Counted from the whole stretch's first letter, positions 1 to 59,626 are shown. The stretch is 59,626 nucleotides of DNA, filler included, from Sphacelaria rigidula (GCA_964200075.2; 7 parts of 7 records of this genome joined end to end with filler, not necessarily neighbours in it), one strand, 5' to 3'. Notes: generated by a model from the letters alone, not told the origin. Program-made: numbers and translations.

Positions 1-85
1 CCCCTACAAAGCCGGGACGGAGCACGCCGGGTTCTCGCCGGACCAGGCAGGGGGTAGGGGGGGAGGGCCCTAAGACCATTGAACT

Positions 86-270
86 CGCATTCGTACAAAG
101 CCGGGACGGAGCACGCTGGATTTTCGGCGGACCAGGCTCGCAGTCACCGAGCGCGGAGCGCCGTGATGTGTTCGGCGAGTCGCATGAAGAATAAGCTACA
201 TCCTGCTCAGTTTTCTCGACCCGAAGCGTACCATCTTGCATATGGATGACAGCCTCCAATGAGCTGTTTC
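86..270. repeat. Dispersed repeat fragment homologous to 35678-35870; its first ~44 nt is also duplicated locally (5-48 vs 95-138)
   Basis: Shared blocks caaagcc.ggac.gag.acgc, gatgtgttcggcgagtc..atgaag and aatgagctg occur in the same order at both loci. Confidence 0.7.
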
Positions 271-988
271 ATTTTCTGGAATCGCCACTGCCGGAGACAG
301 CCACGGGCTACACACCGTCTCATGGGTGTCTCACCATTTAATCACAACGCAGTACGGTCATCCACGTCGCGCGGAGTTGAGGTAAGCTCGACCACCATAA
401 CGGTTACCACAACGGAAACGCATTCGAGAAAAAGCAACGGCAACCTGGTTGCTTAGCTTACGCAGTGAGTGGCGCGCTTTTCAGCATCGTTGCCAACGGA
501 CGCCAACCCTTGAAAAGGAAAGGGGGACGGAACGAACGACAAAGCACGGAAGCAATCAAGGGTGCACGCAAAACGGTAAACACTCCATACACAATACTGT
601 GTGACCCCGGCTGCTGCTTGTTTTCTCCATTATTTTGTCTGTTTTTTGTCCACGTTGCCCCATCTCCTAGGTGTATCCCGCACCGAGTACTTCCGTCCCT
701 AACCTTCAGGTACACCTATCTAATGACCACGACTGTAGTCGTCGAGGATGAGTTAATGTACGACAATCAATCGACCCATCACTGATTCAACGCCACGTGA
801 GACAATCGCCCGCTCCACTCCTGTAACGTTAGTATTATTATTATAATTATTATAATTATATCCGCACATTAGTCCGATCTCGCGAACCCGTGGTCACATA
901 TCTTGTTCATTCATTCCGCGGTGTCGGCGCTGGTTAAAACGAAACTAGTGCTGTTGGAAACACCCAGCAAAGATCTGTACATGCAAGA

Positions 989-1246
989 GACACTTTCTAC
1001 GATAGCCCCTTCCCCCCCAAAAAAAAACAGCCCAGAACCGTCACGAAGAAGATGGCCATACAGCGCATGATGTTTGGTTCAGGCTGCATGAAGCGCCTCA
1101 TGTGGACGACATGGGCGAAAACAATCAAGCTCAAGCGTTCGAATTCCAGGCTGCTCGTTGTGCCCGGCTTTTTGATTTCGATTCATGTGTGGATTTTGCC
1201 TCTCCAAACCAGCCACTTTTGTGAGGGGGATATCGTAGGAAGTGTC
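989..1246. mobile_element. MITE with ~21-bp TIRs (GACACTTTCTACGATAGCCCC) and 4-bp TSD AAGA
   Basis: Left TIR gacactttctacgatagcccc at 989; right TIR ggggatatcgtaggaagtgtc ending 1246; AAGA at 985-988 and 1247-1250. The same left end recurs at 33854 and 59555. Confidence 0.8.
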
Positions 1247-1412
1247 AAGAGGATCGTCACATAGTACAGGATTCCTTTCCACCGCACAGCGAAAAAACTC
1301 GAGACTGAAAAACGTATCACGGGATGGAGAGAGGTCGGACGGGAGCGTTGTGGGTACCAAGTCGTATGCGGTGTCCAGCTGAGGGCTACAGCACATGAAC
1401 TGCGCAAGCGCC

Positions 1413-1597
1413 CAGTTCATCACCCCGACACAGAAAAAAAAAGAAGGAGGCACGAAGCAAGCTTCTACCCGCCTCAGAAGAAAATAAATGGAACTGAGAA
1501 AGTTCATCACCCCGACACAGAAAACTAAACCAAGAGCAAGGGCACAAAGCAAGCTTCTACCCGCCTCACAAGAAAAGAAATAAGAAATGGAACTGAG
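1413..1597. repeat. Tandem duplication of a ~90-bp unit (2 copies)
   Basis: agttcatcaccccgacacagaaaa ... aagcaagcttctacccgcctca ... aaatggaactgag occurs twice. Confidence 0.85.
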
Positions 1598-1884
1598 TCC
1601 AGACAAGCCTATGGTTCACGACCTGAACAATGTAACCACCGCTTCCAGCAGAAGCAAAAACCACAAAAATAACCTCAGATATCAGGAAGCGGGTATGTTT
1701 CCTCACACCTGAGGAACTGGTAGTCCAACACTCCGGGAGAAGCGAGCACCTTGCACAGCTCTCGGTACGGGGCCGTGACCCCTGCCGCCCCCTTTCCACG
1801 CCTACTCCCTACCTCCAAAGTCTCCGATCCTGCATTCTCCCCACCGCCATCACTTTTCGAAGCATCTGGTGGGCTCGACGCGGA

Positions 1885-2125
1885 CCTGCACCCGAAAATT
1901 GTCCAGAGTATACATCCGATTCAAGTTGGAAATGTACCCGATTTATGTCGGAAGTGTGCATCCGATCCACGTCTGGGGTATGTATGCACTATACCCAATC
2001 CATACATATCCGGAGCACGTATCCGATTCATACCCGGAGTATGTACACGATTCATATCCGGGGTGTGCATCCGATGAACGTCCGGAGTGCATACCCGAAT
2101 CGTGTTCGGAGCATACCCGATTTAT
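1885..2125. repeat. Degenerate ~24-bp tandem array (catatccggag.../atccgatt...), probably subterminal repeats of a DNA transposon
   Basis: Recurring atccga/acccga/ccggag motifs give ~8-aa periodicity in ORF 1869-2297. Confidence 0.65.
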
Positions 2126-3245
2126 GCAGGGAGCGAACGGCGGGCAGATGGATGGACGAATGCACATTATTACGGTCTACGACACTATATGTTCTCTTTG
2201 CTTAGCAGGTATCCACTTGAACAGCGGTTACACCAGCAAAAAAAGTAGACAACAGGATCCGTGTGACGATCTGCAAAAGCGGCGAACTCAAGCATAGAGC
2301 TACACGCTCGTTCTGCCAGGCAACGCGAGGTAGAAGTCGGATTGTTCGATCACGTTTTGAATTTTACGTACAGGGAAACATCTGAGGCTCCACGTAGTTG
2401 GGGGGTTGGGCCTGCGCAGTTTCGAACTGGACGCTGGTCGATCGTACATTTGGCGGGGCAACCTACGGCCAATCACTGCGACATGAAAAAATTGCGCAAG
2501 GCCACGTCACATCAGCTTCCGCTATGAGCTTTCTAGCGTCCACTCTGAAGTTTCAAAGCTTCCACTCTGAACTCTGACCCTATAATGAGAAAAAAACATC
2601 CTCCGAAACTCTCTAATAACTTGCAATAATGCACGAGCCAGGAAATTCTTTGCTTCTTGCGGGATATATTCGGTATCCATTCACCATACAGACATGTTCC
2701 GCTCCGCAATTTCTGCCCCACCGACCAGTCGGACACCGATGCTTGCTTGTTCGCGGTCACATGTAACGGTAAACGCAGAATATTCCACACACCTCACGTC
2801 CCTGACACTATCACCACCGCTCGGGGAAGAGCCAGGATGCGGCGGAAACGGGAACGTTTCGTGGGAACCCCCGCTTACCGCCCCAGACCGCTTCGGCGAC
2901 AGGCTCTTGAAACCCCTGCCTGGACCCCCCGAGTCTCCCGTAGCACTAGCAACAGCCTGGCTGCCGGTGCTCGCAGACGCAGAGACGTCTGGGAGGTCAT
3001 CGGGGGAACTGGGCGTGGAGGAGTTTCGGCCGCGTTGGAGATCTAAAGCTGACGCAAAGGCTGGTAGGTCCGTCAGGCTACGGGTTGTACTTTTGCTCGG
3101 CATGCCCTAGGGGTGGATACATGGACGCACGGAAAGACGACAGACGGACAGACGATTAATTGACCCGAATCGTTGACCCGAGGGACAGACCGATAAGAAA
3201 CTGACCCCAAAAATCGGCCCGAATATCTACCCCAAAAATCTACCT

Positions 3246-3257
3246 AGAAAAGAAAAA

Positions 3258-3288
<31 letters not shown>

Positions 3289-3399
3289 GGGAGAAGAAAA
3301 AAAAAAAAAAAAGGAGGAAAAAAAAAAAAAAGAAAAAAAAAAAAAAACTAAAAAAAAAAGAGTTNNNNNNNGCAAAAACAACAAAAAAAAAAAAAAAAA

Positions 3400-3431
<32 letters not shown>

Positions 3432-3442
3432 GAGGGAAGGGG
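3246..3442. other. Poly-G/poly-A low-quality sequence around a 7-N gap (3365-3371)
   Basis: Long homopolymer runs flank the Ns. Confidence 0.85.
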
Positions 3443-4973
3443 ATGGGACAACGCCTAAATAAGTAGAACCGATAATACATGAAAATTCGAGAAAAAACTT
3501 GAATCTAAATTTGGGGAATTTTCTGATAATCATCCAATGTTGAACTCTAGGCGACCGGAACTAACAGTGATTTGGATGTCAGTTTGATTTGATTTGATTC
3601 ATTGTTACACCTTCACTTATGCCCCAGAGATCCAGTGGCTGTCACATGATATACGTACCCGAGATTAAAAAAAATGAAAACATTCACTGAAGAATAGCGA
3701 AGAAAACAGAAAGGCAAACCATGTAAACAGGTAGTCTAAGAAAAGAAACGAAAAAAAAACGAAAGAAAAAATCAGAACAAAACAAAGAAAAATATAAGAA
3801 AAAAATATTAAAAAGTAAAATTAAAAAATGACCGGCCGCTGCAATATGGCTTGGGTGGAAAAGGTCATGCGCAAGAACACATAATCAGACCCAAAAAGTT
3901 ATCTGCTGGAAAAAAGGACGGGCGGAAATTGAACGAAGACAGTGAATTGAATCCTGGTCTATCCCACCGACCTCTGGTCCTGAGATCGGAACAATGGGGG
4001 CACGCAGCGAAACAGCACATGAAACATTGCCGCACAAGTAGCGAGCCTAACTGCTTGAAAATTACACTCCACAAGAACAAGGAGCAGGGAAACAACAGGA
4101 CACGAAAAATATCAACAACAATGAGACATAAAAAGACACCAACGACACATTCAAAAGGGGAACGGTCCGATGTCGTTCTGACCTGATCAGGACGTCTCTT
4201 CTCCGACCGTCATTTGGGGAAGTTTTCGCTGAGATTTGTGCTATTTTACTCGGCGAACCAACCGCCTTCGATCGATCGCCGCTTCAAGTTCACGGGTGGG
4301 ATAAGAAGTTCCTGAACTGATTAAAAAAACTATGTTGAATCTCAAGACGCTGTTTCAAATCTCAAGCATCCACGTCAAATATAACATTCAAGAAGCCGCT
4401 TCGAAATTTCAAAATGCACTTACCTTGTGTCGGACAAGTCATCGCTGGTTTGACTCACAAAAAAAAAAGTTTGTCTGAGGCCTGATTGCCCGAAACAGAG
4501 AAACAAAATGATCGCGGGTCGAGAAAGTCTCGACGGAAGTATCGCGCTATTTCACATGCCTGAGGTGTACGTAGCTAGGGTGCAACGCTGAAAACGAAAC
4601 CCAAGGATTGATTCGTCCGGTACGAATCAACACAAAAAAACAAGTAATTTTCAGACCGATTACTATTCATCCGATCCTTGAAAAGGTGTACTAAATATAA
4701 AAAAAAGCAACATGAAAAAAATATCCAACGTCAAAATCAAATACTCAGTAGTCATACCAAATTTCAGGAGACTGCCCGAAGGCTCGTCCATCATTGTCGA
4801 CACTTCTTATTATTATTATACATCTCCGAATTTTTTGGGATTGGCAAAGTACCCAATGAAATCTTGAATGCTTGCGAGCGCCACGGCGTACAAACAGGAA
4901 AGCTCTCCGAAGGAGGCGACCTAGAGTTTTGGTCGTTCATCTATGGTTGTGTTTTTCGAACAAACTAACAATA

Positions 4974-5083
4974 ACGCTAACCCTAACCGTAACCCCGACC
5001 CAAGGCGTAAGAGACCCTCGGGCGAGGTGGGTGTATGGATTCCCCTAGGCAAAGGGTGCGTTGGCAGACTTGATATCGACGCC
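4974..5083. repeat. Dispersed repeat starting with telomere-like (TAACCC) units; related copy at 56259-56370, partial match at ~8396-8415
   Basis: ctaaccctaaccgtaaccccgacccaaggc...gagaccctcgggc...gcaaag.gtgcgttg.caga...tcgacgcc is shared with 56259-56370. Confidence 0.65.
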
Positions 5084-5540
5084 GCAGGCGCCGATTTCGA
5101 CAAAACACGTTCTGGACGAGCTGGGTACACTGCTCACCTGTCCCAAACCATAAATTTTCTCAGAACTTTCTCAGGTCTAACATCAAGTAGTCATGTTGTC
5201 AACCATACATATACGACCAAAGCTTTTGATCGACTGCTCCGAAGTGCTGTCTGCGTCACAGTCCGTATTTTTCGGACTTTTGCAAAAATGACACTTTGGA
5301 GGAAAAAAAAAAGAAAACTCGCTTTGTTCTCGGAGAAGTCTGAACGCAGAGTCCTGAAAGTCCGAAAAATTCGGATATGTCCGAAAACACAGTGTCGATA
5401 ACAGTGGGCCTAACTTTCAAACACCGACATCAAACTTCCAATACGAAGAATAATACATTTTTAATACATAGTCAGCATCGAACCTGAAGAAGCTATACGC
5501 GAATCTTCCAAGGAATGAGGAGTTGTACCTGTGACTATTT

Positions 5541-5777
5541 GGTCGACGAGGGAAAGGGACTGCTGAATCCCTCTCGCGATAAAAAATAAAGTCAAGCACC
5601 GCAGAAGGAAAGTGGAGAATTAAAACAAATAAATAAGAACAAAAAAAAGTGTTGGCCTCCCTCCTGTGTGACCCCGGCTGGTGCGCCCACATGTACCGAA
5701 AGGTGTAGAACGGCGTCCAGAATAGATGGGGACGACAGCACACACACAACACACACATACACACACACACACACACC
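5541..5777 (+). mobile_element. 5'-truncated tRNA-derived SINE with (CA)n tail
   Basis: Homologous to the body and tail of the full copy at 28453-28817 (ggtcgacgagggaaag...ggcgtccagaatagatggg...acacac). Confidence 0.85.
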
Positions 5778-6109
5778 TTTGCGGCAGTCAGGGAACCATC
5801 TCTGTCGCCCCCTTCTCTGAAGAACGACTCCCACCTCTGAATCTCCGAAACCTCGTGGGTCATCGACCGCACGCTCTGTGGGGGTGGGACAGCCAAGACG
5901 GAGGAGTATGACGACGCGATCATGAGTAGATGGACAAGCGAAGTCGCGAAAGCGCAGCTGGAAGATTGATCGTCACTGCATGGAGAATATAGTAGTCCAA
6001 ATATCCAAAAACGCGTTGAAGAGCAGAAAATCAGACCCCCCGCAAAAAAACAAATGTTGGGCAGAGGTTCCCACCACTATTCGGCCCTCTGAAGTGTACG
6101 TCCCCACTA

Positions 6110-6468
6110 CAGTGCGATCCAAATCACCATCTGAAACCAAATAATATCAAGCAATTGCACTGCACGTGAGATCATTGAACTTGCTTTGAATGAATGAGAA
6201 TCCTATTTTATTTCGCAGCTATGATCAGAGTGCGTTCAAACTGCTCTGATTCTTGATTGTTCATCCGAAAATATGTCAAAAGTTTCAAGAGTGCGTCATA
6301 CTTTTTTCCGAATAAAGCAAAAAAAAAAAACATTCGAATATACACGGCAGAATTCCAAGGTTGCGAAAAAGTTATCTCTGCCAGGATCCCACAGCACAAA
6401 TTAGAGATGATAAATAGAAAATTATGTTTCAAGCCTGAAAAAAAGGAACAGGGGAGCAAATTGCACTG
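6110..6468. mobile_element. Possible Tc1/mariner-type MITE (TA|CAGTGC...GCACTG|TA)
   Basis: ~9-bp imperfect TIR with TA on both sides; the TIR match is short. Confidence 0.35.
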
Positions 6469-7200
6469 TACAGGTATCGGTCCAGCGCGGGGTCCCAGCA
6501 TAGTGCGGTTACGCCGGGTTGGCGAGACCCACCATACTCTGTTGGAACAACGAACAAACAATTCACAACGATGAAAAAGAAAAGGTTACGGAAAAAACAG
6601 AGAGTTACATCGGTATTGTTGTGGGGGTGGATCATGACTAGCCAACTTCCAACACCACCAAAAAACATATCTCCACCCACACCACACCTCAAAACATTAT
6701 TTGTCATATTTATCGGGCGCCATAGAAGAACGCCTCGACCGCAACGCATGTTTTTCTTTCTCGTTTTCATAATCATCACCCGAACTTAGACTTCATTTGG
6801 TTCATTTCTGAGCATATCATCTGCGCTACTCGATCCCCCCGTCCCTCCGCCGAAAAAAATGACGGGGCTAGTTGCCCCTGAATTGCAACCATGCTGCATG
6901 CACTCCATAAAAAACTTGAACTGGGTTCCCATCACGCCCTCCCCTCCCCGCCCTTTTCTCTGTTCCTCCGCTCCTGCCCAATGACCTCCGAATATCATCG
7001 TCATACACGCATCCAAGAAGGGCCACTTGATTGATTATCGCACATCAACAAATCTGCTACGAGTTCCAGCCGTGGTCATTAGATATAAGATAGACGTACC
7101 CGAGGACAACAAGATGTGACAAAAACAACGCCCCAAGAAAATCACAGAAGAGGGATACTGCAAAATGGATTATAAAAAGAGAGAGGGGGGGGAGGGGTAC

Positions 7201-7259
7201 TCATTTTGTTCGCCTTAGTCGTTTGACCATTGACCACGCACCCCTTTCGAGACGGAGCA
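7201..7259. repeat. Conserved repeat terminus ending ...GACGGAGCA; copies at 25599-25649 and 35950-36009
   Basis: gccttagtc.tttgaccattgaccacgca.ccctttcgagacggagca occurs in three contigs; similarity stops at GGAGCA. Confidence 0.75.
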
Positions 7260-7381
7260 AAGAGAGGGTGTACTCATGATCATGCAAGAGGCAGGAGCGG
7301 GGGAGAAAAAAAGCCAGAACAAACGAAGTAAAAGCCGGACAAGAAAAACACCGATAACCCCGCCCGTTCGTTCCAACTCAC

Positions 7382-7843
7382 CTGGTCAGCCGTGCCCATA
7401 TGCTTGAGCACCCTAGGCCTCTCACGAGCCTGCCATTGCCCTCCTGCCCTCGCGTACGTCTCGCCGCACCGCCTGTACATGTGCACCACAGCAGACAGCT
7501 CCCGCCATGTCCTGAGACACGTCCAGGCCGGTCCCACAGCGCCAGCACTACCACCAGCGTTCCCAAACTCACAAACATCAGCCTTGGGCATGATGGATGG
7601 AACGGGGACTGAAGATCCGCGGTGCAGAGGAGGGGGAGGGGATATGTCATCTACTTCCCCGGATCCTGCAGGCGGGGCGGTCTTGCTGCCTTCTGATTTG
7701 CTCTTGATGGATTGGAGACGCGGACCCGCGATGTTGTTGTTGCTGTTGCTGTTGGGCGAGGTTCCTCTGACGCTGACAATGAAGGCCAGTTGGCCCTGCC
7801 GTGTTTCGCGGTTCAGGAATTCTACCCACGCTGGTACACCCAC
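7382..7843 (-). CDS. Internal exon (154 codons, phase 0-0) of a protein of unknown function
   Basis: Acceptor gtccttccttcag|GTG and donor CAG|gtgagt; 462 nt, open in frame with ORF 7280-7981 (VGVPAWVEFLNRE...LRTWRELSAVVHMYRRC...ADQ). Confidence 0.75.
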
Positions 7844-8433
7844 CTGAAGGAAGGACACGTGGCCTTTTTGACGGGAGGGGGGGCGGCGGGGGGTACCAGA
7901 AAAAACGGTGATATGGACGGTGGAGCACGGCAAAAACAGATCAAGTGTCAGTCTCGTCCAAGGCTGGCTATTTACTTCCAAGCAGGGTGTATGCAGGAGA
8001 TCGTGGCAATCATCAGCTAAAGTCAGTTCTGGAGCGGGAAAGTCGGATTCTCAGATTAGAAAACAAAAAAAGCATACACACAGAAGCACACACACCACAC
8101 ATACACAGTTATGGGTGCGTCTGACCCCCCAAACTGGGCAAAAAAAGTGTCACCGACCAAAATCACGAAAAGACACGAACATATCGACTTTTGGGGCTTA
8201 TTCAGGCTCGTCGGGTAAAATATGCCCAACGTCATCGGAAGAGAATGACATGGATCCAAAATTCATATAGAGAACCCTACCGTTACTTCCGTTGTTGTTC
8301 CACATATGCAGGATGCCACTGCGTAGCTTTTCGACCATGCTCACGATACGCTGGAATGCCAGGAGGCTAGTTGGGTTGATCCAACCCAACGCACACCGAG
8401 AACCCTCGGGCAAGGGCGGTACATACATTCTTT

Positions 8434-8533
8434 NNNNNNNNNNNNNNNNNNNNNNNNNNNNNNNNNNNNNNNNNNNNTTAATTAATTAANNNNNNNNNNN
8501 NNNNNNNNNNNNNNNNNNNNNNNNNNNNNNNNN
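8434..8533. other. Artificial 100-nt contig spacer (N44-TTAATTAATTAA-N44); also at 16967-17066, 25499-25598, 34031-34130, 42563-42662, 51095-51194
   Basis: Identical linker with stops in all six frames; the intervening contigs are 8433, 8433, 8432, 8432, 8432, 8432 and 8432 bp. Confidence 0.98.
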
Positions 8534-9847
8534 ATGACCGCCAAAATGACTGGGACCTACATCTCTCGCACATCATGTTGTCCTACAACAACTCGGTTAA
8601 TGCCGCCACAGGCCTTTCTCCGAACGAACTCCATTTTGGACGCTACCCTCGGCTGCCTATCACCGTGTTCGAGCGACACACGTTCGACGGTCACCAAGGA
8701 TTGGATCAGGATCAGATATCCTACAACGAGCTCGCACATACACGACAACGCAAAGCGTTCACCCTCGTGCGCGAACAACACGTTATCAATGCCTCGCGCC
8801 TGGAGAGATCTAACACTGCTCTCTACAACCTCATGCACAAACACCCTAACTGGAAAGTTGGTGATTGGGTTTGGATCTACAACAGTTTGTCGATCACCCG
8901 CCAAGGCACCAGCAACAAACGAAACAATTTTGAAGACAAAACTGTCCCTCAATTGGACAGGACCATTCAAGATCCTGACAGTCGGACCATCGCCATCATC
9001 ACCGGATGGAAAACCCGTTGGTGACAAACTGCTCTATCTCGACTTGCCTCACGACTTCCAGGGCAAAGACACCAAGCCCCGCGTCTCCGTGCACATATGC
9101 AAACCCTGCACGAACCCGCATGATACAAGCGACATGCCCAAGTACCTGCCGGCCGGACTCACGCAGTATGTTCTCAACAGCTACTCGACCAAGTCCCCGC
9201 CCTACCACGTTACAGCCGACGACGTGACGGAACAGCCCCTTCGGTTGGCTGTGTCCTACATTTCCGGCCACCAAATAACCCGTGGTCAAGGAGGCAAGAT
9301 CGCTGTCATGTGTAAGACACACTGGCACGGTCTTCGGAGAGCGTCTTGGGAACCCGAATCCGACCTGCAATTGCACCGCCGTGCAATCCTCCTTTACTGG
9401 ACGCAATCCCAACATCAGCATCTTGCTCACAACAAGAAATATCGCAACATGCGCCGTGGCGCAGCAGCCCGCGAACTTCACCGCAACCAGGGACTACGCT
9501 TTGTCGCCGATGGTTACGAACTTGTACCCTCCAAGACTTGTAAGACGAAGTTCTTTGCAAACCAGCGACTCCTGCCCAAGGGCAGCTACCTTTGGTTCAA
9601 AGGCAGCGACAACCTTTGGTGGTTGGGTCAGACCCACTCCGCTAACCTGGTGTCGGCCGACACATATATCGTGCGCTTCATCGATGACCCTGGACCCATA
9701 CAGCTCAAGCTTCGGCCAGCACTTTACACCACCAGCCCATCTGCACCCCGCGGATCCTGGTGTCTCCAGCGCCTCAAGTCCAAAGGACTTCGCCGCGGTC
9801 TCCAGCGCAACATCGACCACACCCACGACGTCCACGCCCCGCTTTGA
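8534..9847 (+). mobile_element. pol: 3' part of a Ty3/Gypsy pol: integrase C-terminus, GPF motif, chromodomain and an extra C-terminal domain; frameshift near 8930
   Basis: WDLHL..IMLSYNNSVNAATGLSPNELHFGRYPRLP (integrase core end), KVGDWVW, LSLNWTGPFKI (GPY/F motif), ISGHQ...THWHGLRRASWEPESDL (chromo-like). Confidence 0.9.
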
Positions 9848-10093
9848 ACCACGCTTCTTGTCGCGACTGTTGCCCCACCCCCAGTTTTTCCCGTGAGCAT
9901 TGTGTGCCCCCCCCCGTTCTCCTCCAGGACCCTCTTCTACTATACCACGATAGCGCGACCTACACCGAACAACGATCAAGAACTGCTGACACGACCTCTA
10001 CCTACGACTACTGGAGCCATAGTATCCCCTCCATCTGGCGCTCGATCTTGTTGGATCACCGATTTTCAGATTTTCGGTCTTGCAGTTTTTAGC

Positions 10094-10262
10094 ACCTTTG
10101 GATTCCCCCAGGTTGACGCTCTGCTCCCTGTTGTACCTTTGGATTCCCCCAGGTTGAAGCTCTGCTCCCTGTTGTACCTTTGGATTCTCCCAGGTTGAAG
10201 CTCTGCTCCCTGTTGTACCTTTGGGGTTCCCCCAGGTTGAAGCTCTGCTCCCTGTTGTACCT
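10094..10262. repeat. Four tandem 41-42-bp units in the Gypsy 3' UTR
   Basis: acctttggattcccccaggttgaagctctgctccctgttgt starts at 10094, 10135, 10176 and 10217. Confidence 0.95.
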
Positions 10263-10436
10263 CCCTGTTTTCCCCCTTGACTTTTGCTACGACGCCCAAG
10301 CAATTTGTGCTTCTTCGTTGATCGCTAGCACGCCGAAGCAGTTTGTGCTTCCGCGTTTCGGAGCAGTTTTTCTTTTCTGCTCCTCGCAGCAGTCTATGCT
10401 TCCGTTCTTTTGAGGTGTGGGAGTAGGGTACAGGAT

Positions 10437-10931
10437 TGTTGGTACGGGAATGCCAGGTACGGGAGTGTTTCTTTAGGTATGCTTTAGTCGCTCATGACTT
10501 TATGAGTGAAAGAAAAACCTTAGTTTTCGCTGCTTTGAGGATAAATCCTCGCAGCCGTAATAAAGGGTTGTCTGGGTGGGTTAGTGTCATGAAGACGCAT
10601 ATTAGTCTGTTGATGCCGCTTCAGACCCGTTGTCGATTCTAGCCATGGCGTGCTTTTGTTCCGGAGACTACAGGTCTGTTCAGAGTTGGTCGGATACGAA
10701 TGTGAACCTGTATAATCACAGGAATGATACGGGCTTTGTTCGCTGTAGCCACGAACAAACCCCCCTGATGAGCACTATCAACTGCTCCCATCTGCTAGCC
10801 AGCAAAAGGAAGTCTAATCATCGGTGAGAGATATTGGGTGGTCTGGGTTGGATTGATTGAGTGGTATCGGAGTTAGAATCAAGATAATTAAGGGAGAAGT
10901 CAAGAACCTATTGCGTGAACCTCGGCTAACA
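10437..10931 (+). mobile_element. Candidate 3' LTR of the Gypsy element (TGTTGG...CTAACA) after a purine-rich tract at 10412-10435
   Basis: TG...CA ends and position downstream of pol; no second LTR is present for confirmation, and 10973 is an alternative end. Confidence 0.3.
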
Positions 10932-11226
10932 TTGGATATTGAGCAGGTTATACGGCATCTGCAAGTTGTAACAGTCTGACGGTTGTACACTTGCCTGCCA
11001 AGCTTGTGCCTTGGGTTGCAAGCTGTGTCCTTGCATTATACTGCCGCTTGCTCTTTATTACAGTGCGATAACAACGCCTTGAAAGTACGAAGATGACTGG
11101 AGCAAGGCGGAAAGTATGATGGTGCTTAGGTATATGACAGCAGTAGTGGTAATCAGCTTGCGCCACTTTCTCGCGCATGACAGCGTGTACCCCATACTCA
11201 GCGTAGAATACCAAAACGTACACGCC

Positions 11227-11543
11227 GTGGGTCCGAATATCGGTGAAGTCGCGCTATTTGGATTTGTTTTCTTGGATCATGCCCAGCGGTGGAGAGCGAC
11301 TATTTCGTGGGTACACAAAATTGGACTTCACGGTCGACAAGGGAAAGGGACCGCTGAACCCCTCTCGCGAAAACAAAATGAGGCAAGCACCGCACAAGGA
11401 AGGCAGAGCACTGCAATAAAATAAAATAAAGAAACTCCTGTGTTGGCCTTTCTCCTGTGTAGACCCGGCTGATACGCCCACCTATACCGAAAGGTGTAGG
11501 CTAGTGTTCAGAATAGATGGGTTGACAGTACGTACATACACAC
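11227..11543 (+). mobile_element. tRNA-derived SINE, diverged copy
   Basis: Degenerate B-box gggtccgaat, then a body homologous to 28453-28817 ending in cagaatagatggg...catacacac. Confidence 0.85.
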
Positions 11544-11781
11544 TTGGCTCGGACATAAGAAAACGGTCAGGGTTCCTCATGTATGAATTTCGATAACAAC
11601 ACTTAAGATCCACCTGTTCAGATAAAGAGGAGCTTTTTGCGCCAATTGAAACACAACAGATTCGAAGCCTAGTATGACCATGGGCGATATCGGGTTAGTC
11701 ATGATGTTCGTGTATGTTTGATATATTTCTCGCCAGATATTACGCCATGTGCTCGCTCGCTATTTTAACATGAGGGCAAGA

Positions 11782-11813
<32 letters not shown>

Positions 11814-12014
11814 GACGCAAAATAGTGCCCTGAAAATGAAATCCCTTCGTTTTTTTCAAACTTCAAGACTTGGTGCGGTCTTGTTTTTTTCAAGTTTTAT
11901 AACAATGGACTCACTCATCTATGTTTGCTCATTCTTGGCGTGTTGTGGTGTTATGTTACCCATGAAAAAACGGGGGAGGGGGGGGGGGACAAAACAAAAC
12001 GATATGCTCTCCAG

Positions 12015-12206
12015 TGCTGGGGAGAAAACAGTTATGGACAGCTGGGCCTTGCGGACACTGAGCAACGCGGAGGGTTGAGCACTGTATCGGAAATGGGGGA
12101 TGACCTTCCTTACGTGGATCTCGGACTGCCGGAGGGTGAGGTGGCCAAATTTGTAGGGTGCTCGGACAGGCACACATGCGCGGTCACGACTGCTGGCGGC
12201 ATCAAG
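12015..12206 (+). CDS. RCC1/BLIP-II beta-propeller repeat protein, exon encoding one repeat (64 aa, phase 0-0)
   Basis: ctctccag|TGCTGG...ATCAAG|gtgggt; CWGENSYGQLG...DLPYVDLG...HTCAVTTAGGIK. Confidence 0.92.
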
Positions 12207-12336
12207 GTGGGTTGCTGCATGGATGTGTCTTGTCCGGGTGTATGTGTGCGTTGCAAGAGGTGAATTCATGAATGCCGCGAACGAGGGTAAGGTAATGCTG
12301 ATCTACTGATCAATGTGTGCTAGGCAACGCTGGCAC

Positions 12337-12381
12337 GTGCTGTGCTGTGCTATGCTGTGCTGTGCTGTGCTGTGCTGTGCT
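12337..12381. repeat. (TGTGC)n microsatellite
   Basis: Direct reading. Confidence 0.9.
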
Positions 12382-14054
12382 TCGCTGGGTCGATTGTTGA
12401 GCTGCTGTAAATGAGTTATATGTGGAGAGTGAAAGACGGACCTCTTTCCGAACCCTGGTGGTATTCAAAGTGACACATCTGAACGCTGGCTACCTATGCC
12501 AGTTAATTCAATGACGGAAGTCGAACGTACCACAACAGGCCACAAGGGTTGAGCAATGGTCCAATGAACACGGCAATATCAGCGCTGAACTAACCATCGG
12601 CTTCGGACACAAGGAGGTACCTGTTCGGGGCAGCCGTGGACCCTTCCTTCAGGGGTGAAGTTCGTGCGATGGACGGCGCACTCCTTCATTTGCTACTATA
12701 ATAGTGTTGGGAAACGTACCCCGTTACTGTCTTTTGTTGCCATTTCCAGTACCCGATTTTGTCCACTTTATCCAGACGTGGTACGTACCTGTACCTGTTC
12801 CGTGGGCGCGGGTCTCGTAGAGGTGGTGGTTCGCTAGCATCTTGACCGTACCCGAAAACGAAGAGATGAAACACAGGAAGAACACCAAAACACCCACGAG
12901 GACGACCGCGGCCTTTTTCATCGGCGAGGTGGTCAACCCTAGCAATACCCGACCTCCACACTATCAGCTAGCGTAAGCATTCAAAACATCTGACAAGACT
13001 GCGTCCGCAAGACACGAACCGGAGATTCTTTGTTGAGCGAACCGCGTGTAGTATATACCCCTCCCCTCCCAAACCCACTGCAACCCACCCCATTCCGTAA
13101 AGATCGTCGACGGCCATGAGTGCTGTGCTATTTTGCAGCAGCATGTTGGTATTATTCTGCATCCGGTTACGTAGTGTGTCACCAAGGCACTACCCCCCCC
13201 CTCCAAATATCAACACCATTCTAAGGCTGTACGGTAGTGTACCCCCAACGTGTAGATCAATCCCGCGTGGTAAATTTTGGGATAGTAGTGGACGTTCTTA
13301 CACCGATGTCATCCACGCCGTTTTGGGATACTACGTCGTAATATAGTTCTTCGTCAATCCTCGGCCGAGGAAGATAGAACGAGCACAACAGCACAGTGTC
13401 GTTCCTCCGACAAGATGTTCTAGGTGTCGGTTTACTCTTCACCTTTTCCTGAGGTCACACGAGACGGTAGGGCATGTGAATCTGTCCAAAAATTCTATAC
13501 GAATAAGGTACACCGTACCCGAAAAAACTCGTGTTGGATAGGCAAAATGAGTACCCTAAAAATACTTGCCCTAGCAGCGTGGATGATCTGCCCAGAGCAC
13601 AGCACGTTCCTCTCTGAGGAACTGTGTCATCGCGCATTTTTTGTTGTTTTTGTTTCTCGTCATACTCCAGTTAGATCCCTCCCCTTCCTCAGCAAGGAGT
13701 TCTTATTCTTGACGGATGAATCAACCCATTCCATCCCTCCGCCAGAACAGTACACGCCTCACATTTTGGTCTCGCCTATTGGGGCAGCACCCCAGCACCC
13801 CCCAACAGCGTCGACTCTCGTCAAACTCTATTTTGCTGTCGTTTTCACATCCTCATGTTTTCGACGATAATATATCGGATAATTCTTAGAGGAAGCCAAA
13901 CGTATCAATCTGCCGGGATTCAAATGTCGAATCTTCCGCGCCATGTGTCTTTCAAGCTGCACCATCTTAATTTTGATCGGTGGGGCGGGGCGGCAGCAGA
14001 TAAATAGCCTACATTACTCCGGTGTGCTCATCCATGGTTGACCTACCGTTGCAG

Positions 14055-14247
14055 TGCTGGGGCTACAATGACGGAGGGCAGCTGGGGTACGAGAACACGA
14101 CGAACATAGGTACGGGAGACAACCAGATGGGGGAGTTCCTGCCGTATGTGGACATCGGGATTCTGGACAACGAGACGGCGACTGCCGTGGCCCTTGGCTT
14201 CAAGCACACGTGCGCTCTTGTGTCGAATGGCGGCGTGAAGTGTTGGG
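14055..14247 (+). CDS. RCC1/BLIP-II repeat protein, next exon (one repeat, ends in phase 1)
   Basis: gttgcag|TGCTGG...TGTTGGG|gtgagt; CWGYNDGGQLG...FLPYVDIG...HTCALVSNGGVKCWG. Confidence 0.92.
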
Positions 14248-14836
14248 GTGAGTTTGTAGACAGATTGGCATGAAGATCGCTACTTGGCAGTTAAATCACC
14301 ACGATTGGAACATGCTTGCCTTTAGTGTAGAATCTGCGCAGGGGGAGTATTTCTGCGATTTCTTTGTTGAAGCACGATTGAAACATTCTTGGTTGAATAT
14401 AGGACGGTAGTGTCAGATATTATTTGACCCAACATTCCTGAGTGCTCCCATCGTGCCCAAATCCACAATTTCCTCAAATGGGCACCTCAAAAGGGGGGCG
14501 CCGATGATACGGAGGGCTCTGTCGACATACATAAACGTTGGCCTGTAGTGCATGCATCATTTTTCATACTAATTTTCCCCGTTCCCGAGAGTTCGCAGCA
14601 TCTTTGGTGGATTAGAGCTTGTGGTTCAAGGTCAAGAGTTGAAAGTTACGTCGAGAATGGCTCAACCATGTTGATTTGAGAACTGTATTTCGCAATGACC
14701 GCCACGAGTTGATTCAAGTCGTGGATTGGTTGGCTCCTTGGTTCGGATGATTTGATTCGATCGGTTGTCGGCGCTTGAACTCAAGTACTACGCAACAAAT
14801 TTAGCCGAGCTGATTGATCACACGATTTGGAATTCA

Positions 14837-15230
14837 TGTATGTATGTATGTATGTATGTATGTATGTATGTATGTATGTATGTATGTATGGTGTCACACA
14901 CAAGGTGGGTAAATGAACGAGAACCTAGAAACGCTTGCGGATGAATATGAAATTGACGAAGAGGTAGGATGAAAGGAACGGAGAAATGACGCGGGGAGCG
15001 AGGGAGGGATGGGGAGGTGAAGGGGGGTACTAATGTAATCATCTTGCAAGCGGTAGTCACAAGACGAGGGGGAAGAGGGAAAGGAAATCAGAATCAACCA
15101 AGTATAAAGGGGGGAAGGAAATAGTAAATCAAAGAACAAGGACGACACTAGTTCTGACGAAATGCGCGTGCGGTGACCACTCGGAAAGTCAGTCGCGGAC
15201 AATATGGTCGCTTTGAGGTAAATCCCGCAT
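14837..15230 (-). mobile_element. Probable 3' end of a non-LTR retroelement with a (CATA)n tail (microsatellite 14837-14890)
   Basis: (TGTA)n tract abutting a minus-strand pyrimidine-rich UTR-like segment; the element call is inference. Confidence 0.5.
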
Positions 15231-15339
15231 GTTCAATCAAGACTGACAATCAGCTAGGTGGTGGGCGACGCGGTGGCAATTGTGGGGGGGGGTACCCGTG
15301 AATGTTCCGTTGCGCTCGCAGAGGAGCATTTTGCAAACG

Positions 15340-15790
15340 TACGGGCTGGGCCAGCTCAAAATCGGCTGAAAGTTGTCCACACCACAGCTTTCCCAGTTTC
15401 CCGAATGAACCCGATTTAAGCATATGAATGTGAACTGCAGACCCACCTGATGACAAAGGACTGCGTCGCTGTTCGATTGGCGTCGTATTGCTGATGACGT
15501 CGTTGTACTGCATAGAGTACGGGGTGTGCCTGATATCGTTGGGAGATAGCGTGTCGGAGGGCGTTTCGTTTTTACTACTCTCATGCTGTACCTAACCCTC
15601 AACCCTTATCCTGGCAGGGGGTGGTGTCAAACGTATCGACAATACCGTGAAACACTTTGTCGTAGCACTACGAGCTGGGCCAGCTTCAAAGCTGCAAAAG
15701 TTTCTCACACCATAGCTTTCCCAGTTTCCCGAATGAACCCGATGTAAGCATATCACTGTGGGGTGTAGACCAACCTGGCAACACACGGTA
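15340..15790. repeat. Two diverged ~110-bp copies (15340-15455 and 15670-15785) with a telomere-like ctaaccctcaaccct between them
   Basis: gctgggccagct...agctttcccagtttcccgaatgaacccgat.taagcatat occurs twice. Confidence 0.75.
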
Positions 15791-15849
15791 CCGCCGCTAA
15801 ATGAGAAGAAGAAAAAAATGTACTGCATAATGTATGACCTTAACGGCGG

Positions 15850-15970
15850 ACGAAAAAAAAAGAGAATCTGTGGGAATTCGAACTCGTGACCTCCATAATT
15901 GGAGTCTCCCATCACTTGAATTATAGGGGTGCAGCAGCGTCACGCAAAACGTTGCACCCTCGGCCCAATT
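15850..15970 (-). mobile_element. tRNA-like SINE head of a second family
   Basis: Minus strand reads ggtcacgagttcgaattccca (B-box) followed by a T run; no intact cloverleaf. Confidence 0.45.
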
Positions 15971-17237
15971 CAACGACTCTTGAGCTGAAATTTCACGAAG
16001 ACCTTCTGCACCCAAGAAAATGATCCATCACGTGAGCAGCTGCAAATTCTCATTTTTCCTGGACTCCCGACATTATCTTGTTTTTGCTGAATCTTTAAAT
16101 ACACATAACTCCCTTTTTTCTTTTCTTTTTTCTCTCTTCGCTGCTCACGGGATGTTCTTCCTGTCGATCATAAAAATGTTGCTGTCAAAATTTCAGCGTC
16201 CAACTCCTAATATCACGCCGTGCGTCACCTGAGCGAGAAAATCACCCACTCTTGGCTGGCCCAGCTCGTAAAGCTTCGCTGCCGCGCCCCGGTGGTGTGA
16301 ATTAAAATGGTCCGACTGTCACTGAAAGGGTGGAGAAATCGTGTGTTCGACTCCTGATGTGTCGGGGTCTTCTTTCGAAATATCCGATTTCTGCCGTCGT
16401 GAGTACGTGAGTAAACGAAGAGTTCTTGGCTGAGTTTGTGTGACGAGAGTTGATGCTGTGGGGGGGTGTTGATCATGATCTAATCAGCGAGCTCAAATGT
16501 AAGGCGTGTACCGAGGAGAGATGGGTTGATCCCTGGAGACTAGTAAACCACGGTCTCGTCCCGAGGAAGGGGAGGGGTTCAAACCCCCTCGACGTCGACT
16601 ATGAATTCTTCGACCTGGTACCTACACACAATGTGCTCCTGCGTTATACGAGCACTTGTTTTTTCCCGGTGCACCCTTTTCGAGAATCCAAAAATGGTCA
16701 AGGACATCTGTAGCTCTAGCATTTTTTCATTGAGTCGAGATGGTGGCTACATGTGACGATGATTTCATCCGTGAGCGTATTCGTAAGCGATTGAGAGTTT
16801 TTGTTGCTGTTGTTGCATGGATTCGAGATGATAATCGATGATTGACTTCACTTGACATTATAAATACATGAAATTTCATCTCAAAGCGTTCCTCCCTCCA
16901 TCAAGGAAAAAAAAAAAAAATCTCAAAGCGTATTCGTATCCCCAAAGTTTTTTTTTTATTTTTATGNNNNNNNNNNNNNNNNNNNNNNNNNNNNNNNNNN
17001 NNNNNNNNNNTTAATTAATTAANNNNNNNNNNNNNNNNNNNNNNNNNNNNNNNNNNNNNNNNNNNNTGAAAGTGAATGCACACCGTTTTTTTCTTTTTTT
17101 TTGTGGCGCATAGTTGATATACCCTTCGAAATCACGTCAGGCCCACCCAGCTTTTTTTCCTTCTCATTCTGAACATAACTCCCGCAATATTGAACATGCT
17201 CCAAAGGCGACACTCGTTCGATCCCCTCCGTCAACTT

Positions 17238-17580
17238 TGTTCATATAAGACACAGTCGGACAGTGAGTGTGACTTATCCTACCCGGACGGTGTGTGTGTG
17301 TAGGTTGTAGCTTCTCACTCGGTGAAAGGGTACGGAGAGTGCGGAGCCGTGACGTGGACTTGAACAGGATGGACTTTGCAAGCCGGTTTGGGTCGAGGTA
17401 CAGAACTGACAGAGCGGGGGAGGCACCCACGGGGATACCTCCCGAGACGGGAGAATGTCGATCCCAGACTGGGGATCGGAGGGTGACAGTCCCAGGGTGA
17501 CAGACCCGGGAAGACGGTTCGGATTGACTGGCCCAGGTTTATTAGTAAGCGGGTCGGGTTATACAGAGGTCATAATAACA
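17238..17580 (-). mobile_element. LTR type 2 (343 bp, TGTT...AACA) preceded by a PPT at 17581-17592
   Basis: Minus strand G-run+ta|TGTTATTATG ... ATATGAACA; partial inverted copy at 25336-25498. Confidence 0.8.
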
Positions 17581-18359
17581 TACCCCCCCAGCTACAGCGG
17601 TGTTAGCGCGCGACTCCGCTCAAGCTAAAGACTGGTATTTGAACCTCTAGGGACAAGACCTGACGAGTTTACTAATATCCGATCCACTAATGTGGCATGA
17701 GAGGTTCCACGAGACGAAGTGGATATATGCGCCCATTAGACAACACTTGCTAAGACTTGTACAAGACAATACCGTGACTTTCTTTTTTCTGAATATATCC
17801 TCAACGGAGGAGCAAATACATGTACATTTTATTTTAGTCAATTTGACGACAAACCTGCAAGGTTGTTTCTTGACATATGTATTTGCAGACATACGCGTAT
17901 GTGGGGCGGAACGATTTCTTGCCAAGACTTGGTCACTTGTGACGGACGTGTGACTTGTGAAAAAACATGTGACTGAAGCATGGTGAAAAACGTGATGGAA
18001 CCATGATGGGTTTACTTTGGCCAAAAACTTGAATACTTTCACCATTACTTGAACATGGTCATGTTTGAACTGACTTTGACAAGACGTGGCCGTGAAAAAC
18101 ATTGTTGAGACGAGACAAGACAAGAGATGACTGATGTGGGTAAAACATTATGTATTCTGGGGTCTTAATCCAACAGCGTTCATATTGTTTGCCCAGTGAT
18201 CAATGCATCTGTGGAACGTACGATGATGAATATCGAAGAAAATGTTGGTGTTTTCTGGTACAACCACCTGGAGTCCTCATCCAACAGGTGTGAAATACCC
18301 ACCATTTCGATTATTCGAAAGTCCAAGATCGAGAATCAGATTTCAACTTGTTGTTTCAT

Positions 18360-18819
18360 GGGGTAAGAGTGAGTAAAAAGTGGTGAAGGGGTGAACGTGC
18401 ACGCAACGTTGCAACCAACTGGGGTCTTGATCCATTAGTGGTGCGAGCTTGGTGGTTGTTCCCCGTATTTGGAGAAGTAGAAGAGCCCGAGAAGATAAAC
18501 ATATATTAACGTTTTCACCGAACCCACCACATCGTGGCGAAGCGTAGCGGCCTTGACGTCCGGGGAACCAAAATTCGGGATTCACCAGCGAAATAAATAC
18601 GGAAACGACGTACCACTCGACTCTGAGACGGCCATATTTGTACTCAACGAGGACGCAAGACAAGAGTGAATGAGTATATCCAAATGCTTACGGTACTTGA
18701 TTGAGTGTACGAGGTACATGAACAAACAAACAAAAACAAAAACACGAAAAAAAAATCATCAGTAGCGAGACTAAAGGAGAAGAAATGAATGAATACAACA
18801 AGAAGTGGTACTCCATGTG
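18360..18819. repeat. Left arm of a long inverted repeat pairing with 24899-25335; begins with PBS-like TGGAGTACCAC (18815-18805, minus)
   Basis: Reverse-complement match with scattered substitutions and indels; ORFs 18343-18663(-) and 25049-25450(+) translate near-identically. Confidence 0.95.
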
Positions 18820-18930
18820 ACTCACGTAAATAGTGTGACAAGAGATAAAAATACAACGCTTCTTGAAAAAAAAATATCTCGAGGACGTGGACTTGGTAGC
18901 GAGATTGATCGACTACCTATAGCTGCTGCA
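18816..18930 (-). mobile_element. Short LTR type 1 (~115 bp, TG...CA) between a PPT (18931-18942) and the PBS-like motif
   Basis: Minus strand ggggggagtga|TGCAGC ... GAGTCACA|TGGAGTACCAC. Confidence 0.65.
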
Positions 18931-19276
18931 TCACTCCCCCCCGGCCAAACCCCCATGAAAGCGACACATGACTGTCGGCGCACGACGGTGGACGTGGGCA
19001 GTCGGCCCGACAAAACAGACGGTATACCAGAAGACATATGTACACCGAAGTCCTAACTGAGGGTGCGGTATATCACCCTAGTTGATACACACAAGACAAA
19101 GTAAACCATGTTCGACGTGGTTCGCAACGGCGAAGACCGGACGAGGTGTATGAAACACCAGTGGCAACGACATATGCCTCTATAACTAGTATATACAAAC
19201 GGCACAAAAAGACGGGACGACAACTTACCAAAAACATACAGAAGACTGACGACAACTGTTGGCACTCACGGCGCTG

Positions 19277-22200
19277 CTACTTCTTTACTGTACGGGGAGC
19301 ATCAAATGCAGATGGATCCGCTGACAAAGTGACTGCCCGGTACGACTCTATCATTTCCCGGCACTGCGGAACTTCTTTATGATGATTCCAAACCCCCATC
19401 GCTTGTGGATGACCCTTCAACAAAAGGTGGTACTGTTAATTTGTCGACGACGCGCTGCCAACTCCGCGCTTGTGTCCGTCGATGCCTTCGACCGTGTAGG
19501 GACCCAGCTTGACCGCATTGAGGGAACCGTCGAGATCGGGGACTGGCAACTTTGTACGTAAAAACAAGTCATCGAGATCTGAGAGATCGGGGACGGACGA
19601 ATCGAGGGGCGGGCGGTATTTTTCAACCTTCCGAGATGAACAGTGACCTGAGACATCTCCCCATCTTTACTGACGCGGTAAAGGACGGGAGACAACTGAG
19701 CACGGGCAGTGTCAGGACCACGCCACGGGCTGACGAGCTTAGGGTTATGTCCATCAGTCGTAGTGTACGGGCGGTGGAGCAGAACTTGCTCTCCCATTTT
19801 GAACTGGGGAAACGACAACTTAGCATTGACGGATGCTTGTGAATGAGCTCGCTCTTTAAGATTACTTCGGGCTAACTCATACGCGAGTTGTAACCGCTCG
19901 ACGGTCTGCCTAGTATACTCTAACGAAGACTGTGGAGCCGATGTCGACGGGACACCGAGAATGACATCTACCGGCAACACTGCAGGGCGGCCAAACATGA
20001 AAAAGTGCGGCGTTTCTTGCAGTGTGGCAGAGTAGGCAGTCTTATGCGCGAGTTGTACAACGAGCAGAAAATCAGCCCAATTGCGACACGCAATATCACT
20101 GTACATTGCGAGCATGTTGTGTACGGTACTATGGACACGCTCGAGAACAGAGTTGCCTTGGGGACGGTAGGCAGAGGTACGCGTTTTCTTGTACCCAAAG
20201 ACAGTTTGGAGTTCATTGACAAGTTGGTTTTCGAACTCCCTTCCGAGATCAGAATGTAAGGTCTCAGGTGGACTGAAGACAGCGATAACACGTATGACAA
20301 GCTGACGGCCGACAGTGGTCGCGAGTTTGTCAGGCACTGCTTTCAGAACGACGAACTGTGTTAATAGTCGATAACGGACATGATGTAACGGTTACCTCGA
20401 GAAAGAGTTTTATACTCGACCAAGTCTACTGCTACACACTGAAATACGCGGGCGACCTCCCGATGTCCCATGGGGAGCTGCGGCGTGCGGCGAAGCGTTT
20501 TACGATGTTGACATGACTGACAATGATCAATATGACGTCGAACATCGGCATGAATAGAAGACCACCTATAGCGGTCTCTAATCCGGTCAAAAGTGGCTTT
20601 GAAGGCCAAGTGACCACCTGACGCAGGCAAATAATGACATGCGTTGATTACTAACGACCGAAATATGGTGGGAACTACCAACTGATCGCGAAAATCCGAT
20701 TGTTTACGCAAATTACCCGGTAGGTATGACCTGAAAAGCCGTCCTTCCAGGAGGAAGAAATGGCTCATTGTGTACTTGTTTCTTTACGTGGGAGTGGACT
20801 AGACTCTGGGTTACGCAGGTATGCAAAATATCAACTGTACTCTGCTTCCTGTTGGGAGGTGAACTGGTCGGGATCAACAAGGGGGAATACTGACACAGCG
20901 CCCGTGAATAGGTCACGATCACTTTCAACGGGGGCAATATCATTCAGGTTGTGAGCTGAAACCTCTAACTCACGAGGTGACGGTGAATGGTACGGTTGAT
21001 CGTCGGGGACATTCCGACAAATTACCGCTAGGCGAGGTTTTGTGACAACATCCTCACCTTTTGTATCGCCAAACAAACGTGACAACGCATCGGGTACAAC
21101 ATTTAATTTACCCGGGACATGCTTCACTGTAAAATCAAAACTTTGAATCGACCAACGGGTCAGCATGTTACTCGTGTCTTGCATCTGATGAAGATGACAC
21201 AGCGCTTGATGATCCGTGTAGACCGTAAAATGTCTGCCCCATAAATACGGGCGAGAATGCATGAGCGTGGAGACTAAACCTCAACATTCTTTGTTTGTAG
21301 GGCTACAGTGACGCTGAGACCTGGAAAAGCGTCTACTAAAATACGCGATGATACTGACATCATCGAGGGACTGAGAGTTTGAGGTGGCGTTCCCGAGGAA
21401 ACCACCCATAGCAACCTCTGAGGCGTCTGTGTGTACAACAAACTTTTTTTTTGAAGTCCGGAAATTTGAAGACTGATTCAGCGGTCAACACACGCTCGAT
21501 GTGGTCAAAAGCTGCAGACTGTTCAGTTCCTCAAGCTTTCAAAAAGTTATGTTTCTTTTCACAACTTTTTTGTGTGAGAGCGACAAGGGGACCAGTGATT
21601 TCGGCGTAGTCTTTGATAAAACGCCTGACGAAGCTGACCATACCTAGAACTGACCGAAGTTGTTTGATTGACTTCGCGGGTTCGAGGTCGCAGATGGCTT
21701 TGATGCGGTCTTTACCGATGGAGACACCTTCGGGAGTAATGACGTGACCGAGATATGTAACTTCCTTGGGACCGAACTGAATTTTCGACGGTTTGAGGAT
21801 CAGACCTGCTGCTTGTAATGCAGAAAGCATGAGACGAAGGGACTTGAGGTGTTCGTCAATTGTGTCACTGATACCCAAAATATCATCAGTGTAACACAGA
21901 ATACCAGATTCTGGACCCAGATGTCCTAAGACAATGGACATCATACGTTGATACAACCAAGGGGCAGACATGACACCAAACGGCATGTGTAAAAACACAT
22001 ATTTACCGGACGGGGTAGTGAAAGCTGTCTTGTCTACATCCTCAGCTGCGACCGGAAGTTGCCAGAAAGCCGACATGACGTCCGCGACCGTGATGAAACG
22101 AGCACCGCCGACGGCGTCCAAACACGTACCCATGTTGGGCAAGGGCCAAGATTTGCGGATTAGATACTTGTTGAGGGTGTTACGATAATCCACGCAAAAT

Positions 22201-23450
22201 ATTGGTGAGCCATCCTTTTTTGCGACTATACATGACGGGGAACCCCAAGCGCTAGGGCGCTCTTCAATGATTCTCCATTCGAGCATATCTTCGACACATT
22301 TCTCGATGGATTCGGCTGTACGGGGGTTGGAACGATATGGTAGTTTGTCGACAAGTACAGTATTTTCCGGGACAGGAAAAGTGGCTTCCGCCACAGTGCA
22401 AGTACCAAGCTCTAGCATAGACAGTGAAAACACTGGCCGAAATTCAGCACATAAATCACGGACACAATTCTGCTGTTCTACTGTGAAGGTAGAGTCATTG
22501 AAAGCAGAAGACAGGGGTTCTCGGAGGTCATCCTTAGCTTTTTGCAACTCGACGGAAGTGGAGGGACTTTTGGCTACTGCATTCATGTGCGGATGGGCGG
22601 GATCGACTACAGTGACAGTGTACAGGGTACCAAGGACCAAGCCTATGGGCAAGGACACGGCTTCAGACGATGCCTTTGCAACTTGCACTACGACAGAACC
22701 ATCTATCACTGACCAGTGGGACAGGGTACGTGCAACTATCAACGACTCGAAGACGACGGGACGGTCTACTTTAGACATTTCATCTGTGGTGACTAAGCGA
22801 GGTTCAACAACGACAGTACAATCACGCAGGGGACGACATTCCGTAAATGCTAGGAGTAGGGCTTCGTGAAGAGGTTTGACAGTAACACGCTGTAGTAAAG
22901 TGACAAATTGTTGTGGAACATCATGTACTGCTGCTACAGTGGACTGTGTTTTACTTCAAGACGGGACTGACTGTGGACTACGATGTACTACGGGGATAGT
23001 TTGACTACCCTTTGAAAAAGACAACGTTTGACTAGACCAGTCGATGGTGGCACCGAATTTTGACATGCAGTTGTGGTCGAGCAGTAAGGTATCAGGACCT
23101 AACGAAGGAACGACAAGTGCTTCAACGCGACGTGTGACTTGACCAAGGGTTAATGAAAAAGCCACGAACCCAAGGACATTTATCGGCGAACCGTTTGCTG
23201 CCCGGAGCGAGACGGCTGCTGGGGGTACGGGGGACACTGGCAATTTCTGCAGCATGGGGTGTGATTTGAACCATGCAGCGGAACAAACTGAACAGTCAGT
23301 TGCAGTGACGACCGTTACATCTTTAACCTCAACTGGACCAACCAATCCTGAGATGCGAACGCGTCTCGAGGAAAAAGCAAGTGACAACGGTCCATGCTGT
23401 GAACACAGCGAGGAAGTGTACCAAAGTGTGTGCGTATCATCTTCACTGAT
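19277..23450 (-). mobile_element. pol: Ty3/Gypsy pol (PR-RT-RNase H-INT-chromodomain), disrupted by frameshifts and stops
   Basis: Degenerate protease (VTVVTATDCSV...LLLD..CM); RT FCVDYR, MPFGV, CYTDDIL; RNase H VHTDAS, FTVYTDHQAL; integrase HHCC (H..GGH, CQSCQ), VAVDL, HSDLGREF, SVLERVH, PWRGP; chromo-like YTVEGIDGHKR..QYHLLLKGH..W; stop at 19277-19279. Confidence 0.97.
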
Positions 23451-23814
23451 TGGATCGGGCGCGGACGGCGACCTGTTGACGTTGTCATGCACGGGTGTGA
23501 CAGGCGGGGCTACAGTACCAGATTCTGACTTTTTCCGAGGTGGACGAGACGGAACATCTGGTGTTACTGTAGCGACAGATGATACATGAGACGAGTCAGG
23601 TGTGGCAGGGTGACGTGGCTTTTCGGCAAGATTGATTGAAGTACCAAACCCACTGTCGGGACAACTACACCATGACACGAGTCTCTCAAACACACACTGA
23701 CGGGATACTGTCGAAAGCCGAGCTTTACGCCGCCGGACGTCCCTACTAGCTACTACTTTGCTACTAGGGGGGGGTACTCCATACCAGTGATGACGGCCTC
23801 CTGGCTGGGCACCT

Positions 23815-24879
23815 TCAGCCGCTATCCTGCTCTTCGTCCGAAGATGGAGGAGTCGGGGCCGTAGGTGCTGGTGCCGGCGTCCCCGCTGGTTTGGTCGCCC
23901 TCGCCTTCGGCTTCCCAGTTGATTTGTTTGCCTTCGCCTTGCCTGCTTTACTTTTCTTCTGCGGGGAGGCCGTTTGAGTAGCGGCCTTTTTCCGAGCGCG
24001 TATCTCATCAATGAGAATTTTGTACGCACGCGGATCCTCGATAGCGAGGCGGTCTACGCGCTCATCATAGTGATGAGTGTGGGGGCGGGTGCACCTACGG
24101 TAGCCGCATAACCTAGGAGGGGCGGGAGATTCCGGTGACGGCGATTTTCTTTCACGGTCCGATTTGTTTTTTCGTTTGCCACGTGGTGTGACGGGGGATG
24201 AAAACGTAACGGATGAAACGGTGTGCGTAGACGTGTTACCGGCTGCGATATTACGAGCACGATCAACAGCCTCCTGCAGAGTAACCGCTGGTTTTTGTGT
24301 TGTAGATGTGTGGCGAACGGCGGGTTTTAGCCCGTTCGACCACATACAGACGGTGAAAGCTGTCCAAGCATCATCGGTGCCAGGTGCCCGCTTGACGGCG
24401 GACTCGTGTCGGCGGAGGAGTTGACGGTACCGGGTTACGTAACCCTGTACAGATTCCGTTGGTTACCAAGTAAAGGCTGCAATTACACGAGCGTGTTCTT
24501 GCACACCATTTGCTGACATGAGCAAATCTCAAAATGCGGACGCCAACTGCTCCCATGTGCGTGGGGGTTCGAATGAACCTTTGCAACGCACATCATCCGG
24601 CGTGATACGGTCTGATTCCCAATCAATCTGGCCTTCCATTAACTGATTATACACCAACAAGCTACCCCCGTCGAGGATAAGAAAGAGGTGTTCGTAGGCC
24701 AGGACATCGTCGTAAGATAGGTCGTTGGGGCGCACAGATTTAGCTTTGAAGCCAACTTTGATACGGTAACTACTCAGAACCTCGGGGAGATCTGTACTAG
24801 TTGTAGCATCAGTGATGCGCGGGCAGTGTTTGAGGTCAGCTGGTGTTATATGACACACTTTCTGGGAATGGTTGGACAT
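23815..24879 (-). mobile_element. gag: gag of the same Gypsy element, with in-frame stops
   Basis: PRTWEQLASAF, ESVQGYVTRY, WSNGLKP..TLQEAVDRARNI and a zinc-knuckle-like CGYRRC...H, lying upstream of the protease. Confidence 0.8.
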
Positions 24880-24898
24880 CACTGTAGACCCCCTCTTC

Positions 24899-25498
24899 CA
24901 CATGGAGTACCACCTTGTTGTATTCATTTATTTTTTCTCCTTTAGTCTCGCTACTGATGATTTTTTTTTTGTGTTTTTGTTTTTTTTGTTTTGTTCATGT
25001 ACCTCGTACACTCAAGTACAGTAAGCATTTGGGTATACTCATTCATTCTTGTCTTGTGTCCTCGTTGAGTACAAATATGGTCGTCTCAGAGTCGAGTGGC
25101 TCGTCGTTTCCGTATTTATTTCGCTGGTGAAACCCGAATTTTGGTTCCTCGGATGTCAAGGCCGGTACGCTTCGCCACGATGTGGTGGGTTCAGTGAAAA
25201 CGTTAATATATGTTTATCTTCTCGAAACACGGGGAACAACCACGAAGCTCGCACCACTGATGGATTAAGACCCCAGTTGGTTGCAACGTTGCGTGCACGT
25301 CCACCCCTTCACCACTTTTTACTCACTCTTACCCCAGGTTGCCTCCCCCGCTCTGTGAGTTCTGTACCTCAACTCAAACAGGCTTGCAAAGTCCATCCTG
25401 CTCAAGTCCACGTCACGGCTCCGCACTCTCCGTACCCTTTCACCGAGTGAGAAGCTACAACCTACACACACACCCACCGTCCGTGTAGGATAAGTCAC
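24899..25498 (+). mobile_element. Inverted copy of the CACA-PBS-internal-LTR2 module with a ~0.9-kb internal deletion; truncated by the contig end
   Basis: 24899-25335 is the reverse complement of 18360-18819; 25336-25498 is the reverse complement of ~17270-17432; the two parts join at CCCC microhomology. Confidence 0.9.
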
Positions 25499-25736
25499 NN
25501 NNNNNNNNNNNNNNNNNNNNNNNNNNNNNNNNNNNNNNNNNNTTAATTAATTAANNNNNNNNNNNNNNNNNNNNNNNNNNNNNNNNNNNNNNNNNNNNCT
25601 TGCCTTAGTCATTTGACCATTGACCACGCATCCCTTTCGAGACGGAGCAATCTGGGGGGGGGGAAACAGGGGGGGAAATGACAGTTTTTCATAATAACTT
25701 GAATGTTCGTGGACTATTAAAAATGCAAGTTCAGCC

Positions 25737-26262
25737 AAAACTGCGGCAACGGGAAAGCGCAAAGATGCCTTGAAACGGTCTCAACGAGTAGAGTGAGTCA
25801 TTCCAAGGTATCAGCGTCCACCTTGCCCTCTTTTCGGGAGTAAAATGACAGAGAAGGAAGGGCCAAAAAGGCACTTTTCAACACTTTGTTTTCTTACACA
25901 TGAGGCCGCTCCTCAAAGTAAAAAACAAGACAGTCCTGTAAAAACCCTTTTTTGGTGCTTCTTCGTCGTTTTACGCCCTATGAGAGAGCTATGCGGAATT
26001 GACACCTTGAAATGACTTGCTGCACTCGTTTAGGCGGTTTCAGGACATCTTCGCGTTTTCCGGTGGCCGCAGTTTCTATTTTGACCAAACAAGCATTTTT
26101 ATCCAGAGACGGTAAAGCCCAGAGAGAAATGGCAGTTTTTCTAGATTTGACCTTTGTTGGTCGTTCTTGGACACAAATTCAAGTTTGGCGAAAATGAAAA
26201 CTGCGGCCACCGGACAGCGCGAAGATATCTGAGAACGATCTCAACGAGTAGAGCAAGTTATT
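25737..26262. repeat. Three ~72-bp units in alternating orientation (25737-25809 +, 26004-26075 -, 26197-26262 +)
   Basis: aaaactgcggc.ac.gg..agcgc.aagat...tctcaacgagtagag and its reverse complement. Confidence 0.8.
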
Positions 26263-28452
26263 ATTGTGTGTCAAACTCCGCCTGGCTCTCTTTCAGGACG
26301 TGAAACGACGAAGTACCCAAACAACATTTTTACAGGACTTTCTTTGTTCGCTATAAGGAGCGGCCTGAGAGCCGCTTCTTACAGTCGGAAAATGGTGACT
26401 GGACATTTTTCGGTGGTCAATTTTCTGACTTTTATTAAAACGCGATCGTACAGGACCACTTTTCATGAAAAACTCTCTGGAAACGGCAAGTTTTTTTCAG
26501 ACAGCGAGATTTTTCCAGAATTCTGTTGGGAAAAAATGGTCAGGTTTGAGTGAGACCAAACTGTTGGAAAGGGTGTGCTCCATCACACACTCCTCGCATA
26601 CCGCACCCGCAGTAGACGCGATGGATATTGACACAATGGATATAACATCTTCATGACGTGAAGTGGAGGCCGCGTACACAACGGGCATTGTCTGTAGCTG
26701 CTTGACATACGCCGCCCCGAGACACCTCCGTGTGGTACTCAGAAATATGTTGAAATACCCATCGCGCAACTTCTGAACACGGTACGACTATCGACGGCGC
26801 TGGCGATGGCGAAGAAGGCATTGGTATGCAGTGTGTTGTTGCGTGCCGCCTGCTGCCGTGTGGATGTGGACGTGAGTGATTGGCTGATGCGCGTGGGGTG
26901 TACCCTGGATCCTGCCTTCAAAATATGAAGGATGGCAACTACCCCTGCACGCAGGCTAGGTGATAGCCTTGGGTGTAAAACCCCCCAGTTTTTAGATAAA
27001 ACATAAGGCGGCGTGTTACAAACAGGATTCTCTGGAAAAAGTCACTGAAAAACGTCCTCCGCGCGCTACATGTTTTCAGTGACATTTTTCAGAGGAGTCT
27101 AGCCCACTTCTCTGATTAGCTTCGCTCCGAGGTTCCGAGAATGACCTCTGAACAACAACAGCTGGACAAAAAATGCGGTGTCTGCAGGTATATTCACTAC
27201 AAATGTCTCAAAAGTGGCAAATACGCCCCCCAAAAAGCAACAGCAAGAAACGGCCGTATCCTTCCCGTTATTTTCTTTGTTATTTTCCCTGTTCTGTACA
27301 TCTCCCATTTGGTTCAGTGTACTCCGCTTGTTCTATCCCCCCCTTTTGTTTTCCTCGTATGCTGTCCCTTTGTCGACTTTCCTTCAGCGAGTGTTTCCTT
27401 TCTGTTTTGTCTCGGATACGTCTATCATGTGGATAATAAATGATGACCACAGCTGGATCTCTGGAGGATCAGTTAATGTTTCAATGTGCGACATTCAATC
27501 AATCAATCATGCTAAATAGTCCTTGCTGGTCGCTTCCGTTTTTTGCGCCAATGCCCCTGAAGTAAAAAGGCCCTGTTGCACTATTCGCGTACCTTTTGAC
27601 GCGAGACCGCCTTTCGAAACATCATCATCGACCGAAACATTGAAGCCGATGACCCCGATGCTCCGACGGAGCAGCTACGCTCGATACTGCACTTTGAACA
27701 CTAGCCACAGAACACATTCAATCCTCCATGCTCCACACCCCCCCGGGTCATGCAGATTTCTGTAGCGAATGCATTTGTTTCTCAAATATATCCAGTCCAA
27801 TCCTCGATTTCGAGCCGATCCGTGGGGTCGGGAGCCCAAGCGTTTTCGATATCCAAACTAAGTCAAGCCATTCTCGTTCAATTTACCGCTGTGATTGCCG
27901 TGTACCCCATGTGACTAGTGGCGACTACATGTAACATAGAGTCCATATGAAAGCCTGATATCCAAAACCCATGCGCCCGTTAACAGCTGTAGTACCTGTA
28001 CCGTCCGCCGCGCACTCAATGAACAACGCACAGTGTAATCTGAAGGTGGTCCGTTCTGGTGCAGTACTATCATAAGAGTAGATTTTCAGAGTTGAGGGTG
28101 GAGCTTTTCCTTGAGGATGATAACCCGTCAAATCAAATCTTCGTATCCACACGAATTCTCAAAAAATGGCTGCATTCCTTCGCTTACTGGCAGCTGGTGA
28201 CAACGGCCACATGCTATACAATTTTGATGCCGATGACCGAAATTTTGGGGTCCTAGGCGAAAAAACAGTTCCGGGGAACGCAGGTGATTTTAGTTTTCGA
28301 AACCACTGCATGCCATACAAATTTGGATCCCGATGGCCGAAATTTTGAGGTCCTAGGTGAAAAACGATAGGATCCCAAATTTTTCGGTTACAGGGATCCA
28401 ATTTGTGTGGCATGTAGTAATTGTCAACAGCTATCAGTCGATGAAGGAATGC

Positions 28453-28817
28453 GTGTGTGTGTTGTCATCCCATCTATTCTGGACGCCAGTTTACAGCTGT
28501 AGGGATCTGTGGGCGCATGCATCAGGCGGGGACACGCGCGAGGAATGCCAACACAGGAGTTTTACCTTTTTGTTTTGTTTCAATACTCCATCTTTCTTCT
28601 GCGGTGCTTGTCTTATTTTCATCGCGAGATGGGTTCAGCGGTCGCTTTCCCTCGTCGACCATGCAGTCGAATTTTGTGTACCCACGACAATGTGGCTCTC
28701 CCCTGTTGGGTATGATGTGAGAAAAACCCAGGTCGTGTGATATTACCGAGATTCGAACCCACGATCCAACCGGCCGAAGGTTTCGAGGTTACCAACTAAG
28801 CCACCGGGGCGACCGGC
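28453..28817 (-). mobile_element. Full-length tRNA-derived SINE with (CA)n tail
   Basis: Head gccggtcgccccggtggcttagttggt (A-box) and ggttcgaatc (B-box, 28750-28759); body shared with 5541-5777 and 11227-11543. Confidence 0.9.
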
Positions 28818-28949
28818 TCCTTGGAATGTAACCATATTTCGAAGAATTGACGTAGGAACAAGGAATGTCATTTTCCGGGTTATCGTCCTCAAGGAAGAGC
28901 CCCATCCTCACTTCGAAAGTCGACTATTTACTCCGGACACATGCGGTAC

Positions 28950-28994
28950 ACTACAGTACAGTACAGTGCAGTGCAGTGCAGTGCAGTGCAGTGT
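28950..28994. repeat. (CAGTA/CAGTG)n microsatellite
   Basis: Direct reading. Confidence 0.9.
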
Positions 28995-29469
28995 ACCAGC
29001 ACTCCGTGAGAGCGGAAGGTGCGTTTCTATCTGCGCTGACCATCCCAGTCGTTCTGTATAGAGCGCGTTGACTCTAAGGTCAACACTTTATCACTGGGTA
29101 AGGTGGCTGCGCGGCATTTTTTCTCCCTGATGACATCTGTAGCGTTCGGGGTTAGAGGTATACACTACAAGTTGTGTTCACCTCAGAGTACCCGTACAGC
29201 ACACATCGAGACGTCTGTGTTCGCATGTCAGGCAATAAGCACTTTAGTAAAGGAAAGTTGTTCGTTTTTGGTTTGCTCTGTTTTCCGAGTGGATACTCGG
29301 GAGATAAGTCCATTCGTTTGTTACCCGCCAGTAGCGATCCGCTTCTGTGGTGACAGCATGACAGCATGACAGGCAGACGTACTGGGTACTGGCTGCATGT
29401 ACGTTGCGAAAGCCTTGGCGACAAACGACTGGCGGCTTTCCCTAGTTTCTCGGGGTGGAGTCGCCCCCT

Positions 29470-30150
29470 GGTTCCACGAAACACATTGTTTTGACCAGAC
29501 AGAAACGCTGTTATCTGTGGACCACCACAAGCTGATCGAAGTCGTGATTGGGCACAGTCGTTGCAATCCACTCCACCGGAGATAATTGTGTCCGGGGGCT
29601 GACAGTACCGCACTGTTTTATTTTGGCGTGGAGGGGTGATAAATTCTCGGGTACTCGCAGCATTACTCATACGGTAGGCGTAGATGAAACACCAGTGGAT
29701 GCTGATGGGTGCTGATCGGAACGTCTAAATCAAATTACATTGAAATTGAACTTTAAACAGCCTGGGGGAACGGTCGAAGAGGCTGGCATACGACCAATCC
29801 TGATGGTGCACGCTGCTACTGCTGGTCCCTGTCACGGGATGGTGGCCACACCTCACGCCTCATCACACCCCGTCACTTCAGCCCTTGAACCATACATCTA
29901 TGCAGGACTTTATCTACTCCACCAAAGACGAGAACATTCAGGCAAAAAAAAGCGTTGTCCGCAGTTTACCCACGCCCGATGTATTACACTGTAAGGGTCG
30001 AAACATTCAAATCCGTGATGGTGGCGCGGTAATCGAAGGATCAACGCACAAGTTGACAGCCCCATCAGTATTAATCTACACACCAATGATAAGTCAGGCG
30101 CTTAAACGTAACAGTGATATGTGGGAGCAGGCGTCGACAGGGATATGTCG
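29470..30150 (+). pseudogene. Heavily decayed pogo/Tc1-mariner DDE_1 transposase remnant
   Basis: Across frames, FDQTE, TVPHCFI, RPI..DG, MVATPHASSH./LQPLN and STGIC occur in the expected order of the N.DET, .PP.FIF, RP.LL..DGH, PPH.SH.LQPLD and TGI motifs. Confidence 0.55.
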
Positions 30151-33100
30151 TGATGAGACTCTCTGGTGCAAGTTGACACACTTACTTTGCGAAGCAGGTA
30201 TGAGACTTTTTCGAAGAGGACGCCGACTATACCCAACCATTCAAGTCGGATGTACTCTCCATGTTTCATGTTTCGGCCACAGGAAGTTGCGTTGAACTTT
30301 TAGGGCAAGCGTCAAGCTGTACGTTTTGCTGAAAACCTACCCTATGCTCGTTCCCCTACCGACTTGTTCGCAGATGTGATACGCACAAAAAGGTTCGCCT
30401 TCTCCTCGTCGCACAAACGGACCCCCCTGCGAAGGACAAGGCAGCGCCTTCCAGCCAGTATTCGACAGAATATTTAGAGCGCATTTTGATAGACGCAAAA
30501 AAATGTCTATGGAGTTGTGGGCTGTTGCGCACTTGCTGGTGTAGCTTTGATAGTGGCAGGGGCTGTCGTTCATAGTCAACGTCAGGAAGGAACCCACGAC
30601 TGTACTTGCAACAGTGGCGTACAGTATGCTGTGAAACATTCCATAGCCTGTGCGCTGAATGCTGGTGCCACGCGCCTGGGCAGCAGGAAACTGGCTACTG
30701 TGGGGATTACGAGACGAACGTAAGCGACAACGGCGCACTTGGAATGGCGACTGCCGGGCTAGTCGTGTGTGTCATATGTGCGGCCATGCTGGTAACTACG
30801 CGTTGGTGTATGGAGTGGTCAGAGAAGAACTTACACGTGAGTTATCCCCAGGTTACTCCGGTAGACCATATAAAGAAAATAACGGGAAGGATACGGCCGT
30901 TTCTTGCTGTTGCTTTTTGGGGGGCGTATTTTCCACTTTTGAGACATTTGTAGTGAATATACCTGCAGACACCGCATTTTTTGTCCAGCTGTTGTTGTTC
31001 AGAGGTCATTCTCGGAACCTCGGAGCGAAGCTAATCAGAGAAGTGGGCTAGACTCCTCTGAAAAACGTCACTGAAAACATGTAGCGCGCGGAGGACGTTT
31101 TTCAGTGACTTTTTCCAGAGAATCCTGTTTGTAGCACGCCGCCTTATGTTTTATCTAAAAACTGGGGGTTTTACACCCAAGGCTATCACCTGCTCGAGCG
31201 GGATGTATGTCGGGCCCGATGGTCCACACGAGAAGAAGCATGACGTCGACTGCAGGCGAAAGTACGCCGGATTGTCTCAATGTCTCGGAATGAGCGGCGT
31301 CAATCCTAACCCCCACGAGAAGGACAGTTCCCTCCTGACTATGCACGTCCGTACGCTGTCCAACATGACACTAGAGGTCTTGACTTACTCTCTACGTGTC
31401 ATTCACGAGGGTCGCAACGGGGCCATCACTTAGGAAACCATTACTAGAATCGTACGAAATAGTATGCATCACAGAAAGAGAGGGGCTGCTACGGTCTGCG
31501 CATTTGACATCTGGATCTGCGGGCGGTGCTTTTGCGACTGTCCCTTGATGCGAGTGTTCGACCGCTTTGGGCGGGTTGATGTAGTCTCCTTGCGTGCGGT
31601 GCTTGAGCCGGGAAATACTTGATAGAGCGCGTTGCAGTGGCGGGGGAGATGGCCGCTGGGAGGCAGTGCCCTCTATCGCTGTCGGTGTGTGCTTGCTGAG
31701 GGTGAGACGTAGTGTGGGTGGTCACTTGGTGGCCGTGATTGGGTGGACGTAGTGGTTGTCGTTCTCGGGTTGTTATACTTTTTTTAGAAGTATTGTCGAA
31801 TTTGTCGTGACCCTTCAACGCGTCTACGAACATGCCCATTTCCCTGCGTTTTACATATTTCGATCTTGATCCATCACCAGCGTTCATGTACAACCACCAT
31901 CTTCAGTGAGCGCCTGGCAGATGAAAGGAACATGACCCAAGATTCGCGCCTCGCGGGGGAAAATAGTTTACCCGGTCATGTTCACATGATAATCGCCGAG
32001 AACCACCGGCTATCCTTCGGGGAAATCGTCCATCATTCGACCCTGAATCATGAATATATATCACCTAGTAATTTTTCATGTGGTAATCGTCGTAAATCAT
32101 CGACATTCGTTTGGAAACGCGGTGTCTACTTCGACCCCGGCAAATGAGTGAACGTGACCCAGTCATTTGCAGATGATCCTGGTTTCCCACCATCATCAGT
32201 TGCTCAGGAGATCGATTTTGATTCGACCCTGGCAGATGAACCGGTATGATCCAGTGGTTACGCATGATACTCGTTCTCCATCACCAGCACTTGTCCGGGA
32301 GCATCATTGAGAATCCTCATCATCAACCATGCAACTGCACCCTCCCCTTACACTATTCTGTAAACGTTTGGGGGACGAATCTCCATTCTGTGTATCGCAT
32401 AGATCCGGATCATATGGTTGTGTGAGAAATTCTTGGCGAAGACACCTGTGATCCGTATGGGTTACGTGGAATACATACGCCGCACCCGACCCTCCAATAT
32501 ATGACACCGGGCACACGATGTTTTCGCTGTAGCCTACTTTTGTTGATCCTTCCTGAGGTCGTAGACTGGAATTCAGATACCCCTTCACCTCCCGCCGGTG
32601 GGAAAATTACAAGTTTTAGGTACCTCCAAATGAGAAAGAAGACCACACAGAGTTCAAGAAGGTGCCCACGTCAATAATAAACAAGAGTAGTTCGCGACGC
32701 CAGTCAAAGGCGTGTATAACCCTCAATGTTGTATCAAATGCGTATCTGACACACTGGAATGACGATTTTTACTTCCGGTTTCATGCGGTAGGTATACGTG
32801 GCTATCAGTCATACAGGAAGCTTCTCCTCGCTTGTTTTCAGGTTGATTGATCCTCATTTGTTGCTCTCTCGCATGAGATTGATCACCGATATCATGCTGA
32901 AACGGTTCGTCATATCACACTGAACACTTTTTATGATTGATACCGTAATCCTAAATGGCCATATGTTGTGACCATGTCAACACGCTCCGCCAAGTACTTT
33001 GCTGTTGCCCACTTACTTGATGTATCCCTACTTCCCAGGTGGCTATCTCTCTGGCACCGTTCGCTCTGCTTGCCGCACTGCCTGTGATGCAGCGATCGAC

Positions 33101-34130
33101 TGTATTCATGCTGTGGTTACTGTACTGTACTTCTGCACTACCGTCGTGCAGTGCATGCACTTCACTATCAATATGGAAATTTCCCTCTACCCGCATCGTA
33201 GCCTCGCAACAATGCACAGCGTCTGAGCGGCAAGCGGTGATCCAAATGCTACTATAGTAGTCGTGCGCCAGTTACGGTACGTCACAGTAACCTTGAATTA
33301 AGTGGGCCCAAGGGTCGGTCAAAATTTCGGGACACGCAGGCCCCGAGATCGATAATTCGAGTTTTTGAGGAGGGCGGAGGGGAACATCCAGCTTGCTTTC
33401 TCCTAGATTATTGCCGAGGCGTTGGCGGATGCGATCAGCTACCGTGTACAGAGATCCTTGGCATGGAGACCGCCGAGATGACGGACACACCGCCCCTCCG
33501 AGCTCATCACCTACCATGATTACATGTATGGGATAATGTTCCGTATCGTGTGCCGCCTAGACTATTCACCACTAGTCCGGGCAAATTTGGCGAAGCGTGA
33601 GATCATGTTTCTACTTTGGCCACATGCTGTCGCTCACGTGCGCTCGTGTATCGTACATAGATGTGTTGGAGCGTTGCCGGCATTTGAGGTCATCGGGACA
33701 GGGCGGGCAATAAGGAGCAGAAGCAAATAAACGAGCCTCGCAAAGCCCGCCAGACTTGACGGTTTTTGTCAGTGTTTGTACGTGTCAATATATTTCAACA
33801 ATGTCAACGAAAACAAATATTGCTTTTTTTCGATAAATTGTCCCCCGGGGGGGGACACTTTTTACGATAGCCCCCCCCCCCCTCCCCCCAAAGTTCAGCA
33901 GGGCGAGACACCCAGGAGGCAGTGTATAAGCCGTGACTGTCTCTAGAAGAGTCAATGCCAGATAATAAAGCAACTCATTGTAAGCTGTCATCCAAATGCA
34001 AGATAATCAGTAGGCCTCGGGCCGAACAATNNNNNNNNNNNNNNNNNNNNNNNNNNNNNNNNNNNNNNNNNNNNTTAATTAATTAANNNNNNNNNNNNNN
34101 NNNNNNNNNNNNNNNNNNNNNNNNNNNNNN

Positions 34131-34201
34131 CTGACCGAAACCATCATTTCCCCCCCTTTGTTGAGGGGGGTAATATAAGGGAAAATGACGGTTTCGGTCA
34201 G
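34131..34201. repeat. Hairpin with 23-bp arms at the contig start
   Basis: ctgaccgaaaccatcatttcccc / gggaaaatgacggtttcggtcag. Confidence 0.85.
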
Positions 34202-37200
34202 CGCTGTAAGCTCACAGAGTCGGTGAAATGCGCTGAAAACGTATCTACGCGATTGAAAGGCATTAGGCCGACAAAAACGTCAATGGGCACCATCGCTGCA
34301 AGTGCGGGGAAAGCACTGGTTTAGGCTTGAACCTCATCTCGGAGTTAAACCTCAATTCGCACAATTTGTTGTTCAGTGTACCTGTTCACATGAACACGGC
34401 ATGCCTTATGTGCCTGCTCCGGATTGGGTGGGTGCGTTCACAAATCGTGTGCCGGCTCGGTTGTGCACACGCCGTGCTTTATCAGAAAGATTGACATCAC
34501 TGTCTGCGCTTTCGATTTTTTTGCGCCGGGATCCCGACACGAAACTTTCGCCGATAAACGGGCATGATCACCCTCTGCGATACAACAGGCACGGAGCTAT
34601 TGGTGTTGATGCGTGGTGATGACCGCAGTGCGCTCTAGTTGATGGTTGTGTTGCTGCGGCATGGACAACATGATATTAGCTGGGTGTTCAAGTGTAATCC
34701 TGTCATGAGAGTATGCATTGCGTAATGACAACCGTTCACACCCGCCGCAGCCCATGCGCAGAAACACAGTGCATCCGGGCAGATAACGACGTCTGAATGC
34801 TCTGAGTACTTCACACGGCCGTATACCCGCGAGGGAAACTTGTGAAATCACACCATCATCGTACTACAAGTACCGTCGTCTGCTGTCTGCTTTGCGGACT
34901 GTACACTGTGTACAGCGGCAACAGACGACAGCAGTACAGAAGTACGACTGTACAGGGCCTTTAGTGCTCTAAACAGGTGACAAGTGGGGCGATGCAGAAC
35001 CACTCCCGCTACTCGTGCGGCCACTTGGATAGTCTGCACAGTACACAGACACAATGTACGGCTCACCCCGACTAATGGTACGCAGCTGATCGTCTCTGCC
35101 CATAACCCCATCCCCACGCCCGATCAACGATCTCTTCCTCCTTCTCCTTCCGCTCTGGGCCCGCGCAGTAGTGTGCCCTCCGTTTTCGGTACTCGCCAGT
35201 CATCTTCACTTTGGGCTGCTGCTGTTGCGGGCATCCGCCTCTTTCCATTTGCGTTAAGGGTAGTATTCTGTAGTCCATACATGACTGCAAAAGTATTTCG
35301 TTTTGAGTGTTCTACCCTGTACTCCAAATGATTTCGTCATGGTTCGAGCAGTTTTTCAGAACGTTCTCCTCGTTTTTGAAAAGTTCTCGTCTTTTGGAAA
35401 GTATTCCGAAAAAAACGAAAGTGTTTTCTGTCACAGAAATTCAATGCCGAATCTGGAATAGCCTGAGACAACAACCAATTTAAAAATTGGGATTTCTTGC
35501 AACAAAGTTGACAAAAACGAATCATGACAACTTTGGAATAAATGCCCTTCAGAGGAAAGGCAGTGGCTCCATGCCCGAAAATCTTCTCCTGGAATAACCT
35601 ACATCTCCTCGCGGGGGCAGAGGGCGGGCTACGTATGAATGATGATCTTGCACGCCGTAGCAAGAAAACTAGTAACTTCGCACTCCTGCAAAGCCTGGAC
35701 AGAGAACGCCAAGTTTCTTTTGCCGGACCTAGCGTTAATTCACCACGCGCAAAGCGCCCAGATGTGTTCGGCGAGTCAAATGAAGGGTGAGTTGGATCCC
35801 ACTTAGACTTTCCGGGCCGGACCGTACTGATAACCTCGCAGCTAGAAGGCAGCGTCGAATGAGCTGCTTAATTCTCTGGTATCACCACTTCCACTTCGTC
35901 GTGGGAAAGAGAGGGGAGAGAGGGGGGTGGAGGGGGGGGGGGGGGTGAGCATTTGTTGCTCGCCACAGTGGTTCGACCATTAACCACGCATTCTTTTTGT
36001 GACGGAGCACCGTTCCCACTCGTGACAGACATCTCCAAGATTTCGGCGCTCATCACGTTTCTTCCATACACAATACAAGAATATTTTACACATCGTATCC
36101 CCGTCCTGTTTCGCCGTCTGCGGCCCCCATGCATCTTCTAGTGTAGCCTTCGTTTTTTCCCTACTGCCTCATGTATCAAACGAGTTCATGCCACCTTCGT
36201 TCTCTTGCTCAAAATATGCCCGTACTGTAGCCCGCCGGAAAACCACCGGGCATACTTGTTTGGCTCTACAGTCCCACTGAGCACCTTCGACCCTCAATTA
36301 GCCTGATGTATTTCATGTGTGTGGGCAAGCACACCATAAGCGAGGAAGGAGTAGAATCGGACCGATCAGGAAAGAGGTGCATGCCCGTCACAAAATACAA
36401 GCATTGGGCTAACAAACGCAGCCGGAAAGGCCACAGCGTGATCACATTCGAGGCACGCCTGAACGGACTCCCTGCTCCGCTGCTGGTTGATGCTGATAAC
36501 CTCCGTGTGCCATGGTCACCGCTTCAACAGGTACATCGTTCCTGGAGAGGGACACATTTCTACGGCCCTCGGCTGTAGGGATGGCTATCTCTCTACACCA
36601 ACGGTATCTGTCTGGCTGACGGCGGCATCTTCGCGCGTCTGGCCTCGCAGTCGTGACAGTGAGCGTGTTGTGATTTGATTGATGCATTGATTGTCGCACT
36701 TCAACTAACCCTCCAAGCCTGTGAACGTTGTAATCCGCTACTTACCTCCAGCGGATCTCGCGGGTGCATGGTCGTCGCTCCCTCGTTGCTCCGTGGTTAG
36801 ACTTGTCTACACAACAACACTGTTGCCCAGATCCTTTCACTAGCTACTCTGTGTGTACACACGCTAGCGTACTGAGAAAACCCGTGAGGAATATACCAGT
36901 GGTGTAATCGTAGACCAGAGCTGTGTATACGATTCATATGATTTTTACTTCTCGGCAAGGGGCGGGAGTTTCACCTAACAGAAGAAGTAGCCGCAGTAAA
37001 AGTCGAATTGGAAGCAAGTGATCGAAAAACACGAACACCCATGAACATATAGCCAAAAGACCCTTGGAACGTACACACGGAAGACTCCTCACTGTCATGT
37101 ATAGGACGCATCAAATACAGAGGTCAAAAATGGATCAATCAAACTAGTCGAAACATTAAACATATTCTCCGCAACAGTCTGCCTTATCACTGTACATCTT

Positions 37201-37611
37201 CTCATCACTACACCTGGAAGGGCACTGGTTTGCCATCCAACGTCAAGGATCAAACAAAATCGACAGTGAATACATTTCGCCAGATGGGGGTGTTAGTTAC
37301 CATAATACGCGATATGGAAACTGGCGACCATGATTCTTTTGGCGGAGAGAAACGCAACACGCATTGGGGGGCCGGGTATCTTCGCACATGGTGATAGCCT
37401 ACGATTGCATCAATCACGTCTTTATATTACACTCAGAAGCCGGAAAGCACAGCGCGAAACATCATAGGCCCCCGCATAGTGCAGTGAGAAACGTACGATT
37501 GCAGAAAAGATCAACATCTTCCGCTTGCTGTGTTTTGCGCCAGTTTTACGTGTAGTTAGGGTGTCGTGTCTCGTGCCTTTCGTGCACTTCTTGCTTCCCA
37601 ATGGTCTCCAG

Positions 37612-38175
37612 ATCACGAAAGAGCATGTTGCCGCAATTCCACACACCACGGAAGAGGTAGACCAGCACCGCTCTGTATATCTACCTCTCTTCCCGCTATC
37701 GATCTTCATGGGAGAGCGCGACGAGTGGGTGGCAGTGGTGAGCATGCCATACGATGAACGCGTCGACATGTACCACCAGCTGGAAGACCCCGAGTTCATC
37801 TTCATCCTCGAGACCATGCTTGCGAGGGCGAGAAGCGAACGCCCAGACAAAGCCGTCGTCCAGCAACTGAAAAAAGATCTCGCTGGTTATTTCAGCCTGG
37901 ATGTATGCACCGACGACGATCTGAGCTTAGTGGGGAAACTGAGGATACCCAACGCGATTGTATCACCACAGCAGTGGACAAGAATGGAGGAAGCGTTCAG
38001 TGCGATCGTGGCGAGGGCAGGCAGCGCGGTGATCAAATTTCCCGCGAAGATAGACTTCGGGGTCGGGGGGATATCTCAGTGTCGGATCGCCCATGGGACC
38101 AAGTGGGAGCGGGATTCGACGTTTTTGGGGGATGTCAACGTTGACGGGACGCTGGAAGTGCGGAAGAGAAGCTGA
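37612..38175 (+). CDS. Probable terminal exon (187 aa) of an unknown protein; left arm of the foldback
   Basis: Pyrimidine tract plus ctccag|ATC acceptor; frame open to TGA; protein similarity to the inverted copy. Confidence 0.55.
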   Translation: MTKEHVAAIPHTTEEVDQHRSVYLPLFPLSIFMGERDEWVAVVSMPYDERVDMYHQLEDPEFIFILETMLARARSERPDKAVVQQLKKDLAGYFSLDVCTDDDLSLVGKLRIPNAIVSPQQWTRMEEAFSAIVARAGSAVIKFPAKIDFGVGGISQCRIAHGTKWERDSTFLGDVNVDGTLEVRKRS

Positions 38176-38689
38176 TGGTACATGGACAAGGGCAAGGTAT
38201 GAAGCACGCGAGCAAAACCGCAGTAGATCGAGATCTCCGTGCGGGGGATTTATCAAGCAAGTTGGACAACATCTACTGTCAAGGCGACGCTGGCCTTCTG
38301 TGGGATTGACATGTCTGCTGTAGTTGCTGCGTTCGTAATCCACAAGATACAGTACAGCCAACAGTCTCACACATCAAGATGTGCTCATCCTGCAGTGTCA
38401 GGTGTGGGGCGAAGAGACAAGTAGTCGTTCCTTCTCCTCCCTTTGCTACACACCTGAAACTGAAGGATGAGCATATGCTGACATGAAAGACTGTCGACTA
38501 AACTGCACCTTGTTGAAAACGAACGCAGAAATCACAGCACACAAGTCGGCCCCACAGAAGGCCAGCGTCATCTTGACAGTAGATGTTGTCCAACTTGCTT
38601 GATGAATCCCCTACGCAGAGATCTCGATCTACCGCAGTCTTGCTAGCGTGCTACATACTTTACCCTCGCTCATAGACCACCGCCTCCTC

Positions 38690-39256
38690 TTCCGCACTTC
38701 CAGCGTCCCGTCAACGATGACATCCCCCTCTTTTTAGTGGTAACAAATGTCGACTGCCGCTTCCACTCGGTCCCATGGACGATCCGACACTGATATATCC
38801 CCCCGACTCCGGAGTCTATCCTTGCGCGAAACCTGATCACCGTGCTGCCTGCCCTCGCCACAATCACACTGGACGCTCCCTCAAATCTCGTCCACTGCTG
38901 TGGTGATACAAGCACGTTGGGCGAGCCCATTTTTGCCAGTATGTTCAGATCCTCCTCGGTGCACACGTTCAAGCTGTAATAAGTGGCTAGGTCTGTTTTC
39001 TCTTGCTGAACGACTGCCTTGACTAGACATTCGCCCTTGCCCTAGCAGACATGGTCTCGTAGATGGAGACGAAATCGCGGTCTTCCATCTGGTGGGACGT
39101 CTCGACGCGTTCGTGCCATGGCGTGCTCACCACTGCCACCCGCTCCTGACGCTCTTCTATGGAGAGCGTTCGCGGGAAGAGAGGTAAATATACAGAGCAG
39201 TGCTGGTGTACCTCTTCCGCAGCGAGTTGAATTGCGGCAACATGCTGTCTCGGGAT
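38690..39256 (-). pseudogene. Frameshifted inverted paralog of the 37612-38175 exon
   Basis: Same acceptor; HVAAI..EEV.QH.SVYLPLFP, VSPQQWTR, IVARAGS and ID.GVGGI.QCRI.HGT.W are conserved; frame breaks near 39025. Confidence 0.75.
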
Positions 39257-41903
39257 CTGGAGACTGTTGGGAAGCAAGAAGTGGACGGATACCACAAGAC
39301 ACGAGACCCAACAGTGCTGACACAAATGGCTGTAAGGCACCTGTATCGGTGCACACGTACCATCACCTACTCTTCACATGCACGAACAATGAATCCTCAC
39401 TCACGGAACTACGCGCGTGCATCTTTTACGAAGCTCCCACTGACCTCGCTGCGCGTTGTTGCTGTACAACAGCTAGGGCCGTGAACCAGCGGCTCTGATC
39501 AGTCAGTTTATAACCGGCCAAGTCAACGGCTAGTCAATCAATATTTTGCCAGTTAATTAGCTCAAATCAATACACCGAGCGTCGAAGCCGCTAGCTCCAA
39601 CGCCCCCGCCTCTGGTTGGTGTGGCAGCCCCTGCGGAGCGTCGCCAGAGAGAAGAAAAAATGCGGCATTTGGCTTGTTTCCAGTTTAAAAATTGTGTATG
39701 ATTGTCAAAAATGTGAGCCTTCACATGAAGGAGATAAGAGGCGTAGATGGCATTAAACGTTCATGCTACGTGATGAGCGACATGAAAATTGGCCATCCGT
39801 AGTATGCAGCAGCAGAGCATCTGCATTGGAAGTGGAGGATGGGAACAAGCCAAGGCTGACAGCACGTGCGGGAAAGAGCGAAGTATTTCCCATACCCTGA
39901 CCGAAAAACACGCAAGACGTTGAGTAGCGAGCCGTGGTGTGTTGTGCATTTCGTGGTTGCGGATTTCCGTTTGTATTTTTTTTGTTTTGGGGTGTGCCAT
40001 GAAACGACGAACCCTGGCATGTATCCCTCCATCCCGTCACTTCGAGGTATGGTGATCATGTGCTGCATCATGTTCAGAACGTTGTTCACCATGCATCATG
40101 CAATGGGCAATTGGTGATGGGGGGTTGGCGTTACGCGACCCACATCTAGCATCCCACCATGTTCAAGTTATGCTTCTCTTCTCTTTTCTTGTTTCGTCGT
40201 TCGACTGACCAGCCGTCAACCTACACGGTATGGTCGTCACAGGAAAGACTGCAGAACAATGAGGTACCAACGGCGCAGGCGGAACAAAACCAATATAATG
40301 GCGGAAGCATCTTTGTTATTTAATCACCATAGTAAAATTGATGTGAACTGTAGCCGGTGACGGCAGAATCCAAAAAAACTCGATGACTCGTCGCCAGTTC
40401 GAGTGTAGATCCAGTTACCGTTTAAGCTGCGATATCAACTTGTCCAGTTAACAGCTCTAAGCATGTATCAAGCTGCACATGATATCAGATGCATCAGCAC
40501 GTACGAGCGAGCGAGGCGAGAAGGGAGATGGACAAGAAGGGCAAGTGCGCTCTACACGTATCTCACCACACGACACAGTTTGGTACACTCGGGGCAATAC
40601 GCTTCTCGAAGGAGTACAGCGCAGCACAATCGGTACTGTAGTCTTGTACGGTACACTTGCATGTTGTCACGTCCAACGACCAGGCCCCGTCTGAATCAAT
40701 ACTACCGTAGCTCCATCTCTATTTGTAGAAGAAACAGCCGAAGTTTATACGGTCTCTGTGAAATCGTCTGCACATCGCGCACATCATAGTACCTGGCGAC
40801 CACCCCAATATGTTCATTTGACATCATCTGAGAGCAGTTGATGATCGTCAAGTGTGGACCACAATGTCCCCAGTTGACTCTGGAAACGATGCGATTCGAC
40901 CCTCACACTCCTGGGTGGCATCTCTTTTATTTGTATTGCACCATAAGTTCGAAGTTTTCCCATTCTGTACATACGATCTCCTGTCGCCGCCACTACCTCT
41001 CCCAAATACAATTGCTTACGCCTGTGCCTTCAGTTTGGTTGATAGTATCATAATCTGGATATGGAGCAGTAGTGACTGTCACACTTCATGCCTGGCAGAC
41101 CGTTTCCGTGACAAATTCCTGTTATTACTCAACATCACCATGCATACCCCCAAGAGCAAGATTCTCTGTGAAACCGGATAGACCTTTTGGGGGGGGGATT
41201 GCTTACCCGGTGGTAGTTTTTTTGCTGCACTCTTGGATAGCAATTGAGCGGCATTCTCAGTACCACATTTGTATCTATGAATATAAATACTGACCCCGAG
41301 GTTCGTCCGCCACGCACACTGTGATGAACAAAGGACATCCATGAGTGAACAAAGGAAGCAAGGACATTCATGGGGGAAGGAACCGAGAAAATATCTGAAG
41401 ACAAAAGACATCGAACGATGCAAAAAAAGATAATAATAATTACTATTCAATTCCGTGAAACGCCCGAAAGCACACCAAAAGCGTGCCGACGTCGTGCCGA
41501 AGGAGCTACCGACGGAAGCGGGCAAAATACCCAACTACAGTGATGCCCCGAAAAAACTCCCGGCTTGAAGACTACAGAAGATCGCGCACCACCGTACAAA
41601 CACAGCATAGTCGGTTTCGTGTGAGGTGTGTACATCGGCGTACACCACCTGTATCGATCAGGCAGCCAGTCGTCGCATGCAAGCAATATTCTAGGTGAAG
41701 CTTCTGCTGGTGCTGGTGCTGCCGCTGTTACTGCTTTTCCCCATCTGTTCGTTTACCGTCTGCGTTTCTGTCTGTGGGTTGGCCTATTCGCTGGGGGGTC
41801 CGGGCTAGGCCCTACCGACATTCTTTGGCGTTGCCGTTCTGCACTTCACAAAATCGACTGATTTCGCCCCGCCAAAAACGAACGTTTTACGTAGCAGCCA
41901 CCG

Positions 41904-42200
41904 ATGTCCTCTCATATGGCCCATCTCACCGAGAGAAGATTTCTGAACGAGGAAATTCTTATTTTGTATGTGGTTGTGACAGTTGATGTTTTCAGTCTTT
42001 GTCATCCATTCAAGGCTGGTGCTGATCCTCGACGTCCTTTCAAACAATGCCTCAAAAATATCAATCATTATGGACATTACCTTTTGTGAGAACGGAGGAA
42101 CAATCCGTTGAACGTGCGAAACGTAAGGTACATTGGCTGGCATGCCTGGGCTAAGGAGAGGGTGCATATGCTACGACGATGCCTCTCATGTTCAGGATTC
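41904..42200 (+). pseudogene. Possible decayed Ulp1-like (C48) protease of a DNA transposon
   Basis: LTERRFLNEEIL..Y, PLNV, VHWLACL and ICYD in successive frames resemble the WLND..I..Y, P.N..HW and YDS motifs. Confidence 0.4.
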
Positions 42201-42672
42201 AAGGACATCGCAATTCGTGAGTAAATGCCTACACAATTATCCGAAATTAAATTCCTATGCAACTAGCCAAACCGTAGAAAACATCCCTCGTGTTTGGCGA
42301 GGTGAAACAGCGATCTTATCCCCCGGAAGGGAGAAGCGAGCGGTTGGAAGGGAAACTCTTTTCTTTTCACGCTTTATCTATGCCTTCGCGTGTTCCGACG
42401 CATCACCATCTGTCTGTAGCACGCTAAAACGGTAGATACGACCCATGTGATCGTGTTTTTGCCGGGGGGGGGGGGGGGGGGGGGGGGGCAAAATAATTTT
42501 TTAATTGGTTGGGTGGTAGAAGGTGTTGAGTAGGGGGGGGGGAAAAAAAAGAAATATTATTTNNNNNNNNNNNNNNNNNNNNNNNNNNNNNNNNNNNNNN
42601 NNNNNNTTAATTAATTAANNNNNNNNNNNNNNNNNNNNNNNNNNNNNNNNNNNNNNNNNNNNCGCGGGGGGG

Positions 42673-42711
<39 letters not shown>

Positions 42712-44261
42712 ATATGATTGCGCGAAAAAAGGGGCTCAACAGTGTGTCAGACGACCTGCCACACTCGCGGTGCGTTTGTATTTGGTTCAGAACGGTGTCA
42801 ATCGGTAAAAACGAACGTAATATATTTTATATAACAAGCTCATTCGAGCAACCGTTGCTCCTTTCAAGAATGATTTGACTTGGAATTTCGTGCAAGAAGT
42901 GGCCCCAAATACCCCACCCCCTATCGTAGGATGACTCTCAGCGTTTCTGCGACCTGATTCTTGCGACCGATTTTTGCGATAGGTGTTTTGCTAGGTTTTA
43001 CCACTCTAAAACCCCGACCGATTTCGGTTTTGGGGGGATAACTTCGTGAAGCAGACACCAAACGCATCTTGCTCCAAGGGGCACCTGCACACAGCAGTTG
43101 CCGCTGCCTACCTAGTATCATCCCCCAAATCGAAGTCTTGAGTGGGAACGCCCAGCGCTTGGTGCCCATGTGCAAGGAAGGATGATCTTCATCTAGTACC
43201 ATGCTCCAAAACGTACCTGACAAGGGGGTAACACCCCCGTACAGACAGTAGCTATGCTAGCGGATTCTACGTCCTGGCAGGCTGTGACAGTCTGGCAGCC
43301 AGCAAGGTGCTTATGGTAGTGTCCTTCTAGCGATGTCAACGTGAAGTGCACTGGGGCAGCGTTTGCAGGTGACTATTTCAGCGATTGCCTCTCCTGCAGT
43401 TCGCCCAGATGTTGCGGATTTTCTCTCGATATCTCATACATGTTGTGATGAAGCTTGATGGCATAGCATTATATCACGGCGTGCGGATCTGTTCGTAGAC
43501 CTTGGGTTCCGTGACGCGTTGTTACTGTGTTTGCTACTGTCATTAGTTAGGATTGTCCAGCCGCGGCCAGAGGCCGCGTTGACCCACCTCGATCAGTTAC
43601 TGGCCTTGCCTTGGTCTACTCTGGGCCATCACCACGCCCTGCTCCTATGGCTGCGCCGTGGCTGTACTGAGTAAGAGAGCTGCTTGTAGATATAACATGA
43701 TGCCATGAAACACGTGAGTTCCTAGCCAGCAATTTACACATGAATGGACCTACTGTGTGATTGCTCATGATGGATAGCTGTAGGTCGTACGTTGTGCCCA
43801 CGTGAGAGCTTGGTTTAGCTGGAACCAATGGTATCTCCTGGTACTCGTGCTGAGAGACCTCAGCCAGTGCATCAGCTACACACCACATCATTATGACAAT
43901 TGGCGTCGATAAACGGACCTTGTTCTGCTTGGTTAGGAGGTTTTTGTGTTTTTCTGCTCAAGCTGTAGTCAGTAATTCGCTCTACTTTTCTGCGTTTCTT
44001 ACTCGTATTTAGTGAGGCACCCCTGTGCTATTCTCATTGTCGTGGGCGTCAGCTCACTCTGGGTTCCGTTGCATTGTACAATGGTAGTGAAGACTGCTGT
44101 ACGTTTCCCCCGCTTCGCGTATCAATGATAGATATCTGCACCCCCACTGGTATGTTCCAGATTTATCGGTTATGATCCAGTCGAGTAGATTCCATGTGTC
44201 ATACTCTTGCGTTGACTAGCCCGACAGGTCATGGGCCATTCTGAGTCTGATTGATTTCGAC

Positions 44262-44430
44262 AGTGCCCCCTACTCGGGCACAGTCTTTTGGGAACTTATC
44301 TCAACGCGCGAATAGCAACTACCAGCCGGTTGCCAATAATACAAGAAGCATCAACACTATCACGGACTGCTATCTCAGAGGAGTCTTTGGTCTTCACAAA
44401 TGTAAGCCCGCGTTGCACGCATCATATGGG
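44262..44430. repeat. Diverged direct repeat of 50914-51080
   Basis: gccaataatacaaga.gcatc...atcacggactgc.atctc.gagga.tct.tggtcttcacaaa.tgtaagc is shared. Confidence 0.8.
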
Positions 44431-45163
44431 TCTTGTCTCCGGCGTGAACCTTGGGCATGCGCCGGGTCATTGGTGTGTGGGTTGACTCCCACCTGGCAAA
44501 TCGAACTCAATGGCTTCGATACTAATGATTGTGTTTGAGCAGCTAGCCTGGTGCCCACCATTCCCAGCTAGAGTATCGAGCCATGACATGGTGTCCATCC
44601 GTGCTTGTGTAGAGTCAACTCCGGTATGACCCTCAAAGGCGTAGCATGCGCCTCCGTAATTTTGTTTTGTGGGGAGGTTTGGGATTTCATCTTGTCGTGT
44701 CACTAGACTTATATATGGTAAATAGTGTGCGTTGCACACATGGGAGAAAATCCACACAGCAACAGACGCTCTTCTTTTCACGAGTACGAAACAACACAAC
44801 CGCGCTGCTTCACAGTTGCGTGCGCTCATTGTTTTCAACAGCAAAAACAACTGCACCAGGATATGCGTGTACTACAATTACGCGGAACAGTAAAGAGTAA
44901 GCATGGACTAGGTAGGCTTTGTCGTCCTGTCTGTTCGTGGTATTGCGTTGTTGCTCGCCGCACTTGCACTGCGTTACATACAACCCAAGCAGAGCGCCCA
45001 CCTGTGAGCGCCACCAACGGCTTTGTGCACGAGTTCATCAAGGATGGTTCATCAGCACGCCACGGAAGACGTCCAAAGCAAAAGTGAAATAACCTAGCCA
45101 AAACAAATGATAAAAGGCATAAAGGTCGAACGAGATTGCACGAGTCAACGAACCAGAGGGCCT

Positions 45164-45415
45164 ACAACTACGTCGGGGTGTTTTGGGACATCAAGTTCCA
45201 GACAGCTCCGGAAGCTGTACAGCCGCGTTGTTGTTATCCGTTGTTGTGGCTGTTCGTTGTTTGTTTGCTGCGATTATCGTTGTTGTCCTTTGTTTTTGTC
45301 ACTGTACTGCTGCTACCCTCTGTGGCTGTTCGTTGTTTGTTTGCTGCGGTTCGTTGTTGTCCTTTGTTTTTGTTATTGTGCTGCTGCGCACCGTCTGTCG
45401 CTCTTGTTATCGGCC

Positions 45416-45447
<32 letters not shown>

Positions 45448-46339
45448 CGTTGCTTCTGCCTGTTATCATCTGCTGTTGTTACGGCCGCTGCGGTCGCTGC
45501 TGCTTTGCTGTGTTGCTGTCGCTTTTGTGGCTACTATAAATGTTCATGTTGCAGTTGCTGCGGCTGTTTCCGCTGTACTGTCAGTTACCCTGCTATGTGG
45601 TTACTACTCCGCCTAAAGAACAATGCAACTTTGTTCTGCTGCTCGGCGGCTACTGTCCCGATTTTGCTTTGCTGGTCTGCGGTTACTGTCCCGCCTGAGG
45701 CGTTGCGAGTTTTGACGTTACCGCCCATGGGTAGTTGTACCCTGCTGGCTATCCCACTGCCTATTTAGCCCTCATGTGCGCGTCATGCCTGTTACACCAG
45801 CATGTAAAGTCACGAGTACTTTCCCACTCGCGTAGCGCGTAGTTTCCCACTCTGCTGCTTGTACGGTGCCCCACTTTGACCGCATGAGCTTTTACCGATA
45901 CAAGATTGTCATCACCATATGTGCCTAAATTGTTACACCGAGATCCCCACGCATCTGTTTCCCTGAAATGCACCTCTTCGTGGTGATGAGACGTTGTTCG
46001 CCGTTGTGGCCTACCCGCACACTATTTTAGCTTTCCCTGCATCGCGTCACCATCATCCCTTTTGGTTGGGATCACACATGTTACTAATTGTGTGTACGGG
46101 TTGGTCGGTAATTTAGAAATTCGTTTTGAACCCGCTGCTGCCCGTACTGTTCATTACTGCGGTTGCTTTGATTGACGACAATCCTTTGATGACCAACCTT
46201 TGAGGACCGATCCTTCTCGACAACAATTACGTCGGGGCGTTTCGGGACATCAGGCTCCAGACAGCTGCGGAAGCTTTGCAGCCGTGTTGTTATTGTATGT
46301 TGCTGCTGCTGCTGCTGCTGTTGTCTGCTGTCTGTTGTC

Positions 46340-46385
<46 letters not shown>

Positions 46386-46575
46386 CTTGTTCTTGTTCTT
46401 GTTGTATGTTGTTGCTACTGCTGTTGTATGTTGTTGCTGCTGCTATTGTTGTTTTCTGTTGTCTGTTGTCGCTGTTGCCTATTACGACTATTACTGTTGC
46501 TGCTGTTGTTGTATGTTGTTGTTGTTGCTGCTGCTGTTTCTACCGTGCTTTCTGCTACCCTGGTTGGCTGTTATT
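45164..46575. repeat. Two copies (45164-45603 and 46223-46575) of a module with a conserved head and tail around (GTT/GCT)n
   Basis: Head acaa.tacgtcgggg.gttt.gggacatca.g.tccagacagct.cggaagct; tail gctgtttc...taccctg. Confidence 0.85.
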
Positions 46576-47861
46576 GTCCCACTTGTTGTGGTTTTGCCTC
46601 TACCACCTACTGTCGGCTATATCTTTCTCGCTCGCCATCACATTGCATGTTGTCAGGTGCACGTACATTTTCCGTCCTCATTTTCTTTATGAACCTTGCT
46701 TCGATCTGATCGCACAGTTTTTTTTGTTTTGTCATTTGTCGCGTGCATTGTATTACCTTCGCCTGATCTACACCTGGTCAGACATAACATCATCGCTGTA
46801 CCTTACCAGCAATGATCGTGTTCTAGACATTCTCTACATTATCCCGGTAGTTTTATTGCAGAACAACTCACCATGATCAGTATGTACTTTGTTTCCGGGG
46901 TTGCATTTTTATTGTGGCCATGAGGATTTGTGGAATGCGCATGCAGTAAAGCTTCCATTGTATTTCGATCTTGTTTGCTTTTCTTTCATTTTACATATTC
47001 ATATTGTCTGCATCTCTGGGTATCGCGTCTACCATAATTGTCTTTTGAGCCCCTCGATTGTATTATGAGTGCTCGATAATTTCGCGCTGCAATATTTTTC
47101 ATTTCATGTTCTGGTAATTTTGTATTGTGTTTGGCGCTCGCGATGCTTTTCTTTGACCGCGCGGGTGTAGGCTATCTGCAGGGCTTTGTCTGTTGCGCCG
47201 CCTGTACTCATCATGCTTGAGCAGGATTCCGCTGGTAATCGTTTCATCTATCTGGTTCGCAAGACCGAAACGCCGAATTTACCGCCCGGCACACGACATT
47301 TCGATCTGCGTCACGTGGTATAAAACCGAGCCATATTTTCATGTCCCCCAAGACTTCCAACGTATACTAACCACGCCCTCTATTACTTCCGCCCTTGTTT
47401 CACTTACACTCTTGTCCTGGGTGTGTCGCATCCCGCTGAGGGAACCGGCGCTAAACGTCATTGCGTTGGGGAGGACACGCAGGAAACACTGAACGGTTTG
47501 CCAATGATGGTATGTTCCCGCGTGGATTGTCTGCAATTTGGTTCGGTTTAGCTAATACCGGGCACCTTTTTATGGAGTGTCCATAATTTGGTTTGGTTTA
47601 GCTAATCCCGGGTACCTTTTCATAGCATTTTGATTGCAGGGTCATTACCTTGGTGCCACTAAATAGGATCCCCATTTTATCCCACACTGGTACTCGATTG
47701 TATGGTTTGGTATTCACCAGGTTGACTTCTTGACGCATCCTGTACCGCAGTTGGATACTACCTTGTTCCTTCGCGGTACCGTAGTTGAATAATACATTGT
47801 TCAGTTGCTTCAAACTTGGTTTTCGATATCATGCTGCCACTCATCTTCCCGTGGATTGCCC

Positions 47862-48059
47862 TGTCATTACTTATTCAGCACGCAGACGTACGTAGTTGCC
47901 CTTCTTTATCTTTTTGCCCTTCATGTCTAGCGTACCATGCAAGGTGACTGCCAAATATTTTCGTGCAATGTCTTGTCATTACTTAGGCAGTACGCAGACT
48001 TGGTCGCCCTGCTTTATCTTTTTGCCCTTCACGTCTAGCGTACCATGCAAGGTGACTGC
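47862..48059. repeat. Tandem duplication, ~110-bp period
   Basis: tgtcattactta...ctttatctttttgcccttca.gtctagcgtaccatgcaaggtgactgc occurs twice. Confidence 0.9.
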
Positions 48060-49360
48060 GCGACTACATACCGTGTCTTTGACATTTCCTACAGTCCCTA
48101 CATATGATTTTCAGACACTCATTCCGCCGATGTGGTCGCTGAACCCCCTCGGGGGGGCGAAGCACGAGTTCCATATTTGTTGCTGGTTGTTGCCTCGCGT
48201 GCACACCCTTTGCCACAAAACAACGCGGCTTCCCACCATGAGAACGCCGCATGATCAGAAAAGAAATGCACAAGCTCCTTGACCGAGGTGTTGCTCACCC
48301 AACTTTCCCCAGCAAAGTTTGTGGATTACACGATTTTATGTTGAGTAAAATTCGCCAAGTTCGCCAAACATATCTTTACTGCAGGGTCTCACAGGTTCCT
48401 TAGCCTGTTGAACGATAATACCGGCATACAACCAGCCCCCTCCAAATGCAACGCAATTGCTCAGACGTCACGTCCATACAATCGAAAAAAACTACGTTTG
48501 TTTCTAAAGCCACCAGGTACCTTGGACAGTTTGTCCAGGAGCGTAGCATTCTAGTCGCCCTGCTGACCGATATTCTAAATAAGTAGGAAAGCCAACAGTA
48601 TTGCTGCACGATGTAGGTAAACGCGCGCTCTCCTTTTGCTGTCAAACTCTTGTGCCGTACAACTGCAGCAAGACTTCACCACCACAATCCGGTCGTGTCA
48701 TGGTGGCTCAGCTAGGATATGGCATACGAACTAGACTCTCGCCCAATGAGCATCGATGTACAACTCATGCGTGTGAGGGCATGTTTCTTGTCATTTCTGT
48801 GCTCTGTCTCGGTATATTTAGTACAACGTACCTTGTTGTTAGATTTTTACTCAGCATGCCCTGTCTATTCTCTTTTTCGCCATGATTATGTCTACAGTTT
48901 CACAGGGTTCGAAAACCTAGGGGAACGCCGGCTGAAAAGGTTACAGAATTGTACAAACCTTGGCCCCAGAGATGGTACGTTTCACGCACACTCTTGCGCA
49001 ATCGTACCCTACCCGACGACCGGACGCCATGCTACCGTCTGACACATTCTTCGTCGAGCTCTGGACTGGCCGTGAAGACTACACACGCACCACCGCTGTC
49101 TCAATAGCAAGAAGTTCCTTCCACATCCGCCCACCCTATCCGAAACACCTCATACCCGAAGTGTTTGCGTCACACCTTGACGGGGACCGAACTGGAACGC
49201 CACACCCACAGTCCACCTGACCCCTGAATTTGTGTCGTGTTGGACTGCATTGCCTGTATCTGTTACCATGCTGGATTGTCGAGAACTCTACGTTGTTTCA
49301 GGCACTGACGGGTGGGGAAAAGGGGAAGACTTCAAAAGGGGGGGGGGGCGTACCTATTTG

Positions 49361-50480
49361 TTTCGAGCATCCAAGTAATTCCCTTAGCTGCTGTAATCTG
49401 CACTGTTCCCCAACTCCTTTACCAACTTCACTTCATCCAAGTAGTTTCTGAGCTGTTGCACTCTGTACTGTTTTCATCTTCACTATTTTTATTGCATCCA
49501 AGAATTCTTTTCTTTGCTGCCATTTGCACCGTTTCCGCATCAAAGTATTCTCTTAGCTGCGGCCAGCTGCACTGTTTCCAGTTGTTTCATCATTTTCACC
49601 CCTTGCTTTGCCATGTCTCATGCTTGCATCAGATCATCCAAGAATACCTCGGTTAGAGAGTGTGATAACGTACATCCTGGTGCGACTCCTTCAAACAAAT
49701 TTAAAATATTTCGATATTTCCCTGTCTAGCACCGTCGCACTTTTGGCACATTTCTTTCGTCTTAATCGTCCACACCTTTCCTTTGATCACAGTTCCTCAT
49801 ATATTTTCCCACAACCCATTGCTCCATACTGCGTCATAAGCCTTTTGCACCTGTATCACCCCACAGTTTCTTCGACCCCGCCATCGCACTCGAAGCACCC
49901 CGCTTCCCCACGTAGTGATGCCTTGAAGCTTTTGCCACAGGTGCTACCTCCTGGAAAGGCTACATCAGTGCCGAGTTGAAGCACCACGTGTATGATTATG
50001 GGAATTTCTTTCGGCGAGTACGATACGAAGATGGAGACTGGAAACAGCCATCTCGCTTGGAAGTTTAGCGCCCCAAGCTTAAACGGAGGAGCCAAAACGT
50101 AGACTGCAGCCATGGACGTGTACGAATGGCTGTTGTGTAATGGGGTACACGATATCATTGCGAGAGGAATATGGTCGTGAAATACGGGAATATGTAACTA
50201 TATATTGCTGCTACCGTACGCTTCAGTTATGAACTTCGAGTGTTCCTTGTCTTTTTCTTGTGCCGCTTTGATATTGATTGCTTCCCATTTGGTGATATAC
50301 GGGCACATGTGTGAGCCAAGGCGCGTAGGCTCTATTTCTAGTAGAATTGGTGTCGGTAGTTACAGAAGAGCACCCCTCAAAAGCTGCACTCCTGTAACTA
50401 TTGATCAGTTCGCGGAAAGGTTGTTTTTAGCGAGGTTTAAACCCCGCACTACCCTAAAATTCAGTCTAACTGATCCAGGG
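49361..50480 (-). mobile_element. Decayed LINE (non-LTR) reverse transcriptase
   Basis: In order: GV.NL.K...SYR, VQKAYDAVWSNGLW..IKGKVW, EGVAPGCTLS, VFLDDL and LETVQ.AAKRILGC. Confidence 0.85.
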
Positions 50481-51194
50481 TGTCGACGCGCGATCACGCT
50501 AACTAGCCGATCGTTCTCCAGTCTAACTGAGATTCCGGGAAAACGACAGCAACCGTACTTGTCTGCTGTTTCTGTCGTTGGAAAGGACGTTATAGATTGT
50601 TTTCCTTTCCTAACGGATGGAGTTTTCCCCTGCTTATCAAGGTTTACCTATTCACTAAATCTGCAACGAGTTTTCCCCTGTACTGTAATTCAGCAGGTTT
50701 TTCTCGTTTTACTTTCAGGCGTATGGTGCACAGATTTTGTTTTTGTTCTGGCCCTTTCAGACCTCCAATAAATTTGTGTGTAGCCATATAAATATGGCTA
50801 GGGGGATGTTTCAGATTTATTGGTCATGTTCCAGTCGACGGGGTTTCATTTGTCATAATTTGTCATGCTTGGTACCTGATGGGTCATACTACAGTGCTTG
50901 ATTGAATTGACTTGGCCACCCCCTTTGGGTCACAGCGTTTTGGATTATGCATCTCAACTAGCAAAGCACAAGTTAGCCTGTACGCCAATAATACAAGAGC
51001 ATCTACGCCATCACGGACTGCGATCTCGGAGGATTCTCTGGTCTTCACAAAATGTAAGCTTGACCTCCATGCAACACATGTTGTGTTGCAGCCTNNNNNN
51101 NNNNNNNNNNNNNNNNNNNNNNNNNNNNNNNNNNNNNNTTAATTAATTAANNNNNNNNNNNNNNNNNNNNNNNNNNNNNNNNNNNNNNNNNNNN

Positions 51195-51372
51195 CCGCCC
51201 GACGAAGTCGAAGCGCCAAACTCGGCAACGGTCATCCCCGAGGTGTCAATACCGCCCAGCGCAGCTTGAAGAAAAGGGTGTTGCACGGTGGCCGGCGGTT
51301 ATGACTATGCCCCAATGCCCCAAGTGCTTGTTCGCAACAGAGACCATGAATCTTGTGTGGAACATCTTCACC
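51195..51372. repeat. Direct repeat of 59385-59554, present at both ends of the last contig
   Basis: ccgcccgacgaag.cgaagcgccaaactcggca...ttgttcgcaacagagaccatgaatcttgtgtg.aacatct.cacc. Confidence 0.9.
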
Positions 51373-53257
51373 ACCAGAGCGAAACGTGTGTTGCCGGATG
51401 TGGTTCCCTGCAACGAATAGAGGCTACAGAGGAAAGTACCGTCGAGAAATGACACAAATAGTGCACCATCGCAATGTTACACACATGGGAACCGCAATCT
51501 CGTTATAGTACCAGCAGCGGCGATAGTGTCGGCAGTTTCGACGACGCCTCGGGTGAAGCGTTGTCCTGGTGATCGTAGATTTACAGCCGAAAAGCCTTTC
51601 TCAGCAAAATGTCCCGAATCATGGCCATATTGCCGTCAGGTACACTCGAGAGAAAGAAAAGTAAAGCTGAGAAGAAACCGATGGTCTCGGTGCTTCGTCG
51701 ACGCCTTTCTATGTTGGCATATACGAGTATGGGTATACATTTCACAAACAGGGACAAGTTCCGACCATTACTCTTCGCCTCCACACCGCTACCGCGGACT
51801 TCAGGCATGTCAGCTCTAGGGCGTCATGTGATGTCATTCCGAATCGTGGAGAGGAAAGTATGGCAGACCTCGAGTTTGCACCCTTTGTTCCCGGGTAGCT
51901 GACTGCAAATTGAGAATGTGGGGTGGGGCCCTCAGTCGGCTCAGGTACTTGTCTCAACAGAGCGTCGCTAATGACGACGGAGAGAGCAGTTCTTGACGTT
52001 TCGCGACCGTTGAGGAGACATGTCCGTTGGAAACGAGAGCCGTCACCGCCACGGCGTGTAGAACTGCACTGCAAAATTTGGTTGACGCGCGTTCGCAGCA
52101 CAAAGCTGAAGTTCAGTACAAATGTTCACGTCCGATTCTCATACCAGAATAGCATTCGGGGGTCGGCGCCTTTTGTGTTGACGATTTGTCGTGTTGCTGT
52201 AGTGGTTTCCGCTTCAGTGGTGTGTGTCGTTCTGGTCCAAAGGCCACCGCTTGCACATCGCTGGGAGATCTCGGCCTCGGGCATCACACAGACACCGATC
52301 TCACGGAGCACTCGTGTGAATCTGATTCGTGGGCAACGAACGGCGTTGAACTAGGCGTGGTACGGCTCGCTCGGGCGGAAACACTCGATGTGATCACCCT
52401 GCAGTGCAGTGGTAGTTTGTGGTTGCTGTCGAGATGGCACGACGCAGTACCGTTCGACGTGCGCAGTCAGTATAGATGATGATGTTGTGTGATCGCACGC
52501 CGACTAACTAGACGTCTGCTCTGTGATATGAAATGACAAATAGACTCATGCGATCGGTCGAGCCGGTAACTGCTGCACGTGTTTGTTCTGGGCGTGGATC
52601 ACATCAACAGGAGTCAACGTGACAGAGCGTCCGCTTTGTGCAATGTCGGATGTTGATGTGAGTTTTGATCGGTCGCTTCCAGCCTCACTCATCCTTGCAG
52701 TGGACATTTGTCGTTGCCGGTCGCCCAGGGGCCATAAGGTATTGACCTGATACCATACCGCAAGTTGCACGACATATTTACCAGCGACTGCGGTCTGAGC
52801 TCCTGACCTTCTCTGTTCGCTTACATCACGCACGCTGCGAACCACGTCGGATATATACTTACTCGATCCCTGTGCTAATGCTCCCACCTCCCCTCAACCT
52901 ACCCATCTATCCCGACCTGCAGGCGTGTCCATCCCCCCGCCTTCCGGGTGTTTGTCTTGGGCGGACGTGTCCCCTTTCCTCCTGAGTGGCGTGATCATAC
53001 CCGAGAGGGGGTTCGATGATGAGTGTGTGAGCGTCGACTCGTCTGATACGACCGTATGTGCTGGTGGGGTCGAGGTGGAAGATGTGGGCGACGGGGTGGG
53101 CGTTGCTGTGACGGACGGGGGCGGCCCGGAGACAAGCGCTGGAGTAGGCGGAGTCAGCAACAACCCGCACCCCGAGGTTGGTTGATGGCCCACCCGGTAT
53201 GATGAGTCGCGAGTATCTTCTGTAGGAGCGGTACAGTTGATTTTTCGAAGTGTTGCA

Positions 53258-53635
53258 CACCCTGGACAATACAATATGTTTTCGGTATATACTGGTCGAT
53301 CATATCGGATGTTTGCGATATGTTGCCGGCGTAATATATGTTGGTACCTATGGACTGTACACGTATTTCGCGCCGAATATATATATATACATATATATGT
53401 GTGTTGATGTCGTGGGACTGCGTCGATATTGCCCGTCCAATATATATATCGGTCCCATTGGATTGCACACATATTGTCCCATCAAAATATTTCGGGGCAG
53501 TGCGGGCGACGGCGTATTGCACGACCAATATATATTGGGGTCGCATTGAAGAGGAGATATTGATGGGTCGATATAGATTGGGGCCGCTTGGGTGCCAATG
53601 TGTTGGCCGGTCAATATATATTGAATATTTTACGT
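53258..53635. mobile_element. Left end of a CACTA/EnSpm-like element (CACCCTGGACAATACAATATG) with caatatatattg-type subterminal repeats
   Basis: The terminus is the reverse complement of 57857-57877; dense degenerate AT-rich repeats follow. Confidence 0.6.
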
Positions 53636-53792
53636 ATGGTGTACGCTTTCAGAGAAATCCAGACGCGATGGATGCCGGAGCCCGTGCAGGTTGGGAAACG
53701 TTTCAAAGAAAGCCGCAGAAGGTCGCGTGCATTACTACAGAGAGCTGTCGAATGCGTTTGATATATACTTCGAAGTATATATATATATATAT

Positions 53793-56788
53793 AAACAGGC
53801 TGTATGGAAAAGTGAGGTCCAGTATTTCATACCGAGGTTCAACAGAATGACGGTCGGAATAAGGTTTTGCCCGAAAAGCTACAACTATCCGACCAATGAT
53901 ACTGATAATGCGGCAACACAACGGTAAGTATGACAATAATTCATTCCTTGTAACTTTGAAGTGTATAATCACCCTCGTGCATGCGAAGATGTGCAGTGTG
54001 TGACCTTTAATGTAACAGCGTTGTGTGTTGACCCGATTCTGGAGCGATACGTATTTCGAACAATAGTAACTGCACAGCAACGTCGATACCCTTTGACCGT
54101 GAGGTAGGTCACCTGCTGAATCGGCATAATCAATTCACTTGAAAAAGTACACATGATCCACATGGACTATCCGCAACGCGGTCAATGGGTTAATGTTGAA
54201 ACGGTTGACCTGTTTCCAAGGCATCCGTTTCCTGTTGCGGAGTGTGCTGGTAAAGAATACAATGGAATCATACGCATTTACTGTCTGCAGGTGTGCTGGT
54301 ATTACTAGTAGTATATATTAAGATCGGTGATGTGGGTGGAGCCGATCCTTCCGTTCGTGATTGCAGCAGGTGTGCTGGTACAACACGAAATCTTGCAGGC
54401 AGAGTTACGGCCAGCCGGGGTGTGGTGGATAGATATATACATACAGCAGTGTTGAAAATCGGGCATCGATACTCGATACGATTTCGATAATATCGGTTGA
54501 TACGGCGTATCGGTATCGCCGCTTCTTATTAAGCCGATATTTGTCGATACGTGTATTTGTTTATTTATTCTACCGGGGATGGTGGACAGCACCTCGTCCC
54601 ACCGCCCACCACCCCGCCACCCACCACACTCCACACACAACACAAACCACACACCACACAGCCACTTGCTGTAAACGACATCGGTCTGCAACATGGGCCG
54701 GGCCGCCTTCAGACTTTCGACTTAGGGCGGTAGCTCAGAGTCTGTGGTCGACGTTTCTGCCGAACCGTTTGTATTTATGTCTGCTACAGCGGCTGCTGCT
54801 GCACCAGTGGCCACCCCGGTGCCCTCAACCAAGAGTGAAGAGATCGGGCAAGCAGAGTTACCCGCGAAGTTTTAGGTGTCTGGAGATTATACTTCGTTGT
54901 GCAGCCGACACGGAAAAAGTTGGACCTATGCTGCCGACTTGTCCCTTGTTTGGCACGGAGAACAGAAAAAGCGAGCGCGCATTTGCATTAATCATTCATC
55001 GCCCAGTTTCGACGTTTGGCGCGTGTGTTATTGAATAATGAGTGCGTTCGCAGTGCGCAGTGCGCAGAGCCGAGGTAAATGCTCAAATTCGACAGAAGCG
55101 TGACGGAATAGTGGCCGCGAAATATACTTTGGTATACCACCGGCTTAGATAACACACTATCGAGCATGCATCACACCTCGAGTTGTGATCAATTCCCCCT
55201 TTTGCGACTTGCCCCTTGCACGATTAACCATTTTTGTCAAACCGAAGCATCACACCGCGTCTTGTGCCGCCACTTCTATCATGTTAGACAACAAATCACA
55301 CACTGGTGCTGCTGTACCTTCATACAACCAGGCGTCTACCCACTCCGGGTTAGGTTGCCAGTGTCAGTGTAGTACCGTGAGATCTTGCAAGCTGTGTCCC
55401 CACCAAAACAGCCGTATCGTATTGTATCGATTAGTATCGAGTGTCGATACGTAATAGGTCATTTTTTCGCGTATCGAAAAAAATATCGATATCGACGTCT
55501 TGAGGTCGATACGTTGAAAATATATTATCGAACGTTTTTTCCATTCGATATTCAACACTGACATACAGACAACGGAATATCCTGTGGCACACTGGCTGCG
55601 GGGGTCGTCACCCGCAGCTAGCACGCCTTGACGGTGTGGCTGCCCCAAACAGGCCAGTGTGCGTGGTGTATACCTTGTCAAGGATGGCATACAGCATTGT
55701 GTCACGTGGTTTGGTCGTGCGCGTGTTGTCTTCAATTTCTCGGATGCGTTGTGTTGGCAGTACGGCGTGTGTTGGTGGCGGGGTACAAAATAGCTGCGAC
55801 GAAGCGAACGAAACTCCTTGGAATATGAGAACTATAGTCGTTGTGGCAGCGATGCAAAAACAGTTGAAGGGTGTCATCGATGTGGTGAACAACTCCGGGG
55901 CATATAGGGAAAACAGCTACAGTAGAGTTCAATCATGCAACCGGGAACATTTAGAATCCAGATAAGCCAGTTTGCAACAGATTTCCACTTCACAAGTTTT
56001 GTAACTGTTGGCAACGCCTGGCAACTCGGTGTCCTCGTGAACCGGCGAAATTAATTGCGACAATCCCGTTTTCATGTTGAATAAGGTCAGTACCGTTATT
56101 TCAAGTATTCCGTCAGATAAATTGCCACATGGACGTAAACGCGGTCCCGGTGTCGCGGTCTACTGTTCTTCAGTGATTCACGTTTTGAATAGTTGAAGAG
56201 CACTCTGTAAAAATACTCTGTGTCCGTAAACAAGGGTCGGTATCATGGAGATGCTGCCAACTCTAACGCTGATCCTAACCCCGACCAAGGCATATCGAGA
56301 CCCCTCGGGCAAGAGGGAAGCATAGTATTTCGTAAGCAAAGTGTGCGTTGCCAGAGCTCAATTCGACGCCCGTCTTGAGCAGGAAGGTGATGGACCAAAA
56401 GTCAGCGTCCAGTGAATCTGAGAATTGATCTGGTTTCCTCAGAGCTAGGCGGAAAACATTGCCCAGTGGACTGGGGTCCGAAAAATCAATGCACGGGAAA
56501 AAATCGGATGAAGACGAGCTGGCATCCTCGTATTTGTACAACTACGGATTGGTTGCCACACGAGACGGTCTAACCAGCGTCATTGGTCATTCTAGAGACC
56601 CGGTCTCGAAAGGATCAAGGGAATTACTATGTCTTCCCAGTCTACAAGCGCACCCGAGGCCCGCGCCATATTGGTCGACCAGCAAGCCCCGGATAGTTGT
56701 AACTATTCGGGCAAAACCTTGTTCCGACCGCCATATTGTTTAACCTTAGTATGAAATACTGAACCTCACTTTTCCATCCAGCCTGTTT
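53793..56788. mobile_element. Candidate ~3-kb element with ~100-bp inverted repeats (53793-53891 / 56690-56788) next to TA-rich sequence
   Basis: aaacaggctg.atggaaaagtgagg..cagtatttcatac...aaggttttgcccgaa.ag.tacaactatccg and its reverse complement. Confidence 0.5.
54447..55560. mobile_element. Non-autonomous hAT element (1114 bp): TIR CAGTGTTGAA, 8-bp TSD ACATACAG
   Basis: TSD at 54439-54446 and 55561-55568; (t)atcgata(c) subterminal repeats at both ends. Confidence 0.93.
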
Positions 56789-56994
56789 CTATTTATATTG
56801 GTCACAACATATGTTGAGTGACAGGAGAGGCGGCCCGGTGCATGTGCCTTTTGAGACCTATCTAGCCACCGGTGCGGGGCCGCCCATCCCCTTCACAGTA
56901 TATAATATATCTTGGCGACACGCCACGACGACAGAAAACGCGGGTCGATATACGCCTTTCGGTACCCCTGTGATCACTGGTGCTATGATGCTTG

Positions 56995-57877
56995 TACCCT
57001 GAACAGTACAATATGTTCCAACATCATACCAATACTTTTTATTGGAGACAGCGAAAATATTGTCCTTCCAATATATATCGTGTTGAGATGTCCTCGGAGG
57101 CATTGAAGCAACAACATATATTTCTCGTGTCATGATCGTGAAGTAATACATGACAAAGTATATTGTGCATGCCGACCGTGTATGTATTGAAGTGTCAATG
57201 TGTATTGGGTCGAAGCGATGCGTAGCATATTGTGACCATAATACGTATTGAACACAAACCATGCCAAACGTGATGTTTTTTCAAAATATATTGCGCATGT
57301 TCATCGCATAGCTATTATGCAGCCATATATATTGAACACGCTTGCGGAGGAATATATTGAGCGTTTCCGGCATGTGGTGATACATCTTCGAATGGCGCCC
57401 GCGAGCATCAAACTGCCCACCATACGTTTTGCAGCACACTTTCCAATCTACACGTTGAAAATCAATACAATTGCTACACCAATATGTATTGTGACCGTCG
57501 GTTCCCTCGTGTATTGTCCGCCAAATATATATTGGCGCTTCGGGTGTTGAGTATATTGAATCGTCAACAAACATTGACCTCGTGTGGCAGCCAATATATT
57601 AGTTGACAATCATATGTTGGTGCCTTACCGCACCAACATATTACTCGGTCAATATATATGGAGGTGGCGCGTGTCGTGATATCTTGTTCGGTCCATATAT
57701 ATTGCATGTCGCGAGCCTTGACATATCGATGGCACGATATATCCTGACGTGTCTCTCGTGCCATTATGCTGCTCGCTCAACATATATTGACCATCCGATG
57801 CGTCGACATATTGAGCGGGAAATATATATATATATATACAATATATATACACATTGCATATTGTATTGTCCAGGGTG
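56995..57877. mobile_element. CACTA/EnSpm-like non-autonomous element, possible 2-bp TSD TG
   Basis: taccctgaacagtacaatatg ... catattgtattgtccagggtg; TG on both flanks; interior filled with caatatatattg repeats. Confidence 0.6.
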
Positions 57878-59554
57878 TGAACTGTTGACAGAGGCCACTG
57901 GTGGTCGTGATGTCAGGATTGCGAGGGTCGGCCACGTGGTGACAAGTTCCATTTTCGCAGCTCTCGCTCTCGCTTCAGTGCTTGTGTGTTGAACAAAGGC
58001 TAGCCGAAAAGACGAAGGTTCTATGAACGCACAGACGAGCTGCTTTTACCGCTGGCAGTACGCGATATTGTCGATGGTGCAAGTGATGGTGTTGACTCGA
58101 TCGACAGACGGCTGGGTTTGCTCACGCCATGTGGCCGTTTTCGTTTGTCGGGTGGTCGTCATGGTATGCTGGAGATGCTACTGACGTGCTGCCTTGGTTG
58201 TCCCATGTAACGAGTGCCTTGTTTCCCACCCACATTGTTTCAGTGAGGCTTCATGTCAGTCGAGCTGCTGGTCTGAGGCCCGGCGTTGTGTTTCTGTATG
58301 CACATTTTGTATCGCACGTCGACCCCCTTCCCTCCCTCGGATCAAGTCCGTGGTCTAATAGTCTCGAGGGATCGACCCATCTCTGGTCGGTACACGGCTC
58401 GCATCTTCTCTATAGAGCGTGTAGCACGGAAATACAACTAGATAGCCGACATTCTGATTTCAAGGGGTCTTCATGTTGCTTAGGAATAACTGAACGCACC
58501 GTCACGCTATCATGTCGAGCTTCGTTGTGTAGGTGCGGTGCAGTCCCCATGGTGCGATCGTTCCTTCTCCTCGTTGTGTTATCCTACCCTGGAATTGATC
58601 GGCGTGCGACTATAATAAGCGTCTGCACCATGTTGGACACACAAAGCAAATATCGAACATTTGTGGTGGGAAAAGGTAAACGTTCCAGGTTTCAACGAGA
58701 TCGATGTCACCAGTACAGGGTATTCTGCTCCGACTGTCCTCACGTGCCCGCCCGACCCCGCACCGCATACCTGCAGCAGAGACCGTCTGAGGATACTACC
58801 GAGGAGGCGGCGTCATCAACGTCGGACGGTGAGAGAATGACGAGATCGCTGCAGTCTGCTGCGGTGGTGTCCTCTAGGAGCGCGGCGGTGTCTATGGCGG
58901 GTGAGTGGTTCGGTGTTCGTATATCCTTCGGCACAGCTCGTGAAATAATGATGATACTAAAAGAAATCAAGGCAGCGTCAAAGGGGTACGTCGCGACATC
59001 TCCCACGAACTATACTCACCAAAAACTTCAAGAGAAGAAACAAACAGGGACCAGGGGATACTTCGCACCCTAGTGTGCTCGTTCCCGCTGTGTCGCAGTT
59101 ATAGTAACTCGTCATTGCAAAAAGTGTCAACGGTTTGCCTGGATATGCACGAGCCGTGAGAAAGCGGTGTTCGGCTTGGTAACGACGGTGAGAACTCCGT
59201 GGTTGGCCGAGAAGGTATATGTATCATGCCTGTGCGCTGCCTGGGTTGCGAGAAATCCGTGTGAGGCTGTACACAGCTGTACAATATCCGTGTCGTTGCC
59301 CGAAACATTGGCGGTGTTGACGAGGCGGGGGAGAAGGGGATGTCACCTGGGGAAAGTGTTCCGCTGTCGTCGCCACCGCCGACGCCGCCCGACGAAGCCG
59401 AAGCGCCAAACTCGGCAGGAGTCATTCTCGAGGTGCCAATACCGCCCAGCGAAGCTTGAAGAAAGGGGTGTTGCACGGTGGGCGGCGGTCGAAGTTAAGC
59501 CCCAAGTACTTGTTCGCAACAGAGACCATGAATCTTGTGTGAAACATCTCCACC

Positions 59555-59626
59555 GACACTTTCTACGATAGCCCCCCCCCAAAACCAGCTAAAAATGTGA
59601 CGAAAAAAATGGCCATACAGCGCCTG
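59555..59626. mobile_element. Left end of a GACAC-TIR MITE, same family as 989-1246; truncated by the window end
   Basis: gacactttctacgatagcccc...aaa.cagc...atggccatacagcgc matches 989-1067. Confidence 0.85.

What the first reader, a model, noticed from the sequence alone, without database searches (positions are those of the whole stretch)
17238..25498. Gypsy gag-pol core flanked by inverted PBS-internal-LTR modules instead of direct LTRs
Seen: the 6.1-kb core 18816-24902 begins TGTG and ends CACA. Both ends join directly to the same PBS-like TGGAGTACCAC, pointing outward in opposite directions. Each continues through a homologous ~450-bp internal segment into LTR2 (complete at left; deleted internally and truncated at right). 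The arms are diverged, which argues against an assembly fold-back. No direct 5' LTR precedes gag, and the junction lies ~20 nt before a likely gag ATG (24879). Knowledge: DDE-integrase LTR elements have direct LTRs; inverted ends typify tyrosine-recombinase DIRS elements. Inference: either a composite retroelement propagated with inverted termini, PBS-junction-specific joining to a non-autonomous partner, or a one-off inversion/autointegration product. The arms could also yield dsRNA.
Basis: partly seen in the sequence, partly recalled or inferred. Interest (0 to 1): 0.82.

Follow-up and report, generated by a model that had tools for sequence, protein, structure and literature searches.

The report
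Broken gypsy retrotransposon with inverted tail fragment
This is one decayed gypsy-type retrotransposon that keeps an ordinary 3' end and has, in place of its 5' end, a backwards fragment of a second copy's tail, so it looks like a one-off rearrangement or mis-assembly and not a new kind of mobile element.

Summary
The inverted arms exist as described: 24899-25336 is the reverse complement of 18819-18359 (90%) and 25337-25498 of 17428-17269 (94%). The anatomy built on them does not hold.

- **Setting:** the window is a chain of ~8.4-kb contigs joined by N/TTAATTAATTAA linkers. The finding fills one contig, 17067-25498.
- **"TGTG...CACA" core ends:** these are the last 4 nt of the inverted homology. 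Position 18816 is therefore not a junction. There is one breakpoint, at 24898-24902.
- **The real LTR:** it is a 343-bp TG...CA repeat, 17238-17580. Contigs from public runs leave it at both edges into different sequence. It points the same way as gag-pol and a G7 polypurine tract precedes it. The left arm is the element's normal 3' end.
- **"PBS":** TGGAGTACCAC lies 1.2 kb from that LTR and no evidence supports it as a primer site.
- **The right arm** is a deleted 3' fragment of a second, diverged copy, pointing the other way.
- **Enzymes:** pol is RT-RNaseH-DDE integrase with broken frames, and no tyrosine recombinase was found.

What one search printed did not test read support for the one real junction, so a genomic one-off and an assembly chimera both remain open. 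Interest is low.

The parts
16967..17066 (.). Artificial linker (44 N + TTAATTAATTAA + 44 N) between concatenated contigs
17067..17237 (.). Flank outside the element. It has no homology to the rest of the contig. The flank-LTR boundary is also seen in runs X2 (0 differences), X1 (7 differences) and X5 (6 differences).
   Evidence: records 9, 1, 25
17238..17580 (-). 3' LTR of copy A ('R', 343 nt). In element orientation it runs TGTTAT...GAACA, with 8 of 12 terminal inverted matches and an AATAAA inside. It is a very abundant dispersed repeat. The outer end is uncertain by about 6 nt (17238-17244).
   Evidence: (loose ends before 17243/17244 and behind 17580 with agreement 0.40-0.56; depth step)
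17581..17592 (-). Polypurine tract (G7) directly upstream of the 3' LTR, in element orientation
   Evidence: read from the sequence
17593..19416 (-).
   Evidence: no Pfam family; records 12 and 27 run through 18815/18816
19417..20783 (-). Integrase: H2C2 zinc domain (20361-20783) and DDE catalytic core (19417-20391), split by a frameshift
   Evidence: PF17921, 8.5e-16; rve 0.051, below cut-off; PFV integrase 1.8e-10; Ty3 Gag-Pol 5e-5
20831..21280 (-). RNase H fragment, in a different frame from RT and IN
   Evidence: (PF17917, 3.5e-10)
21531..22955 (-). Reverse transcriptase
   Evidence: (PF00078, 3.3e-25)
22956..24879 (-). gag and the protease-side region in several broken frames. The gag Met is at 24879.
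24880..24898 (-). Remnant of the leader upstream of gag. The rest of the leader, the PBS and the 5' LTR are absent.
24899..24902 (.). The only true breakpoint. CACA is the last 4 nt of the inverted homology and may be microhomology.
24899..25336 (+). Copy B fragment: 3' untranslated segment homologous to 18819-18359, 90% identical, in opposite orientation to copy A
25337..25498 (+). Copy B LTR part, homologous to 17428-17269 (94%). It is joined to the previous part across a 930-nt deletion whose breakpoints share CA(C/T)GGGG. The contig end cuts it 26-32 nt before the LTR end.
25499..25598 (.). Artificial linker. What follows is an unrelated contig.

Best explanation
The contig holds one old, defective Ty3/gypsy retrotransposon, copy A, on the minus strand.

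**Normal 3' end (shown).** It runs pol, then a 1.8-kb non-coding tail, then a G7 polypurine tract, then a 343-bp 3' LTR (17238-17580), then flank.

**Abnormal 5' end (shown).** About 20 nt upstream of the gag ATG, at 24898-24902, the leader, PBS and 5' LTR are missing. In their place lies a fragment of the 3' tail plus LTR of a second family member, copy B. Copy B is 6-10% diverged, carries a 930-nt internal deletion, and points the opposite way.

There is therefore one abnormal junction, not two symmetric ones. The 'inverted modules' are the copy's own 3' end and a backwards duplicate of it.

**Origin (inferred).** The most likely cause is a DNA-level rearrangement in a repeat-rich region. 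Either a deletion or inversion joined two head-to-head copies, or an inverted duplication formed by end-joining or template switching at little or no homology. The product is immobile because it has no 5' LTR or PBS and its frames are broken. If transcribed through, the ~600-nt arms could pair as a hairpin. That last point is inference only.
For: 1. Inverted homology runs through ...CCATGTG and stops at 18819/24899, so TGTG/CACA are part of the repeat.
2. Continuity across 18815/18816 is seen in X2 record 12 (18757-18986, 0 differences) and X5 record 27 (18701-18976, 16 differences, 2 gaps).
3. LTR edges. Contigs depart into heterogeneous sequence before 17243 (X2 20, X4 4, X5 15, X1 20 contigs) and before 17244 (X2 14, X5 17, X1 18). 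They also depart behind 17580 (X2 11, X1 9). Agreement is 0.40-0.56. X2 summed depth is 4640-6356 over 17067-17630 against 502 in the next bin.
4. LTR orientation. A G7 tract abuts the TG start in minus orientation only. The LTR is TG...CA with 8/12 terminal inverted matches.
5. In other copies the opposite LTR end is followed at 0-1 nt by TGG-initiated strings: 4 of the 12 strings shown table 5c (2 more not shown), two of them reverse complements of each other. One of them continues into pol at 20402.
6. Copy B keeps the same tail-then-LTR order as copy A. Its 930-nt gap has CA(C/T)GGGG at both breakpoints.
7. Pol is RT, RNase H, H2C2 and DDE integrase with at least 4 frame breaks.
8. A nested insertion is excluded: flank 17067-17237 has no homology to the element.
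9. There are no Ns inside the contig.
10. The arm inner segments have lower summed depth than the core: X2 78-116 against mostly 320-525 between 19041 and 22988. This speaks against two such arms per family member. The tool warns that depth is a weak measure.
Against: - None of the 32 pieces, 15 joints or 24 loose ends that one search printed lies at 24890-24915. These are out of 4171, 40 and 489 rows, so read support for the only real junction is untested.
- No full-length family member could be fetched. Normal 5' LTR-PBS-leader-gag continuity in relatives is therefore inferred from short contig strings only.
- X5 record 27 may be the same locus in a diverged strain and not a second copy.
- The LTR is about 10 times more abundant than the internal region, so it may be shared with other families.
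- Its fine structure is unclear. One TGG-string sits in what looks like a ~70-nt periodic arrangement.
- The depth figures are summed contig depths, which the tool says cannot rank parts.
Confidence: 0.52

Rival explanations
1. Assembly chimera. The assembler joined the 5'-proximal part of one family member to the reverse-oriented tail of another, so the junction 24898-24902 does not exist in the organism.
For: - The finding is a whole 8.4-kb unplaced contig in a chain of equal-length leftovers.
- It consists almost wholly of multi-copy repeat. Of the X2 contigs laid, 652 of 1376 are only 90-95% alike.
- The contig ends inside the highest-copy repeat.
- No printed row bridges the right junction.
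- At many positions every X2 contig differs from the contig's base (table 3).
Against: - The two sides share at most 4 nt at the junction, far less than an assembler's overlap or k-mer.
- There is no N or gap at the junction.
- The geometry is not a mirror fold-back, and the arms differ by 6-10%.
- Logan contigs drop rare variants, so missing support there proves nothing.
Confidence: 0.22
2. Integrated aberrant cDNA. During reverse transcription the growing minus strand, having reached the leader, switched onto another minus-strand cDNA (its own 5' part or that of a co-packaged family member). It then copied the tail and LTR back out. This gives a molecule with an LTR U5 end at both termini, which integrase then inserted. 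It would be an LTR-element counterpart of the 5' inversions of LINE-1.
For: - One event explains both the truncation in the leader and the inverted tail-plus-LTR, which runs collinear towards the LTR end.
- Both outer ends would be ...CA 3' ends usable by a DDE integrase (established knowledge of integrase; inference here).
- The arm divergence is compatible with the age implied by the broken frames.
Against: - There is no evidence for the predicted right terminus or a target-site duplication, because the contig ends at 25498.
- No second example was found.
- The 930-nt deletion must be added as a later event.
- One full-text search listed no description of such products for LTR elements.
Confidence: 0.12
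3. This is a composite retroelement that propagates with inverted terminal PBS-internal-LTR modules, or PBS-specific joining to a non-autonomous partner.
For: - The arms are diverged, not identical.
- The region around the left 'junction' is present in more than one version in public runs (records 12 and 27).
Against: - The left 'junction' is not a boundary.
- The true LTR is 343 nt and oriented as a normal 3' LTR with a PPT.
- The motif called PBS is 1.2 kb from it.
- LTR copies elsewhere are followed by other TGG strings (table 5c).
- The right arm lacks the PPT and the LTR's first 152 nt.
- The enzyme is a DDE integrase. No tyrosine recombinase was found in 18 of 18 ORFs of 100 aa or more.
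- Arm inner segments have lower summed depth than the core (weak measure).
- Normal strand transfers cannot regenerate inverted LTRs (established knowledge).
Confidence: 0.04

Closest known systems
Ty3/gypsy (Metaviridae) LTR retrotransposons of brown algae and other stramenopiles
   Same: - RT-RNaseH-integrase order, H2C2 zinc domain and DDE core.
- TG...CA LTR with a PPT in front.
- The nearest named RT relatives are Ectocarpus proteins, 57-63% identical over part of the ORF.
- Ectocarpus is reported to hold 32 Gypsy families with 4221 copies, of which 196 are intact (PMC12477816, passages read).
   Different: This copy has only its 3' LTR. The 5' LTR, PBS and most of the leader are replaced by an inverted tail fragment, and the frames are broken.
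Truncated and internally deleted LTR-retrotransposon remnants made by illegitimate recombination
   Same: The 930-nt deletion in the right arm lies between short CA(C/T)GGGG repeats. The one abnormal junction has 4 nt or less of shared sequence.
   Different: The joined partner is inverted, so a simple deletion within one element cannot explain it. That such deletions are common in plant LTR elements is recalled, not read here.
LINE-1 5' inversions (twin priming)
   Same: A retroelement copy that is normal at its 3' end and carries an inverted piece of element sequence at its 5' end.
   Different: In twin priming the inverted piece is the element's own next-upstream sequence. Here it duplicates the 3' tail and LTR. 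The mechanism also depends on target-primed reverse transcription, which LTR elements do not use. This comparison is recalled, not read here.
DIRS-1-type tyrosine-recombinase retrotransposons
   Same: Inverted terminal repeats around a gag-pol core. DIRS-1 has inverse LTRs and a tyrosine recombinase (PMC3950715 and PMC7192593, search listing and abstract starts only).
   Different: This element has a DDE integrase with an H2C2 domain and no tyrosine recombinase. Its arms are a 3' end and its inverted duplicate, not DIRS termini with an internal complementary region.

Membership tests
Ty3/gypsy LTR retrotransposon | pol domain order RT - RNase H - integrase | tested here: met
   PF00078 at 21531-22955, PF17917 at 20831-21280 and PF17921 at 20361-20783, all on the minus strand. 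The integrase core at 19417-20391 matches PFV integrase (1.8e-10) and Ty3 Gag-Pol (5e-5).
Ty3/gypsy LTR retrotransposon | Two direct long terminal repeats | tested here: not met
   No direct repeat flanks gag-pol. One LTR lies at 17238-17580, and the second LTR piece at 25337-25498 is inverted. This copy is a remnant, not a complete member.
Ty3/gypsy LTR retrotransposon | Polypurine tract abutting the 3' LTR | tested here: met
   A G7 tract at 17581-17592 lies directly before the TG start of the LTR, in element orientation.
Ty3/gypsy LTR retrotransposon | tRNA primer-binding site next to the 5' LTR | tested here: inconclusive
   The 5' LTR is absent here. In other copies the LTR end is followed by TGG-initiated strings (table 5c). 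No host tRNA is available: 0 tRNA genes in the window and no genome is held.
Ty3/gypsy LTR retrotransposon | Target-site duplication | not testable with these tools
   The contig ends at 25498 inside the right arm.
DIRS (tyrosine-recombinase retrotransposons) | Tyrosine recombinase instead of DDE integrase | tested here: not met
   All 18 of 18 ORFs of 100 aa or more in the contig, plus 3 of 90-99 aa, were scanned. None matched a recombinase family. A DDE integrase is present.
DIRS (tyrosine-recombinase retrotransposons) | Inverted terminal repeats with an internal complementary region | tested here: not met
   The only internal repeat is the arm pair itself. No further inverted or direct match exists inside 18820-24898.
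Autointegration product of an LTR element | An LTR terminus (...CA) joined to an internal target site | tested here: not met
   The junction 24898-24902 joins the leader to a point of the 3' tail 1.2 kb from the LTR.
Twin-priming-type 5' inversion | The inverted segment is the element's adjacent upstream sequence, not a duplicate of the 3' end | tested here: not met
   The inverted segment duplicates 18819-18359 and 17428-17269, which are also present in direct form.
Fold-back (palindromic) assembly or read artefact | Near-identical arms that mirror each other at the turning point | tested here: not met
   The arms are 90-94% alike, with a 930-nt and a 17-nt gap. They are separated by 6.1 kb of unique sequence.

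The most novel reading that the evidence does not exclude
The copy is an integrated snap-back or template-switched cDNA. Minus-strand synthesis jumped from the leader onto another minus-strand cDNA and copied the tail and LTR outward, so a DDE integrase inserted a molecule with a U5 end at both termini. This would be an LTR-retrotransposon analogue of LINE-1 5' inversions, and a one-step way to create hairpin loci that could feed RNA silencing of the family.
Probability: 0.1. Interest if true: 0.55.

Novelty: already known. Interest (0 to 1): 0.15.

Why it matters
As it stands it matters little. It is a decayed, immobile retrotransposon remnant on an unplaced repeat contig of a brown-alga-like genome.

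The check has three practical uses:
- It shows that inverted 'modules' around a gag-pol core can be an illusion. Here they come from one breakpoint plus the element's own 3' end.
- It shows that a deletion breakpoint in one arm can mimic an LTR boundary.
- It shows that windows made of concatenated contigs need their linkers mapped first.

Two results would raise its interest:
- If the junction proved real and bounded by a target-site duplication, it would document an aberrant reverse-transcription product integrated by a DDE integrase.
- If the locus is transcribed, it could be a hairpin source of small RNAs against this family.

Tried and rejected
- **Whole genome:** none is held, so copies of the junction could not be counted.
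- **Public runs:** five runs in two studies hold 26-47% of the contig's sampled words, and four were laid. This is no evidence for or against the junction.
- **Relatives in public contigs:**
  - gag protein against metagenome contigs: 267 pattern matches, 0 confirmed.
  - A 24-nt LTR pattern against metagenome contigs: 0 matches.
  - RT protein against viral contigs: 7 pattern matches, 0 confirmed.
  - The LTR pattern against viral contigs: 0 matches.
- **Other copies in the window:** none by blastn or tblastn.
- **Earlier notes of this scan:** nothing for this genome, this sequence or look-alikes. One unrelated note came up by words.
- **Host tRNA match for either candidate PBS:** 0 tRNA genes in the window.
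- **Pfam on the tail and arm ORFs:** no family passed. The only rows were chance-level, E 0.064 and 0.77, both below cut-off.
- **Integrase ORF against P0032:** uninformative, because that protein ends before the integrase core.
- **Rejected models:**
  - Nested insertion of A into B: the left flank is not element sequence.
  - Autointegration: no LTR terminus at the junction.
  - DIRS membership: DDE integrase present and no recombinase.
  - Mirror fold-back artefact: wrong geometry and diverged arms.
- **Literature:** one full-text search for self-priming or hairpin cDNA products of LTR elements listed nothing relevant. Supplements of PMC12477816, which may hold family consensus sequences, were not seen.


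Full report
**Setting.** The window is not one stretch of genome. It holds six identical linkers (44 N, TTAATTAATTAA, 44 N) that chain seven pieces of about 8432 nt. The finding fills one piece, 17067-25498, which has no N inside. Its 'truncated' right end at 25498 is a contig end, and what follows is unrelated. No whole genome is held for this window. No other piece of the window matches this contig, by blastn or by tblastn with its seven gag-pol ORFs.

**What is confirmed.** The inverted arms are real and far beyond chance.
- 24899-25336 is the reverse complement of 18819-18359 (90.0% over 461 columns).
- 25337-25498 is the reverse complement of 17428-17269 (94.4% over 162).
- The right arm lacks 17429-18358, which is 930 nt.

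Between the arms lies a Ty3/gypsy-type gag-pol on the minus strand:
- RT (PF00078, 3.3e-25), RNase H (3.5e-10) and the integrase H2C2 zinc domain (8.5e-16).
- An integrase catalytic core. Pfam rve is only 0.051 because a frameshift splits it. Against solved structures it gives PFV integrase 1.8e-10 and Ty3 Gag-Pol 5e-5.

The frames are broken at least four times. None of the 18 ORFs of 100 aa or more in the contig, nor three of 90-99 aa, matches a tyrosine recombinase.

The Met at 24879 is a credible gag start. Of 62 representatives with E up to 0.001, the closest (P0121, 81% identical) begins at the same Met. Several others align from their residue 5 or 6, and some distant ones carry N-terminal extensions.

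The nearest named RT relatives are Ectocarpus proteins at 57-63% identity over part of the ORF. The best unnamed hit is 56%. The host is therefore probably a brown alga or a relative.

**What is not confirmed: the two symmetric junctions.** In the alignment of the left arm with the reverse complement of the right arm, identity continues through ...GTGGTACTCCATGTG and stops only after it. The 'core that begins TGTG and ends CACA' is therefore just the last four bases of the inverted repeat. Position 18816 has no special status in the left arm.
- Logan contigs run straight through it: X2 record 12 (18757-18986, 0 differences) and X5 record 27 (18701-18976, 16 differences, 2 gaps).
- X5 record 27 is either a second copy or the same locus in a diverged strain.

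There is one breakpoint, at 24898-24902.

**What is not confirmed: 'LTR2'.** I laid the contigs of four public runs from two studies on the stretch at 90% likeness or more.
- Contigs leave the reference into mutually unlike sequence before 17243 (X2 20, X4 4, X5 15, X1 20 contigs) and before 17244 (X2 14, X5 17, X1 18).
- They also leave behind 17580 (X2 11, X1 9). Agreement of the loose letters is 0.40-0.56.
- Summed depth in X2 is 4640 and 6356 in the two bins over 17067-17630, 502 in the next bin, and 2894 over 25245-25498.

The tool warns that summed contig depth is no copy number, so I lean on the loose ends and use depth only as a hint.

The unit 17238-17580 (343 nt) reads, on the minus strand, TGTTAT...GAACA, with 8 of 12 terminal bases inverted-matching. 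A G7 tract lies directly before its TG start. On the plus strand there is neither a purine tract before it nor a TGG after it. Its orientation is therefore that of gag-pol.

In other copies the far end of the unit is followed at 0-1 nt by TGG-initiated strings. That is 4 of the 12 strings shown in table 5c, two of which are reverse complements of each other. One of these strings then continues at 20402 inside pol.

The two breakpoints share CA(C/T)GGGG, the usual mark of a slippage or illegitimate-recombination deletion (that this mark is typical is recalled knowledge).

**What is not confirmed: the PBS.** TGGAGTACCAC lies 1.2 kb from the LTR, next to no LTR terminus. It differs from the TGG strings that follow the LTR elsewhere. 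It cannot be compared with host tRNAs, because the window has 0 tRNA genes.

**Resulting anatomy.**
- **Copy A (minus strand):** 19-nt leader remnant (24898-24880), gag from 24879, pol to 19417, non-coding tail 19416-17593, G7 tract 17592-17581, 3' LTR 17580-17238, flank 17237-17067.
- **Flank-LTR boundary:** it recurs in X2 (0 differences), X1 (7 differences, 1 gap) and X5 (6 differences, 1 gap) (records 9, 1, 25). This fits an old insertion shared among samples.
- **Copy B (plus strand):** it starts at 24899 with the homologue of tail position 18819. It runs to the homologue of 18359, jumps the deletion, and continues with the LTR from the homologue of 17428 to 17269, where the contig ends.

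Copy B keeps the same tail-then-LTR order as copy A. A joint in X2 and X5 links 18335 to the B-like version at 25286. This indicates at least one further copy in which the region deleted in B is contiguous with a B-like tail.

**Mechanism.**

Shown:
- One non-homologous junction, with 4 nt or less shared, joins the leader of A to an internal point of an inverted, diverged tail.
- A is not inserted into B, since the flank left of A's LTR has no homology to the element.
- The junction involves no LTR terminus, which rules out autointegration.
- The geometry is not a mirror fold-back.

Inferred:
- The default is a DNA-level rearrangement. Two head-to-head copies were joined by a deletion or inversion, or an inverted duplication formed by end-joining or replication template switching. 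This is the kind of mosaic that fills unplaced repeat contigs (confidence about 0.5).
- An assembly chimera stays at about 0.2. The contig is a repeat-only leftover and nothing one search printed bridges 24902/24903. However, only 32 of 4171 pieces, 15 of 40 joints and 24 of 489 loose ends were printed, and Logan contigs drop rare variants. This is no evidence either way.
- An integrated template-switched cDNA, with a U5 end at both termini, is the most interesting reading not excluded (about 0.1).
The right arm lacks the PPT and the LTR's first 152 nt. The enzyme is a DDE integrase. Normal strand transfers cannot regenerate inverted LTRs. The arms' inner segments show lower summed depth than the core (X2 78-116 against mostly 320-525 between 19041 and 22988). 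Two arms per element would predict the opposite.

**Comparison with known systems.**
- This is a defective member of Ty3/gypsy. That superfamily is reported in Ectocarpus as 32 families with 4221 copies, of which 196 are intact, alongside DIRS/Ngaro and PAT-like elements (PMC12477816, passages read).
- It is not a DIRS element. Those combine inverse LTRs with a tyrosine recombinase (PMC3950715 and PMC7192593, listing and abstract starts only).
- It resembles LINE-1 5' inversions only superficially (recalled).
- One full-text search for self-primed or hairpin cDNA products of LTR elements listed nothing relevant.

**Verdict.** The novelty class is 'already known' (a rearranged LTR-retrotransposon remnant). 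Interest is 0.15.

The decisive test is reads spanning 24870-24935 and extension beyond 25498. I could not run it here.

Noticed in passing
window 8434-8533, 16967-17066, 25499-25598, 34031-34130, 42563-42662, 51095-51194; also 3365-3371: Six artificial linkers (44 N + TTAATTAATTAA + 44 N) chain seven pieces of about 8432 nt, apparently leftover contigs sorted by length. A separate 7-N gap lies at 3365-3371. Any feature that crosses a linker in this window is an artefact.
   Followed up: yes
window 19499-20615: Run X4 (only 98 million letters) holds one 1145-nt contig identical to this integrase stretch. Its depth is 122.7, far above X4's other bins, and 28 unlike letters precede 19499 (record 20). 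X4 also has a joint 24045->17592 at depth 87.6. This could be a transcript or an amplified, rearranged copy. The kind of run is unknown.
   Followed up: no
window 17238-17345 and 25420-25498 (outer part of the LTR): Some LTR variants in public runs replace about 36 nt near the outer end. They carry a TGG-initiated string followed again by LTR-like sequence, which looks like a ~70-nt periodic arrangement (table 5c). At least two different TGG strings follow the LTR in different contigs. The LTR's fine structure and true primer site are unresolved.
   Followed up: partly
window 18477-19040 and 24963-25244: The segment around the inner ends of the arms has much lower summed depth than both neighbours. 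In X2 it is 78-84, against 373 to the left and 323 to the right. In X1 it is 4.7 over 18759-19040. This suggests a subfamily-specific or fast-changing part of the 3' tail.
   Followed up: no
window 17067-17272: The flank-LTR boundary of this copy is present in three runs of two studies, with 0, 6 and 7 differences (records 9, 25, 1). The insertion seems old and shared among the sampled lineages.
   Followed up: partly
window 15340-15798 and 25737-26344: Neighbouring contigs hold their own repeats. One has direct repeats spaced 328-329 nt apart (D3, D4). The other has a cluster of direct and inverted repeats (D2, I6, I9, I10). None is related to the element.
   Followed up: no
window 7280-8050, 8534-9847, 37480-38175, 45088-45768, 46193-46876, 58096-59073: The six longest open frames outside the element (226-437 aa) match no Pfam family at E up to 0.001.
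   Followed up: partly
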